From Syntrophorhabdales bacterium (lineage in GTDB: Bacteria > Desulfobacterota > Syntrophorhabdia > Syntrophorhabdales > WCHB1-27): 64,000 nucleotides of DNA. This document shows positions 1 to 64,000 of this stretch, one piece after another. How positions within the stretch are numbered: the stretch's first letter is position 1; every line of letters starts with the position of its first letter. The stretch spans positions 4,780 to 68,779 of the forward strand of contig DATKNH010000013.1 in NCBI GenBank assembly GCA_035541455.1, in the 5' to 3' direction. The notes under the pieces were generated by a model that saw only the letters and a list, made by a program, of their open reading frames with translations, made no database searches and was not told where the DNA came from. Position numbers and translations under genes: made by a program.

Positions 1-6
1 TCCTTC

Positions 7-537
7 TTATCCGTACTGCGCTACAAACTGGTCCCACTTGCCCTGTGCCCTTAAAATAAACTCGGCCAGTTCACGGGCTACTCCTCTACCTCCGCCGGCC
101 TTTGTAACGAGGTCAGCGATTGCTCTGGCCTCGGGCGAGCCGTCTGCCGGAGCCACAGAGAAGAAGACCCGCTTCATGATCCCGAGGTCGATCATCTCAT
201 CGCCCACGTAGCATATGTCGTCGTCCTTCAGCCCCGACTGCTTCTCGAACTCGTCGAGCCTTGCCATCTTTGCTGAACTCCCCCAGAGCATATCAGGTGG
301 AACACCGTAAATTGTTGCCATCTGTTCCACGTCTCTCGCGACCTTGCTTGTCAGGAAGGAAACGCCGACGCCGGAATCCATGAGTGCCTTGATACCGATG
401 CGGTCATGGAGGCAGAACGCTTCAGACTTCACGCCGTCCTGTGTGTAAAAGAGCGTGTTGTCTGTGAGTATGCCATGAATATCGAAGATAACGAACTTCA
501 CTTTTTTTGCTTTTTCGGTTGCATCTGCCTGGCTCAT
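7..537 (-). CDS. HAD-superfamily IIIA (KdsC-like) phosphatase-fold protein; candidate PpcD-like (delta) subunit of a phenylphosphate-type carboxylase
   Basis: 176-aa ORF. KdsC-like layout with motif I region KFVIFDIHGILTDN and motif IV-like YVGDEMIDLGIMK. Tandem paralog of 551-1108. Same strand and downstream of a UbiD-family gene. Confidence 0.7.
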   Translation of the reverse strand: MSQADATEKAKKVKFVIFDIHGILTDNTLFYTQDGVKSEAFCLHDRIGIKALMDSGVGVSFLTSKVARDVEQMATIYGVPPDMLWGSSAKMARLDEFEKQSGLKDDDICYVGDEMIDLGIMKRVFFSVAPADGSPEARAIADLVTKAGGGRGVARELAEFILRAQGKWDQFVAQYG

Positions 538-550
538 AGACTCACCCCCC

Positions 551-1108
551 TTATTTGTAACCCATCTTTGTTACCTTCTCCACCCACTCATCCCACTTGC
601 CCATTGACCGCAGGATGAATTCACATACTTCCCTTATCGGGCCTTTGCCCCCTGGCGCTGCGGTCACGTAGTGGGCCAACTCTTTCACTTCTGGAATGGC
701 ATCGGCCACGGCCACCGCAAATCCTGCTTTTTTCATCAGCGGGATATCCGTCAACTCGCAACCGATGTAGCCGATCTGCTCGTCTGTCAGATTCAAATCT
801 TTCTTCAACTCTTCCAGTTTGGCCGCTTTGTCCTTGACTGCAAAATACATCTTGTCCAGCTTCAGCTCCTTCGCCCGATACAATCCTTCCCCATCAATAG
901 AGGTGGAATCGAGGAAAACAGGCTTGATGTCATTTGCCATCATCGACAGATCGCCAAAGCCGTCCATGTGCCAGAAGGCGTAGCGCCTGTTTCCTTCCAC
1001 ATCGCAGAAGACCGTATTAGTCGTCAGTACGCCGTGAATATCATGGGCAAACAGCTTTATCTTCTTTGCTCTCTCTTTCGCAGCGTTCATATCCTTTTCC
1101 GATGCCAT
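551..1108 (-). CDS. HAD-superfamily IIIA (KdsC-like) phosphatase-fold protein, second PpcD-like paralog
   Basis: 185-aa ORF. Motif I region KLFAHDIHGVLTTN, motif IV-like YIGCELTDIPLMK, C-terminal EFILRSMGKWDEW parallel to AEFILRAQGKWDQF in the neighbour. Confidence 0.7.
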   Translation of the reverse strand: MASEKDMNAAKERAKKIKLFAHDIHGVLTTNTVFCDVEGNRRYAFWHMDGFGDLSMMANDIKPVFLDSTSIDGEGLYRAKELKLDKMYFAVKDKAAKLEELKKDLNLTDEQIGYIGCELTDIPLMKKAGFAVAVADAIPEVKELAHYVTAAPGGKGPIREVCEFILRSMGKWDEWVEKVTKMGYK

Positions 1109-1248
1109 CGCTTCTCCCCCTTAGTCTATTAATGGGGCTCGCGTCGCCCCCTCCATCGGCAAAGCCGCCGGAGCCTCCCCTTCTCGCTCGCGGCGCTCGC
1201 TAGATAGATTTCGCGGCCGATCCGCAAGCGGGTCCGGGCTCGCGCTAC

Positions 1249-2667
1249 TCAATCTATTCCATACTCAGCCCATCTGGCCTTCACTTTAGAAAGCATGCCT
1301 TCCGAGAGTTTGATCTCTGAAGGTTTGACCTTCCAATCAAACGGTATGGTGGCGTCCATGATGATGCGTGACGTGATGAACTTGTTTTCGTCGGCGCCGA
1401 TTGCCGGGTCTAGAGGAGTTGACCTTCCCCTGTTGATGATCTGTGTGCCGCGCGAAGGGCTGTAACGCGTCCCCAGCGCCCACCAGACTCTCGGGAGATC
1501 GTCTGCGTCAATATCGTCATCTACGATAATAACGCATTTAATGCCGTAGGTGCCCGTATTACTCGCGATGACCGCAGCCCCTACCTGATCCGCGTGACCG
1601 GGGTACATCTGCTGGACCGAGACCACTACAATGAAACGTCCTGAGCCTTCCGGCAATGTGTAAACCGATTTTATGCCGGGGATCTCCATCTTGGTAAGAT
1701 CGGTCCACAGGGATGCATTACGCGTGAAGGCGTAGAGCATGTGCTGATCACCTACGGGCCTGCCCACGCTTGTCTCCCACAGAATGGGATTGTTTCTGAA
1801 ATAGACGCGCTGTACGTTAAGTGCCGGCTTTGGGATAGGCTTTATCAGCTCCTCCGTGTAGTACCCGGTGTATTCACCGAAGGGCCCTTCGTTACGGAGC
1901 TGCTGCGGGTCGATCTCTCCTTCCAGAACTATCTCCGCAGCAGCGGGAATGGGCAGGCCTGTGAGCTGCCCCTTCACCACTTCAACGGGCTCACCGCGCA
2001 GAGAGCTCACAACATCGTACCCGCTCTTGGCCTTGACGGTCGCAGCGCTCGCAAAGATATGGAGGGGATCCCCGCCTATGATGGCACACGCCGGCATCTT
2101 CTTGCCGGCCTTGCCATACTTCTTCATGATCCGGTCTCCGGTTTTCCCTTTGAGTATCTGGACTCCTATAGTCTTGTTGTCGAGGATGCCCATACGATAG
2201 GTGCCCAGGTTTATGTTCCCCGTCTCCGGGTCCTGCAGAACCATGAATACTGCGGTGCCGAAGTAGCGTCCTCCGTCCAGCTCATAGAATTTCGGAGAAG
2301 GAAAGGCAAACGTGTCCACTTTATCAGCCTCGACGATGTTTTCGAAGATAGGGCCGTCTTTCACTTCCTTCGCCCGAAGCACCTCTTTGACTGCGATATT
2401 CACCCATTCCTTTGTGAGCTGCACCATGGAGAGGTCCGGGTTTTTGCCGAGTATCATCGCCAATCTCTGCGTTGTACCGAACGCACCGGTCAGGACGGGA
2501 CTCTTATATCCCTTCACGTTCTCAAATAGAAGTGCAGGGCCACTTTTCTCTTCAACGATCTTTGCGACATGAGAGATTTCCAGATCCCAATCAACCTCGG
2601 CCTTGACTCTCTTCAGTTGACCTACCTTCTCACACTGTGCCACGAAATCCCGAAGATCCATAGACAC
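1249..2667 (-). CDS. UbiD-family (prFMN-dependent) (de)carboxylase; phenylphosphate carboxylase alpha/beta-like
   Basis: 472-aa ORF. Length and N-terminus (DLRDFVAQCEKVGQLKRVKAEVDWDLEISHV...LFENVKGY) are typical of the UbiD family. Clustered with pps-like and PpcD-like genes. Confidence 0.85.
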   Translation of the reverse strand: MSMDLRDFVAQCEKVGQLKRVKAEVDWDLEISHVAKIVEEKSGPALLFENVKGYKSPVLTGAFGTTQRLAMILGKNPDLSMVQLTKEWVNIAVKEVLRAKEVKDGPIFENIVEADKVDTFAFPSPKFYELDGGRYFGTAVFMVLQDPETGNINLGTYRMGILDNKTIGVQILKGKTGDRIMKKYGKAGKKMPACAIIGGDPLHIFASAATVKAKSGYDVVSSLRGEPVEVVKGQLTGLPIPAAAEIVLEGEIDPQQLRNEGPFGEYTGYYTEELIKPIPKPALNVQRVYFRNNPILWETSVGRPVGDQHMLYAFTRNASLWTDLTKMEIPGIKSVYTLPEGSGRFIVVVSVQQMYPGHADQVGAAVIASNTGTYGIKCVIIVDDDIDADDLPRVWWALGTRYSPSRGTQIINRGRSTPLDPAIGADENKFITSRIIMDATIPFDWKVKPSEIKLSEGMLSKVKARWAEYGID

Positions 2668-2675
2668 CCCCTTTT

Positions 2676-2800
2676 CAGTGAACAGTTAATAGCGAGCAGT
2701 TGAAAGGAACAAACATCCGGTAAACAGTAAATGTATCAGCCGGATCAAGAGAAACGCTGCAGTGTTTACGGCTGCTCACTGCTTACCGCTCACTATTCCA
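2676..2800 (-). repeat. Long imperfect inverted repeat forming a structured 5' leader of the UbiD operon
   Basis: AGTGAACAGTTAATAGCGAGCAG (2677-2699) matches the reverse complement of 2772-2794 at 17/23 positions. An inner pair CCGGTAAACAG (2717-2727) / CAGTGTTTACGG (2760-2771) is also present. Lies between the predicted TSS (about 2802) and the start codon at 2667. Confidence 0.55.
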
Positions 2801-2808
2801 TTTTACCC

Positions 2809-2871
2809 ATTCTATGATATCTGCTTGACATGTCAATTTATTTGTTCTTATATTCTATAAGTAAAACTTAT
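2809..2871 (-). promoter_or_regulatory. Sigma70-type promoter plus LysR-type T-N11-A box for the UbiD/HAD operon; overlaps the divergent LysR promoter and start codon
   Basis: Minus strand reads TTGACA (2836-2831), 16-nt spacer, TAGAAT (2814-2809). The palindrome ATAAG-TAAAA-CTTAT (2857-2871) is centred about -62. The 12-bp perfect palindrome TTGACATGTCAA (2825-2836) also gives a plus-strand -35, followed after 17 nt by TTATAT, for the LysR gene. Confidence 0.6.
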
Positions 2872-3757
2872 GCTTTCCTATTCCCTTGGCTCTCTCATTG
2901 TCTTTTCCAGAGTGGTTCAACACAGAAGTTTCTCCAAGGCGGCGGATGCCCTCCTTATGACGCAGCCGGGAGTTTCGAATCACGTTGCGCAGCTGGAGGC
3001 GCAGACGGGCCTGAAGCTCCTGAAGAGGGACAGGGGAAAATTTGAGCTTACCAAGGAAGGCAGGGTGATCTATCGTTACGCGCAGAAACTGGAAAAGATG
3101 GCAGAGGATCTGGAGAATACTCTGCGCACGTTGCACAAAGAACTGCGCCCTTATCTTCGCATAGGGACTGTGCCTACGTATTCGAGGATCATGATGCCCT
3201 ACGTGCTGGGAGATTTTCAGAAGACGTATCCAAACATAAAGATAAGGCTGGACGTGGGCTCTTCCAATGAAATGAAAAAAAGCCTCGTCGCCGGCCAGAA
3301 CGATATCGTTATCGCAGCCACGCTTCACGTCTCGAAGAAGATGCAAGCCTTCCCGGTCCTGAGGGAGGAACTCGTATTGATAACGGCCAATGGTCACCCT
3401 CTGGCACGCAGGAGGACAGTCTCTCTATCCGACATTAAAGCCTACCCTTTGATTATCAGGGAGGAGGGTTCTGCAACCCGGGATGTGGTGCTTGCAGCCT
3501 TTTCACGAATTGGCATTGCTCCTTCCGTGCTGATCGAAGCAAAAAGTACTGAATTCATCAAGGAGTGGGTAGCGCAAGAAAAGGGTGTTTCCATACTTAT
3601 CAGGCGTGCCGTGAACGAAGAAGAGGATAAGTCCATCACCCGTATCTCTTTACGCGACCCCCTTTTCCTGGAGGTTTCTGTCCTCTTCCTCAAGGCGAGG
3701 CGCTATGATCCTTCAATCCAGAAATTCGTCAGCCACGTGAGAGAACTGCGGTTGTAA
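2870..3757 (+). CDS. LysR-family transcriptional regulator
   Basis: 295-aa ORF with N-terminal wHTH (VVQHRSFSKAADALLMTQPGVSNHVAQLE) and a C-terminal substrate-binding-like domain. Divergent from the UbiD operon. Confidence 0.9.
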   Translation: MLSYSLGSLIVFSRVVQHRSFSKAADALLMTQPGVSNHVAQLEAQTGLKLLKRDRGKFELTKEGRVIYRYAQKLEKMAEDLENTLRTLHKELRPYLRIGTVPTYSRIMMPYVLGDFQKTYPNIKIRLDVGSSNEMKKSLVAGQNDIVIAATLHVSKKMQAFPVLREELVLITANGHPLARRRTVSLSDIKAYPLIIREEGSATRDVVLAAFSRIGIAPSVLIEAKSTEFIKEWVAQEKGVSILIRRAVNEEEDKSITRISLRDPLFLEVSVLFLKARRYDPSIQKFVSHVRELRL

Positions 3758-3771
3758 GCGTCCGATGGAGT

Positions 3772-4191
3772 CTACGTTCTAGTTTTGCATTTCTTGATGA
3801 TTTTTTCTGGAAGCTCGCTGCAGACTTCCTGAACAATCTTTATCTCATCCTCCGTCAGCTTATCCCAGTGAATACCTGCGGTGACTACAGCATTGCGGTT
3901 GAGTCTGCGGGCGAGTTCCTCGGCAAGCGGTTTGACCAGCAGGTCTTCCTTGTGGCCCGCAAATGTGAAGACTGAGCTGGTAGCCGATGTCTCTTCAGGG
4001 TCTTTGAGGCTCTGGCGCGGCTGGGCCATTCCGACGGCGCCTACGTGAGGGTATGTGCCGCCCCATACGGCCACCAGGATGTCCGGACCCATCTCGTAGA
4101 TGATTGCGCTTACCTTGAACTTCCCCTTTCTTACGGATACTGCGCCAGATTTTACAGAAGATGAAAGACCTGTGCCGGGAGCGGCTGCCAC
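3772..4191 (-). CDS. Small conserved soluble protein; possible LpdD-like prenylated-flavin chaperone (tentative)
   Basis: 139-aa ORF (GTG start 1 nt after the upstream stop). Core VAVWGGTYPHVGAVGMAQP. Assignment rests on my recollection of the LpdD family plus UbiD context, so it is weak. Confidence 0.35.
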   Translation of the reverse strand: MAAAPGTGLSSSVKSGAVSVRKGKFKVSAIIYEMGPDILVAVWGGTYPHVGAVGMAQPRQSLKDPEETSATSSVFTFAGHKEDLLVKPLAEELARRLNRNAVVTAGIHWDKLTEDEIKIVQEVCSELPEKIIKKCKTRT

Positions 4192-4192
4192 C

Positions 4193-5425
4193 TTACAGTG
4201 TCCCCGCCCGTGAGGCTCTTATCATGCCGTCAAGAATATCGACCGCCCGCTCTGCGAAAGCAGGTTCGCTTATGTGTACGTCGAGTTCTTCCACGGGTAT
4301 GCGTGGATCAAGGAGCGATTTGAGCTTTTCTGTAAAGATGCGATCAACAGCAGGATCAAAGAGTGCCATACCTTGCTTGTCTGCATCCGACCAGCCTTTC
4401 GTGGGGATGAGCACCCGAGCGGGACCTCTACCTTTATTCAGCTTCTCTGCCACTATGCGAGCAAACTTTTCCATTTCAGGAGCTTCCATGCGCACACAGA
4501 ACCGAGTGTCATGGCCGTGAATTCTTCTTCCCTTCAATTCGTCAGGCATAGGATAATACGGGCTGAATACGGCGTTGTCAAGCCCACCCGGCGCGAAGAT
4601 AAGCGGGATGCCCATTCTGCCCGCGGTCTCAAGCCGCTCCGGTCCTATTCCTTTGCAGTACCCTCCGAACATCTCATCGGCTATCTCATGAGGATTGAAA
4701 TCGAGCGCACCTGCAATGAGGCCTTCTGCGATCATCTCTTCCATCGCCATACCGCCGCAACCATTCGCATGAAAACCGATCATATCGTATCCTCGCGCAT
4801 CCAGAAGCGGCTCTGCGAGCACTGCGCAGCCGGAATTGATCCCGTACGCAGTAACGCCGACCATAGGCCGTTCTGTTCTGATCGTGCTCTCCTTTTCCAT
4901 CATGCCGCAGACGGCATAGGCTGCCTGGGCGAGGATATGGCGCATGAAATCGTTAAACCCCAGAAGGTCTGCTACCGAGTGAAACATCAGGATATCTTTT
5001 GTCCCGACATACTCTCTGACGTCCCGTGACGCGACCGTAGACACGGCCACCTTGGGGAAACCGAAGGGCAGCGACCGCATGATTGAAGTTACTATAGCGG
5101 TTCCCGTACCGCCTCCGAGACCTATGACGCCGTCTATCTGACCTCTTTGTTGAAGGCGCGTTGCGATGATGGCCCCGCCCGTTTGAACGGTCCTGACTGC
5201 ATTTGACCTGGTCTGCTTTGTGATGCTCGCAGCCAGATCTGAGCCGGCTGCAGATGCAAGATCGTCACGCGTAAGGTCGGGAGGCGCCTGGGGTGGGCCG
5301 AGGGTTCCCACGTCCATGAGCATTGTCTTGACGCCCCGCCCCTCGGCGCACTCCTTGATGTAGGCTGCCTCCCGCCCCTTGGTGTCCAGTGTGGCAATAA
5401 CAAGAAGTCTTTTTCGTGAACTCAT
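4193..5425 (-). CDS. UPF0261 / Tm-1-like ATP-binding domain protein
   Basis: 410-aa ORF. N-terminus RLLVIATLDTKGREAAYIKECAEGRGVKTMLMDVGTLGPP matches the characteristic UPF0261 start (xxGTxDTKGxE...vDvg). Confidence 0.7.
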   Translation of the reverse strand: MSSRKRLLVIATLDTKGREAAYIKECAEGRGVKTMLMDVGTLGPPQAPPDLTRDDLASAAGSDLAASITKQTRSNAVRTVQTGGAIIATRLQQRGQIDGVIGLGGGTGTAIVTSIMRSLPFGFPKVAVSTVASRDVREYVGTKDILMFHSVADLLGFNDFMRHILAQAAYAVCGMMEKESTIRTERPMVGVTAYGINSGCAVLAEPLLDARGYDMIGFHANGCGGMAMEEMIAEGLIAGALDFNPHEIADEMFGGYCKGIGPERLETAGRMGIPLIFAPGGLDNAVFSPYYPMPDELKGRRIHGHDTRFCVRMEAPEMEKFARIVAEKLNKGRGPARVLIPTKGWSDADKQGMALFDPAVDRIFTEKLKSLLDPRIPVEELDVHISEPAFAERAVDILDGMIRASRAGTL

Positions 5426-5468
5426 GCAAGCCTGATAGAATTCTCCGCTCGGTTTACTGCCCCTCTTC

Positions 5469-6620
5469 CTAGACGCTTTGGTCTGGCGGTGGGGTTCCGG
5501 GCGGTGTAGGTAGCGTCAATGGCCATCTCAGAAAAAAGGCGTTGTGGGCAATAAAGCCCGGTGCCAAAATACAAAGGTTGAGATAGATGATGAGTATGTT
5601 TATGTCTGCAGGAAGCTTGGCAGCTGCTACACTGTCAGCCACTGGTCCCAATATCACATTGCAGATGGCTATCCAGATGGCGCTGATCACGATCACTATT
5701 ACGAAGGCCGCAACCGCCCTTGCCGCTCCCGTAAGCTTCGTGATCCCCCAGAACTGAAAATGCCAGGAGTAAAAGAGCGACCAGGTGATTATAGAAGAAG
5801 CCACGGCCCCAAAGGAGAACGAGGGGCTGACACCAAGTGCCAGGCTCCCCTGCCAGCAAATCAACGCGAGAATGTGCGAAAGGATGGTCTGGCCTATAGC
5901 TGCTCCGGGATGCCCCCATTTCCTGAACGGCCAGCCCTGCGTTACAAACACCGGGCAGAACACGAAAAACCAGGCGATTGCCCATACAATGTATCCGGTA
6001 AGCCAGTTCACATTGAGAGGACCTTTATGGTCCATCGGGGCATTGGCAACAGGTGTTCCGTCAAGATTGGTCAGGAAATTCCAGACTAGGATGGTAACGA
6101 CCATGACAACAATGAACCCTGCCACCATAGTGCCCCAGGGATGGAGTCGTCCTTTAAAGGGCCAGGTGTTCCAGTTCTTGCCGTAGAGGAGCGTACACCA
6201 GAACCCTATTGCGCCAAACCAGAGATAGAGAGGCCCTATCGGCCACTGCGGATAGACGAACCGCATGAAAAGCAAGATGACAAACGTGAATATGCCCCAC
6301 AGGATGGTCATTTTGACTCCCACTGCGAAGCGAGACATTGCAGGCGTCCAGTTACCTGCAGGAGGCGCGCACGGAAAGCAATCCCCTATAAGTACCAGGT
6401 GCCCTTCCGCGATGAGCATGATAAGAATGGCAGGCAGAAGTTTCAGTACAAGCAATGCCGGCGGCACGGCGTACACAAAAAGAATTGTGCCAAGGATGGT
6501 GAGACCGATGAATTGGATGAGGCCACCCAATCTCCCTTCGGGACCAACACCGATCTTCGATTTCGTATCGTCTCCAAGTACCTCCCCCGCGCCAATTGTT
6601 GCCTCTCTTTCATTCCCCAT
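5469..6620 (-). CDS. Polytopic Trp-rich integral membrane protein, unknown function
   Basis: About 10 hydrophobic segments. Start chosen at MGNEREAT (6620), preceded by GGGGAGAGGAG. The 30-aa basic extension in the ORF track has no RBS. Confidence 0.6.
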   Translation of the reverse strand: MGNEREATIGAGEVLGDDTKSKIGVGPEGRLGGLIQFIGLTILGTILFVYAVPPALLVLKLLPAILIMLIAEGHLVLIGDCFPCAPPAGNWTPAMSRFAVGVKMTILWGIFTFVILLFMRFVYPQWPIGPLYLWFGAIGFWCTLLYGKNWNTWPFKGRLHPWGTMVAGFIVVMVVTILVWNFLTNLDGTPVANAPMDHKGPLNVNWLTGYIVWAIAWFFVFCPVFVTQGWPFRKWGHPGAAIGQTILSHILALICWQGSLALGVSPSFSFGAVASSIITWSLFYSWHFQFWGITKLTGAARAVAAFVIVIVISAIWIAICNVILGPVADSVAAAKLPADINILIIYLNLCILAPGFIAHNAFFLRWPLTLPTPPGTPPPDQSV

Positions 6621-6777
6621 AATCTCCTCTCCCCTTTTTTGTGCACTTGTTCGATGCCTTGCACTATGCGCCGCTTGCCGTTCCCCTCGCGGTCGCTTGC
6701 ATCGCCCCATCTCTACCGATCAGCCGCTTCGAAACCTGCCGCTCTCTTGATCATCCGATGCGATTGAGCATGCGAAC

Positions 6778-7842
6778 CTATTTTATCCTCACCCCCGTCA
6801 GTAACTGGCCTAAGATGCGGTCCATGGCATCTTTCTTCTGTTCAGTTTTTGGCGCAACCTCCTTCTTGCTCCAGACGGATTCAGGTCTCACCTGGAGAAT
6901 GATGATATTTTCGGGGAACTGAAAATCGGCATCGATCCCGAACTCGATGTCGTAAGGTTTTCCATAATAGTTCTCGATCAATTTTCCGACGCGGGCAAGC
7001 TCTTTCAATTCAAAGTGTGTGAGACAGGGAACACACCTCATCTCCTCAGGCACTTCTGTCTGCAGGATGTCGCTCCCATTCTCCCGGTAAACGCATTGGG
7101 TCTCTTTGCTGCCTATGGTTGTCTTTATGGTGTCGAGGGTGATCTTGTCGACAAGGTATGTGTCTGGCGTTACCATGCCGCTGACTACAGCCTCTCCGAG
7201 ACCGCAACTCGCATCAATCGAAATTTTTGAAAGATCGCCGTTCACGGGGTTAATGGTAAAGATTATCCCCGATACTCTGGAGTTGACCATCTTAGGGATA
7301 CCGACGCCTATATTGAAGAGGAACGGCATTCCCTTGTTCATGCGGTACATGATAGCTTCGACATTGTAGGCACTGGCCCAGCATCTCTTGACGTAGTCGA
7401 TAAGGTCCTTTTCTCCGCGTATATTGAGATATGTCTCCATCTGGCCCGGCATGGATACGGCGCCACTCGATCTGACTGCCACAGGACAGACGCCCGTCTT
7501 GCTCCTTTCGCAAAGCTTCTTGTAATTGGCGAGTATATCTTCTTCTATGTCGGATGGTACCTGCGCGTTTTCAATTAAGCGAATGCCTGTTTCGCTTGCC
7601 TGCTTTGCGGTTTCAAATGTCACCTGACCAAGCTCAGTTAGCAGTTTCTCCAGCTCTGATTTTATTCCCGTATCAACAATAAATTTCTCGTTGGCATAAA
7701 TGGTGATGCAAAATCCCGGAGCGACCGGTATGCCCGCTTTGATCATTTCTCCGAGATTGGCATTTTTCTTACCGACGAGTGGAAAGTCGTTACCGTCCAT
7801 TTCGTCGTACCAGATGGTGAGCCTTTTTTCTTTTTCTGTCAT
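6778..7842 (-). CDS. PEP-utilising enzyme, N-terminal ATP-binding (PPDK_N) module; phenylphosphate synthase beta (PpsB)-like
   Basis: FPLVGKKNANLGEMIKAGIPVAPGF resembles the PEP synthase/PPDK nucleotide-binding N-terminus. About 354 aa, with no His-swivel domain. Start at MTEKEK has a GGGGG RBS; the longer start would lie inside a repeat element. Confidence 0.8.
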   Translation of the reverse strand: MTEKEKRLTIWYDEMDGNDFPLVGKKNANLGEMIKAGIPVAPGFCITIYANEKFIVDTGIKSELEKLLTELGQVTFETAKQASETGIRLIENAQVPSDIEEDILANYKKLCERSKTGVCPVAVRSSGAVSMPGQMETYLNIRGEKDLIDYVKRCWASAYNVEAIMYRMNKGMPFLFNIGVGIPKMVNSRVSGIIFTINPVNGDLSKISIDASCGLGEAVVSGMVTPDTYLVDKITLDTIKTTIGSKETQCVYRENGSDILQTEVPEEMRCVPCLTHFELKELARVGKLIENYYGKPYDIEFGIDADFQFPENIIILQVRPESVWSKKEVAPKTEQKKDAMDRILGQLLTGVRIK

Positions 7843-7861
7843 CTTGTTACCCCCGGACTCT

Positions 7862-7953
7862 GAGGCTAAGGCCAAGGTCGAGGTTATGAAATAATTGCAT
7901 GATGCGAAGCGCTGATCTTTTCGTTTTTCTCAACCTCAACCTTAGCCTCAACC
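7862..7953. repeat. Intercistronic hairpin repeat, copy E1 (AAGGNN / NNCCTT word family)
   Basis: Left arm GAGGCTAAGGCCAAGGTCGAGGTT (7862-7885) pairs with right arm AACCTCAACCTTAGCCTCAACC (7932-7953). Shares TTTCGTTTTT (7919-7928) and ACCTCAACCT (7933-7942) with copy E2. Confidence 0.75.
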
Positions 7954-7962
7954 TGTTCTAAC

Positions 7963-9804
7963 CTATTTTGCTCTTTCCAGTATCTGCACTAACCCGGTGT
8001 CGCCGTTGATCCGGAGCAGATCACCCGTTTTTATCAGCTGTGTGCCCTTGCCTGTCCCGACAACGGTCGGCAATCCGTATTCCCTGCAGACAATGGCAGC
8101 GTGGCACATAGGGCCACCCACGTCGGTCACGGCCCCTGCAATCTTGACGAACGCAGGTGCCCAACTGGGCGACGTGGTGGTCGCCACCAGTATCTCTCCC
8201 TCTTGAAGATCAGCAAGCTGGTCCACGGTCTTCAGAACCCGGGCCTTTCCTTCGACCACACCGGATGAGCCTGCAGAGCCCTGGATCTCATTCTGCGCTC
8301 CTCCTTCTGCGGGGCCGGCGAGCCACTTCTGGAGGGCATCGTTGGTGACTCCCCAGAGGACAATGGTGAAGGGCTCTGTCACAACGTCTGGTGGCACGCC
8401 AAGCGCCGGCGGCGGGGTCCACTGTTTGAACTTTTCGTAAACACCCTTTCTCCAGGCAATCTCTTTCGGCCAGTAGGAAGGTCCTCTCGCCCTCACCCCC
8501 GTTGCCCAGGAGGTGACATGATCCCAGAGCGCCTGTTTGATCTCATCACGCCTCAGGAACCAGATGTCCTCGTCGGCATTTTCGATGAATCCCGCATTCT
8601 GAAGGATCTGGCCCACCTGGCGGACCTTCCCCCAGAAAAGGCTGTGAAACCAGTGCTCCACGTAGAAATTATGATCCTCAGCGTAAGGCAACACCAACCG
8701 AGCTATAGCCAGGCCTTGATCGAATGCCTCTCTGTCAGCATCGGTCTTTATCAGCTTCCTGTACTCACCCGCGATCCGATCACGCTCCTTGAGAATCTGG
8801 GCCGTCGGTCTGCCGATCTCCTTGCCTGCTTTAAGGGTTTTAATGTTAGTCCGGATATTATCGAAGGGAACGTTAAGATTATCATTCCAGCTGATATGTG
8901 TGTGATACCAGCCTGTGCCTGTAGACATGTAGAACCACGGGTAGCGCGCTTTTTCCAGTTCCTTGAGCCACTCCTTGCCCACAGGATGCTTCTCCAGTTC
9001 CTTCATGAGCTCATCGGCTTTCAATGGTTTGGCGAATATGTCTTCGATACCGACTTCGATAGCGAGTTTCGCCAGCCTTATCAGTTCAGCATCGGGCTTG
9101 AAAAGGATAGGATCAAAACCGGCCGACATCTTGACCAGCGTTGATATCGGTACATCTGGAAAAATCTGGTTAGCCGTGCCGAAGAAAGTCACCTGCGCAG
9201 CGTAACACAGGTTCAGGAATTCAAAATGATACTGCCAGCACAGCAGGCCAAGGTCGATCAGCTCATCGTATCTTCTGAGGAGCTCGTAGCCGCTCCCCTT
9301 TCCAAGCCCGTCCTTGATGACGCTGATATCCTCCATCACGGGAAGGTCGGTAAAGTTCATTGATTCGAGTTTATCGATCGTGGCGGTCATCTTCTTCTTC
9401 CAGTTTTCATACAACCTGTCCCAGTTCTGGAAATAATACCCTGCGCGCTCCATAAAATGCGGCACCCGCTTTCCCACTTCCTCAGGGTCGGGAACGCCGA
9501 CAGGGCTGATGTACACATACCCGTTAACGATCCTGTGGTCGATGCCGAGGGCGGGCGGGATGATGTAATGGCGGGTGTTATATTGCGAAAGAGCCAGAGA
9601 CCACGCTTCATCCCAGATGAGATCGAAAGGATAATGAGGCTCCGGGTAATGGAGGCCATCATAGAACCATATCTGGCTGCTCTCAAATTTGGCACGTTCA
9701 GGATCTTCTTTGGAGAAGATATACTGATAAGGGTACAGCTTCTCCCAGCCTTCCGTTCCCGGAATCATTGGTACATCGTGTGGGTCCGTAAATGTTTTCG
9801 CCAT
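7963..9804 (-). CDS. PEP-utilising enzyme with C-terminal phospho-histidine swivel domain; phenylphosphate synthase alpha (PpsA)-like
   Basis: 613-aa ORF. C-terminus GEILVATTTSPSWAPAFVKIAGAVTDVGGPMCHAAIVCREYGLPTVVGTG is the PEP-utiliser mobile domain with the catalytic His. Large non-PPDK N-terminal part, as in split phenol-phosphorylating enzymes. Confidence 0.8.
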   Translation of the reverse strand: MAKTFTDPHDVPMIPGTEGWEKLYPYQYIFSKEDPERAKFESSQIWFYDGLHYPEPHYPFDLIWDEAWSLALSQYNTRHYIIPPALGIDHRIVNGYVYISPVGVPDPEEVGKRVPHFMERAGYYFQNWDRLYENWKKKMTATIDKLESMNFTDLPVMEDISVIKDGLGKGSGYELLRRYDELIDLGLLCWQYHFEFLNLCYAAQVTFFGTANQIFPDVPISTLVKMSAGFDPILFKPDAELIRLAKLAIEVGIEDIFAKPLKADELMKELEKHPVGKEWLKELEKARYPWFYMSTGTGWYHTHISWNDNLNVPFDNIRTNIKTLKAGKEIGRPTAQILKERDRIAGEYRKLIKTDADREAFDQGLAIARLVLPYAEDHNFYVEHWFHSLFWGKVRQVGQILQNAGFIENADEDIWFLRRDEIKQALWDHVTSWATGVRARGPSYWPKEIAWRKGVYEKFKQWTPPPALGVPPDVVTEPFTIVLWGVTNDALQKWLAGPAEGGAQNEIQGSAGSSGVVEGKARVLKTVDQLADLQEGEILVATTTSPSWAPAFVKIAGAVTDVGGPMCHAAIVCREYGLPTVVGTGKGTQLIKTGDLLRINGDTGLVQILERAK

Positions 9805-9838
9805 AAATTCCTCCTCCCCTTTTTTTTAGTGGCGCTAA

Positions 9839-10486
9839 CTAGAGTCTGAACCATCGCGGTTCATCGAACCGCTCGGTACAACGCAGCACACGGCTCGCGT
9901 AGTTCAATACATACTTACCCTTCAGCTTTAGGTTGAGTTTTCTAAACTCCTCGTTATTCAGGAGGCGCCCGATGTCCACCGGATCTTTGAAAGTGAACTC
10001 GCTGACGATTTCGCTGACTCCACCAAGAACAACGTTCCATCCGCCTGTCACTTCCATGTAATCTATTTTTTGGATAGTGGGCAGGTATTCCTTGACGATG
10101 AAGTCCGCGTACTCTTTTTTTACTCCCGGCTTCAGGTCGTAGTACTGATTAAATTTCCACACACCTTTCTGAATAGTGTATGTTTCTCGCTTTACCCTGC
10201 CGGTCGGCTCGAGGACGGTGGTCCTGTAGCTGTAGACAAGCGATTTAACATTTAGTGAAAGCTGTTTGAATCGTTCACTCGTAATAACGCGGGAAAGCAG
10301 TTCGAGGTCGGTTGCCAGGTTGACGCCTATCACCCTTGGGCCAAAACCGACCTCAACGTAATAGCCTCCGACCGGCGTGAGCCCTGTAGCTGCTAACTCC
10401 TTCAGGTAGGTACCGGCGATAAAATTCGCGTATTCGTCCTCTTTCCCCGGAATGATGTCATAGGCTGTAGTGAACAGAACAGACAT
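9839..10486 (-). CDS. Internally duplicated protein of unknown function (two alpha+beta-barrel/NIPSNAP-like halves, tentative), first gene of the pps-like operon
   Basis: 215 aa. Half 1 is YDIIPGKEDEYANFIAGTYLKE...ERFKQLSLNVKSLVYSYRTTVLEPTGR. Half 2 is YYDLKPGVKKEYADFIVKEYLPT...EEFRKLNLKLKGKYVLNYASRVLRCTER. AAGGAGG RBS. Confidence 0.5.
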   Translation of the reverse strand: MSVLFTTAYDIIPGKEDEYANFIAGTYLKELAATGLTPVGGYYVEVGFGPRVIGVNLATDLELLSRVITSERFKQLSLNVKSLVYSYRTTVLEPTGRVKRETYTIQKGVWKFNQYYDLKPGVKKEYADFIVKEYLPTIQKIDYMEVTGGWNVVLGGVSEIVSEFTFKDPVDIGRLLNNEEFRKLNLKLKGKYVLNYASRVLRCTERFDEPRWFRL

Positions 10487-10604
10487 AAAAACCTCCTTGG
10501 CTCATCGTGACATTACTTTGCGTGGATCTCATCTCCACACTTGACTAAGGCAGTTCTGACTACGATTGATTTGAATTTTGTGCAAAAACAGAAACATAAC
10601 TGCA

Positions 10605-10667
10605 ATTGTATAATGAGCAGTGAATATGTCAACTAATTTATTTTTATGCTATATAAGAAAAACTTAT
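10605..10667 (-). promoter_or_regulatory. Sigma70-type promoter plus LysR-type T-N11-A box for the pps-like operon
   Basis: Minus strand reads TTGACA (10632-10627), 16-nt spacer, TACAAT (10610-10605). The palindrome ATAAG-AAAAA-CTTAT (10653-10667) lies exactly 20 nt from the -35, the same geometry as at 2809-2871. Confidence 0.6.
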
Positions 10668-10893
10668 ATGAATTTTGACAGACTTGTCCGCAAAAGAGTT
10701 GAGCCGGTAAATCGTAATCTGATAAACTGCGTCATGTCGCCAAAAGATCAGGCTCAAGGTTCAAGGCTAAAGGTTAAAGACAGGGGAGATGCTGGGTTTC
10801 GGCCGCAAACTCGTAGCCCACAACTGGTAAATCGTAACGGTTCTCTAAAGGCTCACCAAGGGATTCTCGGAATAGGCGGATCCGGGTAACCCC

Positions 10894-12132
10894 ATGGCCA
10901 TCCGCCTTCGCCCCTACCTTGAAGTCTACCGCAGCCGGCGTATCGGCCTGATGCTCATCTTCGGTTTCTCGTCGGGTTTGCCCTTCGCTCTCACGGGCGG
11001 AACACTCCAGGCATGGATGACCGTATCAGGAGTGAATCTCCGGACCATGGGCATCTTCTCGGCAATAGGTCTCCCGTATGCGCTCAAATTCCTCTGGTCG
11101 CCTCTTATGGACCGATTCGCAGTGCCGTGGCTGGGAAGACGAAGAGGATGGATCGTTTCCATGCAGGTCCTTCTCTTGCTGGCCATTGTTACCATGGCGT
11201 TTGCATCTCCCGAGCATGGGTTGGGGGTGTTGGCTTTTCTGGCGTTCTCAGTTGCATTCTTTTCTGCTTCACAGGACATTGTGATCGATGCGTACCGGAC
11301 CGATTTGCTGCAAGAGGCCGAACGGGGCGCCGGGACTGCAGTCTACGTGACCGGCTATCGGATTGCCATGCTGGTCTCGGGGGCGGGAGCCCTCATCGTA
11401 TCGGAACGTGCCGGTTGGAGGAATACCTATCTTCTGATGGCCTTTATGATGGTCGTGGGCATGATCGGCACGTTTATGGGGCCTGAACCGGATGGTACGT
11501 GGAGAGCCCCAAGGACGCTGCGGCAAGCCGTATGGGGACCGCTTAAGGATTTTTTCTCCCGCAATCATGCATGTGCCATGCTCGTATTCATTGTGCTGTA
11601 TAAATTGGGAGACGCATACGCCAGCAGCCTGACCACAGCATTCCTCATCGGAGGCATGGGATTTTCCCGGAGCGATGTCGGAGAGGTGAACAAGGCGTTC
11701 GGAATGGTTTCTCTCATTATCGGGGCAGGTATAGGCGGCTCGCTCATGGTACGGCTCGGGCTTTTTCGTGCGCTCCTCTATTTCGGGATTCTTCAGGCGG
11801 TCTCGATCCTTTCGTTCACCGCCCTTGCGCTTGCGGGGAAAAGCTATCCCATGCTTGTATTTGCAGTGGGATTCGAGAATCTCACCGGGGGTATGGGCAC
11901 GTCAGCCTTCGTGGCCTTTCTCATGGGACTCTGTGATCATCGCTACAGCGCGACGCAGTTTGCGCTGCTTTCGTCATTAGCCGTCCTCGGTCGGGTTCTC
12001 ATTTCGCTCTCCTCAGGCCTTGCAGTGGAATTGATAGGGTGGCCGAATTTTTTTCTCCTTGCCACTCTCAGCGCGTTGCCCGGGCTCGCACTTCTCTGGT
12101 GGATGCGTGACGCAGCGATATTCAAGCATTGA
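10894..12132 (+). CDS. ampG: AmpG-family MFS permease (muropeptide / acetyl-CoA transporter family)
   Basis: 412 aa, 12-TM-like. N-terminal signature GFSSGLPFALTGGTLQAWMTVSGVNLRTMGIFSAIGLPYALKFLWSPLMDRF. Confidence 0.8.
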   Translation: MAIRLRPYLEVYRSRRIGLMLIFGFSSGLPFALTGGTLQAWMTVSGVNLRTMGIFSAIGLPYALKFLWSPLMDRFAVPWLGRRRGWIVSMQVLLLLAIVTMAFASPEHGLGVLAFLAFSVAFFSASQDIVIDAYRTDLLQEAERGAGTAVYVTGYRIAMLVSGAGALIVSERAGWRNTYLLMAFMMVVGMIGTFMGPEPDGTWRAPRTLRQAVWGPLKDFFSRNHACAMLVFIVLYKLGDAYASSLTTAFLIGGMGFSRSDVGEVNKAFGMVSLIIGAGIGGSLMVRLGLFRALLYFGILQAVSILSFTALALAGKSYPMLVFAVGFENLTGGMGTSAFVAFLMGLCDHRYSATQFALLSSLAVLGRVLISLSSGLAVELIGWPNFFLLATLSALPGLALLWWMRDAAIFKH

Positions 12133-12161
12133 AATAGTGGCAATAATGGATATGTTTACAC

Positions 12162-13535
12162 ATGCGCCGCATTTCGGCAATACTGTCTTCATTCCTTCTC
12201 CTTGTCGTCCTTTATAACTGCGCCAGCCTCCCCGATGCAAATGACGTTATATACGGCCCGTTAGACCTACGCTCGCCCACAGTGGTCGGCCCTCGGGGTG
12301 AACTCTCGCCCGAGCAAAGCAAGCACATTCTGGACCGACTCGGACGACAGTCCGGGTCGACTGATCTCCTCACGCGGCAGACCATCGTACTCGAGGAAAT
12401 CAGTGGAAGTCCCCTCATTGCCGGGAACAAAGCCACTCTGCTTATAGATGGAGGAGCCACATATGGAGCGATGATGCAGGCGATTGATGGTGCCAGGGAT
12501 CACATCAATTTCGAGACGTTTATCTTCGAAGATGATGATATAGGCCGGCGGTTCGCGGATCTCCTGGTGGAAAAACAGGGACAGGGTGTTCAGGTCAATC
12601 TTATCTATGACAGTGTCGGATCTATGCACACGTCGACCGCTTTTTTTAAGCGCCTGCGGGACTCCGGGGCCAAAGTGCTGGAGTTTAACCCGCTGAATCC
12701 CCTGAAAGCGAAGAAGGTAGATTTCCTGACGCATCGGGATCACCGGAAGATATTGATTGTGGATGGCAAAATAGCGTTTACAGGTGGTGTGAACATAAGC
12801 GGTGTCTATTCCTCCAGTCCCTCCAGTCCTACCTCCAGCGGCAAAGAGCCGTGGCGTGACACCGATGTTCAGATAGAAGGTCCTGCAGTGGCTGAATTAC
12901 AGAAACTCTTTCTGGATACCTGGAAACGGCAGAAGGGCCCGGAGCTTGCGCAGACAAATTTCTTCCCGGAGCTCAAGCGGCAGGGAAGCGACCTGATACA
13001 GGTAATCGGAAGTACGCCGGGTGAGAGTAACCGGGAGACGTACATCATGTATATATCAGCGATCACATTCGCAGAAAAGAGTGTTCACCTGACCGACGCA
13101 TATTTTGTACCGGACAGTCAGACCATGACAGCACTTACCGATGCGGCGAAACGCGGTGTGGACGTGAGATTGATTGTTCCAGGGGTCAGCGACAGCGACC
13201 TTGTCTTTTATGCGGGAAGGTCCCACTATGAGGATCTTCTGGAATCAGGCGTGAAACTGTATGAGCGGAAGGGTGGCATGCTCCATGCCAAGACAGCAGT
13301 GATCGACAGTGTCTGGTCCACGGTTGGTTCAACTAACCTTGACCTCTGGAGCTTCGCGAGAAACGACGAGGTAAATGCAATCATTATCGGCCAGGACTTT
13401 GCCGTTGAGATGGAAAGCATGTTTGCCGCTGACATACAGGCGTCGCAAGGAATCACGCCGGAGGAATGGAGACACCGGGGGGTGATCAATCGCATCAAGG
13501 AGTGGTTCTCGCGTCTCCTTTCGTACTGGCTTTAG
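12162..13535 (+). CDS. Phospholipase D-family cardiolipin synthase-like protein with N-terminal signal/anchor
   Basis: Two HKD motifs: HRKILIVDGKIAFTGGVNIS and LHAKTAVIDSVWSTVGSTNLD. Confidence 0.85.
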   Translation: MRRISAILSSFLLLVVLYNCASLPDANDVIYGPLDLRSPTVVGPRGELSPEQSKHILDRLGRQSGSTDLLTRQTIVLEEISGSPLIAGNKATLLIDGGATYGAMMQAIDGARDHINFETFIFEDDDIGRRFADLLVEKQGQGVQVNLIYDSVGSMHTSTAFFKRLRDSGAKVLEFNPLNPLKAKKVDFLTHRDHRKILIVDGKIAFTGGVNISGVYSSSPSSPTSSGKEPWRDTDVQIEGPAVAELQKLFLDTWKRQKGPELAQTNFFPELKRQGSDLIQVIGSTPGESNRETYIMYISAITFAEKSVHLTDAYFVPDSQTMTALTDAAKRGVDVRLIVPGVSDSDLVFYAGRSHYEDLLESGVKLYERKGGMLHAKTAVIDSVWSTVGSTNLDLWSFARNDEVNAIIIGQDFAVEMESMFAADIQASQGITPEEWRHRGVINRIKEWFSRLLSYWL

Positions 13536-13544
13536 GCGAGGTGT

Positions 13545-14219
13545 ATGATGGAAAAAACAATTGGGTCGTTTGAGTTCAAGCAGTGTGTAATCGTCCCCAA
13601 GTCCACGGGTCAAAGCGCGGCAAACCTCCGCCAGTTAAGAACGCTGTTGACCAGTGTGAGCGATGAGTCGATATTCCACCACACGTATCAATACTTCCTG
13701 TCAGGTCACGTCCTGGAGTATACGAACGCCTTTGCCCATTGGGTTGCGGAGAGCCTTGGCGAAAAGGCGCTTTCGGAGCACTTGTCAAACATTGATCCCT
13801 ATTCCTTTCCTAACATCGAAGCGTTTCGGCACGAGTTGTTGAAAGCGATAGACCTCCGGCTGGAAGCACTCCCTGAGCCTCGCGACGCGATGGTTGGGGA
13901 GGAGTTTTTCTTTAGTGAGGCATTAACCCTCATCTTTCCGTTGCATGTGAGGGCAAGAAATCTCGCAGAGTTTCTCATCGCGATCCGTTACATCGATAAG
14001 AGTTCCATCTACTATCATTTCTATGAGGCGAGGATGCGGCTTGGGGGCGGAACAGATGACTTTTCGAAATGGTTCAGTAACTCCGTTGGCCAGGAGAGCT
14101 TGGGCGAACGACTAAACGCAATAGACCCTTTCATGCACACCCTCGAAGGAATAAGGAATCACATTGTCGAGGCGGTGGAGGATGAAGTGAGAAGGGCTAT
14201 GGAAGAGATAACGTCATGA
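13545..14219 (+). CDS. Conserved hypothetical protein with internal duplication, co-transcribed with treT (DUF5752-like, tentative)
   Basis: 224 aa. Repeat 1 is FHHTYQYF...FAHWVAESLGEKALSEHLSNIDPYSF. Repeat 2 is YYHFYEARM...FSKWFSNSVGQESLGERLNAIDPFMH. Its stop overlaps the treT start (ATGA). Confidence 0.45.
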   Translation: MMEKTIGSFEFKQCVIVPKSTGQSAANLRQLRTLLTSVSDESIFHHTYQYFLSGHVLEYTNAFAHWVAESLGEKALSEHLSNIDPYSFPNIEAFRHELLKAIDLRLEALPEPRDAMVGEEFFFSEALTLIFPLHVRARNLAEFLIAIRYIDKSSIYYHFYEARMRLGGGTDDFSKWFSNSVGQESLGERLNAIDPFMHTLEGIRNHIVEAVEDEVRRAMEEITS

Positions 14220-15436
14220 TTACCGATTATGCAGGTATTTCGCCGAAAGGTGATCTGTTGCTGCTCCAAAAGCTCGGCGAGAGATTGAGCGGTAAATCCT
14301 TCCTTCACATCAACTCGACACGGTTGGGCGGCGGCGTGGCCGAAATTCTGCAAAGAATGGTGCCGATTCTCGCGGAGCTCGGCATCGAGGCGCGCTGGGA
14401 TATCATAGAGGGCGACCAGAGGTTCTTCGACATAACAAAGAAGATTCACAACGCCCTTCAGGGCGACCAGGTGCAGATTTCAGCGGAGATGTGGGACTAC
14501 CACGCCGAGATCAACAAGAAGAACGCTGAAAGGCTGAACCTGGAAGCAGACGCGGTCCTGATCCATGACCCCCAACCGGCACCCTTGATTGAGTTCAGAA
14601 CAGGCGGCAAGTGGATCTGGCGGTGTCATATTGATCTATCCAACCCGGCCAAAGATGTGGCTCATTTTCTTAAGGGGTACTGCGAGAAGTATGACGCAGC
14701 GATTTTTTCAGTGGCAAAGTTTGTCATGCCCATGACCATAAACCAGTTTATCATTTTACCATCCATTGACCCTCTCAGCGAGAAGAACAGAGAGGTGACA
14801 AAGGAGGAAATAGAGGAGACCGCCGAAAGGCTCCATATCCCTGCAGACAGGACCATTCTTCTTCAAGTCTCTAGATTCGACCTTTTCAAAGACCCCGTCG
14901 GCGTTATCCAGGCCTACAGAATGGTCAAGAAATACAACGATTGCATCCTCATACTTGCCGGGAGCCCCGCGACAGACGACCCGGAAGGGGAGGCTGTTCT
15001 GGCAGCTGTCAGGGAATTTGCAGCGGATGACCCGGACATATATATCCTGATGCTGCCAGCGAACAGTGATAGAGAAATCAATGTATTGCAGCGGATGGCC
15101 ACGGTGATTCTCCAGAAATCTCTCAAGGAGGGATTCGGCCTTACCGTGGCAGAAGGCATGTGGAAAGGAAAGCCTGTTATAGGCGGAGCAGCGGGCGGGA
15201 TCCCCATGCAGATCGTAGACGGCCTCAACGGCTTTCTTGTTCATTCGGTGGAGGGGGCGGCTTTCAGGGTAAGACAACTTCTCAATAACCCTGAAATGTC
15301 CCGGGAGATGGGTCAGCGCGCGAAGGATCACGTGAGAACAAACTTTCTCATAACGCGGCAGATACGGGACTATCTCGCTGTCTGGTATTCTCTGGAGCAG
15401 GGAGGAAGAACGGTCCTGGAGCTGTGGCAGCATTAG
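14216..15436 (+). CDS. treT: Trehalose glycosyl-transferring synthase (TreT-type GT4 glycosyltransferase)
   Basis: 406 aa. N-terminus INSTRLGGGVAEILQRMVPILAELGIEARWDIIEGDQRFFDITKKIHNALQG closely parallels archaeal and bacterial TreT. Confidence 0.8.
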   Translation: MITDYAGISPKGDLLLLQKLGERLSGKSFLHINSTRLGGGVAEILQRMVPILAELGIEARWDIIEGDQRFFDITKKIHNALQGDQVQISAEMWDYHAEINKKNAERLNLEADAVLIHDPQPAPLIEFRTGGKWIWRCHIDLSNPAKDVAHFLKGYCEKYDAAIFSVAKFVMPMTINQFIILPSIDPLSEKNREVTKEEIEETAERLHIPADRTILLQVSRFDLFKDPVGVIQAYRMVKKYNDCILILAGSPATDDPEGEAVLAAVREFAADDPDIYILMLPANSDREINVLQRMATVILQKSLKEGFGLTVAEGMWKGKPVIGGAAGGIPMQIVDGLNGFLVHSVEGAAFRVRQLLNNPEMSREMGQRAKDHVRTNFLITRQIRDYLAVWYSLEQGGRTVLELWQH

Positions 15437-15455
15437 AAAGTCGCGAGACTGGATC

Positions 15456-17300
15456 ATGTGGGAGCTGGACATAGGGGCATCGGTTGTTGCGGGAGAGGCG
15501 GTATACTTCAGGGTTTGGGCACCACGCGCAAAAACAGTTTGCGTCAGGCTTTCATCTCGCACTCATGGTGGAGAAGTTCCGCTCCACAGAGATAAGAAAG
15601 GCTACTTTGAAGGAGAGGCCGGAAGCGTATCCGCGGGAGAGCAGTACTTCTATGTCCTGGATGATGAAATCGTGCGGCCCGATCCTGCGTCACGGTATCA
15701 GCCCGAAGGCGTCCACGGCCCGTCCCGGATAGTCGATCCTCGCGGATTCTCTTGGGCTGATGAGGACTGGAAAGGGATACCGTTGAAGGAGTTCATCATG
15801 TATGAGCTCCACGTGGGCACCTTCACGCGGGAGGGCACTTTCGAAGCGATCGTCGAACATCTGAATTATCTCACGGACCTGGGAGTTACTGCCGTGGAAA
15901 TGATGCCGGTCGCACAGTTCCCTGGCAGCAGGAATTGGGGTTACGACGGAGTCTATCCTTTTGCACCGCAGAATACGTATGGGGGTCCCGAAGGCCTGAA
16001 AAGGCTGATTAATGCCTGTCACAGAAAGGGGCTGGCGGTAGTGCTCGATGTCGTCTACAACCATCTGGGGCCTGAAGGCAACTACCTTAGCAGTTTCGGC
16101 CCGTATTTCACAGACAGGTATAAGACGCCGTGGGGTGAAGCGATCAACTTCGACGGACCATGCAGCGACCAGGTGCGGCATTACTTCATCAGCAATGCGC
16201 TTTACTGGATAACGGAATACCATGTCGACGCTCTCAGGATCGATGCCATACACGGTATATTCGATTTCGGAGCACGCCATTTCCTGGAGGAGCTTGCACA
16301 TGCCGTACACTCACTGGCTGTAGCCTTGCGACACCCTATTTACGTGATTGCCGAAAGCGATCTTAACGATGTGAGAGTTATAAATCCGACGGCCATCGGT
16401 GGCTACGGACTCGACGGCCAGTGGAACGACGATTTTCAGCATGCCCTTCACGCTCTGATCACGGGCGAGACTAACGGCTACTATCAGGACTTTGGCGGGC
16501 TGGCCCACGTGGCTAAAGCGATGTCGGAAGGTTTTGTCTATTCAGGCCAGTACTCGTCATACAGAAAGCGGAGACATGGCAATTCTTCAAAAGAGAGGCC
16601 CGCCCATCAATTCGTCATTTTTTTTCAGAACCACGATCAGGCAGGCAATAGACCGGACAGGGTGAGCCGGATTCTGTCGCTCGAGCAGATGAAGCTCGCC
16701 GCAAGCGTGGTGCTGCTCTCTCCGTGCATTCCTCTTCTGTTTATGGGAGAGGAATACGCCGAGAAAGCACCATTTTACTATTTCGTAAGCCACTCGGATC
16801 AAACCCTCGTCGAAGCAGTGCGCAACGGCAGGAGGGAAGACTTCGGGAGATTTGGCTGGGCATCGGAAGTTCCTGATCCGCAGGCAGAGTCGACGTTTCT
16901 CACGTCAAAGATCGACCTCTGCGGTTATCGGTCGGACGAGCAGGTGCACCTGTCCGACTTCTATCGGGCGCTGCTGCACATGAGAAAGGAAACTCCTGTA
17001 CTTGCAGATCCTGTCGGAGAACAGATGGAAATAAGAGATTATGAAGACAAAAGGGTACTTTTTGTAAGAAGGTGGTTTTCGGGAGAGAATCTTTCCTGTC
17101 TCTATAATTTCAATGTCGAAACTATACGTGTTACCGTGACGCTTCCCGAAGGGAAGTGGGTCAAGGCAGTAGACTCTTCCTCGGGAAAGTGGGGTGGCCC
17201 CGGGGAATTGGCGCCGCTCCGCATCGTCTCTGGTGGAATAGAAGACCAGATAAACCTCAATCCATACAGCGTTGTTCTTTACCGGACAAGTGAGTGCTAA
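15456..17300 (+). CDS. treZ: Malto-oligosyltrehalose trehalohydrolase (GH13)
   Basis: 614 aa. YFRVWAP...DPASRYQPEGVHGPSRIVDP...YELHVGTFT...NWGYDGVYPFAP...VLDVVYNHLGPEGNYL is the TreZ pattern. Confidence 0.9.
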   Translation: MWELDIGASVVAGEAVYFRVWAPRAKTVCVRLSSRTHGGEVPLHRDKKGYFEGEAGSVSAGEQYFYVLDDEIVRPDPASRYQPEGVHGPSRIVDPRGFSWADEDWKGIPLKEFIMYELHVGTFTREGTFEAIVEHLNYLTDLGVTAVEMMPVAQFPGSRNWGYDGVYPFAPQNTYGGPEGLKRLINACHRKGLAVVLDVVYNHLGPEGNYLSSFGPYFTDRYKTPWGEAINFDGPCSDQVRHYFISNALYWITEYHVDALRIDAIHGIFDFGARHFLEELAHAVHSLAVALRHPIYVIAESDLNDVRVINPTAIGGYGLDGQWNDDFQHALHALITGETNGYYQDFGGLAHVAKAMSEGFVYSGQYSSYRKRRHGNSSKERPAHQFVIFFQNHDQAGNRPDRVSRILSLEQMKLAASVVLLSPCIPLLFMGEEYAEKAPFYYFVSHSDQTLVEAVRNGRREDFGRFGWASEVPDPQAESTFLTSKIDLCGYRSDEQVHLSDFYRALLHMRKETPVLADPVGEQMEIRDYEDKRVLFVRRWFSGENLSCLYNFNVETIRVTVTLPEGKWVKAVDSSSGKWGGPGELAPLRIVSGGIEDQINLNPYSVVLYRTSEC

Positions 17301-17339
17301 GAGCGACCATGTCTAGGCGTGTGTACGATAGGTCAGAAA

Positions 17340-20300
17340 ATGGATACCGATAACGTGACTCTCCCCAGAATTCCCGTGTCCACGTACAGGCTGAACTTCA
17401 ATAACGGGTTTACTTTCTCGGATGCGACAAAGATCCTCCCCTATATGGACGAACTGGGGATCAGCGACGTCTACGCATCTCCCTGCTTTGCAGCTCGTAA
17501 AGGAACTGTTGTCGGTTATGATGTTGTCGATCCTACGAGGCTCAACCTGGAGATCGGCACGGAGAAGGATTACAACCGATTTACAAACGAGCTGCAGAAA
17601 CGCAAGATGGGGCAGATTCTGGACATCGTACCGAACCATATGTACATAGAGCATGAAGACAATGGCTGGTGGATGGATATCCTTGAGAATGGCCCTGCCT
17701 CTCCGTATGCAGCCTTTTTTGATATAGACTGGCACCCCGTCAAGAGAGAGCTCGAGAATAAAGTGTTGATCCCGATTCTGGGCGATCAGTACGGGACGGT
17801 GCTGGAGCGCCGGGAACTGAAACTGATATTTGAGAAGGGTACTTTTTCTCTAACCTACTACGACCACAGGCTTCCGATATTGCCTGAAACGTACATGTAC
17901 GTACTGAGACACGGCATAGAGAAGCTGGAATCGCTCTTGCCCGTCGATGACGCGTCACTGGTGGAGCTTCTAAGCATTTTGACAGCCCTCAGCTGTCTGC
18001 CTTCATACACGGAAAGAGAGCAGGTAAAGCTCACCGAGCGAAGCCGTGAGAAAGAGATCATAAAGAAACGGTTATACAAGCTTTATAGAGAAAACCGGAT
18101 AATGCGGGACCTCGTCGACGAGAACCTTCGCACCTTCAACGGAAACGAGAAAGAGCCCCACAGTCTTGATCTTCTCGATGACCTGCTGAGCAGGCAGATC
18201 TGGCGGCTCTCCTATTGGCGCGTCGCCACGGAAGAGATCAACTACCGGAGGTTCTTTGATATCAACAGCCTTGCCGCCATTAAGATGGAAAACCCGGTGG
18301 TTTTCCAGAAGACCCATGAACTGCTCCTCAAGCTCATTGGTGAAGGCAAGATAACCGGACTGAGAGTTGACCACCCTGACGGTCTCTACAATCCTTCCGA
18401 ATACATGAAAAGATTGCAGCGCGAGTCGTTTCTCCGTGTGCGCCTTTCGGATGCGGAAAGAGAAAAAAGGAAGAAGCCCGGAGTCACGGACGAAACCGAT
18501 CTGGAATCGCAACTGCTGAAGGATTATGCGGAGATGATCGTCCTGGATCCGCAGTTCAAGCCTTTTTATATCGTAGGAGAAAAGATTCTCATAAAAGGTG
18601 AGAAGCTGCCCGAAGACTGGCCTGTCTTCAGCAGCATCGGCTACCAGTTCCTGAATCCGGTGAACGGAATATTTGTGGATACGGCAAACAGCAAAATCTT
18701 TGAGCGGCTGTATGAGAGATTTACCGTATTGAAGATGAGCTATCAGGATCTGGTCTACGAAAAGAAACGGCTGATTATGCTCGTCAGCTTGTCTGGTGAA
18801 ATCAATACACTCGCCCATTATCTCAACCGCCTCTCGGAAAAAAACAGGCACACGAGGGATTTCACACTCAACAGCCTGAGGGGCGCGATCATGGAGACCA
18901 TTGCCTGTTTTCCAGTCTACAGGACCTACATAACACAGGAGGGCGTGAGCGAAAGAGACCGGCGCTATGTTGAGCAGGCGATAGCAAAAGCAAAACGGAA
19001 GAACCCAACCTTGAGCCAGAGCGTCTTTGATTATCTCAAACGTGTCTTATTGATCGATTGTCCAGACGATTTTCAGGAATCGGACAAGATGGAATGGGTC
19101 GAATTTACAATGCGACTTCAGCAGATCACAGGGCCGGTGATGGCCAAGGGCGTAGAAGATACTGTCTTCTATATCTATAACCGGCTCATTTCCCTTAATG
19201 AGGTGGGCGGGAACCCTGAGGCGTTCGGCACTTCACTGGAGGCCTTTCACGGACAGAATTTGGAAAGGGCGAGATCGAGACCCCATTCTTTTCTCACTAC
19301 GTCAACCCACGACACGAAACGAAGTGAAGATGTCAGAGCACGAATCAATGTGCTTTCTGAAATTCCAGGCGAGTGGCAAAGATGTCTTGGAAGGTGGGCC
19401 AGGCTAAACGTGAAGAAGAAACCGATCATCGATGGGCAACAGGTACCCGACCGTAACGAGGAATACCTGCTGTATCAGACGTTAGTGGGCTCTTGGCCCG
19501 GTCCCGGTCACCGCATGGATGATGTGAAATACGAAGATTTCAAGAGAAGGATCAGGGAGTACATGGTAAAAGCGATCAGAGAGGCCAAGATTAACAGCAG
19601 CTGGATTAACCCCGACACGCCTTATGAAGAGGCGCTCACCAATTTTATAGATTCGATCCTGCAACGGTCAGAGCGCGATCCATTCATCGAAGACTTTACT
19701 CTTTTCCAAAACAAGATCTCTTATTTCGGCATGTTTAACTCTCTGTCACAGACCCTCCTTAAGATCACCTCGCCGGGCGTACCCGATTTTTATCAAGGCT
19801 GCGAGTTGTGGGATTTCAGTCTGGTAGACCCTGACAATCGAAGGCCGGTTGACTTTACCGCAAGGCAGGAAATGCTCAACAGGTTGAAGAAAGGGATGAA
19901 GCGTGCGGGCGGGATGTTCACGGACTTCGCTGGCCGCCTCTTTGCCTCCTGGGCAGACGGCGCAATTAAACTCTACGTCATCTATTCAGCCCTTACCTAT
20001 CGAAAGGAACATTATCCACTTTTCAGGCATGGAGCCTATGCGTCGCTCGCTCCAGAAGGGGTTCTTAAGGAACTCGTGTGCGCCTTTGCCAGGGTCGGAG
20101 ATGATAATGTCGCAATCACGGCGGTTCCGAGGTTTTTGACACGCATACTAAGGAGCGTGGACGAGAAGCCTTTCGGCAATGAGCTATGGCAAGACACAAC
20201 AATTCCGATCCCTGACGAGATCCAACCGAAGGCGTATTACAACATCTTCACGGGCGAGACCATCACCGCAGTTGAACGGGATGGCGCGATGCATCTGCGC

Positions 20301-20369
20301 CTAGGCGAGGTGTTTGCAAACTTCCCCGTAGCGCTCTTGAGTTCTTCCCTCTTCACTAGTCAAGGATAG
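17340..20369 (+). CDS. treY: Malto-oligosyltrehalose synthase (GH13)
   Basis: About 1009 aa from MDTDNV. STYRLNFN...LPYMDELGISDVYASP...GYDVVDP...ILDIVPNHM. Follows treZ. Confidence 0.85.
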   Translation: MDTDNVTLPRIPVSTYRLNFNNGFTFSDATKILPYMDELGISDVYASPCFAARKGTVVGYDVVDPTRLNLEIGTEKDYNRFTNELQKRKMGQILDIVPNHMYIEHEDNGWWMDILENGPASPYAAFFDIDWHPVKRELENKVLIPILGDQYGTVLERRELKLIFEKGTFSLTYYDHRLPILPETYMYVLRHGIEKLESLLPVDDASLVELLSILTALSCLPSYTEREQVKLTERSREKEIIKKRLYKLYRENRIMRDLVDENLRTFNGNEKEPHSLDLLDDLLSRQIWRLSYWRVATEEINYRRFFDINSLAAIKMENPVVFQKTHELLLKLIGEGKITGLRVDHPDGLYNPSEYMKRLQRESFLRVRLSDAEREKRKKPGVTDETDLESQLLKDYAEMIVLDPQFKPFYIVGEKILIKGEKLPEDWPVFSSIGYQFLNPVNGIFVDTANSKIFERLYERFTVLKMSYQDLVYEKKRLIMLVSLSGEINTLAHYLNRLSEKNRHTRDFTLNSLRGAIMETIACFPVYRTYITQEGVSERDRRYVEQAIAKAKRKNPTLSQSVFDYLKRVLLIDCPDDFQESDKMEWVEFTMRLQQITGPVMAKGVEDTVFYIYNRLISLNEVGGNPEAFGTSLEAFHGQNLERARSRPHSFLTTSTHDTKRSEDVRARINVLSEIPGEWQRCLGRWARLNVKKKPIIDGQQVPDRNEEYLLYQTLVGSWPGPGHRMDDVKYEDFKRRIREYMVKAIREAKINSSWINPDTPYEEALTNFIDSILQRSERDPFIEDFTLFQNKISYFGMFNSLSQTLLKITSPGVPDFYQGCELWDFSLVDPDNRRPVDFTARQEMLNRLKKGMKRAGGMFTDFAGRLFASWADGAIKLYVIYSALTYRKEHYPLFRHGAYASLAPEGVLKELVCAFARVGDDNVAITAVPRFLTRILRSVDEKPFGNELWQDTTIPIPDEIQPKAYYNIFTGETITAVERDGAMHLRLGEVFANFPVALLSSSLFTSQG

Positions 20370-20499
20370 GACAGAGAGTGACGGTCGTAAACACGTATCA
20401 GTCCCCGTCCGCTTCGACGAGGGCTTGAGGATGGGCTGCGCCGTCGTCGATAACAATGGTTGTCCTATAGATGATTGTCTGTGTCACCTGGCGCTCGCT

Positions 20500-22413
20500 T
20501 CAGCCCTTGATCACCGACCGGAGTTTCGGCAGGCCGGAGACTGCGGCTTTCAGGTCCGGTTCACGCTCTATTGCCTCTACCAGTTTCTTTGTTATCTGAT
20601 CATCAATCTCTGAGGCACGGCGGATCTCCACCGGATAGCGGGCAACGAATTCCAACCCGGCATCGGTGAACCGCAATTGCCCGTGTGGTGCGGGCGTGGG
20701 CACTTCGGCATCGATGATCCGTTCGAGTGCGCCGTGCTGGCGTTCAAGATTATGGTGGTACTGGCTACAGACACCGTTCACTGCCTCGAGGATATTTTTT
20801 TCTGCGAGAGAGTGGTCGGCTCCCGGGTTAAGCATGACTGCGGCTTCGTGCCAGGTGTAGGCCGTGCCGGGGATTTGCTTGAAAAGCGGAGAGGCCTGGA
20901 AGAGCACCGAGTTCGAAAAGACAACCACCCGTCCCGTAGGGTAGAGATCGATCCCCGTCCCTGAGAGTTCCAGGAGGTGCAGGCGCAGCAGTCCTATATC
21001 AATCACGTCCCCGGTGACACCCGACACTGTCACGCGGTCGCCGACACGCACGCCGTATCGACCGATCAGGAAGAAATAGGCGGCGATCGAGAGGATTACC
21101 GCCTGAAGGGCAACGGCGATGCCGGCGGTAAGGAAGCCGGCGAACGTCGCGAGCGAACTGAACTCACTGACGAAACCGAGAATAATGACGACTGCCATGC
21201 AAGAGCCTGTGACGAACCGGCGCAAAAGCAGCAGTTGCCGGCGCCTCCGGACTTCCCTCACGTACCGGTACGTGGTGCGGCGCCAGACCTCGGAGAAGAG
21301 CACCACCAGGGCGAGGGCGACGAGAATGGCAAGCACGTGCACGAGTAGCGAGCGCAGAACGGCGCCGTATTCTCTCTCGACGGACGTGTGCCACTCCAGA
21401 AGGTTGGCCCGGACCTGGTCGAGTAGCAGGATCTCCTGACGGAGGGGAAGTGCAGCTTCGGCAACCTTCTTGAACCGCGCTGTCATCGCCTCGAACGCTT
21501 GCCGTGTGCCACCGCCCTGGGACGCTGCGGCCGGCTGGTTGACGGCGTCGCGTCCTTCCTGTAGCAGGCCCCTCAGGGAGTCGCGCATGGGCTTCTGAAG
21601 TCGCTCGGCGGTATCGCGCAGCTTCAGTGTCTCTTTCAAGAGCTCATCGATGGCCCGCACGTCACCGATCTGACTCAGGAGAATGGATACTTGGCCGATC
21701 AGTCCCGAGGCATACGCCCTGCTCGATTTCGAGGCTTGCGCCCCGGACTGCTTTCCACCCGCTGCCGTTGTCGAGGCAAGTTCCGGGACGGATGCTTTCA
21801 AGGCGTTGATTTGTCCTGCAAGGCCTATGTATTCGGTGCTTATGAAACTGGAGATTTTTGCGATCCCCCCCTGGAGTGCCTTCTCCAAGTCGAGTTCGCC
21901 CTGCAGCGCATTGCGCTGATCAAGGAGATCTTGGCGCCTCTTTCCCACCGCGGCCCTGATATTGTTGTTGAGTGCATCGATGCGCGCCTGGGTTTGTTCG
22001 ATCCGGTTAGCGACGTCAGCCGCTGCTTTAGCGATCTTCTCCTGATCCGTGCTCTGCTCGGATGAAGCTTTCGCGGGAGCGGCTTGTTCTATCAGTGCCG
22101 CTTCTTCCCGGGCCGACTGAAAAGCCAACTGCAGCGCCTGCAACGCTTGAGTTCGCGCATTCTGCAGATACAGCGCGTCGCTCGGACTGCCTGCGGTAGC
22201 ATCCACGCTTGCCAGGTGACGATACCAGCTGATTGCCGCGTTCAGGTGGTCGAGAACGGCTGCGGATTCCGTGTTGATCGATGGTGTCTGTGCGGGTAGG
22301 GCAACTCTCGGCAGGGCTGGTGCACTGAGGGCAACGGCACAGACTACGAGGATCAATCTGGCGTAAGTTTTCGTAAATGACCCGCCACTAATGGATGCGC
22401 AAAGGGAAGACAA
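20500..22413 (-). CDS. MscS/MscK-type mechanosensitive channel with long N-terminal periplasmic coiled-coil domain
   Basis: 637 aa with a signal peptide and Ala/Gln-rich coiled coil. C-terminal MscS core is FLTAGIAVALQAVILSIAAYFFLIGRYGVRVGDRVTVSGVTGDVIDIGLL. Confidence 0.85.
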   Translation of the reverse strand: MSSLCASISGGSFTKTYARLILVVCAVALSAPALPRVALPAQTPSINTESAAVLDHLNAAISWYRHLASVDATAGSPSDALYLQNARTQALQALQLAFQSAREEAALIEQAAPAKASSEQSTDQEKIAKAAADVANRIEQTQARIDALNNNIRAAVGKRRQDLLDQRNALQGELDLEKALQGGIAKISSFISTEYIGLAGQINALKASVPELASTTAAGGKQSGAQASKSSRAYASGLIGQVSILLSQIGDVRAIDELLKETLKLRDTAERLQKPMRDSLRGLLQEGRDAVNQPAAASQGGGTRQAFEAMTARFKKVAEAALPLRQEILLLDQVRANLLEWHTSVEREYGAVLRSLLVHVLAILVALALVVLFSEVWRRTTYRYVREVRRRRQLLLLRRFVTGSCMAVVIILGFVSEFSSLATFAGFLTAGIAVALQAVILSIAAYFFLIGRYGVRVGDRVTVSGVTGDVIDIGLLRLHLLELSGTGIDLYPTGRVVVFSNSVLFQASPLFKQIPGTAYTWHEAAVMLNPGADHSLAEKNILEAVNGVCSQYHHNLERQHGALERIIDAEVPTPAPHGQLRFTDAGLEFVARYPVEIRRASEIDDQITKKLVEAIEREPDLKAAVSGLPKLRSVIKG

Positions 22414-22744
22414 AGGTGATTCCCGGTGGAGGGTATACTACTCGAGGAGGCGGATAGACAGGTGCCGGGTAGTAGTAACCGTAAGGGTAGTAGTAACCGT
22501 AAGGAGGGTAGTAGACGTAGGGGCCATACCAGTGATACCGCCCATGTCCGTAGTATGGCCTATACCCGTAGTAGCGGCCATGCCCGTGGTACCCGTCCTT
22601 CGCAAGAGCTGGTACTATAGAGATTCCGAGGATGGTGAAGACAAGGGCGAGAACGGTCACGATCCCCGTAGCCTTCCTGGCAACGCTGACTCTCGTATGT
22701 GAACTCTTCACGGCTTCCTCCCTTATTGTGTACCTTGGTTTCAT
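22388..22744 (-). CDS. Small exported Tyr/Gly/Pro/His-rich low-complexity protein
   Basis: 118 aa with a TM/signal segment. The rest reads KDGYHGHGRYYGYRPYYGHGRYHWYGPYVYYPPYGYYYPYGYYYPAPVYPPP. Its start overlaps the upstream stop (ATGA at 22741-22744). Confidence 0.55.
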   Translation of the reverse strand: MKPRYTIREEAVKSSHTRVSVARKATGIVTVLALVFTILGISIVPALAKDGYHGHGRYYGYRPYYGHGRYHWYGPYVYYPPYGYYYPYGYYYPAPVYPPPRVVYPPPGITFVFPLRIH

Positions 22745-23220
22745 TTTTTCTTTGATCTCCGCTGGTCATGTTTCGTGAAAATCGTATCGGCGATCTTCTT
22801 CTGCTCATCAGACATACTGGCATAGAGGGGCTCAAAGGCCGCAATGAAATTCTTCAGCCCTGTAGCATGTGCGTCCGTGATCGTGCTATAGGACCTGAGA
22901 TCTTCGACGGCGTTCAACTTGTTTCCCTTCTCTCTCCTGGCCTGTATGAGTGTCTCCATCGTAGTGGCATTCTCACGCATAACCTGGGCAACCTTGCTCC
23001 ATTGTTCTTCCTGTGCCGGTGTGATTTTGAGCTTGGCATGAAGTTCATTGATGCGCGCCTCGGTCCGGTCAATTTGGGACGCCTTCGGCTTACTTTCAGG
23101 GGAAGTGGTCTCTGCTGCCCTTGATGGCAGCGGACGTGCGAGAACGATGCTCATGCAAAAACAGACAGCCGCAATAAAAACTGCTGTGGAGCAGGTGAAT
23201 CGACAATTGATGCGTTTCAT
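22741..23220 (-). CDS. Spy/CpxP-family (LTxxQ-motif) periplasmic chaperone-like protein
   Basis: 159 aa with a signal peptide. Two LTxxQ-like motifs (ITPAQEEQW, MSDEQKKIA) in a helical charged protein. Confidence 0.65.
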   Translation of the reverse strand: MKRINCRFTCSTAVFIAAVCFCMSIVLARPLPSRAAETTSPESKPKASQIDRTEARINELHAKLKITPAQEEQWSKVAQVMRENATTMETLIQARREKGNKLNAVEDLRSYSTITDAHATGLKNFIAAFEPLYASMSDEQKKIADTIFTKHDQRRSKKK

Positions 23221-23254
23221 GGTCTACCTCCTTCGGGAATGACGCTAAGTTCGG

Positions 23255-23458
23255 CTACCTGGACGATCCCGTCTTCTCTCCCTCGAATGTTACAGAGCCA
23301 GCAGGATCAATCACCATGTGAATCCGGTCGCCTGATTTTTTGAGCGTGCTGAGCTGAGCAATCTCCTCCTCGGTACCGGTGAAGAAGGCTGCAAGTACGG
23401 TCACAAAGCCTTTCCCAAATACAACTTCCTCCATTTTGCTCATCTTCATGAGTTCCAT
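23255..23458 (-). CDS. Small hypothetical protein
   Basis: 67-aa ORF with a strong AGGAGG 5 nt upstream of ATG. No family recognised. Confidence 0.45.
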   Translation of the reverse strand: MELMKMSKMEEVVFGKGFVTVLAAFFTGTEEEIAQLSTLKKSGDRIHMVIDPAGSVTFEGEKTGSSR

Positions 23459-23575
23459 AACTACCTCCTGAGCTTAGCTGGGAATTAAGGCAACACCTAT
23501 CGAACCCAGCAGGTACACGGCCGATCAGAACGCGTAACATTCCTCTTCCACCGTCTCGCATTTTCCCGAGAGGGA

Positions 23576-24193
23576 TTACAGTGCTTGGAACGATTTCATG
23601 ATCTCGTCGAACTCAGTCTTCATCTTGGTAAAGTCCTGCCGTTTGGTTGAGGCAGCAGCGAAGAGCAGGAGATGATCCGGCGCCTTCTGCACCAAGTACT
23701 CGACATAACGCTCTCCCGGTTCATACGCATCGGCCACCATGTAAAGGGCCGGAGCATTTCCAAGAGTAGTGAGGCGGCACTCGTAGACCTTGACCGGCGC
23801 CTTGGAAAGCTTCGAAAGCTCTCCGGGAAGGGTACGGCACGTTTCCTCGGCGGCCTGGCCGGACTGCGGAATGGTCCCCGGCTGCTGGAAGACGGATATA
23901 CTGAAGCTTGGGCCGTCAGTTTTGTGGTAGTACTCCACCTCACCACCTGCGATCTTCTCCTTCAGCTTGGCATAGAGCTCCTCAGGCATGTCCAGGAGTG
24001 TCCGGTTCTTCTCGGCGGCCTCGAAGACCGCCTCCACAAACTCCGGCTTTTCCTTCACGCCTGTTTTATTCACGACCGTCCAGCCCGAGGGTAGTTCGAT
24101 GCGAAACCCGAAATCGCTCTGGTAGACGGCTGCGAATGCGGTCAATGCCCACAAGAGAGCCGCGAGCAACCCTCCGGATAGGATCTTCTTCAT
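23576..24193 (-). CDS. Secreted protein of unknown function
   Basis: Start at MKKILSGGLLAALLWALTAFAA (signal peptide), preceded by GAGGAGGAGG. The upstream 56 aa in the track lack support. Confidence 0.55.
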   Translation of the reverse strand: MKKILSGGLLAALLWALTAFAAVYQSDFGFRIELPSGWTVVNKTGVKEKPEFVEAVFEAAEKNRTLLDMPEELYAKLKEKIAGGEVEYYHKTDGPSFSISVFQQPGTIPQSGQAAEETCRTLPGELSKLSKAPVKVYECRLTTLGNAPALYMVADAYEPGERYVEYLVQKAPDHLLLFAAASTKRQDFTKMKTEFDEIMKSFQAL

Positions 24194-24221
24194 GGTGGAC
24201 CTCCTCCTCATGTACTTTCTG

Positions 24222-24455
24222 CTAGTGCCTCCGTTTCGATTGATCGTAAATATAGCCACCCACGGCTCCTGCAGCGGCGCCAATCGCTGCTCCTCCGGCA
24301 ATGCTGTGGCCGGTGATGGCACCGAGTGCGGCACCGGCACCCGCGCCGATCGCCCCGCCACTCAGGGTTCGCTGTTGCTGGGGGGTCATGTTTGCACACC
24401 CCGCAAGTAACCCCAGCACCACCATGATGGCCGTGAGTGTCCTGATTACTTTCAT
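24222..24455 (-). CDS. Glycine-zipper (YMGG/17-kDa-antigen-like) lipoprotein
   Basis: MKVIRTLTAIMVVLGLLAGC lipobox, then GGAIGAGAGAALGAITGHSIAGGAAIGAAAGAVGGYIY. AGGAGG RBS. Confidence 0.75.
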   Translation of the reverse strand: MKVIRTLTAIMVVLGLLAGCANMTPQQQRTLSGGAIGAGAGAALGAITGHSIAGGAAIGAAAGAVGGYIYDQSKRRH

Positions 24456-24577
24456 GTCGCGCCCTCCTTTGCCCCGCAAACGTATCGCAAGCCCTAACCC
24501 GATTGCAACGCGTTACGCAGTGCTGATGTGCTGGAGTGCTCTCTTTGCGCACCCTGCTTTTCGTCTTACTCCTTGTC

Positions 24578-24606
24578 GTATTATGTACTTATCAGCTCCT
24601 TGTCAA
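24578..24606 (-). promoter_or_regulatory. Candidate sigma70 promoter for the glycine-zipper lipoprotein gene
   Basis: Minus strand reads TTGACA (24606-24601), 17-nt spacer, TAATAC (24583-24578). Confidence 0.4.
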
Positions 24607-24705
24607 GAGCGGTGATCTGACATCAATCGACAGGCTCTTGCGCCTGAGACCAGATCGTCTGGAGTATGAACAGAAATTCGTTTCCTTGTTCTTACCTCTC
24701 TCCCC

Positions 24706-25674
24706 TCAAAAACGATACCCGATTCCCGCCAGAAATATGTCACTATCCCGGTTGTTGGTCGTGGTCACCCGGTGCCATGTGGCGCGGAGTATCCAGTGCT
24801 CGGTGAACCGGATATTGCTCGACAAGGACACCAACCAGTCGAGTTTCGTGACGTTGTTCGGTCCGCTGGAGTCGTAGGCGAGATAGGGGCCAACCCCTAT
24901 CTCCAGCCCGAACCGGTCGTTAAGAAAGGTGCGGCCTGCCCAGATCTCCGTGGCGGGACCCGTGCGCGAAATGGGATTATGCTCGTTGAGCCAGCCGACT
25001 GTCCAGTCAACATGGGCTGCGAGGTTGCGCCGGTACTGGAGGTACTCGGCGGGAGCGGATGAATCGTTATTCGAGTTGGCGACCGTGCGTCCGGCGAAGA
25101 AGGTCACTTCGTTCTTCAGGTCCTGCACCGGAGCCGGGCTCGGTCCGGTGGCCGGGCCCGGTGTCGCCTGTTTATCGAGCTGGTAGCCGAGCCCGATGGT
25201 CGCGCTGAGGGTGTTGATGCTGTTGGCTGTGACGACGTAATTCACTTTCCCCTGGATAATAAAGCGGCTGTCGGTGTACCAGTTGGCTGCGGCGCTGAAG
25301 ATCGCACCCACCCCGTGTTGATCCGAATAGGTGGGCCCGGTGGTTGCCAATACGGTATCCCAGTAGAGATAGGGGCCGACCCCCACACCCAAGGAGAGGC
25401 GCCGGTTGAGCACGTTGATGCGTGCCCAGCCCTGAAAATCGAGGCCATCCCGTTTGTGGTTCGGAAAGTGACCCTCGTTGAGATAGCCGATGCTCCATGC
25501 CAGGTTCTCCCCGAACCCCTGAAAGTAGGAGACCCCGTAGGAGTAAGTCTGGGAGCTTTTCGTGGCGCCGGTCTCGCGCGTTTCTCCCCCGCGTATGTAC
25601 ACTTCCTGGGCTCCCACGAGATATGGTACTGCAACAACGCCGAGCAAAAGAAGAGCAAACAGAACGGTGCGCAT
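24706..25674 (-). CDS. Outer-membrane beta-barrel protein with tandem internal duplication
   Basis: 322 aa with a signal peptide, alternating beta-strand pattern and C-terminal GIGYRF. Two homologous halves are joined by the linker KQATPGPATGPSPAPV. Confidence 0.65.
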   Translation of the reverse strand: MRTVLFALLLLGVVAVPYLVGAQEVYIRGGETRETGATKSSQTYSYGVSYFQGFGENLAWSIGYLNEGHFPNHKRDGLDFQGWARINVLNRRLSLGVGVGPYLYWDTVLATTGPTYSDQHGVGAIFSAAANWYTDSRFIIQGKVNYVVTANSINTLSATIGLGYQLDKQATPGPATGPSPAPVQDLKNEVTFFAGRTVANSNNDSSAPAEYLQYRRNLAAHVDWTVGWLNEHNPISRTGPATEIWAGRTFLNDRFGLEIGVGPYLAYDSSGPNNVTKLDWLVSLSSNIRFTEHWILRATWHRVTTTNNRDSDIFLAGIGYRF

Positions 25675-25784
25675 GGGTTGCCTCCAGGTCAGATAGCATT
25701 GTGCGTCGCTTTCGTCTTCGTGCGTACGCTGAGCACGCTACGGAATCGAGCACTTCATGGAGCTTATGCAAAGTGCTTCTCTGC

Positions 25785-26096
25785 TCACTTCGTCTGGATC
25801 ATCAGTTTGCTGGTGACGGACTTGACACCCTTGACGCTGTTCGCGAGCGCTATGAGGCGGTCTTCAGACTCCTTGTTGGGCACCACGCCGAGGAGGGTGA
25901 CGTTGCCGTTGAACACGTCGGTGTTGATCTTGAGGATGCTCAGGTCCTTGTCCTCGACAATCTTCGTCCTGATCGTGTTCGCGATGGTCGTATCGTCAAC
26001 CATCTCGCCGGCGGTCCTTCCCGTAGTTGATTGGCAAGCGTAACAAAGGGACAATGCGAAACCGATAAGGAATGTAGCGTAGATAATCTTTTTCAT
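25785..26096 (-). CDS. BON-domain lipoprotein (OsmY-like)
   Basis: 103 aa with signal and Cys (LSLCYAC). DDTTIANTIRTKIVEDKDL...VFNGNVTLLGVVPNKESEDRLIALANSVKGVKSV is a BON domain. Confidence 0.75.
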   Translation of the reverse strand: MKKIIYATFLIGFALSLCYACQSTTGRTAGEMVDDTTIANTIRTKIVEDKDLSILKINTDVFNGNVTLLGVVPNKESEDRLIALANSVKGVKSVTSKLMIQTK

Positions 26097-26247
26097 GGCG
26101 TACCTCCTAGCCAGAGAGAATTCCTTAGCCTTTCTTTAAGGTCTGCAGTGAAGCCTGTCAAGGCAGGAGAGGGATCTTGTTTGGGATGAGCAAGATAAGA
26201 TATTGGATGATTCCTCGGCATCAGCAGTGCGCACGCGCGAACCAGCC

Positions 26248-26382
26248 TTATCGGACCAGACCAAGCAGGCCGATGATGATCAGGTATATCGCCACAATGT
26301 AGTTGAGTAACCTTGGAATGATAAGGATCAGGATACCGGCCATCAACGAAATGATTGCGTGATGCATGGGCGCTACTGTCAT
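26248..26382 (-). CDS. DUF3096-like small membrane protein
   Basis: 44 aa from MTVAPMHHAIISLMAGILILIIPRLLNYIVAIYLIIIGLLGLVR. AAGGAG RBS. The N-extension in the track is unsupported. Confidence 0.6.
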   Translation of the reverse strand: MTVAPMHHAIISLMAGILILIIPRLLNYIVAIYLIIIGLLGLVR

Positions 26383-26643
26383 ACGTAGACTCCTTTTCTT
26401 TGCTCGCTCGAGACCCGGGAACAGGGCCAGCAGCCTATGTATCGCTCTTCGCCGCACCCAGGTCTGCCTCTCGGGTCGCCGAGAGTCATCTCATTAATCT
26501 TGTTGTCCAAGAGTCTGTTTGTCAACCTCCGGCGGTCTTGCAATCTATGAGGCTCCGACAATCGAATAAGGTAGAATCTTGGGTGCGAATGACAGGGCCG
26601 TTTCCTGCCTTGCTCAATTGAGTTTCAAGAATTATGATTCAAG

Positions 26644-27342
26644 ATGAGCGAGAACCTTGGGTCGTGTGCCAGGAGAGAATGGCCGCTGATTACGCCGCTG
26701 GTACTCGACAGATGCAGGCAGTATGGGCCCATAGCACAGATATCAGGTATAGTTTGTCTTGCGGCATTCCTTGTTGCCTGCCATGGGAGCGGCAGCGCGC
26801 AGGCCGATAAAGAGGAGCGCGCCAAGAACAAAGCCGCGGTCGAGGAGAAAGCGGCAGGCAAGGGCAGTAACGCACCAGCGGCCGATGCGATCACGAAGAG
26901 CGAAGCTCAGGCAGTTGATCCCGCCGGCAAAGAGCACCTGGATGATGCCATCACGTGTCTTGCGCGCACTATATATTGGGAAGCCAGGAGCGCAGGCGTT
27001 GCTGACATGGAAGCCATCGCCAATGTCGTCATGAACCGGCTCGGCCACGAAGGTTTCCCGAGCACTATCTGTGAAATCGTCAAAAAAGGGCAAAAGCAGC
27101 GCACCTGCCAATTTTCCTGGTGGTGCGATGGACTTCCGGACACGGCGCAGGACGAGAAGTCCTATGCGGTTGCCAAAGAAATTGCACGTAAGGCGCTCAA
27201 CCGGGAACTGGTCGATGTGACCAGGGGGGCTCTCTACTTCCGCGGTAAAGGATCATCTCCCGCCTGGGCGAAGAAATATATGAGGACCGCCACCGTCGGC
27301 AGCCACGTATTCTACAAGCCGCGTGGTGGCAAGGCGAAATGA
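26644..27342 (+). CDS. SleB-type cell-wall hydrolase (Hydrolase_2) family protein, probable lipoprotein
   Basis: C-terminal LARTIYWEARSAGVADMEAIANVVMNRL...CQFSWWCDG...ALYF. LVAC lipobox-like segment. Start uncertain. Confidence 0.7.
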   Translation: MSENLGSCARREWPLITPLVLDRCRQYGPIAQISGIVCLAAFLVACHGSGSAQADKEERAKNKAAVEEKAAGKGSNAPAADAITKSEAQAVDPAGKEHLDDAITCLARTIYWEARSAGVADMEAIANVVMNRLGHEGFPSTICEIVKKGQKQRTCQFSWWCDGLPDTAQDEKSYAVAKEIARKALNRELVDVTRGALYFRGKGSSPAWAKKYMRTATVGSHVFYKPRGGKAK

Positions 27343-27469
27343 GAGAGGCGACAGCGCATCATTGTACTGGCTCGCTAGATACCGCAGGGTGCTGCAGAGC
27401 TCGCAAAGGAACCGTTGGGCGAGTGCGTGACGGGTCATATCAAGAAATGCAAGATATAGGGAGGTTGTC

Positions 27470-27640
27470 ATGCTGTACTGGGCTCTTGTTTTCTTTATTG
27501 TTGCGATCGTCGCGGCAGTCTTTGGTTTTACTGGCATTGCTTTGGCCGCAGCAGGAATTGCCAAAGTCTTTTTCGCTATCTTTCTTGTGCTCTTCCTCAT
27601 CAGCTTGCTGACGCACCTATGGAAACGCCCCAGAGCTTAA
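27470..27640 (+). CDS. UPF0391 (DUF1328, YtjA-like) small membrane protein; absent from the supplied ORF track
   Basis: 56 aa: [65 protein letters not shown] 5-6 nt upstream. Below the track length cutoff. Confidence 0.8.
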
Positions 27641-27666
27641 GCTAGCTGGACGGAACGGAGAATCAC

Positions 27667-28140
27667 GTGGCCATGAGGCCGCTCAGGTCGCACCTCTTCT
27701 ATGTTCTGCCCGCTGTGGGCTTGGGCGCTCTGACCCTGCTGTTTCTGATTTTTGTTCTTCGGTATGTTGACCTGAAGCCGCGGGTGGATCAAAACTTTTT
27801 CTTTTCCAGCCATGATCCTCAACTTCAAGCTGACCGGCAGATTTCCAGGATCTTCATGCAGGAACCGCAGCTCATCCTGAGCGCGGGGGAGAGATTCATT
27901 CTCCACGTTATCTGGGCAAGGTCAGAGCGCTAACGAATGAACTCGGAACGTTCCCGGAGATAGACACGGTCGAGTCCTTGACGCAAGGTCCGCACGATGT
28001 CGAGGAGGCCCTGAGAAGCCCTTCGTGTGCCCATAGACATCATTTCGGCGCCGGGCGCCAACATTGCAATCGGCATTGGTGTGGACGCAACGATCCACGT
28101 GCTTATCTGGGTGCGGCGCCACCCATCCGGCACGCGCTAG
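27667..28140 (+). pseudogene. Remnant of an MMPL/RND-type exporter (N-terminal part fused to extreme C-terminus, frameshifted)
   Basis: Frame 1 gives an N-terminal TM plus LKPRVDQNFFFSSHDPQLQADRQI. A second frame gives RYLGKVRALTNELGTFPEIDTVESLTQGP. A third frame ends IAIGIGVDATIHVLIWVRR. The roughly 700 aa normally between these parts are missing. Confidence 0.6.
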
Positions 28141-28240
28141 CGGACGGCGCGGAAAACCTCAACTTGAGCACTGAAAGAATTTGAGCCTGGGACATTGACT
28201 GTCGCGCGGGAGACATTAAGATTATGATGTTGAGAATGCG

Positions 28241-28849
28241 ATGAGCAGGCAGCAGAAGTTGCTATTGTTGAAGAAGTGCGCATTTTCGTTAATACTCCTC
28301 GCTTTGCTCATTGTAACACGCTGTGCTCCGGTGGAGAAACGCGTTGACCTCACCTATGGAAGCTCTGTCAAAGCCACGGGAGGCTCAGGCGAGGTACTCG
28401 TTGCGCAGCCGGTGATGAAGCAGAATCTGGCGGTACTTCCCTCGGGCAGGCAGATCATAGGAAAGTCAGGGGACATAGACATAGTCATAGGAGAGAATCC
28501 TGCCAACTGGCTTCTATCGGCCCTCAAGCTGGAGCTGTCTGCTGCTGGATACGACGTGAAGACTGTCCCGACGCTTCCAGCAGGCGTTTCAAAAGGAATA
28601 AACACGATTTTTCTGACCCTCTCCGCAAATCAGTCCTCCAAGGTGCTGACCATTGTTACAACCACTGACGTTAAACTGGAGGTACAACTCTGGACCCATG
28701 GGCAGCTCGCGAAGACGCTAACCGTGTCGGCCCAAGACTACGAAGAGGGGGCGGACCGTTCTTCAGAACCAATCCGGCTGGCCCTTGAAAAAACGCTGAA
28801 TCGCGTCATGCAGGAGCTTCTTCCTGACATCATCAAAGGACTGCAGTAG
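28241..28849 (+). CDS. Putative lipoprotein (YajG-like, tentative)
   Basis: 202 aa with an N-terminal hydrophobic segment ending in Cys. Overall layout recalls YajG. Confidence 0.4.
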   Translation: MSRQQKLLLLKKCAFSLILLALLIVTRCAPVEKRVDLTYGSSVKATGGSGEVLVAQPVMKQNLAVLPSGRQIIGKSGDIDIVIGENPANWLLSALKLELSAAGYDVKTVPTLPAGVSKGINTIFLTLSANQSSKVLTIVTTTDVKLEVQLWTHGQLAKTLTVSAQDYEEGADRSSEPIRLALEKTLNRVMQELLPDIIKGLQ

Positions 28850-28910
28850 TTCTTATCAGGTTACGAGAGGACCAGGACCGTAGACACCCTGATGCCGCTT
28901 CCGGTTCTGC

Positions 28911-29363
28911 TCACTTGAAGTACGACGCAGCCTTGTCGTACGCTTTGTGAAGATCATCCCGGGCAGTATCGGCCTCAGCCTTGGTCTTCTCCCACGCTTT
29001 TGATGAAAGAGCCTTCGCTTTGGCTTTTGCTGTCTTCTGCTTTGCTTTCAGGTCATTCCAGCTTTCCTTTGTTTCAGCCTCCAGCTTTGACCCTTGCTTC
29101 TTGACCTTCTTGCTGAGCGCCGCGATCTTCTTATCCATTGCCCGGAGGTCCTTTTCCAAATCCTTCTTGTAGGCTTCCATCGTTCCTTTCGACTCCTCAG
29201 CCCCCGCGGTGCTCCCCTTCATCCCGGGTTTGCCCTCTTGTCCTGTCGCCATGGACTTCTGGGCTGACTCCCCGCTTTGCTGCGAGTACGTTGGAAGCGC
29301 CCAGGCCGTCGCGAGCAGGCATACCGTCAACAAGAACAATCCAAAGACTTTGCAACGTTTCAT
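28911..29363 (-). CDS. Secreted Lys/Ala/Glu-rich helical protein (LEA/apolipoprotein-like stress protein)
   Basis: 150 aa with a signal peptide, then amphipathic low-complexity helices (KKDLEKDLRAMDKKIAALSKKVKK...KAKQKTAKAKAKALSSKAWEKTKAEAD). Confidence 0.5.
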   Translation of the reverse strand: MKRCKVFGLFLLTVCLLATAWALPTYSQQSGESAQKSMATGQEGKPGMKGSTAGAEESKGTMEAYKKDLEKDLRAMDKKIAALSKKVKKQGSKLEAETKESWNDLKAKQKTAKAKAKALSSKAWEKTKAEADTARDDLHKAYDKAASYFK

Positions 29364-29559
29364 TCACATACCTCCCCATCCGTATTTGCGACCCGCGTAA
29401 TCAGCCAGTCAATGAGAGAGAATCTCCACTCGCGGATGGCTGGACTGGGCGTGCACTACGAGACGGTCGCATAGTGACAGGTTGTGTTCGGACCGGGACA
29501 AAGTCAATAGCAGCGGTGATCCATCTCTCCATCAAGCTGAGGCATGAAAATGCGTTGGA

Positions 29560-29871
29560 TTACCCTTCCGCTGGTTCCTGTTTCTTTTTTTCGTATGCTT
29601 CTATACCGGCCTGGACTGCGCTGGTAATACGCCGTTTTTTGTCCTCAATGAGGCCTTTTCCGTTCTCCAGCGTGGAAATGACCGCATCTTTGATCTGCCC
29701 GTAGTAATCGTCGGCCTTCCTCCTCGCATCCCCCGCGAAGCCCCTGATCTGCTCGCGTGTTTCCTTGCCGGTCATCGGAGTAACCAGTAGCGCGACACCT
29801 GCGCCGATCAGTCCGCCCAGAAGGAACGAAGATACCACCGAACATACCCCGCTTGATCCTTCGTGTTCCAT
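29560..29871 (-). CDS. YtxH-domain general-stress protein
   Basis: Start at MEHEGSS with an AGGAGG RBS. LLGGLIGAGVALLVTPMTGKETREQIRGFAGDARRKADDY is the YtxH pattern. Confidence 0.7.
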   Translation of the reverse strand: MEHEGSSGVCSVVSSFLLGGLIGAGVALLVTPMTGKETREQIRGFAGDARRKADDYYGQIKDAVISTLENGKGLIEDKKRRITSAVQAGIEAYEKKKQEPAEG

Positions 29872-30043
29872 AGCAACCCTCCTTTTGTTCTGCTGTTGTG
29901 TCCTGGAAGCGTTATACAAACTACCTTTCTTTCATTGCGCCTTCACTGGAAGTAAAGGCAGGGAGTGCATCTTCCCGCTGCTAGCCTTCGGAGAACGCGC
30001 TGTCAGGGCGTTCTTGAAAGTGCCGGGTTTCGGCCGCACGGCG

Positions 30044-30613
30044 TCAGTGATGCCCTTGTCCTTCATGCTGGTGGTGTCCTCCTCCATGTTCTTCCCCGCC
30101 TCTTCCTTCACCACCCCCGTGCCTCTCTTCTCCGTGTCCCATGCCCCGCTCTTCGGGTTTTCCATGCCAGCCCTCTCGCCATTGCCTATCGCGGGCCCAG
30201 TATTGCTGGCGTTCCCATCCTGCCCAGTTTTTTTTCATCTGTCCGTACGGTATCCGGCGGTATCCCGGGGGCACTCTACGATAGTCCGGAGGAAGCCGCA
30301 GGAGCGGTGGGGGCACCCTTTCCGGTGGAAGATTGAGCCATGGGCCATTATAGGAGTGAGCCCTGAACCAGTGGCCTTCATATGGACGATACCAAAAACC
30401 CCCGTAAAAGAAAATCTCCGCGGTAATGTCAGGTATCATGTAAACGTAGGTTCCCGGTATGACCACGACCGGAGGGGACGCAGGTATGCTGTACGGGGGC
30501 GGAGGACCTATATGGATATCCACGCTGACCTGGGCATCACTTGCTGCAGGTATCCAGACGGCGAACAGAAGTAAAGCTCCGGTCAGAAAGACGCGCGACT
30601 CATTTCCTCTCAT
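30044..30613 (-). CDS. Secreted Pro/aromatic-rich protein with His/Gly/Glu-rich C-terminal tail
   Basis: Start at MRGNESRVFL (signal peptide, AAGGAGAGGA RBS). Centre is FFYGGFWYRPYEGHWFRAHSYNGPW...PPDYRRVPPGYRRIPYG. Tail is GMGHGEERHGGGEGRGGEEHGGGHHQHEGQGHH. Confidence 0.55.
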   Translation of the reverse strand: MRGNESRVFLTGALLLFAVWIPAASDAQVSVDIHIGPPPPYSIPASPPVVVIPGTYVYMIPDITAEIFFYGGFWYRPYEGHWFRAHSYNGPWLNLPPERVPPPLLRLPPDYRRVPPGYRRIPYGQMKKNWAGWERQQYWARDRQWREGWHGKPEERGMGHGEERHGGGEGRGGEEHGGGHHQHEGQGHH

Positions 30614-30826
30614 ACGACGTCCTCTCCTTTTGCATGAATGTCGCATTCGTACATAGATTAATCACTCATCAGCCTCGCTGCAAGGCCAGCCGAAAGCATC
30701 AGAATATGTATCGACCAGCCGTTGAGCCTACTTGATGCCCCCAATGAACATACATGAAGAGGTCATTACATGGACGTCGAATTGCGAACGCGGCAAAATG
30801 AAAAGGTGGGAATGTGCGGCGTTGAC

Positions 30827-31582
30827 CTAGTGCTCTCCTGCCTGCGGCCTCAGTACGATAATACCGGGTTTGCCCGTTATGTATGCTCTGAAATCCTGGT
30901 CGATCACCTTTCTCTGGGATGGCAAAGAGCAAGCGTGGCGGAAACAGACAGTCCTCCTTCTTTTGATCAGAATGCCCACGTGTGACACGTCGAGGCCTCG
31001 CGTCTTCGCATATATGCCAATGTAATCGCCTGTTCTTAAGCGGCGAATGATTTCGATATCAATTTCTTTGCGTGGAATGTATGCGATGTCGCGCTCCTCC
31101 GGGCTTATTCCGGGGAGAAAGTAGGTTCCATCCCCCCGATCATTGAGTCTCTTGCGAACGTGCCTGACATGTTGCCTGCCGATATCGGCGGTTACGTCAC
31201 AGACCCGGGAGTTTCTCTGGGTCCAGTCAGTGAAAAAATGGTTCCTGGTCTCGTATCCAGCGTTGCCTCCACGGTATCTGATCACCCGCAGCCTCTGTTT
31301 GAAAGATTTGAAACTGTCAGACTGGCGCATGGCTTCGACGTAATCGAGGTACGTGAAGCAATCAACAGCCTCCAGGTTGACGGTAAAAACTTCTGGCGTG
31401 CTTACGCCACCCGTCAGAGTGGATTCCCTGTAGGGAATACCCAGGAACTGCGCAGAGAGAAACGCTACCCGTCTGCCTGCAGGTGAGATCTTTTCAGCAG
31501 CAGCAAGCATGTCATCAAGATCATGCCGGCTCCACTTGCCGAGCAAGACCCTTACCCTCTGCCTTTGCGCTTGTGTAGTCAT
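30827..31582 (-). CDS. DUF1460-family protein (amidase/peptidase-like, cell-wall related)
   Basis: 251 aa. FLGIPYRESTLTGG...EVFTVNLEAVDCFTYLDYVEAM matches the DUF1460 N-terminal pattern. Confidence 0.6.
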   Translation of the reverse strand: MTTQAQRQRVRVLLGKWSRHDLDDMLAAAEKISPAGRRVAFLSAQFLGIPYRESTLTGGVSTPEVFTVNLEAVDCFTYLDYVEAMRQSDSFKSFKQRLRVIRYRGGNAGYETRNHFFTDWTQRNSRVCDVTADIGRQHVRHVRKRLNDRGDGTYFLPGISPEERDIAYIPRKEIDIEIIRRLRTGDYIGIYAKTRGLDVSHVGILIKRRRTVCFRHACSLPSQRKVIDQDFRAYITGKPGIIVLRPQAGEH

Positions 31583-31689
31583 GGTGGACCAGTCCGATAG
31601 TATACCACGCTGTGACCGCTTCCGACGGATTGACTATTCTGTTGCATAGATGGAGTGATTGTGAGAGAAATAAGAACAGCGCACCTGCC

Positions 31690-32568
31690 ATGAAAGTCGT
31701 CGACGTTCACACCCACGGCATAGACGGATTCGACACGAGAAGCAGCACTGTTGATGGTATGTTACGAATAGCAGAAATCCACGGTGCAGCAGGTGTTTCG
31801 AAAATCGTGCTGTCAATCTACCCCGCACCGATACGGGAAATGCGGCGGCAGATAGAACTGGTGCGAGAGGCAATGGAAAGGCAGGTTCACGGGTCAGGAG
31901 TCGCTGTTCACGGAGGCGGAGCCCGTATTCTGGGTGTTCATCTCGAAGGGCCATTCTTGAACCCGACACGGTCTGGCGCGCTTAATCCCTCTTTCTTTAT
32001 TGATCCGGAAGAGCGTGTATTTCGTGAACTCATAGAAGGGTTCGAAGATAGCATCGTAGTTATCACGGTCGCCCCGGAGCGAAAGGGGGCTGGTGCACTC
32101 ATACGAAAAGTTTCCGACCTGGGTATCGTGGTCAGCATGGGTCACTCTGACGCTACGTACTCTGAAGCAGAGGCTGGTTTTAATGCAGGGGCTCGCGGGA
32201 TCACGCATCTCTTTAACGGGATGAGAGGATTTCATCACAGGGAACCGGGGCTGGCAGGCTTTGGGCTATTGAACAGGCATATCTACGTGGAAGTCATAGC
32301 CGATCCTTTTCATCTGCATGACGCAACACTTAAACTGATCTTTGAAATGAAGGAGCCCAATAAAATAGTCCTGGTTTCCGATTCAGTGAAGGAGACGCGC
32401 ACGGCTGGGGGATATGGAAGAATAGATGATCCTTCGGGCAGACTCCAGGGCGGCAGCATGACCATAACCGAGTCGGCTCGAAGACTTGTGGCGCTGGGTT
32501 TGCGCGAAAATACGGTCATGAATGCTGTTACGAATAACCCGAGGCAATACCTGATGCTCAAAGCCTAG
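31690..32568 (+). CDS. NagA-like amidohydrolase (N-acetylglucosamine-6-phosphate deacetylase family), catalytic barrel only
   Basis: VVDVHTHG, GVHLEGPFLNP, SMGHSDATYSEA, ITHLFNGMRGFHHREPGLAG. Lacks the N- and C-terminal beta-sandwich segments of E. coli NagA. Start at the ATG (MKVVD) is preferred over the GTG at 31612. Confidence 0.7.
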   Translation: MKVVDVHTHGIDGFDTRSSTVDGMLRIAEIHGAAGVSKIVLSIYPAPIREMRRQIELVREAMERQVHGSGVAVHGGGARILGVHLEGPFLNPTRSGALNPSFFIDPEERVFRELIEGFEDSIVVITVAPERKGAGALIRKVSDLGIVVSMGHSDATYSEAEAGFNAGARGITHLFNGMRGFHHREPGLAGFGLLNRHIYVEVIADPFHLHDATLKLIFEMKEPNKIVLVSDSVKETRTAGGYGRIDDPSGRLQGGSMTITESARRLVALGLRENTVMNAVTNNPRQYLMLKA

Positions 32569-32592
32569 TGCGAAACCCCAAATTCCAAGCGT

Positions 32593-32683
32593 GAAATTCC
32601 AAACAAATATGCGAATATCAAATGTCCCAAGACTTAAACGCCGTCTGAGAGAATTTTGAATATTAGGACTTGTTTAGAATTTC
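32593..32683. repeat. AT-rich imperfect palindrome in a convergent intergenic region
   Basis: GAAATTCCAAACAA (32593-32606) matches the reverse complement of 32670-32683 at 13/14 positions. Inner arms are AATATCAAAT / AATATTCAAAAT. AAATTCCAA is also directly repeated. Confidence 0.6.
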
Positions 32684-32703
32684 GATATTGCGATTTAAAA
32701 TTT

Positions 32704-32728
32704 AACGTGGATGAATTTCATTCACGTT
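32704..32728 (-). terminator. Rho-independent terminator-like hairpin after the HAD phosphatase gene
   Basis: 10-bp stem (AACGTGGATG / CATTCACGTT, including one G-T pair) with loop AATTT, followed on the minus strand by AAAUUUUAAAU. Confidence 0.5.
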
Positions 32729-33374
32729 ACCAGAGCGTGGTGACAATATCGATCAACTCAGGAAACGTGTCCAGGGTAAAATCTGCGCCGTCGGTGAAAC
32801 CTGACGAACCGTACCCGTAGGTGACAGCCGCAGTCTTTACGCCCGCGCCGCGGCCGGCCTCAATATCATAAGAGGTATCGCCTACCATTAAGGTTTCTTC
32901 TGCCGGAACGCTGAATTTTGAAAGTACAGAGAGTATGGCCTGAGGACTCGGTTTCCGTTCAGGGCCTGAATCTCCTCCCACAACCAGATCGAAATATTGC
33001 AGAAGCCGGAGTTGTCTGAGTGTCTTCATGGTGAATACTTCCAGCTTGTTCGAGACAACAGCCTTCTTGAAATCCTTCAGTCGCTGGAGGGTATCCTCCA
33101 CCCCCGGGTAGGGCGCGGAATAGACCGCTATGTGTTCCAGGTAATATTCTCTGAAATGCTTGCGGATAGTGGCGGGGTCAACCCCCAGGCTTTTCCACTC
33201 GTCAAATTTCTTCATAATGAGGGTCATGCCTTCACCCAGTATAGTTTCTATCTCGGTGCGCGAGATAGGCGGGATCCCGTGCAGACCTATCGAGTAGTTA
33301 AACGCGTTGGCGATATCGGTTGCCGAGTCCACGAGGGTACCGTCGAGGTCAAAGAGTATTAGCTGGAGGGCCAC
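32727..33374 (-). CDS. HAD-superfamily hydrolase, phosphoglycolate phosphatase (Gph)-like
   Basis: LILFDLDGTLVDSATDIANAF (motif I), VVSNK (motif II), MVGDTSYDIEAGRGAG (motif IV). A GTG start at 33374 is proposed; the track N-extension is unsupported. Confidence 0.75.
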   Translation of the reverse strand: MALQLILFDLDGTLVDSATDIANAFNYSIGLHGIPPISRTEIETILGEGMTLIMKKFDEWKSLGVDPATIRKHFREYYLEHIAVYSAPYPGVEDTLQRLKDFKKAVVSNKLEVFTMKTLRQLRLLQYFDLVVGGDSGPERKPSPQAILSVLSKFSVPAEETLMVGDTSYDIEAGRGAGVKTAAVTYGYGSSGFTDGADFTLDTFPELIDIVTTLW

Positions 33375-33502
33375 GCAATAATGTAATGGAATTGTTTCGA
33401 ATGCGCAAGCAGGCAAGATGGTAAAGGGGGAAGAGCGGTCAGCCCGCCACAAATGCTTCCACTTTCTTTGTTTCTGCCATTTGCCTCACCGTATATGAAT
33501 AG

Positions 33503-33811
33503 TTATTTCTTGCGTTCATCAGTCCTATCCTTAAGGTATTTCTTGTACTCCTTCAACAGGATATAGGCATACTCTCTACGGACGCGGCCTGAGGAAGGGA
33601 TATAGTTCCTCATCGCTTCCAGCCTTGTGATGATCTCCTCTGCAGTGGCATCGTTGGCTTTGCGGTCCTCTGCGTGGAGTTCGGCCAGTATTTCGTCCAG
33701 GCCAAACACGCCGGCCTGCGTATCATCAGCAAATTTCAATATGCGCCAACTAACTGGTGGCGGGGTGTAGTCGTCCCCTCAGTCTGCTCAACCGGCATCA
33801 AAGTGTGCCAC
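33503..33811 (-). CDS. Candidate small selenoprotein with N-terminal U-x-x-U motif (two in-frame TGA codons)
   Basis: GAAGGAGG lies 8 nt upstream of GTG 33811. The frame reads VAHFDAG-TGA-AD-TGA-GDDYTPPPVSWRI and runs in frame into the 78-aa track ORF. That ORF has only a TTG start and no RBS. TGA codons are at 33790-33788 and 33781-33779. Confidence 0.45.
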
Positions 33812-33847
33812 AGGTACCACCTCCTTCAGGGTTGCCCTTTTTGCTGC

Positions 33848-34189
33848 TCATCTCGGGTAAGCCGCAACGACAGCGATGAAGGCATTATCTTTGCCTGTAT
33901 TGGTGAACGCATGGGGTACGCCTGCGGGGAGCCATATCGCATCCCACGTCTTCACCGCTCTTTCTTCGTCGCCCACTTTCATCGACCCTTCGCCTGAAAG
34001 CATGAAATAGACTTCCTCTACAGCATCCACATGCTCTTCGAGGGTATTGCCGGGTGGCACCACTGCCCACGCAAAAAATTCCATGGATTTCATAAAATGA
34101 GAAGTAAGCAGCATGCGGGCAATGCCTCCGCGATGAGCTACGTAAGTTGTTCTTTCGGCTTCCGGGCTTTCTACATTCACGACGATCAT
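33848..34189 (-). CDS. Cupin-domain protein
   Basis: 113 aa from MIVVNVESPE (AAGGAG RBS). GNTLEEHVDAVEEVYFMLSGEGSMKVGDEE...IWLPAGVPHAFTNTG is a cupin motif pair. Confidence 0.75.
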   Translation of the reverse strand: MIVVNVESPEAERTTYVAHRGGIARMLLTSHFMKSMEFFAWAVVPPGNTLEEHVDAVEEVYFMLSGEGSMKVGDEERAVKTWDAIWLPAGVPHAFTNTGKDNAFIAVVAAYPR

Positions 34190-34341
34190 TTCTTGTGCTC
34201 CTTTGGATCGGGGTTGCTGAATTATAGCATCCGCTGAGACGGTGTCAAGCGTGCTGCGAGCCCTATGCAATCCATATTCAATCATTGACAACAGGGGCGG
34301 GAGGCGCAATACTAACATAGAAAAAATGAATCGACACGGAC

Positions 34342-34367
34342 GCAGACAACAGAAGCAGACAACAGAA
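34342..34367 (+). repeat. Perfect 13-bp tandem duplication in the 5' UTR of the Sec-glutaredoxin gene
   Basis: GCAGACAACAGAA occurs at 34342-34354 and again at 34355-34367, immediately before the GGAGGTG RBS. Confidence 0.9.
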
Positions 34368-34380
34368 TAGGAGGTGAAGT

Positions 34381-34623
34381 ATGGAAAGCGACAAGAAGGT
34401 TCTGATCTACTCGACGCCGACCTGACCGCACTGCAAGAGGGCGAAAAAGTTCCTCGAGGAGAATGGTATCTCCTTTCAAGACGTGGATGTTGCAGCAGAT
34501 AAAACAGCACGCGAAGAGATGTCCCGGAAAGCAGGACAGATGGTAGTACCTGTTTTCGATATCAACGGAACAATTGTGGTCGGATTTTCTGAGAGCAAAT
34601 TGAAGGAAGCTCTCGGGCTCTAA
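34381..34623 (+). CDS. Glutaredoxin-like (NrdH/YruB-type) selenoprotein, redox motif U-P-H-C
   Basis: MESDKKVLIYSTPT-TGA-PHCKRAKKFLEENGISFQDVDVAADKTAREEMSRKAGQMVVPVFDINGTIVVGFSESKLKEALGL. TGA (34423-34425) sits at the first Cys position of CPxC. GGAGGTG RBS. The frame stays open to TAA at 34621. Confidence 0.8.
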
Positions 34624-34647
34624 TCTCTCTTTTCTGTGGGGTCTTAC

Positions 34648-35559
34648 ATGTACGATGTGGCCATCGTCGGCGCCGGACCTGCGGGCCTGACAGCAGCAGT
34701 CTATAGCGCAAGGAAGAAGCTGAGCGTACTCTTGATCAGTAAGGATGTGGGCGGCCAGACACTCTGGACGAACGAGATAGAAAACTATATGGGTTATCAG
34801 TTTATAGAGGGAGCGGAGCTCATTGAGAAATTCGAGAGGCAGGTACGCCAGTTTCCCATAGATGTGAAAATAGAAGAAGAGGTTGTCGGTTTAGAAAGAG
34901 TGGAGGGCGGCTTCGGGTTACAAACGGCAGGAGCAGGAAGCTACCAGGCAAAGACAGTGATTATTGCCAGCGGTAAACGGCCTCGGTCGCTTGGCGTTCC
35001 AGGAGAAGAGCGCTTGCGGGGTCGGGGAGTCACCTACTGTTCCACGTGTGATGGCCCGCTGTTCGAGGGAATGAAAGTGGCTGTGATCGGCGGCGGCAAC
35101 TCGGCCGTAGAAGCGGTCATCGATATGCTGAAGATTGCAGAACATGTGTATATGATTTCGCTTACGCCCCTGACGTGCGACCAGATCCTTCATGAACGGG
35201 TCAAAGAAGGCACGAATGTTACAGTCTTCACTGAACACGAAACCCAGGAGGTGCTGGGTGATTCTTCTGTGTCAGGCATCCGCATCAAGGATCTCAAAAC
35301 GGGTGAGGAGCGGACACTGGAAGTACAAGGAGTCTTTGTTGAAATCGGATTAATTCCCAACTCTGATCTGGCGAGGGACCTGCTCGGGCTCAATAAGGTT
35401 CGTGAGATCGAGGTGAACTGTTCCGGAGAGACCGGGGTTCCGGGTTTGTTTGCAGCCGGAGACGTCACTGATGTTCCTGAAAAGCAGATTGTTGTTGCAG
35501 CAGGCGAGGGAGCCAAGGCTGCCCTGCAGGCCTACCGTTATCTTCAAAAGTTCGGATAG
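34648..35559 (+). CDS. Thioredoxin reductase / AhpF-C-terminal-like FAD pyridine-nucleotide-disulfide oxidoreductase
   Basis: MYDVAIVGAGPAGLTAAVY (FAD), redox motif GVTYCSTCDG, VAVIGGGNSAVEA (NAD(P)), GLFAAGDVT. Starts 25 nt after the Grx-like gene. Confidence 0.8.
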   Translation: MYDVAIVGAGPAGLTAAVYSARKKLSVLLISKDVGGQTLWTNEIENYMGYQFIEGAELIEKFERQVRQFPIDVKIEEEVVGLERVEGGFGLQTAGAGSYQAKTVIIASGKRPRSLGVPGEERLRGRGVTYCSTCDGPLFEGMKVAVIGGGNSAVEAVIDMLKIAEHVYMISLTPLTCDQILHERVKEGTNVTVFTEHETQEVLGDSSVSGIRIKDLKTGEERTLEVQGVFVEIGLIPNSDLARDLLGLNKVREIEVNCSGETGVPGLFAAGDVTDVPEKQIVVAAGEGAKAALQAYRYLQKFG

Positions 35560-35577
35560 ATTCACGCTTACTCTACC

Positions 35578-35605
35578 GGGCCTCTCAGGAAGTCACAAGA
35601 GGCCC
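35578..35605 (+). terminator. Hairpin after the TrxR-like gene
   Basis: GGGCCTCT (35578-35585) / AGAGGCCC (35598-35605) with a 12-nt loop. The downstream T-tract is weak. Confidence 0.4.
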
Positions 35606-36088
35606 TCCTTCCGCAAGGCCATTTTTCGCCCGAATGGGCGGGTCAAAACCGGGTATCGCCAAGTTGCCATAATCAAAGGTGATTTTTTCTGAGCATTTTC
35701 CTGGCAGGTAATCATATCAGAATATTCAGTTTACCGGATATTAGTTGAAACCATTGGGCTTTTGCGATTGCCACACCATGGGGCAAATTGAAAAAACGTT
35801 AGTAAAAATGGGCGCTTGCGCATCTATCTCGACAAATTTTTTACAAGTTTTCAACAGGATTTGTGGAAAACTTCTCTAACTCAGCGAGTTTTCAGATGTA
35901 TCCCTTAGATCTGCCTGCGGGATATGGAGTACGTGTGAAAGGTCAAAGTTTGTGGTGTAGTGTGACCCGAACGACGCAGCACATTTGCTTAGCTAAAATA
36001 TGCTGCTAGCCGATAATTCTTGTGAGATGGGCGAAGCGTTCGGACTGAACCGGTCAGCCAGCGCACTGTTTTGAAATAAGGATTGGTC

Positions 36089-37081
36089 ATGGAGAAAATC
36101 TCCCTTGTCCGAAGGAGAAAACAGGCCGCGGAGCGGCCCGCGCCTGATCCTGTCGTTGAGAAAGAGGCCCAGAAAGAACCCACGCAGTCCAAGAAGACGG
36201 CACGGCAGTGGTTTGAGGAAGGTATGGCCTGCGATGGTGCCAGGGCAACATCGGACAAAGCGATTGAAGCCTACAAACAGAGTCTGCAACTGGACGAGAA
36301 TCTAACCGATGCGCACGTTAACCTCGGGTTTGCATATCTTGAAAAAGAACTCTACGAAGAAGCCTTGAAATGTTTCACCAAGGTAGCCGAACTCGAAGGC
36401 GATAATCCCGAATCATACAACAACCTCGGCTACGTCTATGAGAAGATGGACCGGCTGGGTGCCGCAAAGCAGATGTACGAGAAAGCGCTGCAGGTGCGGC
36501 CTGATGATGTCGAAGCATTGATCAACCTCGCCCACATCGCGGACCTGCAGGGGGACTATCAAGGCTCCCTCGGCTACTATCAGATGGCAATCAAAGCCCG
36601 TCCTGATGCAGTGTCAGCGCATTTCTGTCTTGCCACATTGTACGATCGCCACGATATGTTCGATGAAGCCGTCGAAGAATATCAGAGGGTTGTCAAGTTG
36701 GATCCCGCACATGTAAAGGCTCTGCTCAACCTGGGAAGCCTGCTGACCAAACAGGGCCAGTACCGAAAAGCTATAGAGTGCCTCCAGCGCGTGCTGGGGG
36801 TATCAGGGGACAATGCGGACGCACACAATAACCTGGGTGCGATTTACGAAGAACTGGGAAGATACCATGATGCGGTGACAGCGTACGAAAAGTCTATCTC
36901 TATAGACTCTTTCCACGAAGATGCTCATTTTAACCTCGCCAGGCTCGAGTATTACCAGTATGCCGCAAACCCCGGGGCTTACAAGAAGGAACCGATCGCA
37001 CGGCGACTCCAGTTCGTGCTTTCCATGAACCCGAAGAATGCGAAAGTGGAACAGCTCCTCCAGAAACTTCAGCAGACGTAA
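36089..37081 (+). CDS. TPR-repeat protein
   Basis: About 330 aa with 7-8 consecutive 34-aa TPR units (e.g. AHVNLGFAYLEKELYEEALKCFTKVAELEGDNPE). Confidence 0.85.
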   Translation: MEKISLVRRRKQAAERPAPDPVVEKEAQKEPTQSKKTARQWFEEGMACDGARATSDKAIEAYKQSLQLDENLTDAHVNLGFAYLEKELYEEALKCFTKVAELEGDNPESYNNLGYVYEKMDRLGAAKQMYEKALQVRPDDVEALINLAHIADLQGDYQGSLGYYQMAIKARPDAVSAHFCLATLYDRHDMFDEAVEEYQRVVKLDPAHVKALLNLGSLLTKQGQYRKAIECLQRVLGVSGDNADAHNNLGAIYEELGRYHDAVTAYEKSISIDSFHEDAHFNLARLEYYQYAANPGAYKKEPIARRLQFVLSMNPKNAKVEQLLQKLQQT

Positions 37082-37111
37082 TAGTGGACAGGAAATGAGG
37101 AATTGATAACG

Positions 37112-37171
37112 CGAAGAAGCGGACCGGTCTGTTAAGTGTTGTGCAGCCTATTGAACCCGCCCGCTTCTTCG
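37112..37171. terminator. Bidirectional terminator-like inverted repeat between convergent genes
   Basis: CGAAGAAGCGG (37112-37122) is perfectly complementary to CCGCTTCTTCG (37161-37171), with a 38-nt loop. Confidence 0.5.
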
Positions 37172-37198
37172 GTTCTTCTCAGATGTTCGCGCTCACCG

Positions 37199-38221
37199 CT
37201 AGTGCGACTTTAGATACTCGAGGCAAAACTTAAGGACTTCATCGCCGGGAAGTCCTTTTGCCTTCATGTTATTCGCGTACTCATCCAGCAGGGGCCTTAC
37301 CTGGGCAGCCCATCGCGCGTCTTCCTCTTTTGAGAGGGCTATGATTTTGCTACCCCGCGCCTGTACCAGATCCATGGCTTCTTTGTCTATCTCATCCCAT
37401 GCCTTGCCCTCTTTCTCGATCCACTCCTCGTTGATCTTCTCGATTATTTTCTGATCCACAGGAGAGATGGAATTCCACTTCGCCTTGTTCATGACGACAA
37501 AATGTGCAGAGGTGTAAGCCGCCCCGTAATCCAGCGTATGGCTGCTGACGACTTCTGCCAGCTTCCATCCTTTCATCGCCTCAAAAGGACAAAGAATGGC
37601 ATCTGCGACGCCTTTGGAGAGGGCGTCGTATGACTCACCCATTGGCATGCCGACAGGCGCGCCCCCAAGAGCCAGAGCAATGTTCGCTGCTACACCTTGA
37701 GATCTGATCTTGAGACCTTTGACATCTTCGAGCTTCATGACCGGTTTCTTGCTGTGAAGGAGACCCGGGCCGTGGCTGTAAAAATAGAGGACCTTCGTCT
37801 CATCCCATTCCTTAGGCTTAAACTTGTTGTAGAATGCATTGGTCATGTGCGTTGCCTGCGTGGCGCTCTTGTAACCGAGAGGGAGACCGACAACCTCGGT
37901 GAGCGGAAACTTTCCTCTGGTATAGGCCGCATCAGCGAGACCGATGTCGGCGATGCCCTTAACCAAGCTGTCGTATGTCTGCACGGCAGGCGTAAGCGTG
38001 TTGTTGGGGTACACCGTTACCTTCACCCGTCCATTGGTCCTCTTTTCAACCTCCTTACACCAGTCATTGACTACCTGACTCTGCCGGTGCGGAGCCGGAA
38101 ACATGGTCGAATAGCGGAGCGTAATGGTTTTTTCTTCGGCTGCGCCTCCCTGACTAGGGATGAGGCAGATAAGAAAAGCCAGCATGATAAGACCGATGCC
38201 AACAACAGAAAACTTTTTCAT
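37199..38221 (-). CDS. dctP: TRAP transporter substrate-binding protein, DctP family (divergent member)
   Basis: 340 aa with a signal peptide. TLRYSTMFPAPHRQSQVVNDWCKEVEKRTNGRVKVTVYPNNTL is DctP-like. AAGGAGG RBS. Confidence 0.8.
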   Translation of the reverse strand: MKKFSVVGIGLIMLAFLICLIPSQGGAAEEKTITLRYSTMFPAPHRQSQVVNDWCKEVEKRTNGRVKVTVYPNNTLTPAVQTYDSLVKGIADIGLADAAYTRGKFPLTEVVGLPLGYKSATQATHMTNAFYNKFKPKEWDETKVLYFYSHGPGLLHSKKPVMKLEDVKGLKIRSQGVAANIALALGGAPVGMPMGESYDALSKGVADAILCPFEAMKGWKLAEVVSSHTLDYGAAYTSAHFVVMNKAKWNSISPVDQKIIEKINEEWIEKEGKAWDEIDKEAMDLVQARGSKIIALSKEEDARWAAQVRPLLDEYANNMKAKGLPGDEVLKFCLEYLKSH

Positions 38222-38247
38222 AACAATTCCTCCTTCGTAGTGAATAC

Positions 38248-38373
38248 AGGTTAAGGATAGAACAAGGTGAAGGCAGAAGCAGGCAGAGGAAAAAACGAAA
38301 TAAAGGTTGAGACAAAGCGTACACCACTTTCGTTTTTATCTTAACCTTCGCTTCAGCCTTTACCTCAACCTGC
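38248..38373. repeat. Intercistronic hairpin repeat, copy E2
   Basis: Left arm AGGTTAAGGATAGAACAAGGTGAAGGCAGAAGC pairs with right arm CGCTTCAGCCTTTACCTCAACCT. An inner AAAAACGAAA / TTTCGTTTTT pair is present. Shares 10-mers with E1 (ACCTCAACCT, TTTCGTTTTT) and words with E3 (AGGTTAAGG, AGGTGAAGGC). Confidence 0.75.
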
Positions 38374-38397
38374 TTTATCTTTTTCCTGTTTTCTGTC

Positions 38398-39792
38398 TTA
38401 GACCAGGTCCTCCGGATTTGGAATAAACTTCTTCAGATCTATCCGTTTCATTACATCCTCAGGTATAGCTGCCACAGGGGGCAGATCCTTGCGGAACGGC
38501 TTTGCGGTCGCGTCTATGCCCACTTTTGTCACGACAGCCTCTTGCGCTGACGACAGATCAAGGTCCGTACCGAGCACGCCCGGCAGGATCATTACGTCCC
38601 TGTCTGCCTGCACCCTTGTGGCGAGCGCCCAGGTCATTTGGGCACCATTGTCCAGGTCGATGTCGGTATCAACGCAGACAACGTACTTGAGGTACAGGTC
38701 ATTGGCAAATGCCGCAAGGATAGCCTGTTTTGGCTGCCCCGCATGTTTCTTATCGATTTGAATAAACCCGTACCACCAACCTGCTGCCGCGATGAATTTG
38801 AATTTCTTTACGTCGGGTACGGCCTCTTTAATTTTGCGGTTCATAAAGGAATGTTGCGGGATACGGCCCATCAGCATACCCTTGCTCGGCCAGGCTCCCA
38901 TGTCGTGCACGATCGGGTTCTTCCTATGGGTTATCGCTGTGATCTTTACAGGGTGGCGCATGGCCACCTGGTGGTACTTGGTGAAATCACCCCACGGGCC
39001 TTCCTGCTCCCGGACACCCGGGGGGATGACGCCTTCTATGATGATCTCGGCACGTGCGGGCACAAGTACGTCGCTTGTCTCGCATCTCACCACCTCAAGG
39101 GGCTCTCCCATCAGGCTTCCCGCAATGTCAAATTCTGAAGGTGGATGGCTCACACGGCTCTGAAAAGCGGTAGCCCACGCAGGATGAAGCCCTATGGCAA
39201 ATGCGATAGGCATCGGCTCGTTGCGTTCCATGTAATCATTATAGATGTGCCAGAAATGACGACCGGGCGTGATGTGAGTTACACCGAGGTGCGGCTTTTT
39301 TACCATGAAGCGGTAGTGAGAGCAATGGGGAGCATTTATCTTTCTATCCATCACTATGCCCACCGCCCTTGTGAGATAAGGCGCTTCGCCCTTGTGATGA
39401 GTGATAAAAGGGAAACGCGTCATATCCGCCTTTTTGCCCGTGAGTACAACATCCCTGCAAGGAGCATCTTCTTTCTTGATCTCCTTTGCGGGATACTTAT
39501 TCAGCCGGATTGCCTCCTCTTCCTTCTCGCCGTAAAAGTCTTCAACTCTTTGCGGAGGGATACCAAGGGCGAGGCTGTACTTGGTGGCGCTGGTCTCGGT
39601 ATTACATACGACAGGCGTGCTGTACCCTTTCACCTTCTCGAAGAGAACCATGGGGTATTTGCCCATAAGGTCCAGTTTCTTTACTATTGCGGTGATCTCA
39701 TACTTGGGATCAACCTCCCGCGTGACCCTCACGAACTCCTGCGGCAGCTCTCTTTCGCAATCCGCCATGAACGTCCTTAAATCTCTCGCCAT
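38398..39792 (-). CDS. UbiD-family (prFMN-dependent) decarboxylase, second distant paralog
   Basis: About 464 aa from MARDLRTFMADCE (AGGAGG RBS). UbiD-like N-terminus ...YPMVLFEKVKGY and family-typical length. Confidence 0.85.
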   Translation of the reverse strand: MARDLRTFMADCERELPQEFVRVTREVDPKYEITAIVKKLDLMGKYPMVLFEKVKGYSTPVVCNTETSATKYSLALGIPPQRVEDFYGEKEEEAIRLNKYPAKEIKKEDAPCRDVVLTGKKADMTRFPFITHHKGEAPYLTRAVGIVMDRKINAPHCSHYRFMVKKPHLGVTHITPGRHFWHIYNDYMERNEPMPIAFAIGLHPAWATAFQSRVSHPPSEFDIAGSLMGEPLEVVRCETSDVLVPARAEIIIEGVIPPGVREQEGPWGDFTKYHQVAMRHPVKITAITHRKNPIVHDMGAWPSKGMLMGRIPQHSFMNRKIKEAVPDVKKFKFIAAAGWWYGFIQIDKKHAGQPKQAILAAFANDLYLKYVVCVDTDIDLDNGAQMTWALATRVQADRDVMILPGVLGTDLDLSSAQEAVVTKVGIDATAKPFRKDLPPVAAIPEDVMKRIDLKKFIPNPEDLV

Positions 39793-39833
39793 TAATAAGC
39801 CCTCCTTAAGGAACACATTTCACGCTAGAGTAA

Positions 39834-40811
39834 CTACTTCTTCCAAGCGCCGATTTCTTTCAGATATTTTTCCGCTCCCGGGTGAAAAGGAACAGGTGTG
39901 GCCTTCGTCATATTCTCAATTGTAAAATCACCTGTTGTCGAAGCGTGGATCGCATAGTAGTCCTGCCGGTGTTCCCAGAGATTTTTCAGGAATCGATATA
40001 CAAGATCTTCACTCACGTCAGCATGCGTGAAGATGCTGGTGGCAAATCCGTAGACCGGCGTATCCTGGTCCATTCCTTTGTATGATTTTGCTTTGATGAT
40101 CCTCTTGTAATAGTAAGGGTGTTCCGGAAGTATCTTGTTAAATGCCTGTTCATCCACCGGTACCACGCGTGCGGGCGTAAGCTGTGAAAGCTCCATGTAG
40201 GAGGGCATCGGATAAGCTCCTCCAAGAAAGCCACCGTCCAGGCTCCCGTTCTGTATGCCCTCGACTACTTCTTTGAAGACATAGTAGTACGGTTTGAAAT
40301 CGTTTTTTGTCACACCATGCGCTTCAAAAAAAAGAAGAGCGCTTGTGGAGACAGTGCTGCCCGGCCCTCCGATGCCTATGCGCTTGCCTTTGGCATCTGC
40401 AAAGGATTTGATGGGGCCCCTGGCAGGTACAGCAAAGTACTGGTCCGATCCGTTGATAAAACATATCGCCCGCAATGTTGAGAAGGGCTTACCCGCGTAT
40501 TCGCCAAGCCCCTTATACGCACGATAGCCGTCAGGCGTGCCGAAAAGAGCGAATGCCGGTTTTTTGCCTGCCTCCCTCTGCATCATGCGGCGGACCATCT
40601 CCATGGTTCCTGTGGCTGCCTCATGAACGAAGTTGACATCGGTCATGTATTTATTGGTAACTGCCGCCACCCCGGCGCCGAGCACGTAGACTGTTCCCCC
40701 TGAGGGCGGCGTATATAAAGGAGCAAGTTCCGCAGCTCGGGATGTGCTCGTTGCCAGTACCGTGACTGCGAATATTAAGCTCACTAAGGTGATCAGGATG
40801 ATATCTTTCAT
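39834..40811 (-). CDS. TAXI-family TRAP solute receptor
   Basis: Start at MKDIILI (GGGAGGA RBS) with a signal peptide. GGTVYVLGAGVAAVTNKY...RIGIGGPGSTVSTSALLFFEAHGV is the TAXI/NMT1-like pattern. Confidence 0.75.
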   Translation of the reverse strand: MKDIILITLVSLIFAVTVLATSTSRAAELAPLYTPPSGGTVYVLGAGVAAVTNKYMTDVNFVHEAATGTMEMVRRMMQREAGKKPAFALFGTPDGYRAYKGLGEYAGKPFSTLRAICFINGSDQYFAVPARGPIKSFADAKGKRIGIGGPGSTVSTSALLFFEAHGVTKNDFKPYYYVFKEVVEGIQNGSLDGGFLGGAYPMPSYMELSQLTPARVVPVDEQAFNKILPEHPYYYKRIIKAKSYKGMDQDTPVYGFATSIFTHADVSEDLVYRFLKNLWEHRQDYYAIHASTTGDFTIENMTKATPVPFHPGAEKYLKEIGAWKK

Positions 40812-40905
40812 TTTGATCCTCCCACGCTCTTGCTGGTCGCTTGTCTCCTGCAAGATGCTCAAGGCTGTTCACCGCTTACCCCTGACTGCTCACTTGCTGC
40901 TGCTC

Positions 40906-42201
40906 TTAGGCCACTCCCGGTATGATATTGCCCCCTGAGGGGAAGATCGCAACATCAGCCTGCGGCATCTTGTTCGCAGCCATATCCACTGCCTCGGGGA
41001 GCGTGCGAGCGTGAGTGAACTTCATCATCCGTACGGTCTCTGTCGGCAGCCCTTCGGTGACGTGTATCACGTCAAACTTCTCTGCGAGTTCCTTGAAGAA
41101 GACCACCTGCATAATATACGAGATGCCAAACGAGGTTAGCTGGTCGGGAATCTTCCCGGCGATCAACCTGCGGTGAAAATCAGTGGCGGTTTCAGAACTC
41201 GCCATCTCCTGGACGAGAGGCAGTATCGGACCGGCCTCCTTTTGAGGGGCGACCCAGATGATGATGCCTCCCGAACGGGTGCAGTAGCCGGCCATGGTCA
41301 GGGCCTTGGTAGCCTGCACGGCGATTTCCAGGGGATACGCCGACGTGATCGTCACATCAGCGACCTTGGCAAGAGGAACGAAGTAAAGGGACGCCGCGAA
41401 CTTGGCAGCCTCTCTGTGCTCAGCCACCGTTTCTCCTGCGAACGCGCGAATGATTTCTTTCCTGTCGTTGATGACGAGATCGAGCTTGAACGCGAGCCGT
41501 GCCAGTCGTCCTGCGTCGGTGATCTCTTCGTAAAAAGGATTGCCGTCCATCACGTTTACTTTGGCATATCGATGACGAATCCAGGCGAAATGATGATCTG
41601 CTACTGCCCGATAGGAACAGACGCCGGGCATTATAATCTTGTTTCCGCCACCGAAGCCTGCAGTGGGATGCGGCATACACTCACCAACGCCCACGATCAG
41701 GTCAGCAAAGGCCACGTGAGGGTTGATCTCGATCAGAGCGCCCCTGTGGGTTCGACCGATGACAACGTTTTGTGTGGAGTAGGGATCGTGGGAGACGAGC
41801 CGTTCACCCAACCGTTTTGCGACTTCCTCGCCCGCCTTTTTCTTCAGCTGTTCATATGATAGGACCGGGTGTGTTCCCAGGGCACATACCGCAGTCATGC
41901 GCGAATCAGGAATCCCCGCGCGGTTAAGGCGGTTCATCAATTCAGGCAGCGCCAGGTGTGCGGGTGTCGGCCGCTGAAGATCGTCGAACAGCAGCACGAC
42001 ATCCATCCCGGGCTTAGCAAGCTCCTCCAGCCTTGGCCCTCCTACGGGATTGTCGAGCGCCCTCTTGATTTCGGCTACAGGATCGGCTACGCCTGGAACT
42101 GTCGGCTTGTCCTGATCAGAGAGTACTTTCCACCCCGGGGGTAAAGAGAAGCACATCTGCTTTCCCTCGCAGATGACGTAACGTTCACGTGCCTCGGCCA
42201 T
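40906..42201 (-). CDS. LarA-family (nickel-pincer nucleotide-dependent) 2-hydroxyacid racemase/epimerase homolog
   Basis: 431 aa. ALGTHP plus CMPHPTAGFGGGNKIIMPG correspond to the LarA catalytic His and the H..GF.GG.K cofactor-tethering Lys motif (DUF2088 domain). Confidence 0.75.
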   Translation of the reverse strand: MAEARERYVICEGKQMCFSLPPGWKVLSDQDKPTVPGVADPVAEIKRALDNPVGGPRLEELAKPGMDVVLLFDDLQRPTPAHLALPELMNRLNRAGIPDSRMTAVCALGTHPVLSYEQLKKKAGEEVAKRLGERLVSHDPYSTQNVVIGRTHRGALIEINPHVAFADLIVGVGECMPHPTAGFGGGNKIIMPGVCSYRAVADHHFAWIRHRYAKVNVMDGNPFYEEITDAGRLARLAFKLDLVINDRKEIIRAFAGETVAEHREAAKFAASLYFVPLAKVADVTITSAYPLEIAVQATKALTMAGYCTRSGGIIIWVAPQKEAGPILPLVQEMASSETATDFHRRLIAGKIPDQLTSFGISYIMQVVFFKELAEKFDVIHVTEGLPTETVRMMKFTHARTLPEAVDMAANKMPQADVAIFPSGGNIIPGVA

Positions 42202-42204
42202 CTA

Positions 42205-43209
42205 TCACCTCGTCTTGGTAAGTAATTTCTTCAACTCGGGAGTTGTCTTGGGAGCTTTTTCCATCAACTCTGCCCATCCCGCATCATACGCTGTTTTCAG
42301 GAATTTTTCGCTTTCAGCAGGGGAGAGTTGGATGACCTCGATGCCTTCCTTCTGCAGTATAGGGCGTTCCTTCTTCTTCAGATCGTCGAAGAGTGCGACT
42401 GCTTTTTTCTCGCCTTCCACTGCAGCCTCATTCAGGATATCCTGAAGCTTCTTCGGCAAACCATTGAATGTCTTCTGGTTGATGAGGACGGGATTGGGCA
42501 CGTTGTAGAACCCCGGCTCGACGACGTATTTCGTTACCTTGTCCCAGCCCCAGTCGCGGATCCCGACAGAGGGCCAGCAATAACCGTCCACAACATGGCG
42601 TTCCAGTGCCGCGTATACTTCTGTCGGTGGTATCACCACCGGGTTCCCGCCCAGGGTCTTTATTGCCTGCAGCTGGTTTGCAGATACCCTGATGTTCAAC
42701 CCTTTTAAATCGGCGCTCTTGATCGGCTTAACCAGATAAAGGTGAAATTTGAGATCGAGTCCGAGCCTCGCCTGGTAACGAAGCCCTAGCCTCTGTTCAT
42801 GGAGCGTGTTAAAGTACGCCCAGGCTCCGCTCGCCCTTTCCTCCATGGGTGTCATCGTGGAAAGCTTCATTGCATCCGCTTCGGGGAGCACCGAGAGATA
42901 GTAGGCGTTTGTAGTGAAGACCATATCCACCATGCCGCGCTGCGCAGCTGCCACCTGCTCGTTTGTCTTCACAGCTTCCGGGCCGCCGATGTACTGAATT
43001 TTCAACTCACCCGGCGCCTTCTTCGCTACAAGCTGTTCGACCAGGTCGGTGAAAATGAAGAAAGCCTGGTTATCTGTGGCTGTTTTTGGCCAGGCGGTCA
43101 CTGCCTTGAGGGTGACAGATTCAGCAGCCCGAGCAACAGGGGTGTGGACGGTAAATACAGAAGCCATGAAAATAACTGTGCAGAAAAGAATGAATGATCC
43201 CTTTTTCAT
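42205..43209 (-). CDS. dctP: TRAP substrate-binding protein, DctP family (paralog group member 1)
   Basis: 334 aa with a signal peptide. Close paralog of 43290-44294 and 57166-58158 (shared blocks GGPEAVK, LGGNPVV, VVDGY). Confidence 0.85.
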   Translation of the reverse strand: MKKGSFILFCTVIFMASVFTVHTPVARAAESVTLKAVTAWPKTATDNQAFFIFTDLVEQLVAKKAPGELKIQYIGGPEAVKTNEQVAAAQRGMVDMVFTTNAYYLSVLPEADAMKLSTMTPMEERASGAWAYFNTLHEQRLGLRYQARLGLDLKFHLYLVKPIKSADLKGLNIRVSANQLQAIKTLGGNPVVIPPTEVYAALERHVVDGYCWPSVGIRDWGWDKVTKYVVEPGFYNVPNPVLINQKTFNGLPKKLQDILNEAAVEGEKKAVALFDDLKKKERPILQKEGIEVIQLSPAESEKFLKTAYDAGWAELMEKAPKTTPELKKLLTKTR

Positions 43210-43289
43210 CGGTGGCCTCCCTTCAAGTTTCTGTGCAGCCCGTATTTGTCTGAGCCGGACCGCCTTTACTCTACCGTGATATACCTGAC

Positions 43290-44294
43290 TTACTTTCCGG
43301 TCTTCTTTGTCAGTAACTTTTGCAGTTCAGGGCCTGTTTTCGGGTTGTTCTTTATCACGTCTTTCCAGCCCTCGTCGTAGGCTATTTTGAGGAATTTCTC
43401 CTTCTCGGCCGGAGGAAGCTCGATCACCTGGATACCGGCCTTTTTCAGAAGAGGGATCTCTTTCTTGCCTTCCTCCTCATAATAGGCGACAGTCTTTCTT
43501 TCCGACTCCATGGCGGCCTCTGTGAGCACATCCTTGAATTTCTTAGGCAGCGCATTCCATGCTTTCAGATTCATGATGAGAGGATGCGGTCCTGAATAAA
43601 ATCCCGTATCGACGATGTACTTGGTCTGCTTCTCCCATCCCCACTCCCGGATCGTCACGAGGACAAAGCAATATCCATCTACCACTTTGCGCTCGAGCGC
43701 CTGGTACACGTCGCTCGGTGGAATGACCACTGGATTACCGCCAAGGCCCTTGATGACCTGAAGATACATGGGAGAGACTCGAATGTTGAACCCTTTAAGG
43801 TCGGCCGTCTTTATCGGTCGTGTCAGGTAAAGGTAAAACGGCGCATCTATACCGAGTCTACCCAGAAGGTAAAGGCCTTTCTTTTCGTGCAAGTCATTGA
43901 AGTACGCCCAGGCTCCGTTTGCCCTCTCCTCCCATGGTTTGAAGTCCGAGAGCTTCATAGCATCGACCTCGGGAACTTCAGAGACATAGTACGCGTTGGT
44001 CGTATGGACGATATCAACCATGCCGGTCTGAGCAGCGTGCGCCTGGTCCTGGATCTTGACCGCTTCGGGACCACCGACGAGGTTCAGTTTCAGCTCGCCG
44101 GGATATTTCTTCGCCACCTGTTGCTCGACGCTGTCCATGAAATAAAAAAGTGATTTGTTGTCGGTGGTGTTTTTTGGCCAGGCAGTGACGACCTTCAGCG
44201 TGATTGTCTGTGCGTTGGCGATACCGTGTATCGTACAAGCAAAAAAGAATAAGGCAACGACTGCAGCAAAAAGAAAGCCTGCTTTCTGCTTCAT
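43290..44294 (-). CDS. dctP: TRAP substrate-binding protein, DctP family (paralog group member 2)
   Basis: 334 aa. Collinear similarity with the two other members along the full length. Confidence 0.85.
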   Translation of the reverse strand: MKQKAGFLFAAVVALFFFACTIHGIANAQTITLKVVTAWPKNTTDNKSLFYFMDSVEQQVAKKYPGELKLNLVGGPEAVKIQDQAHAAQTGMVDIVHTTNAYYVSEVPEVDAMKLSDFKPWEERANGAWAYFNDLHEKKGLYLLGRLGIDAPFYLYLTRPIKTADLKGFNIRVSPMYLQVIKGLGGNPVVIPPSDVYQALERKVVDGYCFVLVTIREWGWEKQTKYIVDTGFYSGPHPLIMNLKAWNALPKKFKDVLTEAAMESERKTVAYYEEEGKKEIPLLKKAGIQVIELPPAEKEKFLKIAYDEGWKDVIKNNPKTGPELQKLLTKKTGK

Positions 44295-44364
44295 AATTCC
44301 TCCTCATTTATTGTTTTCTGCCTCACTAGACCCGTGTCCCTTGACCCCTGATCCTATTTTTCAG

Positions 44365-45687
44365 TTACTTCACCATACCCATAAGTGCCGGAACCACAGT
44401 TGCTATTGATGGTACGGCGAGCACGATCCCAATGCAGAGCAAATCTATTATGACGTAAGGGGTTACCGCCCTCCATATATCTCCCATCGTTACGTCGGGA
44501 GGCGCCACGCCTTTCATCACGAAGAGCGTAACACCAAAGGGTGGGGTAATCAAGCCTGTCTCAAGGGCGATCAGCATCATCACGCCGAACCAAACCGTGT
44601 TGAACCCGAGCGCAGTGACCACGGGCATGTAGATAGGAATGGTGATCATCATGATCGCCACCGTTTCCATGAAACAGCCCATGATGAGCACGACCACGAG
44701 CATACCGACGAGTATTATCAACGGGTGAATGCTGAGGCCGGTGATATAGCCGGTCATACCGGCAGCGGCACCGGTGAAGGCCAGTATCTCGCCATACGTG
44801 CTCGACACGATGATGATCATGAATATCATGGACGTCACTTTCACCGTGCCCATGACCGACTTCTTCATTATGTCCCACGTGAGGCGTCTGTAACATATGG
44901 CAAGGATGAAGGAGCCCAATGTTCCTGTTGCCGCAGCTTCGGTCGGCGTTGCCACACCTAGGAAGATAAGGCCTATGACCATGAAGATGATGAAGCCAAG
45001 AGGCAGCAGATAGACGAAAGTGACCCGTATTTTTTCCTTCAACGGCACGTGTGCGACTTCATACATAGGCGCTTCATTGGGGAAGAGATGGCACCATCCC
45101 AGGACATATACAAAATAGAGGGATGACATGATAATGCCCGGCAATATGCCGGCGATCAGGAGCTGCCCCACATCGATATTCGCGAGGCTCGCAAGCACCA
45201 CCGTGAGGGCGTTAGGAGGGATAAGGGCGTCTACCGTTCCAACTCCCATGAGTGGGCCGAGGCTCATGTTCTTGCTGTACCCCCTTTTCAGCATATCGGG
45301 AAGCAGGATTGTACCGAGGAGTGCGCATGTGGCAATCGTGGAACCGGAGAGTGCTCCTATGATCACTCCCATGATGACTGCAAGGATCGAGAGCCTGCCT
45401 TTGAGCTTGCCGAGCCATTTGTCAAGGACATTGACTGCATCGAGTCCCATGCCCGAGTGAAAGATAAGCTCTCCCATGAGAATGAAGAAGGGCACGGGGA
45501 GCAGGGTAAATGTGGTGATGGAGGTGAAAACACCCGTGACCACGCCTATCAGGCCCGGTATCCCGCCGAGGAAGAAGTAGGCGGCCACCATGTTGACAAT
45601 GAGAAAGGCAAAGGCTATGGGCACGCCTGTGAGGAGCAGGAATACCATGCCTCCGAAGAGTATACATATGGTCGTATACCATTCCAT
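44365..45687 (-). CDS. dctM: TRAP transporter large permease
   Basis: 440 aa, highly hydrophobic. Typical DctM length and N-terminus (MEWYTTICILFGGMVFLLLTGVPIAFAF). Confidence 0.9.
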   Translation of the reverse strand: MEWYTTICILFGGMVFLLLTGVPIAFAFLIVNMVAAYFFLGGIPGLIGVVTGVFTSITTFTLLPVPFFILMGELIFHSGMGLDAVNVLDKWLGKLKGRLSILAVIMGVIIGALSGSTIATCALLGTILLPDMLKRGYSKNMSLGPLMGVGTVDALIPPNALTVVLASLANIDVGQLLIAGILPGIIMSSLYFVYVLGWCHLFPNEAPMYEVAHVPLKEKIRVTFVYLLPLGFIIFMVIGLIFLGVATPTEAAATGTLGSFILAICYRRLTWDIMKKSVMGTVKVTSMIFMIIIVSSTYGEILAFTGAAAGMTGYITGLSIHPLIILVGMLVVVLIMGCFMETVAIMMITIPIYMPVVTALGFNTVWFGVMMLIALETGLITPPFGVTLFVMKGVAPPDVTMGDIWRAVTPYVIIDLLCIGIVLAVPSIATVVPALMGMVK

Positions 45688-45690
45688 GGG

Positions 45691-46185
45691 CTACCTCCCC
45701 GCCTTGATTTCGGCAACCCTGCTCCAGGCCATTCGGAAGAACTGGATGGTAAGGAGGATGCTCCCCACAGGGATAATGACAAAGACGGTCCATTTCGGGA
45801 TGGTAACGGCGCGTACGTCAGTGATGCCGCGCTGGATGCACTCTATCATGTAGGTGATGCTGAAATAGACCATGACGATACAGGCAACTCCGGAGATTAT
45901 GAACATGGTGCAGTCAAGGTAACCTCTTGTCTTGTCATTGAGGTGGCTGTATATGATGTCCGTGGTGATGTGACCGCCCTCTCTGAGAAGCCACGTGGTT
46001 CCGAGGAAGACGATCCATAGTAATGCATATTCGGTCGTCTGCATGATCCATATTGTCGTGCGCGTGAATAAGAACCGCATGCCTATCGTGTAGCAGACGG
46101 CAGCACAAATGAAGACCAGTATCACACCCGCAAGCGCAGCCATTATATCCAGCAATCTGTCGAACCCTTTCCAGAAACCCGCCAT
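45691..46185 (-). CDS. dctQ: TRAP transporter small permease
   Basis: 164 aa with 4 TM segments, immediately upstream of dctM. Confidence 0.85.
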   Translation of the reverse strand: MAGFWKGFDRLLDIMAALAGVILVFICAAVCYTIGMRFLFTRTTIWIMQTTEYALLWIVFLGTTWLLREGGHITTDIIYSHLNDKTRGYLDCTMFIISGVACIVMVYFSITYMIECIQRGITDVRAVTIPKWTVFVIIPVGSILLTIQFFRMAWSRVAEIKAGR

Positions 46186-46239
46186 AGTCAGTTCCCCCTG
46201 CGTCGTCTTAAAATAACCGGACCTTCATCCGGTGCCTCA

Positions 46240-46935
46240 TCACGTCTGTCTTCGTTTGATCTTTTCCTCCCCATGCTCGCGGAACGCGTAAAACAGTATG
46301 TCTTTCTTTGATTGCTCGAGGTGATTCCTGATGGCCTTTGCAGCTGTCTCCACATCGCCTGTCACGATCGCTGCCAGTATCTCCTTGTGGCCGTTTATTC
46401 CCCGGATAACATTGTCCGGCGCATAGATGCTCTGGATCCTGTAACGCACCATGTGGCGCCTCAGGGTCTGTGCCAGTTCCAGGAGTCTCCTGCTTCCGCT
46501 CAGTCCAGCGATAATTTCATGGAACTGGGCATCGAGGTCCACGTATGCTTTCACCTCGCCCTGCATCACCCGCTGCTCGGCTGTCGCAATGTTTTTCTTG
46601 AGCTCCTTGACTAATCTCGCGTGGGCCTTTTCCATAGCCCATCGAACAGCCAGGGTTTCGATGACTGTTCTGATCTCGCATATTTCCTCGACTTCCTGGT
46701 CGCTCACCGTATTTACTTTATAGCCGACACGGGGTATCGATTCCAGAAGGCCTTCCATTTCGAGGGTGTGAAGAGCCTCTCTGACGGGTGTCCTCGATGT
46801 GCCTATATCTTTTGCGATCTTCGCTTCAATGAGGCGCTCTTGCGGACCTATCTCACCGCTGAGGATCTGCTCCCTCAAATACGCATGGACCTTCTTGCGG
46901 ATGGTGGTGCTATCGGTGATGATGAGTTTTTTCAT
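46240..46935 (-). CDS. GntR-family (FadR/FCD subfamily) transcriptional regulator
   Basis: wHTH region RLIEAKIAKDIGTSRTPVREALHTLEMEGLLESIPRVGYKV plus a helical FCD-like C-terminus. Start is either the ATG at 46935 or the TTG at 46944. Confidence 0.85.
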   Translation of the reverse strand: MKKLIITDSTTIRKKVHAYLREQILSGEIGPQERLIEAKIAKDIGTSRTPVREALHTLEMEGLLESIPRVGYKVNTVSDQEVEEICEIRTVIETLAVRWAMEKAHARLVKELKKNIATAEQRVMQGEVKAYVDLDAQFHEIIAGLSGSRRLLELAQTLRRHMVRYRIQSIYAPDNVIRGINGHKEILAAIVTGDVETAAKAIRNHLEQSKKDILFYAFREHGEEKIKRRQT

Positions 46936-46964
46936 AAGAACCAAGCTTGAAGCTTACGGCTCGA

Positions 46965-47075
46965 GGCAAAAGGTTAAGGGCCAAAGGTGAAGGCCAAAGG
47001 CCAAAAGTTAAACGCTAACAGTTACAAGTTCTGTATGTTTCTCCCGTTAGCCGTGGGCCGTCAGCCGTTAACCGT
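46965..47075. repeat. Intergenic word-repeat element, copy E3 (weaker hairpin)
   Basis: Left arm AGGTTAAGGGCCAAAGGTGAAGGCCAAAGGCC shares AGGTTAAGG and AGGTGAAGGC, in the same order, with E2. Right arm CCGTTAGCCGTGGGCCGTCAGCCGTTAACCG is only partly complementary (about 12/18 over the best stretch). Confidence 0.55.
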
Positions 47076-47079
47076 CTTT

Positions 47080-47985
47080 TCAACAGATTCCTCTTTCCTG
47101 CGCTACCAGGTGTTCCCAGTCTTCATCCACCTGCTTCTGTAGCCTTGCCACATCCTCATTGGTAAAGTGGCGGTATCTGCCCTGAATCTTCGTGTATTCG
47201 CTCACCGGCAGACCTTGAGGCTGGTGCGTAATCCGGTATTCCCTTCCATCTATGATCTCGTAGAGCGGGAAGATCTTTGTCTCGACAGCAAGCATTGCTG
47301 ATTTCGCGGAGAGTTCTTCAGGCATTCTCCAGCCCGTGGGGCAGGGTGTCAGCGTATGAATGAAGCGTGTGCCCTTGATTCTTTTCGCCTTTTCCACCTT
47401 GGCCATGAGATCGTGAGGATGACCGAAAGACGCGGTGGCTGCGTAAGGCATGCGATGCGCGGCAATGATCTGCATGAACTTCTTTTTCTTGCCGTGCCTG
47501 CCGCCGGGTGTGGTCATGGTCCAGACGTTCTGGGGGGTCGACGAGCTGGACTGGATACCTGTGTTCATGTACGCCTCGTTATCGAGGCAGATATAGATGA
47601 AGTTGTCATCCCGGTCTGCTGCGCCCGACAGAGATTGGAGCCCTATGTCGAACGTGCCGCCATCGCCTGCAAATGCAACAGGAATAATATCATCTCGTCC
47701 CTGGACTTTGAGCGCGTTGGCTATGCCGGCTGCTGTGGGTGCGGCGATCTCGAACGCCGAATGAAAGCAGGGCACCTCAAAGACACTGTTGGGGTAATTT
47801 GCACTGATGGGACCCACGCATGAAGGGATCATGACCACGATTGTATTCTTCCCCAACACCTTCATGACGAGCCGAATAGTGCTGGCGAGGCCGCACCCCG
47901 GGCAGGCCATGTGGCCTGACCGCATATATTCCATCTCCGTGCCCATGTCTAGTGTTTCTGTAGCCATGTTTCTCTCCTTACCCAT
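47080..47985 (-). CDS. 2-oxoacid:ferredoxin oxidoreductase beta (TPP-binding) subunit
   Basis: CPGCG near the N-terminus, then AFAGDGGTFDIGLQSLSGAADRDDNFIYICLDNEAYMNTGIQSSSSTP (TPP motif). The exact start is uncertain because it overlaps the alpha-subunit stop. Confidence 0.85.
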   Translation of the reverse strand: MGKERNMATETLDMGTEMEYMRSGHMACPGCGLASTIRLVMKVLGKNTIVVMIPSCVGPISANYPNSVFEVPCFHSAFEIAAPTAAGIANALKVQGRDDIIPVAFAGDGGTFDIGLQSLSGAADRDDNFIYICLDNEAYMNTGIQSSSSTPQNVWTMTTPGGRHGKKKKFMQIIAAHRMPYAATASFGHPHDLMAKVEKAKRIKGTRFIHTLTPCPTGWRMPEELSAKSAMLAVETKIFPLYEIIDGREYRITHQPQGLPVSEYTKIQGRYRHFTNEDVARLQKQVDEDWEHLVAQERGIC

Positions 47986-49118
47986 ACTGGTAAATCGGTC
48001 GGTTTGTCATGCTGTAGAGCTTCGAGCACCATGTCTTCAATCATCTCCGGTGAGACGTCTGCGCCGCAGATGCCCGCAATGTAGCCAGTCACGGTAGGTC
48101 TTTTTACGAGCGGATAGAGTGCCGACTTTAATTCGTGGCAGAATATGCCTTCCTTGCCAAGGGATATATTCCGGTCGAGCACAGCTACCTTCGGTACATT
48201 CTTCAAAGCCCCCTGCACTTCTTCTGTAGGGAAGGGCCTGAAGGCTTTTATCTTGAGGAGTCCCGCTTTGCAGCCTTTGCTTCGCAAGGACTCTATCGCT
48301 ACACGTGCAGTGCTCGTCATGGCGCCGCTCGTCACCAGGACGATTTCGGCATCGTCAGTATTCACAGCCTCCACCACACCGTACCCCCTCCCCACGATCT
48401 GGCGGTATTCCCTGTTTGCCTCCTCAATGACAGGCCGCGTCTTCTCCATATCCCTGAAGCTTGTCTCCCGATAGACCATGTACTGCTCCGGGCTCACCAC
48501 GTTTGAAATGAACGCGGGGTCTTCAATGTTAAATCTGGTGGGAATGCTGAAGGGCGGCAGAAAGGAATCCACTGCCTCCTGGCTCGGTAACTCAATTGGT
48601 TCCATGAAGTGAGATGTGAAAAAGCCGTCGATTGCCACCATGACGGGGAAGAGCGTCTGTTCTGCTATCTTATATGCTTGGATGACCGTGTCGAGCGCTT
48701 CCTGGGCGTCCTCGCAGTAGAACTGCAGCCACCCGGTATCGCGCTGGGAGAGGCTGTCCGATTGATCGCTGCCGAACGCCCAGGGAACAGCGACTACACG
48801 ATTCACATTGCACATGACAATAGGCACTCTGTTTCCAGAAGCAAAGTGGAGCATCTCATGCATGAGGGCGAGCCCCTGAGAAGCTGTGGCGGTAAAGGTG
48901 CGCACGCCCGTGAGGGAGGCGGCAATGCAGGCTGCCATAGCAGAATGTTCCGATTCTGTCCGCATCATCACGCCGGTCAACTTTCCTTCAAGCTCCATAT
49001 CAGAAAGCTTTTCGTAAATAGGCGTTTGCGGGGTGATGGGGTATGCGGCTACCAACTGAACTCGTGCAAGGCGAACGGCTTCAGCCACTGCGTAATTTCC
49101 CTGAAGAAGTTGTTTCAT
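47949..49118 (-). CDS. 2-oxoacid:ferredoxin oxidoreductase alpha subunit
   Basis: Start at MKQLLQGNYAVAEAVRLARVQLVAAYPITPQT. The ATG overlaps the stop of the upstream gene (ATGA at 49115-49118). Confidence 0.85.
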   Translation of the reverse strand: MKQLLQGNYAVAEAVRLARVQLVAAYPITPQTPIYEKLSDMELEGKLTGVMMRTESEHSAMAACIAASLTGVRTFTATASQGLALMHEMLHFASGNRVPIVMCNVNRVVAVPWAFGSDQSDSLSQRDTGWLQFYCEDAQEALDTVIQAYKIAEQTLFPVMVAIDGFFTSHFMEPIELPSQEAVDSFLPPFSIPTRFNIEDPAFISNVVSPEQYMVYRETSFRDMEKTRPVIEEANREYRQIVGRGYGVVEAVNTDDAEIVLVTSGAMTSTARVAIESLRSKGCKAGLLKIKAFRPFPTEEVQGALKNVPKVAVLDRNISLGKEGIFCHELKSALYPLVKRPTVTGYIAGICGADVSPEMIEDMVLEALQHDKPTDLPVWVRRETWLQKH

Positions 49119-50884
49119 GTGCCAGCTCCTGTGGTTGCTCCTATCTCTATCACATTGCGTGGGCAGCTCGTGGCGCAAATGCTGCAACCCTTGCAGTAGT
49201 CCATCTTAACGGTGTAACCTTTTTTGCCTTCCTTCACCAGAGAGATGTCAGGACAGAGCAGGAAGCAAAGATCGCACTCTGTGCATGTCCCACACTTGAA
49301 GCATCGCTCGATTTCGTTCGTCATCTGCGACGGATCAATGCCGCCCGCGACCTCTTTAAAGCTCTTTACCGCTCGCTTCGGCGAGAGCCGGTCAGGCGCC
49401 ATTGCACGTTCTCCGCGAGAGAAACAAAGGGTGTTTATCTTCTCATACGGAACGACTTTCTTGAGATCAATCTGGTAATCTCCCTGATGCATAATACTTT
49501 GGAATGAGAAGGCGGGTTTCTCACCAATTTGATGGCTTTGAAACTCTTGTCCGAAATCGATGCCTTCGATGTAGCAATGTATGGCCAAAGCGCCTGTCTT
49601 TCCGCTCGCAATGGCATCTGCAACGAATGCCTTCGTTCCTGCGCTATCTCCGCCAGCGAATATCCCTTCGATATTCGTTTCCGCGCGTTCAGGAGAAATA
49701 GCGATAACGCCGTTTCTGCCCAAACGAATTCCAACTCCATTTGTGAACTGGAGATCCGGCACCTGTCCTATGGCTCCGATGACGGTATCTGCCGGCAGAT
49801 CGAATTCAGATCCCGGAAGAGGAAGGGGCTGTGCTCTTCCGCTTTCGTCTAGTGCTCCCAATGTCATGCGCATGCACTCGATTTTCGAAAGCCGGGTACC
49901 ATCACCGATCAGCCGTTTCGGCGCAGCAAGGACATCGATCTTTATCCCTTCGCGCTCCACGGCTGCCACGTCTTCGGGGAGAGCCGGCATCTCTTTTTGT
50001 GAGCGGCGGTATATGATGGTCACTTCTTCTGCGCCAAGACGCCGTGCGACCCGCGCACAATCAATGGCCGTGTTGCCGCCTCCTATCACAGCTACTCTCT
50101 TGCCCACAGCTATTTGTTCCCCGAGATTAACACTCCTGAGAAAACCCATGCCTTCCATCACGCCGGGGAGTTCCTCTCCCTCGATGCTCAGGCGCATTCC
50201 CTTATGGGCGCCTGCGGCAATAAAGATGGCCTGGTGCTTGTCTCTAATCTGTTCGAGAGAAATGTCGTTGCCGACGCGAACTCCCGTTGTTATCTGCACG
50301 CCCAATTGCTCTATGTAACCTATCTCCTTGCGCAGGATAGCTTTCGGTAGTCGGTATTCTGGGATGCCATAACGGAGCATGCCCCCTGCTTCAGGCAGAG
50401 CCTCGAAGATTGTGACAGGATAACCAAGTCGCGCCAGATGGTAGGCAGCGCTCAACCCCGCCGGTCCGGAGCCGATTACAGCGACTTTCGCCTTTCTTTT
50501 TTGGACCTGAATTTCCCTCTTTGTGTCGACTTTGCCGTGGTCGGCCAGAAAGCGCTCGAAGCCACGAATGTTGATCGCTTCATCAAATTCTTTCCGGTTG
50601 CAGTCAGATTCGCACGGGTGATAGCAGACCCTCCCGCAGACACCGGGTAGAGGATTATCCTGACGAAAGATGCGTAATGCAGCGTCGTGGTTACCCAGAG
50701 ATGCCTGACTGAATGCACGGGCAATATCATTGCCTATAGGGCATCCTCGCCGGCAGGGCGATGTCTTCTCCGCGTAAAACGGTTTCTTGCTGCTCCAGTG
50801 ACCTGTAAAAAAAACCTCGGTGGTTCCTCTGGAGAAGGGAATTATAGGCTCTATGTCTTTTATCCCTATGGTGCGATGGCTCAT
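49115..50884 (-). CDS. Fusion protein: GltD/NfnB-like NAD(P)H flavoprotein plus C-terminal 2x[4Fe-4S] OFOR delta-subunit-like domain
   Basis: 589 aa. The N-terminus has Cys clusters and VAVIGSGPAGLSAAYHLARLGYPVTIFEALPEAGGMLRYGIPEYRLP (GltD pattern). A second dinucleotide fold is VAVIGGGNTAIDCA. The C-terminus is CFKCGTCTECDLCFLLCP...CKGCSICATSCP. Confidence 0.8.
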   Translation of the reverse strand: MSHRTIGIKDIEPIIPFSRGTTEVFFTGHWSSKKPFYAEKTSPCRRGCPIGNDIARAFSQASLGNHDAALRIFRQDNPLPGVCGRVCYHPCESDCNRKEFDEAINIRGFERFLADHGKVDTKREIQVQKRKAKVAVIGSGPAGLSAAYHLARLGYPVTIFEALPEAGGMLRYGIPEYRLPKAILRKEIGYIEQLGVQITTGVRVGNDISLEQIRDKHQAIFIAAGAHKGMRLSIEGEELPGVMEGMGFLRSVNLGEQIAVGKRVAVIGGGNTAIDCARVARRLGAEEVTIIYRRSQKEMPALPEDVAAVEREGIKIDVLAAPKRLIGDGTRLSKIECMRMTLGALDESGRAQPLPLPGSEFDLPADTVIGAIGQVPDLQFTNGVGIRLGRNGVIAISPERAETNIEGIFAGGDSAGTKAFVADAIASGKTGALAIHCYIEGIDFGQEFQSHQIGEKPAFSFQSIMHQGDYQIDLKKVVPYEKINTLCFSRGERAMAPDRLSPKRAVKSFKEVAGGIDPSQMTNEIERCFKCGTCTECDLCFLLCPDISLVKEGKKGYTVKMDYCKGCSICATSCPRNVIEIGATTGAGT

Positions 50885-50918
50885 CTATCCACTCCTTATG
50901 GGCCCTTGTGAAGGCAAA

Positions 50919-51461
50919 TCAGTAAAAGAGTTGCGTCAACTCGTAAGCCTTTTTTGCCGCAGCTACGTTGGCCGAAACTTTTGCCGGGACCGACTCCTTA
51001 ATTACTTCTTCCAAAAGATCCATGGGCACCGCGTTGCTGGCTTTTGCATAAGCGCCCAGCATAGCTGTATTGATCGTAGCCCCCAATCCCAGAGACTCAG
51101 AGACGGAGAGTGCGTCGATAAGAGCCAAACGAAACTTCTTCAACGCTTGAAAATCTCTGTCGGTCAGAGCATTGTTTATGAGCAGGAGCCCTCCGGGCTT
51201 AAGCATTGACTCAATCTCTCTTTCGTCCACAAGATCAGGCGCCATGTAAATCATCTGGTCCGGTGCGGTGATCTCGCATTTCAGAAGGATCTTCTTGTCG
51301 TCCACCCTGAGAAAGCTGGCAACCGGGGCGCCTCTGCGTTCGCCGCCGAAAACGGAGAAGCACTGAGGGTACTTCCCCATGGTGAAAAAAACCCTTGCAA
51401 GGATCTGAGACGCGATGACCGCGCCCTGTCCTCCTCTGCCGAAGAACTTTATCTCAATCAT
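50919..51461 (-). CDS. 2-oxoacid:ferredoxin oxidoreductase gamma subunit
   Basis: MIEIKFFGRGGQGAVIASQILARVFFTMGKYPQCFSVFGGERRGAPV is the canonical gamma-subunit N-terminus. Confidence 0.9.
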   Translation of the reverse strand: MIEIKFFGRGGQGAVIASQILARVFFTMGKYPQCFSVFGGERRGAPVASFLRVDDKKILLKCEITAPDQMIYMAPDLVDEREIESMLKPGGLLLINNALTDRDFQALKKFRLALIDALSVSESLGLGATINTAMLGAYAKASNAVPMDLLEEVIKESVPAKVSANVAAAKKAYELTQLFY

Positions 51462-51505
51462 CTGGGCCTCTGCTTTATTTCAAAGAATGGGGGATGTTTA
51501 TTGGG

Positions 51506-51604
51506 ATACTGTACCCCAATAACCGGGGTGTGTCAAGGAAGGCGGAAAGAAACGTCTTTCGCCCTGGCAAAACCTTTTGACACCCGAGCAAAAATACTGT
51601 ACCC
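51506..51604. promoter_or_regulatory. Divergent promoter region with two copies of an 11-mer candidate GntR operator
   Basis: ATACTGTACCC occurs at 51506-51516 and 51594-51604. The first copy is embedded in TTATTGGG-N9-CCCAATAA and overlaps a minus-strand TTGACA-N17-TACAGT. The second follows a plus-strand TTGACA (51577-51582). Confidence 0.5.
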
Positions 51605-51626
51605 TAGATGCGCTACAAGAAAGACA

Positions 51627-52313
51627 ATGAAGCAGCATATCATCAACTTCAAAATAGAAAAGCAACCCCACCTGCGGAAAATCGTTTATGAACGGTTGAA
51701 AGATGCAATTCTTACCGGTTCGATTCCGAAAGGTACGAAACTCTACGAATCAAAAATTGCAGAGGAGACGGGCATAAGCCGGACTCCGGTGAGGGAGGCG
51801 CTTCATGCCCTCGAGCGGGAACTGCTCATCACTGCAATCGACAAGGTGGGTTATCAAATAGTCGATGCAGATGTCCAGGACCTTGAAGAGATCTCGGTAC
51901 TAAGAAAAACCGTCGAGACCCTTGCCCTAAAAAAGGCGATTGACAGTATAGGGGAGACTGAGATACGCAGGCTGGAGACGAATCTCAAGCAGGCGGAAAG
52001 AGCTTTGAAAGAGTACAAAGGTGATCTCTTTATCCAGCTGGATGCGGAGTTCCATCAGGTATTATGCTCCCTGAGTCATAGCGAGCGCCTGATAAGGATG
52101 GCAGATGCGCTGCGGAAGGAAATGCACAGATTCAGAAGGCGTACAAAACTGGACCACGAACTGGCTGAGGAATCCCTCAGGTACCACCAGAAAATAGTCA
52201 ATTTCCTGAAACTGAAGGATTATAGAAACGCGAAGAAAGCGCTGAACGACCATATCGATCACGCAAGAAGAAAGACCGAGAAGGAGTTCCTGGGAGGGTT
52301 GAGAGTGCAATGA
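51627..52313 (+). CDS. GntR-family (FCD) transcriptional regulator
   Basis: Start at MKQHIINF. wHTH region KLYESKIAEETGISRTPVREALHALERELLITAIDKVGYQI. Its stop overlaps the next gene start (ATGA). Confidence 0.85.
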   Translation: MKQHIINFKIEKQPHLRKIVYERLKDAILTGSIPKGTKLYESKIAEETGISRTPVREALHALERELLITAIDKVGYQIVDADVQDLEEISVLRKTVETLALKKAIDSIGETEIRRLETNLKQAERALKEYKGDLFIQLDAEFHQVLCSLSHSERLIRMADALRKEMHRFRRRTKLDHELAEESLRYHQKIVNFLKLKDYRNAKKALNDHIDHARRKTEKEFLGGLRVQ

Positions 52314-52867
52314 AAGAGATACGGTTACACGGCAGGGGAGGGCAAGGGGTAGTGATGGGCGCTGAAATGCTGGCATACGCGTTTGTCCTCGAGGGCAAGT
52401 ACGCTTCTTCGTTCCCGACCTTCGGGGCAGAACGCAGAGGAGCGCCTGTGGCGGCTTTTCTTCGCTGCGATGAAAAACCGATAAGGGAGACTCACCAGAT
52501 TTATGATCCCGATTGTATTATGTGCCTGGATCCTTTTATAGGAAGATCGCAAGAGATCTTCAACGGATTGAAAGGGGACGGCATTGCAATTATTAATACC
52601 CCGAAGCTGAAGCTGGAGAAATGGCCTGACGCGCTCAAAATGCTGGGCCTGATTGATGCAACCGCCCTGGCTCTTGATGAGATAGGCAGGGCGATCGTCA
52701 ACACGTGCATGCTCGGCGTGATAGCAAAGGTTACGGGATGGGTAAAGCTGGAATCTGTGATAGCAAGCCTCGACATGAACTTCGAAGGAAAGTTGTTGCA
52801 GAAAAACATAGACCTGGTGAGACGCGGCTACGACAGTGTCGCAATTTCAGTAAGGAGCACCACATGA
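52310..52867 (+). CDS. OFOR gamma subunit; PadE-like (phenylglyoxylate:NAD+ oxidoreductase-type operon)
   Basis: [47 protein letters not shown]. 185 aa. Confidence 0.85.
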   Translation: [185 protein letters not shown]

Positions 52868-53130
52868 AATTCATCAGCAAATTTGAAGGACCCTGGTCGA
52901 CACCAAGTGAGCCGCTCGATGTCAAAACAGGGGAATGGAGGTCGCAGAGGCCGGTTACAAGGAGTGAGAAGTGCCGTCAGTGCGGCTGGTGCTTCATCTT
53001 CTGTCCGTGCGGCTGCAGGAAAGAAACAGGACATTTCTTTTCTGCTGATCTCGATTATTGTAAAGGCTGCGGAGTCTGTGCCAGAGTCTGCCCGGCCAGA
53101 GCAATTGCACTGGTGAGGGAGGAAGTCTGA
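52864..53130 (+). CDS. OFOR delta subunit (2x[4Fe-4S] ferredoxin); PadF-like
   Basis: 88 aa from MKFISKF (ATGA overlap with gamma). CRQCGWCFIFCP and CKGCGVCARVCP. Confidence 0.8.
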   Translation: MKFISKFEGPWSTPSEPLDVKTGEWRSQRPVTRSEKCRQCGWCFIFCPCGCRKETGHFFSADLDYCKGCGVCARVCPARAIALVREEV

Positions 53131-54335
53131 TGGCGACAATGGATCTGAGAGGCCAAACGAGAGTGCTGGACGGGAATCGCGCAGGCGCGTACGGCGTGCT
53201 CCTCTCGCGACCCGATGTGATTGCCTCCTACCCGATCACCCCGCAGACACCGCTGCTCGAAACGATTTACAAGTTCGAGGCCGAGGGATTACTCAACGCG
53301 GAGATGGTAGAGCCCGAAGGTGAGAATTCGGCGATGGGCGTCCTGCTTGGTGCATGCGCGGCTGGCGGACGCACGTTCACCGCCAGTTCTTCCCAGGGCT
53401 TGTCGTTCATGAATGATGCCTATCTTCTTGCTGCGGGAAACAGGTTCCCTATCGTAATGGCGATCGGTATGAGGGAGCAGGTAAGCCCGCACGGTGTAGT
53501 GGCAGGACAGCAGGATGCTGTGATGGTGAAGGATCACGGCTGGGTCCAGATCTACATGGAATCCTGCCAGGAGATACTTGACACTATAATGATGGCCTAT
53601 AGGCTGGCGGAAGATTCAGACGTGCTCCTTCCTGTTAACGTGTGCTACGAGGGATTTTTTCTCTCGCACCATTCACAGAGAGTTGAGATACCGACGCAAG
53701 AGCAAGCGGATCTCTTTCTAGCTCCGCTCAAGAACATGGAACGCCCCAAGTGGAGCCTCGATGATCCCATGGTTTTTTCAAGCTACACGGTTCCTGCGGA
53801 GCTTTTCACCGAATACCGGTATAAGGCGTGTGCAGCCCACCAGAGGGCAAAAGGAAAGTTCGATGAGATCGACAGGGAGTTCGGAAAGCAGTTCGGCCGC
53901 AGCTATGGCGGTCAGATAGAGGAGTACAGGACCGAGGACGCCGAGGTGGTCATTGTCACCATGGGTTGCTCCACGGGAACGGCAAAGGTTGTTGTCGACA
54001 AGAAACGCGAGGAGGGGCTGAAGGTTGGGCTGATCAAGATACGGATGTTCCGGCCCAGCCCTAAGGAGCGGTTGATCAAGGCCCTCAACGGGAAGAAAGC
54101 CATAGGAGTGGTCGACCGAAACGTATGCTACGCGTGGAACTGCGGCCATAACTTCATCGAGTTGAAAACCCTGTTGAGCGATCTGGAGACACCGGCCCCG
54201 AAGCTGGTTGACTTTATAGGGGGACTGGGCGGAGCAGACATTACCGCGCTTCATGTGGAACGCGTCATCGAAAGAACGTATGCTGCGGTCAGGGGTGAAG
54301 AGCAGCCAGTTGTTACGTGGCTGTCGTTAGAATAG
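53130..54335 (+). CDS. OFOR alpha subunit; PadG-like
   Basis: 401 aa. LDGNRAGAYGVLLSRPDVIASYPITPQTPLLE. 1-nt overlap with the delta-subunit stop (TGATG). Confidence 0.85.
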   Translation: MATMDLRGQTRVLDGNRAGAYGVLLSRPDVIASYPITPQTPLLETIYKFEAEGLLNAEMVEPEGENSAMGVLLGACAAGGRTFTASSSQGLSFMNDAYLLAAGNRFPIVMAIGMREQVSPHGVVAGQQDAVMVKDHGWVQIYMESCQEILDTIMMAYRLAEDSDVLLPVNVCYEGFFLSHHSQRVEIPTQEQADLFLAPLKNMERPKWSLDDPMVFSSYTVPAELFTEYRYKACAAHQRAKGKFDEIDREFGKQFGRSYGGQIEEYRTEDAEVVIVTMGCSTGTAKVVVDKKREEGLKVGLIKIRMFRPSPKERLIKALNGKKAIGVVDRNVCYAWNCGHNFIELKTLLSDLETPAPKLVDFIGGLGGADITALHVERVIERTYAAVRGEEQPVVTWLSLE

Positions 54336-54341
54336 AGTGAG

Positions 54342-54423
54342 GGGCTAGCGCTAGCGGCAAAGGGCTAATGGCTCATGGCTTCAAACCTTTTGTCCTTGGG
54401 CCCTTTGCCTTTAGCCGGTTTTT
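54342..54423 (+). terminator. Intra-operon hairpin followed by a T-run (attenuator/terminator-like), word-repeat style
   Basis: GGCAAAGGGC (54356-54365) is perfectly complementary to GCCCTTTGCC (54400-54409). An outer pair GGCTAG / TTAGCC is present. It is followed by GGTTTTT and then the GAGGAGAG RBS of the next gene. Confidence 0.55.
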
Positions 54424-54437
54424 AGAGGAGAGATGCT

Positions 54438-55715
54438 TTGGAAAAGAAAAAACATGTCATAGTAGGATGCGGCACTGCAGCCCTCTCGGCATTAAAGCGG
54501 ATGAGGCAGAACAACGCCGCAGACGATATTGAAGTGGTGTCGATGGAGCCTCACCTTCCATATTCTCCCACGTCTCTTCCCTACCTCATCTCAGGGAAGA
54601 TACAGGAATCTGAAATTTCCATGGTGACGGAGAGTTTCTTTGACCGGATGCGAGCAGTGTGGGCCAGGGGCAGGGGCAAACGGGTGGAGCGTCTCGATAC
54701 AGGCAAGAGCCAGGTCATTTACGAGTCTGGTGAGCGGGAGGCGTATGATTCCCTCCTGATCGCAACGGGCAGTGAGCCTGTTGTCCCGTCAATCCCGGGC
54801 CTGAAGCAGGAAGAGGCGTTGCAGTTGAGGACCCTGGATCACGCCAGGGCTCTGATAGACAAAATAAAGGGAACCAGGACCGCAATCATTCTCGGCGCCG
54901 GGTTGATCGGTATGCATGTGGCTCAATGCCTGGCTGAAAAGGGAATGAAGGTGAAGGTTGTGGAGATGCAGCCGCGCATTCTGCCCTCCTATTTCGACGC
55001 AGACGCCTCCCCAATGATCCAGCGGGTGCTGGAGCAGCATGGCATAACTTTTTTTGTCAACAAGCAAGTTGCTGAAGTGTACAGCAAGAAAGGCTTCGTC
55101 GGGGTAGCATTGAAAGGGGGAGATGCCCTGGAAGCGGACCTGCTGCTGGTTGCTACGGGCGTAAGGCCGCGGACCTCTCTCGTAAACGGAAGCGGTATAG
55201 AAGTGGACAACGGCATACTGGTCGACCGCCAGATGAGAACAAATGTCAGCAACGTGTTTGCAGCGGGCGACGTCGCAGCAGCCAAAAGCTTTTTTACAGG
55301 GAAGCATGGTCTGAATCCTATTTTGCCCAGCGCGGCCGAGCAGGGCAACGTTGCGGGCAGCAACATGGTGGGTGAGGTCAAGGAGTACGAAGGCTGGCTG
55401 CCGATGAATACCTTCAATTTCTTCGGTCATCGTGCTGTGTCCGTCGGAGAGACGACTCCTGTCGAAGGCGATGAGGTGCTCGCGGAAGCAAATGGAAAAA
55501 AGGAAACATACAGGAAGCTGATCTACAGGCAGGGTAAACTTGTGGGAGCGACCTTCCTCAGTACAGACGTGGATGCCGGTGTGTTTCAGTACCTGGTACG
55601 CAAGCGGGTGGAGATTAGCCAGTACAAAAATTCTCTTCTCGCGTTGCCGAGAGAAACGAGTCTGTGGCTCATGCGTGAAGCGGAACGAAAAGAAACCGTT
55701 TCAATAGAGGACTAG
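54438..55715 (+). CDS. FAD-dependent pyridine-nucleotide oxidoreductase (NADH oxidase / rubredoxin-reductase-like); PadH-like
   Basis: 425 aa with a TTG start after GAGGAGAG. HVIVGCGTAALSAL (FAD), TAIILGAGLIGMHVAQCL (NAD), FAAGDVA. Inserted between the OFOR alpha and beta genes. Confidence 0.75.
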   Translation: MEKKKHVIVGCGTAALSALKRMRQNNAADDIEVVSMEPHLPYSPTSLPYLISGKIQESEISMVTESFFDRMRAVWARGRGKRVERLDTGKSQVIYESGEREAYDSLLIATGSEPVVPSIPGLKQEEALQLRTLDHARALIDKIKGTRTAIILGAGLIGMHVAQCLAEKGMKVKVVEMQPRILPSYFDADASPMIQRVLEQHGITFFVNKQVAEVYSKKGFVGVALKGGDALEADLLLVATGVRPRTSLVNGSGIEVDNGILVDRQMRTNVSNVFAAGDVAAAKSFFTGKHGLNPILPSAAEQGNVAGSNMVGEVKEYEGWLPMNTFNFFGHRAVSVGETTPVEGDEVLAEANGKKETYRKLIYRQGKLVGATFLSTDVDAGVFQYLVRKRVEISQYKNSLLALPRETSLWLMREAERKETVSIED

Positions 55716-55728
55716 AAGAGGGCTGAAC

Positions 55729-57087
55729 ATGAAGAGTTTCTATGACACCTTGAGGATTGAAGAGAATATATGCCCGCCCGATTGCAAGGCGTGCCACACA
55801 CGGTGCACCGAGGTCAAGAAAGAGAAGGGCCAGCAAGGAACCGGCATCCTGGAAGTTCATTTGCCCGAATTGGGTGTCCATACTGCCAATACGTGTAACC
55901 AGTGCTCGGAACCGGCCTGTCTCGATGTCTGTCCCACAGGCGCGATCATAAAGAATCAAGACGATGGAATTGTCCGGATAACGCAAACCAAGTGTCTCGG
56001 GTGCGGCCTGTGCGATCTTGCGTGTCCTTATGGCGGGATCGATTTCGATGCAACCTCGAAACAGGCGTCAAAGTGCGATCTCTGCGAAGGGGAACCGCAG
56101 TGCGTGGAAGCGTGCCCGGTCAAAGCCATTTCTGTTATGAAAGCCCGCTCGGTTGTTAAACATTTTCATGAGGACCCTTTGCTGATGGGGTCATCCTTGT
56201 GTGTAGGTTGCCCGGCAGAAACCACGCTTCGTTTCGTGCTCAGGGTGCTCGGGAAAGATACCTATCTGTTCGGAGCCCCGGGGTGTGCGACCAACGTGAT
56301 TAACGGCATGGGAATACGGACCATGGTTCGTATTCCGAGCCACATGTCGAACATGACAACAGTACCCTCCACCATGACCGGTGTGAAGAGATACCACAGG
56401 AAAATGGGCAGAGATGTGAGGTGTGTTGCGTTCGTCGGAGACGGTTGCGCAACGGACGTGGGATTCCAGCCGCTCTCAGGTGCGGCCGAAAGGAACGAGA
56501 ACATCATCTTCATAACGTACGACAACGAAGGCTACATGAATACCGGTATTCAGAGAAGCAGCACCACGCCCTACGGTGGGTGGACAACGACCACTCCGGC
56601 TATGGGGAAGAGGAAAGGGAAGCGAATGAGTTCCAAGAATGTGCCGCTCATCATGGCGGCGCATGACATCCCTTACGTGGCCACTGCGGTCATTGCCTAC
56701 CCGGAGGACCTTCTCATGAAATTGCAGAAGGCCATGGCCGTCAAAGACGGCATGTCCTACATCCACATATTGAGCCCGTGCATTCTCGGCTGGGGGTACA
56801 GCATATCGCAGTCTCTGGATATACTCAGGGCAGCTGTCGAAACAAACTACTTCCCCTTGTGGGAGTACGAACGGGGAGAGTACCGGATGACTCATGTTGT
56901 TGAGAAGCCGAAACCTATAACCGAATATACCGCACTCTTGAAGAAATTCGCTCATCTGGATAAGGAGGAGCTGGATGAGCTGCAGAAGATTGTCAACAAG
57001 CGCTTTGACCGCATCAGGGCTCTTACGATGATGGAAGGGGCAAAAGACGGAAAAACTAGAGAGGTAAAAACAGCCGGTGGCTTATGA
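55729..57087 (+). CDS. Fusion: N-terminal multi-[4Fe-4S] ferredoxin domain plus OFOR beta (TPP) subunit; PadI-like
   Basis: 452 aa. The N-terminal 150 aa carry CNQCSEPACLDVCP, CLGCGLCDLACP and CDLCEGEPQCVEACP. These are followed by CVGCP...VAFVGDGCATDVGFQPLSGAAERNENIIFITYDNEGYMNTGIQRSSTTP. Confidence 0.8.
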   Translation: MKSFYDTLRIEENICPPDCKACHTRCTEVKKEKGQQGTGILEVHLPELGVHTANTCNQCSEPACLDVCPTGAIIKNQDDGIVRITQTKCLGCGLCDLACPYGGIDFDATSKQASKCDLCEGEPQCVEACPVKAISVMKARSVVKHFHEDPLLMGSSLCVGCPAETTLRFVLRVLGKDTYLFGAPGCATNVINGMGIRTMVRIPSHMSNMTTVPSTMTGVKRYHRKMGRDVRCVAFVGDGCATDVGFQPLSGAAERNENIIFITYDNEGYMNTGIQRSSTTPYGGWTTTTPAMGKRKGKRMSSKNVPLIMAAHDIPYVATAVIAYPEDLLMKLQKAMAVKDGMSYIHILSPCILGWGYSISQSLDILRAAVETNYFPLWEYERGEYRMTHVVEKPKPITEYTALLKKFAHLDKEELDELQKIVNKRFDRIRALTMMEGAKDGKTREVKTAGGL

Positions 57088-57165
57088 GCGATGGAACATG
57101 AAGGGGCTGAATTGAAAGCGTCGCTGAAAGCTCACGACTGAAACGCTCAAAATAGGGAGGTAGCA

Positions 57166-58158
57166 ATGAAAAAGATAGTAGCTCTTGTCTGGTTCGCAGT
57201 TGCAGTTCTGGTTTGTGGATCGGTACCCTTGTCGGCGGCTGAGCCCTATACTTTGAAGGCTATTTCTGCGTGGCCTCAATCAGCAGTCGAGTACAAAGCC
57301 TGGACGACGTGGATAGACCTGGTGGACCAGATGGTTGCGAAGAAGGCCCCCGGGGAACTGAAGATACGGTACCTGGGCGGGCCGGAGGCTGTGAAGACGC
57401 CCGACCAGGCGTCCGCCCTGCAGCGTGGTCAAGTCGACATACTCTACACCTCGGGTGCTTACTACACGAACGTGCTCCCTGAAATCGATGCTCTGAAACT
57501 GTCGGTCTACACTCCGGCCGAAGAGAGATCGAACGGAGCACAGGCGTTCCTTAACGATCTGCACCAGAAGAAGCTGGGGGTCTATTATCTGGGAAGACTG
57601 GGTCTCAACGTTAAGTTCTTTGTCTATTTGAAAAAACCGGTAAAGAGCGCGGATTTTACAGGTCTTAATATTCGGGTTTCGCCTCTCTATCTGCAGGCGA
57701 TCAAGGGTCTTGGCGGAAATCCTGTCGTCATGCCCCTTGGCGATACGTACCTTGCGCTGGAAAGAAATGTGGTGGATGGCGCCTGTTCGCCAGGGGTCGG
57801 ATTGCGTGAATGGGGCTGGCAGAAACAGTTGAAATATGTTGTGGAGCCGGGATTCTACACGGTGCCCAACCCGCTACTTATAAACCTGAATGCATGGAAT
57901 CACCTCCCGCAGAAGCTCAAGGACATCCTCAGGGATGCCACCATAGAAGGGGAGAAGAAAGTGGTTGCCGACTTTGAAGAGATGGCAAAGAAGGAGCGCC
58001 CGGCACTCGTGGCAGAGGGCATCCAGGTCATCGATTTGCCCCCTGCGGAAAAAGAGAAGTTCCTGAGAATAGCCTATGATGAAGGCTGGAAAGATATAAT
58101 CCAGAAGAATCCGCAGACAGGACCGGAGTTGAAAAAGCTGCTTTCAAAGAGCAAGTAG
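57166..58158 (+). CDS. dctP: TRAP substrate-binding protein, DctP family (paralog group member 3)
   Basis: 330 aa with a signal peptide. Collinear with 42205-43209 and 43290-44294. GGGAGG RBS. Confidence 0.85.
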   Translation: MKKIVALVWFAVAVLVCGSVPLSAAEPYTLKAISAWPQSAVEYKAWTTWIDLVDQMVAKKAPGELKIRYLGGPEAVKTPDQASALQRGQVDILYTSGAYYTNVLPEIDALKLSVYTPAEERSNGAQAFLNDLHQKKLGVYYLGRLGLNVKFFVYLKKPVKSADFTGLNIRVSPLYLQAIKGLGGNPVVMPLGDTYLALERNVVDGACSPGVGLREWGWQKQLKYVVEPGFYTVPNPLLINLNAWNHLPQKLKDILRDATIEGEKKVVADFEEMAKKERPALVAEGIQVIDLPPAEKEKFLRIAYDEGWKDIIQKNPQTGPELKKLLSKSK

Positions 58159-58166
58159 TCATACCA

Positions 58167-58185
58167 GGGGGGTGAATAGCCCCCC
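58167..58185 (+). terminator. GC hairpin after dctP
   Basis: GGGGGG (58167-58172) / CCCCCC (58180-58185) with a 7-nt loop. A T-rich tract follows only after about 15 nt. Confidence 0.45.
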
Positions 58186-58247
58186 TCTCTCAATCCCTTT
58201 ATTTTCAAGGCTGTCCCGCTTTTCGACATGGACCTATCCCTGCTTCC

Positions 58248-58790
58248 TTAGTGGGATTGTGCCCGTAATTGTGCCTGTTCAACTTCTGCCTTCATCTGTT
58301 CATGAGCGGTTGAGAGGCGTTCACAGGCCGCTCTTAAATCTTCTTCGTTGACGATGTTGTAACGATCAAATACCGATCTTGTCTTGTGGCCGCTGATCTT
58401 CATGGCTACCCGTTCGGGTGTGCCGGTGCTTACCATGTTCCTTACTGCCGTTCTTCTGCAATCGTGAAACAGTTTTCCGGCCATCCCGGCTCTTCCACAT
58501 CACGGGTCTTCGCGTGGAACTAACCGGCATGGCGAACCCGGTCCCGATTCCGGCCACTCTACCGCCCTTGGGTTCCGGCCTCTTAGGGTTTATGGTGGTG
58601 AGGAGAAGGTTCAAGAAGTAGCAGTCTAACTGTGAAGAACACCGGAGTGAGAAGACCTGCTTTCCAGGCTCCGTTAGGACGATTTCACCTACGAAGTTGT
58701 GAATTGACGGCTTTCGTTTCTGGCCGGCATTACCATCGGGAAGCGCGCAAAACGTGTATGGTGAGAAAGAAACGCACCACAGACTCATTG
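58248..58790 (-). pseudogene. Decayed tyrosine recombinase (phage-type integrase) remnant
   Basis: The intact-looking C-terminal 78 aa read [16 protein letters not shown]...[18 protein letters not shown] (H-x-x-R, H and Y catalytic positions). The upstream integrase-like sequence (..[14 protein letters not shown]..) is in another frame and separated by a TGA. The extent beyond 58484 is uncertain. Confidence 0.6.
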
Positions 58791-58872
58791 GCCGGATCGC
58801 CGCAGGCTCCGCGGTGCAGTCTGAGAATGTCTTTCTCCGGACGCGTCAGCCGCGTTCGACGAGAACTCTGAT

Positions 58873-61782
58873 TTACTCCTTCGCCTCTTCCTCCAGGCCC
58901 ATCAGAATGAAGGGGAGCCTCAAGCTCTCGGAAGTCATTACCGTGCGCGCATTCAACAAGATCCTCTTTTGCTGTCCGCCCGGAAGATGGTACATCGTCG
59001 CGTAGTTCTCGATGAACGAGTCTTTGGGAAGGACCTGCTCCAGGAGGCGCCGCAACTCGGGGATATCGAGCTGGCTGCCCGCGATCTCGTAGATGAGCTT
59101 GCCTTCGGCCCCGCGCTCATCCAAGCCTAACATCCTGTAGAAGGAGCGGTTAGCCGTGACAACACTGAGGTCTTCCGAAAGAGTAACGAGCGGCTGTTTC
59201 ACGGTATCGACCGTGGCTTGAGCAAAATCCCGGGCCACGCGCACTTTTTCAACCATGGCCGTCTCTTCTGCCGCCTTTTTGATTGCAGTGATGCTGTTGA
59301 AGGTTATGACGGCCCCGCCGATCTGGTTCTCGCCCGTCCTGTAGGGCCGGACCCGCATGAGGTACCACTCGCCGTTTTTAGTCTGGACGTCCTTTTCCCT
59401 GGCCTGCAGTGTTGCAAGCACATTCCGTGCTTCTTCGGTAAGATCGATGTCCGAAAGAGTCGTTGCAATGTCACGGATTGGGCGGCCGACATCCGAAGGA
59501 AGGAGATTGGCGACTTCCTTGATGTCTGTGGTGAAGCTCCTGATCTTCAGTTCGGTATCCACGAAAATGGTGCCCACATTCACGCTGTCAAGAAGATTTT
59601 TTATATCGGATTCCGCGCGGGCCAGTTGCCGGACTTTCTCCTCGAGCTCCGAGTTGACCGTTACCAGCTCTTCATTGATCGACTGGAGCTCTTCCTTGGA
59701 TGTTTCCAGCTCTTCGTTTGTCGACTGGAGCTCTTCGTTGGACGACTGGAGCTCTTCGCTCGTCGACTTCTGCTCCTCCACCGCCGTCTGCAGCTCCTCT
59801 ATCGCAATCTGGAAGTCTTCCCTGGTGCGCCGCAGTTCCTCCTCCAGCTCGCTCACCCGTTTGTCGTCCTGCCCTTTCTTGCCGACCGCGCCCCGCCGTG
59901 CGCCCTCTTGCGGCTTCGGCAGGCTCACCTCTTCGAAGACCACAATATACAGGCCTTCAACGTTGGAGAGCGATTTTGCCTTCAATCGTACCCCGATCTG
60001 CCCGCCGTTCTGGTCAATCCTGAGTTCCGGTGATACGGCTTCCGTCTTCTGCGCGATGGCCTTATGCAGCGCCGCATGCAGCCCGGTCCGCAGGCCCTTC
60101 TTGGCCATGTCGTAAATATTGAAGCGGGGCCCGCCGGGGGCAGGTTCGAGAAAACGCGCGGTCTGGCCCTGGATGTGCACAATGCCTCCGACTTCATCCA
60201 CTACAACGCACGGAGGGGAGAAATGCTCGAGGATCTCCTGTTTCGCCGCCTCTTTCGCCGTAACTTCCTTGGGCTGGCCGTCGGCAAGGGACGCGGGCTG
60301 GCGCCGGTAGACGCCTGCCGCGGTGTCCGTCTGAAAGACCGGAAAGCCCTGCCTCGGTTTCGCCTCGCAGAACTTCCACTTCCGTCCGATCACCTCGAAG
60401 AGATCGTTGCGGCTCCCTACGGTCTCCGATGCGCCGAGGAAGAGGATCCCCCCGGGATTGAGGCTGTAGTGAAACGTTTCGAGCAGCCGCTTCTGGGCGT
60501 CGGTCCGTAGATAGATCATGAGGTTCCGGCAGGAGACGAGGTCGAGCTTGGTGAAGGGCGGGTCCTTGAGCACGTTCTGCACGGCGAAGACGATCTTGTC
60601 CCGCTGCTCTTTCTTGATCCTGTAGCCGTGATCCTCCGCCGTGAAGTAGCGATGCAGCCGCTCCTCGCTCACGTCCGCGGCGATATCCAGCGGGTAGAAA
60701 CCGATGCGGGCCTGTTCCACCGAGGATTCATCAACATCCGTCGCGAAGAGGTGGATCTCGAAACGCTTGCCGACCAATCGGCCGAATTCGTCGAGCAGCA
60801 TCGCGAGGGAATAGGCTTCCTCTCCGGTCGAGCAGCCGGCCACCCAGCCCCGGATGACATCGCCCTCCTGACGCTTCGCCAGAAGCTTCGGCAGGATCTC
60901 CTCCGCGAACGCCCCGTAAGCGCCCGGGTCCCTGAAAAAACTGGTGACCCTGATCAGGAGATCCCGAAGCAGCAGCGGCGCCTCTTCACGGTGTTCGTCC
61001 AGGTAGGTCAGATACTGTTCGGGCTCGCGGATATCGAGCACGTTCATCCGGCGGCGCACGCGTCTGAGGACCGTGTTCATCTTGTAGAGGGAAAAATCGT
61101 GTCCCGTGGATTGCCTGAGGCTGGCGAAAATCCGGGACATCACGGGTTCGACCTGCTCTGCCGTCACCGGGGACTGGACCACCGGGAGCTGCTGCACGTA
61201 GCGTTCGAGCAGTTGTCCGATTTGTTCCGGTGTCACAATGTGGTCGGTAATGCCGGTGCTGATCGCGCTTTCAGGCATCTGCGCGTACTGCGCGGAGGCC
61301 GGCTCCTGTACGATGGTGATGCCTCCGGCGCCGTGTATCTCGCGCAGGCCTATGGTGCCATCGGAACCGGTGCCCGACAGCACGATGCCGATGGCCGCTT
61401 CGCCTTTTTCTCTCGCCAGAGCGCGGAAGAGGAAGTCGATCGGCATGCGCACCCCGTCGGCCGGGGGGGAGCTCAGACTCAGGACCCCTTTGTCGAGGGA
61501 GAGGAACTTGCCCGGCGGGATCATGTAGGCGTGGCCGGATTCGATCTTCATTCCCTCTCTCGCTTCCAGAACGGGCATCTTGGTCATCCTGGAGAGAATA
61601 TCGACAAGCATGCTCGGCCGGTCGGGCTGGAGGTGCTGGACAAGGATAAATGCCGCCTCAAGTTTCGGAGAAAGCGTGGAAAAGAGTGCCTGGAGGACCT
61701 CGACGCCGCCGGCGGACGAGCCGATGCCGACAACCGGAAAGACGCTCCCCTCAGGTTTCTCGTGCTGATCCTTTTCTTTCAT
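58873..61782 (-). CDS. CheB methylesterase - CheR methyltransferase - PAS - coiled coil - PAS fusion protein
   Basis: 969 aa. FPVVGIGSSAGGVEVLQALF (CheB-type), a CheR SAM-dependent domain (VAGCSTGEEAYSLAMLL), the heptad run EELQTAVEEQKSTSEELQSSNEELQSTNEELETSKEELQSINEEL, and PAS-like modules. Confidence 0.85.
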   Translation of the reverse strand: MKEKDQHEKPEGSVFPVVGIGSSAGGVEVLQALFSTLSPKLEAAFILVQHLQPDRPSMLVDILSRMTKMPVLEAREGMKIESGHAYMIPPGKFLSLDKGVLSLSSPPADGVRMPIDFLFRALAREKGEAAIGIVLSGTGSDGTIGLREIHGAGGITIVQEPASAQYAQMPESAISTGITDHIVTPEQIGQLLERYVQQLPVVQSPVTAEQVEPVMSRIFASLRQSTGHDFSLYKMNTVLRRVRRRMNVLDIREPEQYLTYLDEHREEAPLLLRDLLIRVTSFFRDPGAYGAFAEEILPKLLAKRQEGDVIRGWVAGCSTGEEAYSLAMLLDEFGRLVGKRFEIHLFATDVDESSVEQARIGFYPLDIAADVSEERLHRYFTAEDHGYRIKKEQRDKIVFAVQNVLKDPPFTKLDLVSCRNLMIYLRTDAQKRLLETFHYSLNPGGILFLGASETVGSRNDLFEVIGRKWKFCEAKPRQGFPVFQTDTAAGVYRRQPASLADGQPKEVTAKEAAKQEILEHFSPPCVVVDEVGGIVHIQGQTARFLEPAPGGPRFNIYDMAKKGLRTGLHAALHKAIAQKTEAVSPELRIDQNGGQIGVRLKAKSLSNVEGLYIVVFEEVSLPKPQEGARRGAVGKKGQDDKRVSELEEELRRTREDFQIAIEELQTAVEEQKSTSEELQSSNEELQSTNEELETSKEELQSINEELVTVNSELEEKVRQLARAESDIKNLLDSVNVGTIFVDTELKIRSFTTDIKEVANLLPSDVGRPIRDIATTLSDIDLTEEARNVLATLQAREKDVQTKNGEWYLMRVRPYRTGENQIGGAVITFNSITAIKKAAEETAMVEKVRVARDFAQATVDTVKQPLVTLSEDLSVVTANRSFYRMLGLDERGAEGKLIYEIAGSQLDIPELRRLLEQVLPKDSFIENYATMYHLPGGQQKRILLNARTVMTSESLRLPFILMGLEEEAKE

Positions 61783-61820
61783 CGCACCCTCCTTTCTTCC
61801 GATGGGCGATCGCTCACTGC

Positions 61821-61950
61821 GTTCGCTAGGACGACCGCTTACGCTAGGACGACCGCACTACGTTGCCTAGGACGCAAAAAGCTTTTTCGTCCATCGTCCT
61901 AGGGAGCGAAAGCGACCGGTCGTCCCTCGTCCATCGGTAATTATCGTCCC
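61821..61950. repeat. Composite direct and inverted repeat structure in the kinase / CheB-CheR intergenic region
   Basis: GCTAGGACGACCGC occurs twice (61825-61838, 61843-61856). CCTAGGACG (61866-61874) faces CGTCCTAGG (61895-61903) around the perfect palindrome AAAAAGCTTTTT (61876-61887). Further CGTCC copies start at 61888, 61921, 61928 and 61945, and CGGTCGTCC lies at 61917-61925. Confidence 0.8.
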
Positions 61951-61965
61951 TCTTCCATCTGTCTT

Positions 61966-64000
61966 TTACTTCCCACCCCCTTCGAGCGTCTGTTTCACCA
62001 CGACAGCCAGCTGTTCGCGGGTAAGAGGCTTCATGAGAAATCCCTTGATACCCGCATCTTTGGCGGTCTTCTCATCGACCGTCGCGCTGTAGCCGGTGCA
62101 CAAGAGTATCGGGATGTCCGGCCGCACCTGCAATAACCGCTTGGCAAGCGTGAGGCCCGTCATGCGGGGCATGGCCTGGTCCGTGATCACAAGGTCGAAG
62201 CGGCCGGGCTCTCGCGAGAAAAGCTCCACTGCCTTCTGGGGGTCTGTCTCGGCGTGGACTCTATAGCCGAGCCCCGAGAGCGACTGCTCCACCATGGAGG
62301 CTATCAGCTCTTCATCATCGACAACGAGTATGCTGCCGCTGCCCGTGGGAAGAAGCGCCGGTTTTGCCGCAGCATCTCCAGGGGCACGCTCCTCTCCCTT
62401 GGGAAGAAAGACCCTAAATGTGGAACCCTTCCCCTTTCTGCTGGATACCGTGATAGCTCCTCCATGCGACTTGACGATACCATAGACTACGGAAAGGCCG
62501 AGGCCTGAGCCCTTGCCCTGACCCTTGGTGGTAAAGAAGGGCTCGAAGATCCTCTGCCTGACTGAATCGTCCATGCCTTCGCCGGTGTCGGCAACGGAGA
62601 GCACGAGATAGTCGCCGGTATTGAGATCGGGGTCTGGAAGCAGATTCTGCGTATCAAGGGTGATCTCGCGCAGCGCAATCGTCATCACCCCTCCCTCGGC
62701 CATTGCCTGGGCTGCGTTCGTCGTGAGGTTCAGGAGCACCTGCTGCATCTGCGTGGGGTCTGCGATGACGGTGTCGTGCTCGGCTTCCAAATCGAGCCGT
62801 ATGTCTATTGTGGTGCTGATGGTGCTGCGCAGCAGCTTTGCCGTCTCTGTTATCAGAGGCATGAGACTGAGCGGCTGCGCGTGCTGAGCCGATTTGCGGC
62901 TGAAGGCAAGTATTTGCTTGACGAGATCGCGGCCCCGGAGTGCCGCAGTGAAAACCCGTTTGAGTTGGTGGGAACCGGGGGAGCCTTCCGGCATGCCGTC
63001 GAGCGCAAGCTCCGTATTGCCGATGATGATCGCAAGGAGGTTGTTGAAATCGTGGGCTATGCCGCCGGACAGCGTGCCTACGGCTTCCAGCCGCTGCGAC
63101 TCGCGAAGCTGCTGCTCAAGCTCCGCCTCACGGGTAATGTCGCGTGCCAGGACAACATATGTTATGACGCCTGATGCGTCTTTGACCGGCGAGACCCGCA
63201 CGTCGCATTGCGACCCGGCGCCGTCCTTCCTCGGCAAGCTCATGCGGCCCGACCAGGGCTCACCCGTGGCGATGGCGTCGACGATGGAGCGCATCACCGG
63301 AGAAGCGCCGTCCTGCTCTGCAAGGGCTTCGATTGTGTTGCCTTCCAGCTCGGTTTTCTCATGTCCCGCTATAGCACCAAAAGCGGTGTTAACGTAGCGC
63401 AGCGCGCCGTCCCGCTCCACTACGGCGATCCCCTCCTCTGCAGCCTGGATTGCCGCCGCAAGCTTCCGACGGGTCTCTTCCTCCTCCCTTTGCCGCGTCA
63501 CGTCTGTGGCGATGACGAGTACGGACGCAATGCGCCCGTTGACGTCGATCTCGGGCGCCGCTCTCCAGGAGAAATACTTTCTCCCTTTCTTTGTGGCGAT
63601 CTCCAGATCGGTCGATACTACATCCCTTGTCCTGAATGCTTCCCTGATGGCCGTATCTAACCGGTCGGCGGTCTCCGGGGGAAGGCCGAGCCGTTGGTGC
63701 GTCTTTCCGATCGGCTTACTCGGATCGATGCCGATAAAGCGCTGGAACGCTCTGTTCGCGAACGTACAATGAAGGTTCCCGTCGAACCGCAGGATCAAAT
63801 CCGGGGCGTTGTCGGCGAGCGATCGATAGTCCTGCCAGAGCCTCGCCGTTATCTCCTCATTCTTCTTCTCTTTCGTGATATCACGAAGATAGACAAGGAG
63901 CCCGCGGCTGTCCGACGGATAGGCGCGCACATCAAGCCACCTTCGGGCGACCAGGGAGAAGTCTTGAAACGCGACAGGCCTCCGCTCTGTCAGCGCCTGG
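61966..64000 (-). CDS. Hybrid sensor histidine kinase (PAS-PAS-HisKA-HATPase-REC), 5' end beyond the window
   Basis: HisKA is GGIAHDFNNLL. HATPase is DTGEGMD...GSGLGLS. The C-terminal receiver is ILVVDDEE...DLVITDQAMP. The reading frame stays open upstream of the track start (GTG 63930) to position 64000. Confidence 0.85.
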   Translation of the reverse strand, partial: QALTERRPVAFQDFSLVARRWLDVRAYPSDSRGLLVYLRDITKEKKNEEITARLWQDYRSLADNAPDLILRFDGNLHCTFANRAFQRFIGIDPSKPIGKTHQRLGLPPETADRLDTAIREAFRTRDVVSTDLEIATKKGRKYFSWRAAPEIDVNGRIASVLVIATDVTRQREEEETRRKLAAAIQAAEEGIAVVERDGALRYVNTAFGAIAGHEKTELEGNTIEALAEQDGASPVMRSIVDAIATGEPWSGRMSLPRKDGAGSQCDVRVSPVKDASGVITYVVLARDITREAELEQQLRESQRLEAVGTLSGGIAHDFNNLLAIIIGNTELALDGMPEGSPGSHQLKRVFTAALRGRDLVKQILAFSRKSAQHAQPLSLMPLITETAKLLRSTISTTIDIRLDLEAEHDTVIADPTQMQQVLLNLTTNAAQAMAEGGVMTIALREITLDTQNLLPDPDLNTGDYLVLSVADTGEGMDDSVRQRIFEPFFTTKGQGKGSGLGLSVVYGIVKSHGGAITVSSRKGKGSTFRVFLPKGEERAPGDAAAKPALLPTGSGSILVVDDEELIASMVEQSLSGLGYRVHAETDPQKAVELFSREPGRFDLVITDQAMPRMTGLTLAKRLLQVRPDIPILLCTGYSATVDEKTAKDAGIKGFLMKPLTREQLAVVVKQTLEGGGK

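Follow-up and report, generated by a model that had tools for sequence, protein, structure and literature searches.

A probable anaerobic phenol-activation cluster of the Syntrophorhabdus type in a Syntrophorhabdales bacterium, with conserved accessory genes

Introduction

In Thauera aromatica and Aromatoleum aromaticum, phenol phosphorylation and carboxylation are encoded by a cluster of ppsABC, ppcBCAD and UbiD-like and UbiX-like open reading frames. The dikinase is split into PpsA, with the His swivel, and the ATP-grasp protein PpsB; in the carboxylase, two subunits of the UbiD type are joined by a small gamma subunit and a delta subunit of the HAD type. One more UbiD-like gene and ubiX follow downstream (PMC6114531, PMC5946492). 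A Pps-Ppc operon has likewise been described for Syntrophorhabdus (Ju and Zhang 2018, PMC5946492; Nobu et al. 2015, as far as it is summarised in PMC10989887), where genome analysis ascribed PpsAB and PpcABCD to phenol degradation (PMC10989887, PMC5946492). The 'phe' clusters of the strict anaerobes Desulfatiglans anilini and Geobacter metallireducens (ppsAB and ppcB only) join ppsA and ppsB to a PpcB-type UbiD gene and ubiX.

Here we analyse a 64,000-nucleotide stretch (the window) from a Syntrophorhabdales metagenome-assembled genome. A preliminary description had read positions 7..10486 as a phenol-type locus with a non-canonical subunit set. In our assessment this region is very probably the right-hand two thirds of an anaerobic phenol-activation cluster.

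Results and discussion

All locus genes at 7..10486 lie on the minus strand, that of a LysR-type regulator excepted, and the listed products (proteins of 613 and about 354 residues, one UbiD and two KdsC-like HAD proteins) were all found there. The split PEP-synthase-like pair is real, and is common to this locus and the Thauera and Aromatoleum clusters. Its 613-residue member (7963..9804) is a PpsA-like subunit of phenylphosphate synthase with phenol-binding and His-swivel domains, which at 887 bits exceeds the NCBIfam NF006152 cut-off of 723 and is 75% identical to its S. aromaticivorans UI counterpart. The PEP-utilizers domain spans residues 534-604, and the swivel stretch (...TDVGGPMCHAAIVCREYGLP) carries the catalytic His568 in an intact T560-x-x-G-G-x-x-C-H568 motif, fitting the T/SxxGGxxxH of HpeH/PpsA dikinases (PMC12167813); the residue before the catalytic His is Cys here and Ser in Thauera and Aromatoleum. 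The PpsB-like ATP-grasp subunit (6778..7842; 354 residues, also in metagenome gene calls) contains GKKNANLGEM, scores 301 bits with PF01326 (PPDK_N) and aligns with PEP synthase models over no more than their N-terminal third. The pair reached no cut-off of the ordinary PEP synthase and rifampicin-phosphotransferase models, in keeping with the phenol-type reading.

The window's carboxylase genes begin with ppcB (1249..2661), which has a ribosome-binding site, AAGGGGG, ahead of its ATG at 2661. Its product, a 470-residue UbiD-family protein already named phenylphosphate carboxylase subunit beta by NCBI, reaches 677.6 bits with TIGR02724, whose cut-off is 468.95, and retains the UbiD signature motifs N-x-G-x-Y-R and E-G-P-F-G-E. 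With PpsA and PpcB both above their cut-offs, a phenol-type locus for ATP-dependent phosphorylation and carboxylation is upheld. So is the presence of two delta-like genes, whose HAD products are 40% identical to each other and have D-x-H at motif I (D-I-H-G in both) in place of the D-x-D of KdsC. The first (551..1108, 185 residues) scores 114.6 bits with TIGR02726 (cut-off 281.95) and 114.8 bits with KdsC; its motif IV reads G-C-E..D, the first Asp being replaced by C or S in its relatives also, and it is probably catalytically degenerate. The second (7..537, 176 residues, 109.8 bits against the same TIGR02726 cut-off) has G-D-E-M-I-D at motif IV, matching the delta of actinobacterial clusters that have just one (L050/54/55/57), and is likely the functional PpcD. 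Both delta-like proteins, and the gamma protein considered below, fall under the NCBIfam equivalog cut-offs and are thus assigned by family and position.

The window stops 6 nt past the stop codon of the last HAD gene. Metagenome contigs that are 99.8-99.97% identical to window 1..12661 (L001-L004, L007) continue the operon beyond position 1 with ppcA, ppcC, a third UbiD-like gene, ubiX and, after it, a CTP-dependent-riboflavin-kinase-like gene (12705-16824 of L002); this left part is known from those contigs, not from the window's own record. PpcA is a 481-residue UbiD protein with the family's signature motifs (664 bits against an equivalog cut-off of 564.6), the PpcC candidate is an 84-residue Phenyl_P_gamma protein (43 bits against 135.55), and the third UbiD-like protein has 444 residues. 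The first four of these genes occur in related genomes too. Inspection to the left of position 1, which the preliminary description had proposed, thus recovers ppcA, ppcC and ubiX, and its statements that a gamma subunit, a second UbiD subunit and UbiX are lacking, and that the carboxylase is a reduced variant, fall away. The complete enzyme is a Thauera-like alpha-beta-gamma-delta carboxylase with PpcX/UbiX, of the kind already reported from Syntrophorhabdus (PMC5946492, PMC10989887). The 'non-canonical subunit set' is for the most part an artefact of where the window ends, and because the apparently missing subunits lie just past that edge, the core phosphorylation and carboxylation system is of an ordinary, already published type. 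The count of a single UbiD gene is correct within 7..10486 but not for the whole window, which holds another UbiD-family gene at 38398-39816; this was rejected as a Ppc subunit.

Gene content, family membership, synteny and conserved residues can be read directly from the loci compared here. The same gene set and order recur in the GTDB genomes L013 and L070, while L014 and L017-L021 have the same set in permuted order, with the ppc module ahead of pps; among the related loci compared, the cluster is kept as a unit across phyla. The cultured phenol degrader S. aromaticivorans UI (L034) has the same layout within the fetched flank, at 62-82% protein identity. With this strain and Syntrophorhabdus metagenome-assembled genomes the window shares the series X215-PpsA-PpsB-UPF0261-LpdD, the divergent LysR gene and PpcB-HAD-HAD, and the locus belongs to the Syntrophorhabdus Pps-Ppc operon family. 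Unlike the Desulfatiglans and Geobacter clusters, it has alpha, gamma and delta genes and no AMP-ligase gene, and is Thauera-like rather than reduced; the relatives also include type-2/3 loci (L028-L039, L069, L075-L090), which resemble the 'phe' clusters and carry a 550-residue AMP-ligase gene.

There are nonetheless real, conserved departures from the Thauera paradigm: no CBS-type PpsC, two delta-like genes, and three extra genes, which the preliminary description had correctly placed within the operon. Relative to Thauera and Aromatoleum, the UPF0261, LpdD-like, membrane-protein and riboflavin-kinase-like genes are additional, a LysR regulator stands in place of the sigma-54 activator PheR (PMC10715001), and a conserved tandem ferredoxin-like protein is encoded upstream of ppsA. 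This protein, X215 (9839..10486, 215 residues), matches nothing in Pfam or NCBIfam. Its halves are 32% identical to each other (E=5e-12), and its AF2 model (pLDDT 88.6, pTM 0.83) has two tandem ferredoxin-like domains of the dimeric alpha+beta barrel, NIPSNAP/ABM-like type, with 3f44, 3mcs and 2pgc as best PDB folds (TM about 0.6). The earlier account of an unrelated duplicated-domain protein at the PpsC position holds as to the duplication and the absence of a CBS-type PpsC, but the gene lies upstream of ppsA, not downstream of ppsB. Of 75 related loci, about 52 have X215 directly ahead of ppsA, and X215 is restricted to the PpsB subfamily of at least 60% identity (association p=1e-13); a CBS gene occurs in 0/52 loci with X215 versus 8/23 without (Fisher p=3e-5), p-values that overstate independence since the compared loci share phylogeny. 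Because X215 is never found with CBS-type PpsC-like genes, it probably replaces PpsC as third component of the phenol dikinase.

The UPF0261 gene (4193..5425; PF06792, PF23189) encodes a Tm-1-like ATP-binding protein and putative small-molecule kinase of the MarK family. MarK of Novosphingobium aromaticivorans (Saro_1862, PDB 9MPY) was described in 2025 as an ADP-forming kinase of phenolic compounds (PMC12624787). The two proteins match over their full length (E=9e-59, 31% identity) and share the two-domain architecture; the window's protein retains D14-T15-K16, with the ATP-site lysine, G195 and H219, the Gly and His that bind the phenol in MarK (H219 at the phenolic oxygen), and the stacking His (H305), whereas the ketone-binding H348 of MarK is Ala and F283 is Asn. 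MarK serves a biotin-dependent acetovanillone pathway, in contrast to the anaerobic UbiD carboxylase cluster here. Of 21 loci with an ortholog of the UPF0261 gene, 19 have directly after it a gene (3772..4191 in the window) for a 139-residue protein of the type of LpdD, a prFMNH2-binding chaperone (124 bits with PF21758, cut-off 27). In Lactiplantibacillus plantarum gallate decarboxylase, as here, this small protein is linked to UbiD/UbiX genes (PMC10865409), but here its gene is coupled to UPF0261 in the kinase operon and not beside a UbiD partner. In the literature searched, no paper mentions 'UPF0261' and 'UbiD' together, and none discusses X215 and UPF0261 as accessory genes of the Syntrophorhabdus operon. 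Several such unstudied accessory genes are leads worth testing.

Several other readings of the locus can be weighed against a phenol-activation cluster. The database names 'pyruvate, water dikinase' and 'KDO 8-P phosphatase' (JGI and NCBI) would suit chance neighbours, namely housekeeping PEP synthase fragments, KdsC and a quinone-synthesis UbiD. This is the least credible reading: both Pps proteins stay below all PEP synthase cut-offs, each covering part of those models, the HAD proteins lack the KdsC D-x-D, and the cluster persists as a unit across phyla. Scarcely more probable is a truly reduced carboxylase with one UbiD, two deltas and no gamma, second UbiD or UbiX, whose mechanism would differ and whose substrate would be phenol or some other compound. 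Only one UbiD and two HAD genes are visible within 7..10486, and PpcB-only sets are known from Desulfatiglans and Geobacter (PMC6114531) and from the type-2/3 loci, yet contigs of up to 99.97% identity and related genomes carry the full set, which rules this reading out unless the source contig differs from L001-L004/L007 left of position 1. Unlikely, though less so, is the same machinery acting on p-cresol, catechol, hydroquinone or aniline. The two-component aryl dikinases act on phenol, 4-cresol, hydroxyphenylethanones and aniline (PMC12167813, PMC7500099), relatives have several pps paralogs per genome (L026/L043, L027/L044), and the gamma and delta proteins are divergent. Since these dikinases accept several phenolics and aniline, it is the linked PpcABCD genes that point to phenol: PpcA and PpcB exceed equivalog cut-offs built on the phenol enzyme, and phenol supports growth of the nearest cultured relative that has this layout (PMC10989887). 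The aniline system of D. anilini, by contrast, uses a pair of beta-type subunits with neither gamma nor delta, and its Pas-alpha is just 27% identical to Pps-alpha (PMC7500099).

A tentative but more serious alternative concerns the accessory genes. UPF0261 and the LpdD-like protein, with PpcX, UbiX and the riboflavin-kinase-like protein outside the window, might form a cofactor-supply or second-route module apart from phenol phosphorylation, UPF0261 acting on a cofactor precursor (for example prenol to dimethylallyl phosphate) and PpcX/UbiX/LpdD as an ATP-independent 4-hydroxybenzoate decarboxylase or phenol carboxylase. The close coupling of the UPF0261 and LpdD-like genes fits this, as do another UPF0261 paralog after ubiX in four type-2/3 loci, an HD-domain phosphohydrolase gene directly behind that paralog in L069, further HD genes in the L078 and L087 clusters, and the proposal by Ju and Zhang that PpcX/PpcY is a 4-hydroxybenzoate decarboxylase (PMC5946492). 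However, the two genes also occur apart: in L023, L058 and L095 UPF0261 follows ppsB and the LpdD-like gene is absent, and L040, L063, L066 and L076 have the LpdD-like gene but no UPF0261. Members of the UPF0261 family are, moreover, known only to phosphorylate phenolic hydroxyls (PMC12624787).

For the phenol-activation cluster we propose the following model. Characterised homologs are the source of its chemistry and its substrate, and of what X215, UPF0261 and the second delta are taken to do. Unit 1 (10486 to 3772, minus strand) would comprise X215, ppsA, ppsB and the membrane-protein, UPF0261 and lpdD-like genes. PpsB would bind ATP and diphosphorylate PpsA at His568; once the gamma-phosphate is lost, the phospho-His would phosphorylate phenol, yielding phenylphosphate, AMP and Pi, with X215 most likely in the accessory, stimulatory role held by CBS-type PpsC in Thauera. 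Unit 2 would start at ppcB (2661), divergent from the LysR gene, and extend past the window edge in the order ppcB, delta-like 1, delta-like 2, ppcA, ppcC, UbiD-like (PpcX), ubiX and riboflavin-kinase-like. The HAD-type delta subunit would take the phosphoryl group from phenylphosphate, setting phenolate free for para-carboxylation to 4-hydroxybenzoate by the UbiD-type alpha/beta/gamma core, and UbiX and the LpdD-like chaperone would supply prenylated flavin, perhaps together with the riboflavin-kinase-like protein.

The remaining extra gene (5469..6620) encodes a 383-residue polytopic membrane protein with about 9-10 hydrophobic segments by hydropathy and no Pfam or NCBIfam match. Its family has only 118 homologs, all from Desulfobacterota-like anaerobes; the gene lies beside pps genes in L011-13, L070, L042, L094 and L095, not in L093, and its insertion after ppsB sets the window and its nearest relatives (L011-13, L070) apart from S. 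aromaticivorans UI and the Syntrophorhabdus metagenome-assembled genomes. The protein may serve in handling a phenolic substrate, by uptake or sensing. The LysR-type regulator (2870..3757, plus strand; HTH_1 and LysR_substrate domains) is encoded divergently from ppcB, a position conserved in most related loci. By consensus match, a sigma-70-like promoter candidate (TTGACA-16-TACAAT, 11/12 matches) lies upstream of the X215-ppsA-ppsB unit at 10605..10632 on the minus strand, and overlapping divergent promoter-like sites occupy 2809..2854 in the gap between the LysR gene and ppcB: TTGACA-16-TAGAAT on the minus strand (2836-2809) facing ppcB, and TTGACA-18-TATATT on the plus strand (2825-2854) facing the LysR gene.

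The phenol phosphorylation and carboxylation locus

ORF listing and profile searches recovered every gene that the preliminary description had placed between positions 7 and 10486, and the locus they form is a phenol phosphorylation and carboxylation system of the known Syntrophorhabdus kind. PpsAB and PpcABCD constitute the published phenol route of Syntrophorhabdus (PMC10989887), whose Pps-Ppc operon, with the UbiD-like PpcX and the UbiX-like PpcY downstream, has already been depicted and compared (PMC5946492). The encoded proteins are 100% identical to Syntrophorhabdales MAG entries HVN22544-HVN22553, the closest GTDB genomes are Syntrophorhabdales, and the layout is the same as that of the S. 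aromaticivorans UI locus, with protein identities of 62-82%. The core of the locus is ordinary. Comparisons with Thauera Pps and Ppc, including that of the delta motif, were made through NCBIfam equivalog models.

Two genes represent phenylphosphate synthase. The 613-aa PpsA-like protein (7963-9804) scores 887 bits on NF006152 (cut-off 723) and has the features of the ~70-kDa synthase subunit, namely a C-terminal PEP-utilizers swivel domain (PF00391, residues 534-604) and the His motif quoted in the preliminary description (T560..H568), a T/SxxGGxxxH motif with the catalytic His that is characteristic of dikinases (PMC12167813). The 354-aa PpsB-like protein (6778-7842), whose gene lies 120 nt 3' of ppsA, is a separate ATP-grasp subunit of the ~40-kDa type (PPDK_N, PF01326, 301 bits). 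By analogy, PpsAB would act on phenol with ATP, yielding phenylphosphate, AMP and Pi. Identification of these proteins as PEP synthase or rifampicin phosphotransferase was rejected on scores far under the cut-offs and partial model coverage. A search for solved structures found none covering the substrate-binding part of PpsA.

The carboxylase gene set continues past the window edge

The window starts 6 nt past the last HAD gene's stop codon, and the lack of a gamma subunit, a second UbiD subunit and UbiX had been taken as a property of the locus. Exact-protein look-ups retrieved five metagenome contigs (L001-L004 and L007) that are 99.8-99.97% identical to window positions 1-12661 across the entire overlap, and all those of sufficient length add five genes past position 1, with PpcA, UbiX and a candidate gamma gene among them. 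The additional genes encode a 481-aa UbiD protein that is a PpcA equivalog (12705-14150 of L002, a 99.97%-identical contig; TIGR02723, 664 bits against 564.6), an 84-aa Phenyl_P_gamma protein (precomputed PF09662 match, but 43 bits on TIGR02725, short of its cut-off of 135.55), a 444-aa UbiD-like protein, a UbiX flavoprotein (L002 15749-16342; NF004685, 266.7 bits against a cut-off of 188) and a 129-aa CTP-dependent-riboflavin-kinase-like protein (L002 16435-16824, ~3.8-4.2 kb left of position 1). The UbiD protein within the window (1249-2661) is the PpcB equivalog (TIGR02724, 677.6 bits against 468.95), in agreement with its NCBI name. The beta subunit thus lies inside the window and the alpha subunit just outside it. 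Because the contigs add PpcA, gamma-like, UbiD-like and UbiX genes, the carboxylase gene set reads beta, putative delta and delta', alpha, putative gamma, then PpcX/UbiX. The window cluster is of the full, Thauera-like type. The notion of a non-canonical subunit set accordingly fails for the carboxylase, and survives for the apparent replacement of PpsC, the twin delta-like genes and the embedded accessory genes. An absence noted where a sequence window ends is no evidence, and this locus serves as a caution.

By analogy, the putative Ppc reaction is phenylphosphate + CO2 to 4-hydroxybenzoate + Pi. For prFMN supply, the cluster encodes UbiX and a 139-aa prFMNH2 chaperone of the LpdD type (3772-4191; PF21758, 124 bits against 27), the function being that described for LpdD (PMC10865409). 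The aniline system of D. anilini was considered and rejected: its phenylphosphoamidate carboxylase has two beta-type UbiD subunits and lacks alpha, gamma and delta (PMC7500099), whereas the cluster here has an alpha gene together with gamma-like and delta-like ones.

The two KdsC-like HAD proteins (551-1108 and 7-537) share 40% identity. They reach 110-115 bits on the delta model TIGR02726, against 281.95, and score equally on the KdsC model; a KdsC identity was rejected on their D-x-H motif together with synteny. In the compared loci, L013-L070 among them, every delta-like HAD protein linked to ppcA, ppcB or ppcC carries D-[IV]-H-G as motif I, where KdsC has D-x-D-G; the sole KdsC-type exception, with DVDG, is a 35%-identical protein at locus L089. 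The motif implies loss of the Asp+2 general acid, which would fit the release of phenolate rather than phenol. The 176-aa paralog keeps the motif IV GDEMID, as does the single delta protein of actinobacterial clusters, whereas in the 185-aa paralog motif IV reads G-C/S-E..D; its first Asp is gone, and the protein is probably non-catalytic. Twin delta-like genes occur in all Syntrophorhabdales loci of the window's type that are long enough, and on a Desulfatiglandales contig (L095).

Cluster types and accessory genes

We compared 15 cluster proteins by tblastn with 80 genome loci anchored on PpsA; 75 loci were informative for X215, a 215-aa tandem ferredoxin-like protein. Type 1, that of the window, has the order X215-PpsA-PpsB, LysR gene, PpcB-HAD-HAD-PpcA-PpcC-UbiD-UbiX-RFK, with the ppc module ahead of the pps module in some relatives. 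Types 2 and 3 (L028-L039 and L076, from Syntrophorhabdus MAGs; L069 and L075-L090) run LysR, PpcB-like UbiD, (X215)-PpsA-PpsB, 550-aa AMP ligase, LpdD, UbiX, and hold as many as three UPF0261 paralogs. The PpcB-like protein (~52% identity) is their only carboxylase subunit, no alpha, gamma or delta genes being present in these clusters, which are similar to the reduced Desulfatiglans and Geobacter ones (PMC6114531). HD-domain phosphohydrolase genes accompany UbiX/UPF0261 genes in three loci (L069, L078 and L087).

The polytopic membrane protein (5469-6620) has ~9-10 hydrophobic segments and no family assignment. Its 118 homologs all come from Desulfobacterota-like anaerobes, and its gene lies beside pps genes in four arrangements, one Desulfosarcina-like contig being the exception; the protein may plausibly take part in the handling of phenolic substrates. 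The LysR regulator (2870-3757) is encoded on the strand opposite to the rest. Promoter-like sites with 11/12 matches occur upstream of the X215 gene, and a divergent overlapping pair lies between the LysR gene and ppcB; all are consensus matches only. The 129-aa riboflavin-kinase-like gene, which scores weakly as a member of the archaeal RibK family, comes after ubiX in Syntrophorhabdales and directly after ppsB in actinobacterial and other clusters; it is also found in L045, L047, L049, L050, L054, L055 and L057. Its product may supply FMN for prFMN. Directly past the operon end, on the opposite strand (L002 16808-18444), lie genes for a 253-aa protein without a family match and a fumarylacetoacetate-hydrolase-family protein.

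X215, a probable replacement of PpsC

The third synthase subunit, PpsC, is an AcuB-like protein; this stimulatory gamma subunit of ~24 kDa has a CBS pair and is inessential for synthase activity (PMC6114531). Among the cluster genes and those others of the window that were scanned, profile searches found no CBS domain. Upstream of ppsA stands instead the gene for X215 (9839-10486, minus strand), which has no Pfam or NCBIfam match. Its halves are 32% identical (E=5e-12), and a confident AF2 model (pLDDT 88.6) shows two beta-alpha-beta-beta-alpha-beta domains. Its PDB neighbours, 10-14% identical, are ABM-type 'putative monooxygenases', HemQ/Cld and chalcone isomerase. The family is small, with 185 representatives among 1.84 billion, and is not in Pfam, where distant relatives yield only marginal NIPSNAP similarity.

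In ~52 of the 75 informative loci, drawn from Syntrophorhabdales, Desulfatiglandales, Actinomycetota and Campylobacterota, the X215 gene stands 14-135 nt upstream of ppsA. It accompanies the PpsB subfamily of at least 60% identity and absent from every locus of the ~40% PpsB subfamily. Eight loci without X215 (L062, L075, L077, L082, L084, L086, L087 and L089) carry in the cluster a PpsC-type protein of 216-245 aa with two CBS domains, the match in L086 being cut by the locus end. No locus with X215 has such a gene (Fisher p=3e-5, an optimistic value because the loci are related). From this mutual exclusion we infer that in this dikinase subfamily X215 probably takes the place of PpsC without being homologous to it.

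A MarK-like kinase candidate within the operon

Among the departures that hold, the most interesting lead is the UPF0261 protein (4193-5425), which matches the aromatic kinase MarK (PDB 9MPY) end to end, the alignment spanning residues 2-401, with both domains present at full length (PF06792, 195 bits; PF23189, 209 bits). MarK is the first UPF0261 member of known activity, and its substrates are acetovanillone and other aromatics, whose phenolic OH it phosphorylates with ATP, forming ADP (PMC12624787). D14-T15-K16, G195, H219 and H305 (the stacking His304 of MarK) are kept in the window protein, and the pattern of K16, G195, H219 and H305 recurs in all orthologs of 60-88% identity. The window protein thus shares the ATP- and phenol-site residues of MarK but not its ketone-oxygen ligand H348, which underlies acetovanillone specificity and is Ala348 here; F283 is replaced by Asn. 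The orthologs in 20 relatives agree with the window protein in this pattern. Other UPF0261 paralogs, in type-2/3 clusters, lack H219 and H304; in the paralog adjoining the type-2/3 UbiD gene the phenol-site His residues are gone.

How low-energy sulfate reducers and syntrophs afford the cost of the phenylphosphate route, at two ATP equivalents, is an open question (PMC6114531). We propose, tentatively and at rather long odds, that the UPF0261 protein is a MarK-like, ADP-forming kinase of phenol or a related phenolic and that X215 is an unrecognised third subunit of a large aryl-dikinase subfamily, standing in non-homologously for the CBS-type PpsC. If so, phenol degraders among the syntrophs and other strict anaerobes would gain an activation route at one ATP equivalent rather than two. 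Since most of the family keeps K16, G195, H219 and the stacking His, these residues do not specify one substrate (PMC12624787). A kinase related to the cofactor is the other reading. In most loci the UPF0261 gene lies between ppsB (or the membrane protein gene) and the lpdD-like gene, and context therefore cannot separate a second, cheaper phenol kinase from a cofactor-related one; neighbour statistics gave no discrimination between these roles. None of the papers searched names 'UPF0261' and 'UbiD' together. Though its core is ordinary, the locus places in the operon of the chief methanogenic phenol degraders a member of the only recently characterised UPF0261/MarK family of phenolic kinases, the unannotated X215, which probably substitutes for PpsC, and a duplicated, motif-altered delta-like subunit.

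Other features of the window

The genes of the right flank (AmpG, cardiolipin synthase, DUF5752, TreT, amylases) bear no relation to those for phenol. Within this flank, DUF5752, TreT-like trehalose synthase and two alpha-amylase-family genes (13545-20369) form a probable trehalose/glucan module, apart from the phenol genes. On the minus strand, a further UbiD cluster (37199-46944) includes a UbiD-family gene (38398-39816) whose product scores ~120 bits on both Ppc models and is no Ppc subunit, a TAXI-TRAP binding protein (39834-40862), a LarA-like nickel-pincer racemase homolog (40906-42201), three DctP genes, DctQM and a GntR regulator; the cluster may serve to take up and decarboxylate an aromatic or hydroxy-acid. 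At 47080-58158, a GntR gene (51501-52313) is flanked by two gene sets for 2-oxoacid:ferredoxin oxidoreductase (POR_N, TPP_enzyme_C and POR gamma, partnered by Fer4/pyridine-nucleotide-disulfide oxidoreductase), followed by a further DctP gene. Finally, the region 58873-63930, with a G+C content of 0.60 against ~0.53, encodes a 969-aa CheB-CheR fusion that carries PAS domains and a 654-aa hybrid PAS histidine kinase/response regulator.

What the first reader, a model, noticed from the sequence alone, without database searches (positions are those of the whole stretch)
2809..2871. Two operons share an identical promoter plus LysR-box geometry, making a self-contained regulon
The sequence upstream of the UbiD/HAD operon has the same architecture on the minus strand as the region at 10605-10667 upstream of the pps-like operon. 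Both have TTGACA, a 16-nt spacer and TA(G/C)AAT. Both have a 15-bp palindrome ATAAG-N5-CTTAT (which contains T-N11-A) placed exactly 20 nt upstream of the -35, centred near -62. The intervening stretch shares TTTATTT. LysR-type activators classically bind a T-N11-A site near -65. The only LysR gene in the window (2870-3757) lies between the two operons. Its ATG (2870) sits inside the first box. Its own candidate -35 is the other half of the perfect palindrome TTGACATGTCAA (2825-2836). That arrangement would give back-to-back promoters and built-in autoregulation.
Basis: seen in the sequence. Interest (0 to 1): 0.65.

Follow-up and report, generated by a model that had tools for sequence, protein, structure and literature searches.

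The report
Shared LysR operator-promoter for anaerobic phenol genes
Two operons for the first steps of oxygen-free phenol breakdown in a Syntrophorhabdus-like bacterium carry the same conserved promoter module, which looks like a binding site for the LysR-type regulator encoded between them; this is a sound regulon prediction of an ordinary kind.

Summary
A 41-nt module lies upstream of the ppcB operon (2831-2871) and of the p215-ppsAB operon (10627-10667). On the minus strand it reads ATAAG-N5-CTTAT, 5 nt, ATAArAnnAAATnAn, TTGACA, then 16 nt to TAGAAT/TACAAT. The two copies are 33/41 identical.

A weight matrix trained only on related genomes scores these two sites 67 and 65 bits; the next site in the 64 kb scores below 0.

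The window comes from a Syntrophorhabdales-like genome. The module is kept upstream of ppcB (43 unique sequences) and of pps (28 unique sequences). Flanking DNA is randomised: boxes about 1.6 bits per position, flanks 0.2-0.3. The module follows the pps genes where they have moved.

A pattern scan of a whole metagenome collection gave 60 matches. Most sit at these two promoter types.

The LysR start codon lies inside box 1 in all ppcB-type copies. Its own TTGACA-18-TATAcT promoter is conserved only there.

Binding and transcription starts remain untested. "Self-contained" is doubtful, because relatives carry the module before other genes. This is a new member of a known kind.

The parts
2857..2871 (-). 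Box 1 of the ppcB/lysR copy (proposed LysR recognition site): ATAAGTTTTACTTAT on the minus strand, a dyad ATAAG-N5-CTTAT centred about -62 from the predicted ppcB start. It contains the A and T of the lysR ATG.
   Evidence: Information content is 1.59 bits/position over 47 unique orthologous copies.
2837..2851 (-). Box 2 (proposed activation site): ATAAGAACAAATAAA, centred about -42, one base from the -35. It overlaps the lysR -10 on the other strand.
   Evidence: 1.60 bits/position.
2831..2836 (-). -35 hexamer TTGACA of the ppcB operon promoter.
   Evidence: near-invariant in orthologues.
2809..2814 (-). -10 hexamer TAGAAT of the ppcB operon promoter, 16-nt spacer. Predicted transcription start near 2802.
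   Evidence: TAGAAT or TACAAT in 22 of 43 unique orthologous copies, and related hexamers in most others.
2825..2830 (+). -35 hexamer TTGACA of the lysR promoter, forming the palindrome TTGACATGTCAA with the ppcB -35.
   Evidence: TTGACA/TTGACT in 37 of 43 ppcB-type copies and 0 of 28 pps-type copies.
2849..2854 (+). -10 hexamer TATATT of the lysR promoter, 18-nt spacer (TATACT in most orthologues). The ATG follows 15 nt later with no Shine-Dalgarno sequence, so the leader is about 8-10 nt.
   Evidence: TATACT/TATAAT/TATATT in 35 of 43 ppcB-type copies. The two linker columns outside box 2 are conserved only in this class.
2870..3757 (+). lysR: a 295-aa LysR-type regulator, the only one in the window.
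   Evidence: Pfam HTH_1 and LysR_substrate both above cutoff. No NCBIfam equivalog reaches its cutoff. tblastn finds no second copy.
7..2661 (-). ppcB operon as far as the window edge: ppcB (1249-2661; the start is more likely the ATG at 2661 than the GTG at 2667) and two KdsC/ppcD-like HAD genes (551-1108, 7-537). In relatives two further UbiD paralogues follow.
10653..10667 (-). Box 1 of the pps copy: ATAAGTTTTTCTTAT, centred about -62.
   Evidence: 1.59 bits/position over 28 unique copies; upstream flank 0.20.
10633..10647 (-). Box 2 of the pps copy: ATAAAAATAAATTAG, abutting the -35.
   Evidence: 1.61 bits/position.
10605..10632 (-). pps operon promoter: TTGACA (10632-10627), 16 nt, TACAAT (10610-10605). 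Predicted start near 10598.
3772..10486 (-). pps operon (inferred single unit): p215 (9839-10486, no family), ppsA-like (7963-9804), ppsB-like (6778-7875), membrane protein (5469-6710), UPF0261 (4193-5425), PAC_bac (3772-4191).
   Evidence: Gene order is conserved in about 12 related loci.

Best explanation
The two sites are copies of one cis-regulatory module: a sigma-70-type promoter (TTGACA, 16 nt, TAsAAT) preceded by a two-part operator. I propose that a tetramer of the adjacent LysR-type regulator occupies this operator. Box 1 (ATAAG-N5-CTTAT, about -62) would be the high-affinity recognition site. Box 2 (ATAArAnnAAATnAn, about -42, touching the -35) would be the activation site.

With an inducer from the phenol pathway (phenol, phenylphosphate or 4-hydroxybenzoate; which one is unknown), the regulator would activate both operons. 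One encodes phenylphosphate carboxylase (ppcB plus HAD genes) and the other phenylphosphate synthase (p215-ppsAB and following genes). The two halves of phenol activation would then be made together.

At the ppcB copy the same operator covers the regulator's own back-to-back promoter, its predicted start site and its start codon, so the regulator would also repress itself.

Shown here: the sequences, their geometry, their specificity, their conservation and their fidelity to these two operons. Inferred: that this LysR is the binding protein, the transcription starts, the direction of regulation and the inducer.
For: Geometry and rarity are shown.

A weight matrix trained without the window scores the two sites 67.3 and 65.3 bits. 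The next independent site scores -0.9. No site reaches 25 bits in about 0.5 Mb of unrelated loci, L031-L064.

Loci found through the LysR protein alone, independent of any DNA motif, show the module at the ppcB/lysR junction in 25 of 31 loci. They also show it upstream of p215/pps wherever that promoter is present. This includes loci not used for training (L011, L012) and rearranged loci (L025, L026).

The footprint is clear: boxes about 1.6 bits/position and the -35 1.8-1.9, against flanks of 0.2-0.3.

The metagenome-wide pattern scan gave 60 matches. 48 lie upstream of ppcB or of p215/ppsA; of the 28 ppcB ones, 25 have lysR divergent with its ATG in the box and 3 are cut at the contig end. 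Five more are cut too short to show the downstream gene, but lysR or the flanking MFS gene or the module's own sequence identifies them as the same promoters. One match is clearly chance.

The protein has both LysR-family domains. Positions of -62 and -42, 20 bp apart, and an operator overlapping the divergent regulator promoter are the textbook LysR-family arrangement. This rests on established knowledge (Maddocks and Oyston 2008; BenM sites 1 and 2), with the RBS/ABS concept as summarised in PMC11739112.

The lysR promoter hexamers are conserved only in the class where lysR is present.
Against: There are no binding, footprint or expression data, and the transcription starts are only predicted.

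Conservation of box 1 at the ppcB copy is confounded by the lysR start codon and promoter. The pps copies are free of this confound.

The metagenome sequences were selected by a pattern that fixes about 20 positions, which inflates their information content at those columns. The protein-anchored genome loci are not affected.

S. aromaticivorans and some relatives carry a second LysR paralogue nearby (L013, L019, L020, L024), so the binder could be either copy in those genomes.

Box 2 is A-rich and could act partly as an UP element.
Confidence: 0.7

Rival explanations
1. The module is a real, conserved operator-promoter, but it is bound by a different transcription factor encoded elsewhere. Alternatively it is bound by the second LysR paralogue seen in some relatives. 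In either case the adjacent LysR controls something else.
For: Nothing here shows binding. A second lysR copy sits near the cluster in L013, L019, L020 and L024. The module also occurs upstream of genes with no lysR next to them (L066, L086, L023).
Against: The lysR ATG lies inside box 1 in 43 unique sequences, and lysR is divergent from ppcB in 25 of the 28 ppcB-type metagenome matches; the other three are cut at the contig end. The dyad form, the positions and the two-site layout are those expected of LysR-family proteins. The window contains only one LysR. The paralogue lacks the module at its own start (L020).
Confidence: 0.15
2. Only the promoters are functional. The A/T-rich stretch upstream of the -35 is an UP element contacted by the RNA polymerase alpha subunit. 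The palindrome at the ppcB copy is conserved only because it carries the lysR start codon and start site. No dedicated regulator is involved.
For: Box 2 is A-rich and lies at -36 to -50, where proximal UP subsites lie (established knowledge). Box 1 overlaps the lysR ATG.
Against: The pps copies have no gene or promoter over box 1. They nevertheless keep ATAA-N4-T-N-CTTAT at 1.59 bits/position, next to an upstream flank at 0.20. Non-A positions inside box 2 (T22, T32) are invariant. Both boxes begin with ATAA. The dyad symmetry is unexplained by an UP element.
Confidence: 0.08
3. The similarity is chance, or only the trace of a recent local duplication with no selective constraint.
For: The sequence is A/T-rich and both copies lie within 8 kb of each other.
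Against: Expected counts are 0.05 and 0.02 against 2 observed. Both copies are kept in lineages whose proteins have diverged to 50-60% identity, while linkers, spacers and flanks have randomised. The mismatches between the two window copies fall in the low-information columns.
Confidence: 0.02

Closest known systems
BenM/CatM, CbnR and ClcR-type LysR activators of aerobic aromatic catabolism (Acinetobacter, Cupriavidus, Pseudomonas)
   Same: The regulator gene is divergent from a catabolic operon. A dyad of the T-N11-A type lies near -64 (ATAC-N7-GTAT in BenM; here ATAA-N7-TTAT). A second, less symmetrical site lies about two helical turns downstream next to the -35. The operator overlaps the regulator's own promoter. 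One regulator serves more than one operon. The layout comparison rests on established knowledge. The window protein matches BenM and CatM chains only distantly (E 7e-19 and 5e-14).
   Different: This is a different LysR subfamily: no NCBIfam equivalog reaches its cutoff, and the best solved matches are an uncharacterised P. aeruginosa regulator, CbbR and CysB. The half-site sequence differs. The pathway is anaerobic (ATP-dependent phosphorylation and carboxylation of phenol) in a syntrophic lineage. The lysR start codon is embedded in the operator and lacks a Shine-Dalgarno sequence.
PheR control of the pps-ppc cluster in Aromatoleum aromaticum EbN1
   Same: It controls the same enzymes (phenylphosphate synthase and carboxylase), and the regulator gene flanks the catabolic cluster (PMC10715001).
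   Different: PheR is a sigma-54-dependent one-component activator with a V4R phenol-binding domain, and it acts on a sigma-54 promoter. Here the promoters are sigma-70-type and have no -24/-12 element. The neighbouring regulator is LysR-type, and no sigma-54 activator domain was found among the cluster genes. The regulatory solution is therefore non-homologous.
CcpC of Bacillus subtilis (LysR family; ATAA-N7-TTAT box centred near -66 at citB)
   Same: The dyad has the same ATAA-N7-TTAT form and a similar position. This is recalled from established knowledge and was not tested here.
   Different: CcpC is only a remote relative (E 3.5e-11, N-terminal 130 residues only). It is a repressor of TCA-branch genes responding to citrate, and there is no functional relation.

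Membership tests
LysR-type transcriptional regulator (protein family) | N-terminal winged-helix HTH_1 domain | tested here: met
   PF00126, 64.9 bits (cutoff 26.6), residues 8-65.
LysR-type transcriptional regulator (protein family) | C-terminal LysR substrate (effector) binding domain, total length about 300 aa | tested here: met
   PF03466, 148.5 bits (cutoff 28), residues 91-292; 295 aa in total.
LysR-type transcriptional regulator (protein family) | Membership of a named, functionally defined subfamily (equivalog) | tested here: not met
   The best NCBIfam hit is NF040786 (selenium-metabolism-associated) at 188 bits, below its cutoff of 250. All other models are also below their cutoffs.
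Classical LysR-controlled promoter (recognition and activation site layout) | Dyad of T-N11-A type centred about -65 | tested here: met
   ATAAG-N5-CTTAT is centred at -62 from the predicted starts at both promoters and is conserved. The position is relative to predicted, not mapped, starts.
Classical LysR-controlled promoter (recognition and activation site layout) | Second, weaker site adjoining or overlapping the -35 | tested here: met
   Box 2 at 2837-2851 and 10633-10647, 20 bp from box 1, with 1.6 bits/position.
Classical LysR-controlled promoter (recognition and activation site layout) | Divergent regulator gene whose promoter overlaps the operator (autoregulation) | tested here: met
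   lysR TTGACA-18-TATATT at 2825-2854 and the ATG at 2870 lie within or next to the boxes. The hexamers are conserved only in this class. Autoregulation itself is inferred.
Classical LysR-controlled promoter (recognition and activation site layout) | Specific binding by the regulator and an effector-dependent change of footprint or activation | not testable with these tools
   Needs EMSA or footprinting and reporter assays.
Sigma-70-type promoter | -35 and -10 hexamers close to consensus with a 16-18 nt spacer | tested here: met
   Three promoters at 11/12 matches. The hexamers are conserved across orthologues.
Sigma-70-type promoter | Mapped transcription start 5-9 nt downstream of the -10 | not testable with these tools
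   No transcript data are available.
Phenylphosphate carboxylase / synthase gene cluster (anaerobic phenol activation) | UbiD-family beta subunit (ppcB) | tested here: met
   TIGR02724, 677.6 bits (cutoff 469), full length.
Phenylphosphate carboxylase / synthase gene cluster (anaerobic phenol activation) | Delta subunit (ppcD) equivalog | tested here: not met
   The two HAD proteins score 110 and 115 bits on TIGR02726, below its cutoff of 282. They score equally well on KdsC. They are KdsC/ppcD-like, not equivalogs.
Phenylphosphate carboxylase / synthase gene cluster (anaerobic phenol activation) | Split PEP-synthase-like pair (ppsA with the mobile His domain, ppsB with the ATP-grasp domain) | tested here: met
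   PF00391 is present in the 613-aa protein, which scores 887 bits on NF006152 (cutoff 723). PF01326 is present in the 365-aa protein. Enzyme specificity for phenol was not tested.
Sigma-54 / PheR-type control of pps-ppc | -24/-12 (GG-N10-GC) promoter and an adjacent sigma-54 activator | tested here: not met
   The best matches to TGGCAC-N5-TTGCA have 3-5 mismatches, and the one match that keeps the GG..GC pair has 5 mismatches. No Sigma54_activat domain was found among the cluster proteins.

The most novel reading that the evidence does not exclude
This LysR subfamily is the dedicated sensor for anaerobic phenol activation in Syntrophorhabdales. It would be a sigma-70/LysR solution that is not homologous to the sigma-54/PheR system of denitrifiers. 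It would respond to phenol, phenylphosphate or 4-hydroxybenzoate. In some lineages its regulon would reach beyond pps and ppc to a CoA ligase, a PEP carboxykinase and UPF0261 genes. The regulator's start codon lies inside its own operator on a nearly leaderless mRNA, and this would give very tight self-limitation. If so, it provides a compact, portable operator-promoter-sensor set from an uncultivable syntroph.
Probability: 0.5. Interest if true: 0.45.

Novelty: new member of a known kind. Interest (0 to 1): 0.35.

Why it matters
Syntrophorhabdus-like bacteria carry out phenol degradation in methanogenic reactors and sediments, but they grow only in co-culture and have no genetic system. How they switch on the costly, ATP-consuming phenol activation is therefore unknown. 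The only characterised regulator of these enzymes, PheR of Aromatoleum, works through sigma-54 (PMC10715001).

The module defined here gives a precise, testable operator, a candidate sensor protein and a sequence signature. In a whole metagenome collection that signature marks almost only these promoters. It can be used to chart the regulon in assembled genomes and to build a reporter in a tractable host.

It does not change what is known about LysR-family mechanisms.

Tried and rejected
- **Rfam** at gathering thresholds found nothing in the window.
- **Structured leaders.** Folding the predicted 5' leaders of ppcB (148 nt, z = -1.45) and p215 (119 nt, z = +0.95) gave no evidence of a structured leader or riboswitch.
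- **Sigma-54 promoter.** A -24/-12 promoter was looked for and not found.
- **Literature.** Searches for phenylphosphate + LysR and for Syntrophorhabdus + LysR returned nothing relevant. Papers in subscription journals, such as the S. aromaticivorans genome paper, are not in the library.
- **More sites in the window.** A third site was sought with full, 35-nt and box-1-only matrices. Nothing credible appeared; the best other 35-nt hit scores 11.7 bits, inside a gene at 18555-18589.
- **Metagenome matches at other places.** Six of the 60 metagenome matches score 16-42 bits. L076, L116 and L119 lie next to a primase-like gene. L079 and L108 have no open reading frame. L091 scores 16 bits. I treat these as chance or unrelated.
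- **Genome-wide count.** A count of the motif in this genome, or in S. aromaticivorans UI, was not possible.

Full report
**1. What is in the sequence**

The stated features are all present at the stated coordinates.

On the minus strand the ppcB-side region reads ATAAGTTTTACTTAT (2871-2857), AGAAT, ATAAGAACAAATAAA (2851-2837), T, TTGACA (2836-2831), 16 nt, TAGAAT (2814-2809).

The pps-side region reads ATAAGTTTTTCTTAT (10667-10653), ATAGC, ATAAAAATAAATTAG (10647-10633), TTGACA (10632-10627), 16 nt, TACAAT (10610-10605).

Without gaps the two are 33/41 identical over box 1 to the -35, and 44/63 to the end of the -10.

ATAAG-N5-CTTAT occurs nowhere else in the 64 kb (expected 0.05). The box plus 20 nt plus TTGACA, with two mismatches allowed, matches only these two places (expected 0.02).

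The generic promoter scan ranks the two minus-strand promoters and a plus-strand TTGACA-18-TATATT (2825-2854) at 11 of 12 matches. Only one other site in the first 14 kb scores this high, and it is intragenic.

**2. What the genes are**

- 1249-2667(-) is a full-length phenylphosphate carboxylase beta subunit (TIGR02724, 678 bits, cutoff 469).
- Two KdsC/ppcD-like HAD proteins follow it.
- 7963-9804(-) and 6778-7875(-) are the split PEP-synthase-like pair typical of phenylphosphate synthase.
- They are preceded by a 215-aa protein of no family.
- They are followed by a membrane protein, a UPF0261 protein and a PAC_bac protein.
- 2870-3757(+) has both LysR-family domains. It is the only LysR homologue in the window.

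The two operons therefore encode the two steps that turn phenol into 4-hydroxybenzoate without oxygen.

**3. Where it comes from, and conservation**

A search of one genome per species with the LysR protein returned 31 orthologous loci. All come from Syntrophorhabdales-like genomes at 49-84% identity, including S. aromaticivorans UI (L013).

Gene order is kept. lysR is divergent from ppcB-HAD-HAD, with two more UbiD paralogues beyond. The p215-ppsA-ppsB...UPF0261-PAC operon converges on lysR.

These loci were found through the protein, so they are an unbiased sample for the DNA. In 25 of the 31 loci the module is present with the lysR ATG in the same register (23 loci) or shifted 2 nt (L027, L030). 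In L024 it also lies upstream of ppcB but about 180 nt from lysR, and the remaining loci are paralogous contexts. Upstream of p215 the same module is present wherever that promoter lies inside the locus.

A weight matrix built from these relatives, with the window left out, scores the window sites 67.3 and 65.3 bits. The next independent position scores -0.9.

Across all 64 loci (1.0 Mb), every hit of at least 25 bits lies in the Syntrophorhabdales-like loci. None lies in the roughly 0.5 Mb of unrelated loci.

Three observations argue for function rather than shared ancestry alone:
- (i) L011 and L012, not used for training, carry the module upstream of ppsA.
- (ii) In L025 and L026 the pps genes have moved to the plus strand downstream of lysR, and the module has moved with them in the right orientation.
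- (iii) In L014 and L018, p215-ppsA lie downstream of the ppc genes on the same strand and have no module of their own.

**4. Footprint**

Over 28 unique pps-type promoters the information content per position is:

| Region | Bits per position |
|---|---|
| Box 1 | 1.59 |
| Box 2 | 1.61 |
| -35 | 1.92 |
| -10 | 1.19 |
| 40 nt upstream | 0.20 |
| Spacer | 0.51 |
| Downstream | 0.27 |

Over the ppcB-type copies the boxes give 1.59 and 1.60.

The invariant columns are ATAA....T.CTTAT in box 1 and ATAA.A..AAAT.A in box 2. The T-rich centre of box 1 keeps the same orientation relative to the promoter in both classes.

The metagenome-derived sequences were selected with a pattern that fixes about 20 of these columns, so their contribution is inflated. 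The protein-anchored loci show the same picture.

**5. The lysR side**

The ATG at 2870 is the first start codon after an in-frame stop. The next methionine lies inside the helix-turn-helix domain.

No Shine-Dalgarno sequence precedes the ATG, whereas ppcB and p215 have AAGGGGG and AAGGAGG.

The plus-strand TTGACA is present in 37 of 43 unique ppcB-type sequences and in none of the 28 pps-type sequences. A TATAcT-like -10 at an 18-nt spacing is present in 35 of 43. The two linker columns belonging to that -10 carry 1.68 and 1.63 bits in the ppcB class, against 0.38 and 1.0 in the pps class.

This class-specific conservation is what the back-to-back promoter idea predicts. It places the lysR start about 8-10 nt before the ATG, inside box 1. 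Occupancy of the operator should therefore block lysR transcription (inferred).

**6. Specificity in nature**

One scan of the metagenome collection with ATN8CTTATN5ATAARN3AAHTDANTTGAC gave 60 matches in 59 stretches. Classified by tblastn and ORF inspection, they break down as follows:
- 28 lie upstream of ppcB. In 25 of them lysR is divergent with its ATG in the box; in the other 3 the contig ends at the site.
- 20 lie upstream of p215/ppsA, or of ppsA alone.
- 5 are cut too short to show the downstream gene. Two of these show lysR and one the flanking MFS gene; the other two are identical or near-identical to known pps-type modules, so all five look like the same promoters.
- 1 lies directly upstream of a UPF0261 gene (L086).
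- 1 lies upstream of a GTP-type PEP carboxykinase gene (L066; Pfam).
- 5 score 41-42 bits and lie in unrelated or non-coding contexts.
- 1 scores 16 bits and is a chance hit.

Four stretches are identical or nearly identical to the window (contigs Ga0335070_ and Ga0335071_).

In the complete chromosome OY762209.1, a further copy (51.8 bits) precedes an AMP-binding CoA-ligase gene. This is plausibly the next pathway step, though that assignment is inferred. A weaker copy (37.8 bits) precedes a methyltransferase.

The regulon is thus centred on pps and ppc but is not strictly limited to them in all lineages. For the window's own genome only these 64 kb could be examined.

**7. Mechanism and comparison**

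The layout matches the established arrangement for LysR-family activators (general knowledge; RBS/ABS concept summarised in PMC11739112):
- a dyad of the T-N11-A class at about -62;
- a second, less symmetrical site 20 bp downstream touching the -35;
- a divergent regulator gene overlapped by the operator.

It resembles BenM/CatM at benA and catB most closely.

The protein belongs to no named subfamily and is only distantly related to solved LysR proteins.

The one characterised regulator of pps-ppc genes, PheR of Aromatoleum aromaticum, is sigma-54-dependent (PMC10715001). No sigma-54 promoter or activator is present here. This is a different, non-homologous way of controlling the same enzymes.

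No paper in the searchable library links a LysR protein to these genes.

**8. Verdict**

Binding, start sites, the sign of regulation and the inducer remain to be shown.

This is a well-founded regulon prediction and a new member of a known kind of system. It is useful to people working on anaerobic aromatic degradation, but it would not surprise them.

Noticed in passing
window 2655-2670 (-): The listed ppcB ORF starts at GTG 2667, but that GTG lies inside the Shine-Dalgarno sequence AAGGGGGUG. The ATG at 2661 (MDLRDF...) follows it at the right distance and is where orthologues start, so ppcB is probably 1249-2661.
   Followed up: partly
window 2662-2802 (-); L001-L004 upstream of ppcB: The predicted ppcB leader is about 140 nt in the window and its closest relatives, but only about 20-25 nt in most other orthologues. 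The extra DNA is made of repeated GTAAGCAGTGAGCAG-like motifs. It does not fold significantly better than shuffles (z = -1.45), and its origin and role are unexplained.
   Followed up: partly
window 9839-10486 (-): A 215-aa protein with no Pfam or NCBIfam family is always the first gene of the pps operon in relatives. Its only hits are sub-threshold, NIPSNAP to the first half and DUF4286 to the second. It may stand in for the stimulating third subunit of phenylphosphate synthase.
   Followed up: partly
window 3772-5425 (-); L086 1440-2791: A UPF0261 protein and a PAC_bac (proteasome-assembly-chaperone-like) protein close the pps operon in most relatives. In one metagenome contig the same operator-promoter module sits directly upstream of the UPF0261 gene, so these uncharacterised proteins appear to belong functionally to phenol activation.
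   Followed up: partly
window 3757-3772: lysR and the pps operon converge with only 14 nt between their stop codons, and no terminator-like site was called there. Read-through from the induced pps operon would be antisense to lysR, which could be a further brake on the regulator.
   Followed up: no
L066 1173-1213; L023 14971-15011 and 12777-12817; L024 14648-14688: In relatives the module also precedes a GTP-type PEP carboxykinase gene, an AMP-binding CoA-ligase gene, a methyltransferase gene (weaker match, divergent from what looks by eye like an IclR-type regulator; not scanned) and a UPF0261 paralogue (weak match).
   Followed up: partly
L013 13499-14380; L019 8437-9318; L020 4431-5312; L024 13558-14442: S. 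aromaticivorans UI and several relatives carry a second lysR paralogue (52-58% identical to the window protein) a few kb away, next to a UPF0261 paralogue. In the one copy inspected (L020) its start region lacks the module, and the PWM scan found no module of 25 bits or more at the start of the others. Its target is unknown.
   Followed up: no
window 38398-39816 (-): A second 472-aa UbiD-family gene, 26% identical to ppcB, lies about 36 kb away. No module precedes it.
   Followed up: no
window 5469-6710 (-): A 413-aa multi-pass membrane protein with no family hit lies inside the pps operon. It is conserved in only some relatives (L001, L002, L004, L024, L026). Its listed N-terminus (MGRCKRPRGERQ...) looks over-extended, and a start at the internal MGNERE is more likely.
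   Followed up: no
window 4553-4581 (-): A TTGACA-17-TATTAT promoter-like site with 11/12 matches lies inside the UPF0261 gene. It is probably a chance match.
   Followed up: no

Follow-up and report, generated by a model that had tools for sequence, protein, structure and literature searches.

The locus reported here most closely resembles the phenol-degradation clusters of Thauera aromatica, Geobacter metallireducens and Desulfatiglans anilini, with which it shares PpsA, PpsB, PpcB (at equivalog level), a PpcA-like protein, PpcC, KdsC-like phosphatases and UbiX; the pathway logic is identical overall. We know of no work that has settled whether phenylphosphate carboxylase uses prenylated flavin, nor of any that explains how UbiD enzymes are activated independently of O2. 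The energy yields on which syntrophs and sulfate reducers live are very small, and what phenol activation costs in ATP has been called unexplained (PMC6114531). Related single proteins have been described elsewhere. The only UPF0261 enzyme known to have been characterised so far is MarK (Saro_1862, PDB: 9MPY), the multiple aromatic kinase of Novosphingobium aromaticivorans, shown in 2025 (JBC) to be an ADP-forming kinase of phenolic hydroxyls in which K16 is essential, G195 and H219 bind the phenolic oxygen, H304 stacks and H348 reaches the ketone (PMC12624787). The abstract, results and discussion of that paper list phenol among the compounds tried, with no statement there that it is phosphorylated, and report that ~25% of the genomes with an aromatic kinase have both the dikinase and the MarK types (PMC12624787). 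LpdD, the prFMNH2-binding chaperone of Lactiplantibacillus plantarum, whose gene adjoins lpdB in one operon, works without ATP or a partner (PMC10865409).

The window, a stretch of 64,000 nucleotides from a Syntrophorhabdales contig, contains a six-gene operon on the minus strand. Its first gene, unk215 (9839..10486), encodes a 215-aa protein with no match in Pfam, NCBIfam or PDB, and is followed by genes for a PpsA-like phosphohistidine/substrate subunit of phenylphosphate synthase (7963..9804; PF00391; NF006152, 887 bits, cut-off 723) and for the PpsB-like ATP-binding domain of the same enzyme (6778..7875, although the public gene call starts it at 7842; PF01326 PPDK_N, 301 bits). Then come three ORFs, all recovered on the minus strand by an ORF check, for a 383-aa Trp/Pro-rich membrane protein (5469..6620), a 410-aa UPF0261 protein of what we call type A (4193..5425) and a 139-aa LpdD-type protein (3772..4191). 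The gaps in this region are 157, 43 and 1 nt. As the initial annotation stated, the three genes sit between the pps-like genes and a LysR/UbiD unit, which is borne out by the ORFs and by profile annotation. The LysR-type regulator (2870..3757, plus strand; PF00126 and PF03466) runs convergently to the LpdD-like gene and divergently from ppcB, and occupies the same position in 15 of 73 related loci. The PpcB-type UbiD, phenylphosphate carboxylase's beta subunit (1249..2667, minus strand), scores 678 bits with TIGR02724 (cut-off 469), and Pfam and NCBIfam profile searches place two KdsC-like, PpcD-like HAD phosphatases at 7..1108 on the minus strand, both under the TIGR02726 cut-off (115 and 110 versus 282 bits). 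Beyond the window start, the operon goes on along the same contig with a PpcA-like UbiD, PpcC (PF09662, Phenyl_P_gamma), a third UbiD gene, UbiX and a riboflavin kinase of the CTP type. The phenylphosphate synthase/carboxylase cluster has PpsA, PpsB, PpcB, PpcA, PpcC and KdsC-like phosphatase together.

Upstream of the operon, the best and only strong sigma-70-like match is TTGACA-16-TACAAT at 10605..10632 on the minus strand, which agrees with the consensus, and with the consensus only, at 11 of 12 positions. The other matches fall inside ORFs, e.g. at 4553-4581 within the UPF0261 gene. As far as a consensus sigma-70 scan can tell, the three genes have no obvious promoter of their own, as had been noted earlier. 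The stop codon of the UPF0261 gene (TAA, 4195-4193) and the GTG start of the LpdD-like gene at 4191 are separated by one base, which upholds at the sequence level the 1-nt spacing reported before, and a GGGGA lies ~10 nt upstream of the GTG.

Unlike the Thauera, Geobacter and Desulfatiglans clusters, the locus has no CBS-type PpsC, and the 215-aa orphan precedes ppsA, as it does in 19 related loci. The 10-TM protein, the UPF0261 protein, the LpdD-like protein and the riboflavin kinase are extra here and do not appear in the accessible parts of the published descriptions of those clusters; the Desulfatiglans anilini publications on phenol and aniline leave the hypothetical cluster genes unnamed. 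Literature searches found no publication that links UPF0261 with phenol or UbiD and none that joins Tm-1 with UbiX and UbiD, and a search for DMAP kinase with UbiX gave nothing useful. We found no earlier description in the literature of the association of UPF0261, LpdD and the membrane protein with a phenol operon. It provides a second biological context for the large and almost uncharacterised UPF0261 family.

Our best reading, which we put forward tentatively and at somewhat below even probability, is that the three proteins are separately recruited helpers, one a chaperone for the cofactor, one an aryl (phenol) kinase like MarK and one a possible facilitator for the substrate. In a Syntrophorhabdales phenol-degradation cluster, they would be accessory genes that close the phenylphosphate synthase operon at its 3' end rather than one obligate machine, and they point to putative helper steps in the phosphorylation and carboxylation of phenol by strict anaerobes. 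An obligate three-gene module is rejected because each gene is found without the others, and only the closest relatives (L003-L006) have precisely this trio. A defence system is also rejected, since PADLOC gave no match for any of the three proteins.

The 139-aa protein belongs to the LpdD type. Its PF21758 (LpdD/PAC_bac) domain spans residues 22-135 at 124.2 bits against a cut-off of 27, the PDB entries of LpdD (8PZH and 8PO5) match it at E=3e-9, and residues 43-58 form the motif WGGTYPHVGAVGMAQP. H35, H61 and D63 of the L. plantarum metal site align with H49, H80 and E82, the last being a conservative change with D83 adjacent, and H49, H80, E82 and D83 are invariant across 30 homologues. The AF2 model (pLDDT 91) retrieves LpdD chains as its top six Foldseek matches in PDB (E=2e-8 to 4e-7, TM 0.71-0.85), followed by PAC3/PAC4; the LpdD fold is defined as a six-stranded sheet with helices, like PAC3/Pba3-4. 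The likeness to LpdD, at first proposed only tentatively, is thus real, and sequence, conserved metal ligands and predicted fold all bear it out strongly. Both proteins are small and stand alone, share the PF21758 domain and the predicted fold (TM 0.72-0.85 with 8PO5/8PZH), and many relatives of the 139-aa protein adjoin UbiX as lpdD adjoins lpdB. They differ in that the identity is only ~22%, in that the 139-aa gene closes a phenylphosphate synthase operon of a strict anaerobe directly after a UPF0261 gene, and in that the putative client is a multi-subunit phenylphosphate carboxylase rather than a gallate decarboxylase.

By analogy with LpdD, the 139-aa protein is probably a chaperone that binds prFMNH2 and serves the UbiD-type subunits of phenylphosphate carboxylase. 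It would take reduced prenylated flavin from the UbiX of the cluster and pass it to these subunits. Such a role is supported by the presence of UbiX directly downstream of the LpdD-type gene in 30 of 73 related loci, as in the lpdB-lpdD arrangement; in the source contig, UbiX and three UbiD genes lie in the operon that adjoins that of the LpdD-type gene. Taken together, the LpdD-type chaperone, UbiX and riboflavin kinase of the cluster argue for prenylated flavin in phenylphosphate carboxylase.

The 410-aa protein carries both UPF0261 domains (PF06792, E=1e-57; PF23189, E=9e-62; NF002674, 419 bits), in agreement with the initial family call, and matches Tm-1 (PDB: 3WRY) at E=4e-59. Tm-1 and the bacterial UPF0261 proteins paired with a TIM barrel (PF09370) thus share its ATP-binding module, but the TIM-barrel/PEP-hydrolase partner, previously noted as missing, is indeed in none of the ten flanking genes, and the neighbours are pps/ppc genes and LpdD. 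MarK (9MPY) aligns with the 410-aa protein end to end, over residues 2-401 and both domains (E=9e-59), and its D14, T15, K16, G195, H219, H302 and H304 are kept. The motif LDTKG at residues 13-17 corresponds to the ATP site D14-T15-K16, which is kept in 21 of 23 type-A proteins, the remaining two having gaps. G195, H219 and H304 (listed as H305 in the 410-aa protein) are kept in all 23; their presence in Tm-1 too makes them markers of the family and not of the substrate. These features make the 410-aa protein probably a two-domain, ATP-binding, ADP-forming small-molecule kinase of the MarK/Tm-1 kind.

The substrate pocket is different. T196 of MarK is replaced by I in the 410-aa protein (I/V among type-A proteins), F283 by N, I285 by V and the ketone-binding H348 by A, which is also the type-A residue, so that the acetovanillone-specific pocket is not kept in the alignment to MarK. 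Because of these changes the 410-aa protein is not an acetovanillone kinase orthologue, and it is possible that it takes a smaller or different substrate. Strict orthology to MarK is rejected on the changed pocket and on an identity of ~31%. No acvCDEF-type biotin carboxylase operon surrounds the gene. Like the MarK gene, it sits with enzymes that consume an aryl phosphate, but MarK serves the biotin-dependent carboxylation of phospho-acetovanillone in an aerobe, and here the carboxylation is of the UbiD type, on phenylphosphate, in an anaerobe. Moreover, unlike the MarK gene, the 410-aa gene has as operon partners a dikinase that presumably serves the same function and an LpdD homologue.

How UPF0261 is distributed bears on its role. 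In the set of 43 LpdD-selected loci that span 15 kb or more, UPF0261 occurs in 28 of 30 with Pps versus 1 of 13 without (Fisher p=7e-8, though the loci are phylogenetically related and Fisher tests overstate their independence). Its link to pps/ppcB stands at 28/29 versus 2/14 of these loci, and that to UbiX is much weaker (26/29 versus 8/14, p=0.04). The commonest order is ppsA-ppsB-(membrane)-UPF0261, and in 11 UPF0261-sampled loci the UPF0261 gene is convergent with membrane-ppsB-ppsA and has no adjacent LpdD. The tracking of Pps, the action of MarK on phenolic hydroxyls and the retained catalytic residues support a phenol kinase. The 410-aa protein would then be an active MarK-like enzyme converting ATP to ADP, whose likeliest substrate would be a phenolic hydroxyl, that of phenol itself or of a related hydroxyaromatic. 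It would provide a second route to the aryl phosphate that is one ATP equivalent cheaper than the AMP-forming PpsAB dikinase, a saving that, if true, matters at the energy yields noted above, and phosphorylation would in addition hold the substrate within the cell. Such trapping, the other function offered by the initial annotation, is at least as likely as cofactor loading, since MarK is an ADP-forming kinase of phenolic hydroxyls (PMC12624787). The 1-nt spacing could couple the expression of kinase and chaperone in this lineage, with no need for a shared reaction.

Could the adjacency be incidental, with UPF0261 a housekeeping or unrelated protein that drifted beside phenol genes in some lineages, and the membrane protein likewise unrelated? 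The type-A loci L105 and L109-L111 would suit this, as their neighbours are MltB-like, HAD, HDAC-like and ferredoxin-like and they have no phenol genes within 7 kb, and so would the Desulfosarcina variabilis membrane protein, which stands alone. We find it very unlikely, because phenol-cluster genes accompany type A in 22 of 38 loci, many of them on short contigs, and in 5 of the 7 that extend 3 kb or more to each side, because the association with Pps is strong in the LpdD-selected set, and because the position is kept, rearrangements notwithstanding, in MAGs of Syntrophorhabdales, Syntrophales and Desulfobacterales.

A closer competitor is that UPF0261 and the LpdD-like protein form a module that depends on ATP to make, mature or insert the prenylated flavin of phenylphosphate carboxylase in strict anaerobes. 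UPF0261 could supply a phosphorylated precursor (for example dimethylallyl monophosphate or FMN), or could drive transfer or oxygen-independent maturation. The two genes, 1 nt apart here, adjoin or overlap each other in 30 of the 70 LpdD-selected loci that could be evaluated. One cluster can hold as many as three UPF0261 paralogues, and the four paralogue groups are immediate neighbours of LpdD or UbiX: groups A and B lie upstream of LpdD, group C is in every case the gene directly after UbiX, and group D sits between UbiD and UbiX. Where UPF0261 is missing, the phosphate-handling neighbours of LpdD-UbiX are Nudix, HAD and HD proteins, and one Nudix family is fused or adjacent to LpdD, with a natural LpdD-Nudix fusion in P0355. 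Here a riboflavin kinase follows UbiX, in the slot of type C in the Desulfobacterales-type clusters. In addition, O2-free oxidation and loading of prFMNH2 is an acknowledged open question (PMC10865409, PMC13040415). What makes the module rather unlikely in our view is that LpdD is directly downstream in just 3 of 27 evaluable type-A loci when sampled by UPF0261, that LpdD-UbiX occurs without UPF0261 in 8 of 14 UPF0261-free loci of at least 15 kb and in the Chloroflexi loci L063, L064 and L075, and that UPF0261 tracks Pps/PpcB, not UbiX. The top 150 of 1653 LpdD-family representatives include no UPF0261-LpdD fusion, and the longest of these 150 (313 aa) is the LpdD-Nudix fusion; the sole known UPF0261 activity is on phenolic hydroxyls, and L. 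plantarum LpdD needs neither ATP nor a partner (PMC10865409). That such a system supplies, matures or loads the flavin into phenylphosphate-type UbiD carboxylases without oxygen, with the paralogues as catalytic and non-catalytic subunits, seems to us distinctly unlikely; if true, strict anaerobes would have in it the route of UbiD activation that has been missing. The cofactor-maturation module first proposed for the three genes fares accordingly in part: the LpdD likeness, the recurrence of the genes beside UbiD/UbiX in many anaerobes and the UbiX and riboflavin kinase of the cluster speak for it, but the trio is not conserved. The recurrent UPF0261 paralogues and the Nudix (including the fusion), HAD and HD proteins beside LpdD-UbiX are concrete candidates for O2-free UbiD activation.

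The Desulfobacterales-type clusters raise another reading. They have PpsAB, a single PpcB-like UbiD, UPF0261 paralogues, LpdD and UbiX and lack PpcA, PpcC and PpcD, so that UPF0261 might run in reverse, passing the phosphoryl group of phenylphosphate to ADP during phenolate carboxylation, recovering ATP and replacing or supplementing PpcD where it is absent. The missing subunits, undetectable carboxylase activity and unexplained energy cost in Desulfatiglans anilini and Geobacter would fit (PMC6114531), and we infer that the ADP-forming MarK reaction could in principle be reversible. We give this hardly any credence, as it has no biochemical precedent, as two PpcD-like HAD phosphatases, PpcA and PpcC make a replacement unneeded here, and as H219 and H304 are gone from type B, the paralogue that typifies those clusters.

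Returning to a MarK-like phenol kinase, several observations sit awkwardly with it. PpsAB is already present, which makes a phenol kinase look redundant, and the ~31% identity and the altered pocket separate type A from MarK; type C is closer, at 40%. The three other paralogue groups beside LpdD/UbiX form a pattern that fits a cofactor role better. In the LpdD-selected loci, the type-A gene lies immediately upstream of LpdD in 20 of 23 cases, often with an overlap, the Nudix family of the LpdD neighbourhoods is also found upstream of type A, and phenol genes were not found within 7 kb of type A in L105 and L111.

The membrane protein is an orphan 10-helix family tied to ppsB, now defined. Its ORF (5469-6710, minus strand) encodes 413 aa if read from its first ATG; starting at the ATG at 6620, as the public gene call also does, it encodes 383 aa. 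The conserved core begins near residue 22. The protein contains 5.2% Trp and 7.8% Pro and is modelled by AF2 with 10 helices (pLDDT 86.9, pTM 0.86). That it is of no recognisable family was confirmed by sequence searches of Pfam, NCBIfam, PADLOC and PDB, which gave no match, and by Foldseek against PDB, where the best hit (E 0.12, TM ~0.2) matched no described family; its 118 homologues (46-90% identity) all lack Pfam domains. An internal duplication was rejected, the N- and C-terminal halves giving an hhalign probability of 0.9%. The protein follows ppsB in L001-L006, L085/86, L098-L113 and L011, even where the UPF0261 and LpdD genes are absent, and a second, remotely linked family (hhalign probability 88%, E=3e-6) fills the same operon position in 9 further loci. 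As part of the pps section, it would, judging from position only, most likely aid an aromatic substrate in crossing or leaving the membrane. The UPF0261-LpdD pair is also present in the cultured Syntrophorhabdus aromaticivorans UI (L036), which makes experiments feasible.

The window is part of a Syntrophorhabdales metagenome-assembled genome, and the same contig was recovered as locus L001 in our homologue searches. Its minus strand carries a tight array of six genes, in which an orphan gene for 215 residues (9839-10486) is followed by a PpsA-like gene (7963-9804; NF006152, 887 bits), a PpsB-like gene with a PPDK_N domain (6778-7842/7875), and the genes of a 383-residue membrane protein (5469-6620), a 410-residue UPF0261 protein (4193-5425) and a 139-residue protein (3772-4191). 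The gaps ahead of the last three are 157, 43 and 1 nt, and the junction of the last two reads TAA-G-GTG, with GGGGA upstream. A convergent LysR gene lies 14 nt from the end of the array and is divergent from the genes of a PpcB-type UbiD (TIGR02724 score 678 bits, cut-off 469) and of two KdsC-like HAD phosphatases. Past the window start, the same contig encodes a PpcA-like UbiD, PpcC (PF09662), a third UbiD, UbiX and a CTP-type riboflavin kinase. Since the pps array, the LysR/ppc genes and the UbiX and riboflavin kinase genes share one contig, the locus is a complete anaerobic phenol activation cluster, with phenylphosphate synthase, carboxylase and its own flavin-prenylation genes. The descriptive statements of the initial annotation all hold on re-checking; among them, the membrane protein is rich in tryptophan (5.2%) and UPF0261 has no TIM-barrel partner.

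The orphan 215-residue gene precedes ppsA in 19 related loci, and its product found no match in Pfam, NCBIfam and PDB searches. As no CBS-type PpsC is present, this protein may take over the function of the third, stimulatory subunit of phenylphosphate synthase. The two HAD phosphatases (7-1108, minus strand; 185 and 176 residues) stand in tandem where Thauera has a single PpcD, and with 115 and 110 bits both score far under the 282 bits that TIGR02726 requires of an equivalog.

The 139-residue protein had been likened tentatively to LpdD, the prFMNH2 chaperone of L. plantarum. Its membership of the LpdD family is now established, because Pfam, PDB sequences, metal-binding residues, predicted fold and UbiX adjacency agree. 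It scores 124 bits against PF21758 (cut-off 27) and matches the sequences of the LpdD crystal structures at E=3e-9. Its AlphaFold model (pLDDT 91) finds LpdD chains as the best six PDB matches (E=2e-8, TM 0.72/0.85), followed by proteasome assembly chaperones, which LpdD is known to resemble. UbiX is directly downstream of the LpdD-like gene in 30 of 73 evaluable loci among the 80 retrieved with the subfamily alignment, mirroring the lpdB-lpdD arrangement of L. plantarum. The metal-binding H35, H61 and D63 of LpdD correspond to H49, H80 and E82, which are invariant across 30 homologues; in LpdD, H35 is required for prFMNH2 binding (PMC10865409). By analogy with L. plantarum LpdD, the single characterised member, the 139-residue protein would bind reduced prenylated flavin and hand it to UbiD.

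The UPF0261 protein has both Pfam domains and aligns end to end with Tm-1 (E=4e-59) and with PDB entry 9MPY (E=9e-59). The latter is MarK of Novosphingobium aromaticivorans, presented in 2025 as the first member of UPF0261 whose activity is known: using ATP, it phosphorylates acetovanillone and other hydroxyaromatics at the phenolic hydroxyl and releases ADP (PMC12624787). The window protein retains D14-T15-K16, G195, H219, H302 and H304 of MarK; mutation of K16 is reported to switch MarK on, and G195 and H219 hydrogen-bond the phenolic oxygen (PMC12624787). On the other hand, the ketone ligand H348 of MarK is alanine in the window protein, and T196 and F283 are also replaced. With the catalytic residues kept and these three changed, the protein looks, from its sequence, like an active kinase of the MarK family with a different pocket. 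As Tm-1 carries the same conserved residues, the substrate cannot be identified from them alone. The family assignments of the UPF0261 and LpdD-like proteins are firm, whereas their roles are what we infer. A role for UPF0261 as a kinase working in reverse during carboxylation seems very improbable to us.

Whether the pair or the trio looks conserved depends on the starting point of the sampling. In the LpdD-based sample (80 loci from 185,579 species genomes), UPF0261 is the gene immediately upstream of LpdD in 30 of 70 evaluable loci, and 44 of the 80 loci contain it at some position. These UPF0261 proteins split into several paralogue groups. LpdD directly follows 20 of the 23 members of type A, the group of the window protein; type B has 15 members, and nine of them are upstream of LpdD. 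The eight members of type C all lie directly after UbiX, and the four of type D between UbiD and UbiX. H219 and H304 are lost in type B, and T15, K16 and H304 in type D, while type C is the most MarK-like group (40% identity). Type C (e.g. L029:11165-12544, L047:6329-7591, L058:10937-12175) keeps all MarK pocket residues except H348 and always occupies its slot after UbiX in Desulfobacterales-type phenol clusters; on the window's contig that slot holds the CTP-type riboflavin kinase.

The UPF0261-based sample comprises 80 metagenome loci, 38 of them type A. LpdD is the next gene downstream of type-A UPF0261 in only 3 of 27 loci with enough downstream sequence, and two more cases are truncated where the contig stops. 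Of the 38 type-A loci, 22 contain one or more phenol-cluster genes, and in several others none was found within 7 kb. In 11 loci, type-A UPF0261 is convergent with membrane-ppsB-ppsA. Upstream of it in this convergent lineage are a histone-deacetylase-family gene (12 loci; e.g. L090:2993-3748), an orphan 210-residue gene on the opposite strand (nine loci; e.g. L090:3730-4362, minus strand) and a Nudix gene (six loci). That the trio genes are adjacent by mere incident is, in our judgement, unlikely.

The membrane protein has 118 homologues (46-90% identity), mainly in anaerobic deltaproteobacterial lineages, all unnamed or 'hypothetical' and none with a Pfam domain. Invariant positions include many W, P and G residues and the C-terminal motif LRWPLTLPxPPGTPPPD. 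AlphaFold predicts a confident 10-helix bundle (pLDDT 86.9, pTM 0.86), which Foldseek matched to nothing in the PDB (best E=0.12), and a search for an internal repeat found none. The gene comes directly after ppsB in L003-L006, which are relatives of the window, in the arrangement convergent with type-A UPF0261, and in a widespread peat/wetland lineage (L085/86), there with neither UPF0261 nor LpdD behind it. In Syntrophobacter sp. SbD1 it has a ppsB-lpdD-ppsA group close by, and in Desulfosarcina variabilis it stands alone. A second membrane family of 363 residues (L007:7528-8619, L015:4837-5931, L040:5107-6198 and others) takes the same slot, as ppsB-membrane-UPF0261 or membrane-LpdD, in nine loci, and is remotely related to the first (hhalign probability 88%, E=3e-6, 162 columns). 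These positions after ppsB, found also without UPF0261 or LpdD, link the membrane protein to the pps genes.

Of the LpdD-selected loci, 43 span at least 15 kb; among these, Pps is present in 28 of 29 with UPF0261 and in 2 of 14 without (Fisher p=7e-8), against 26 of 29 and 8 of 14 for UbiX (p=0.04); as the loci are related by descent, both p-values overstate independence. UPF0261 belongs to the Pps/PpcB context. As LpdD-UbiX pairs occur without it, the supply of prenylated flavin does not generally depend on UPF0261, and this speaks against the proposal of the initial annotation that UPF0261 and the LpdD-like protein act jointly on prenylated flavin, which we consider possible but rather doubtful. 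What keeps that proposal alive is the set of enzymes found where UPF0261 is absent. There, LpdD or LpdD-UbiX often adjoins the gene of another enzyme that handles nucleotides or phosphate: a NudF-like Nudix hydrolase (L064, L068, L075), a HAD hydrolase, an HD-domain protein, a PaaK-like ligase or an ispA-dxs isoprenoid operon. UbiX requires dimethylallyl monophosphate (DMAP) and FMNH2, and Nudix enzymes can convert DMAPP to DMAP or FAD to FMN, so that these neighbours fit a theme of precursor supply. A natural LpdD-Nudix fusion (P0355, 313 residues; one among the best 150 of 1653 LpdD-family representatives) and separate Nudix genes of a single family, immediately adjacent to LpdD-UbiX in Chloroflexi metagenome-assembled genomes, suggest that such a step is linked to the chaperone. 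A gene of the Nudix family found beside LpdD is upstream of type-A UPF0261 in six metagenome loci (e.g. L113:4768-5325). In Syntrophobacter sp. SbD1 (L084:12276-16053), the LpdD-like gene lies between ppsB and ppsA, where a prFMN chaperone would hardly be expected, and neither UbiD nor UbiX is visible in this 17.8-kb locus.

We tentatively favour the reading that the trio represents three separately recruited helpers, because each gene is found without the others, UPF0261 tracks Pps and not UbiX, and the sole known UPF0261 activity corresponds exactly, in its chemistry, to the opening step of the pathway. A UPF0261 kinase would carry out that step at half the ATP cost and, judging from leaving-group acidity, phenol should be easier than acetovanillone to phosphorylate with conversion of ATP to ADP. 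The favoured reading also draws on a remark by the authors of the MarK report that dikinase-type and MarK-type aromatic kinases often co-occur (PMC12624787). Against separate recruitment, such a kinase is apparently redundant with PpsAB, and UPF0261 has multiple paralogues, which were repeatedly and independently placed beside LpdD and UbiX.

LpdD homologues and UPF0261 kinases are already known, and the parts described here are new members of known families. The literature searched holds no description of the recurrent placement of LpdD and UPF0261 in anaerobic phenol clusters, of the UPF0261 paralogue groups around LpdD-UbiX, of the LpdD-Nudix fusion or of the ppsB-linked orphan membrane family. 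The findings would overturn nothing, yet make three open questions directly testable: the cofactor of phenylphosphate carboxylase, the energy cost of phenol activation, and UbiD activation independent of oxygen.

We would also like to point out a second UbiD-family gene in the window (38398-39816, minus strand), in a cluster apart from the phenol genes. Its neighbours (40906-45687) encode a LarA-like protein (Lar_N/LarA_C) and a TRAP transporter DctM subunit, and the cluster may be a further aromatic-acid (de)carboxylase system of the same genome.
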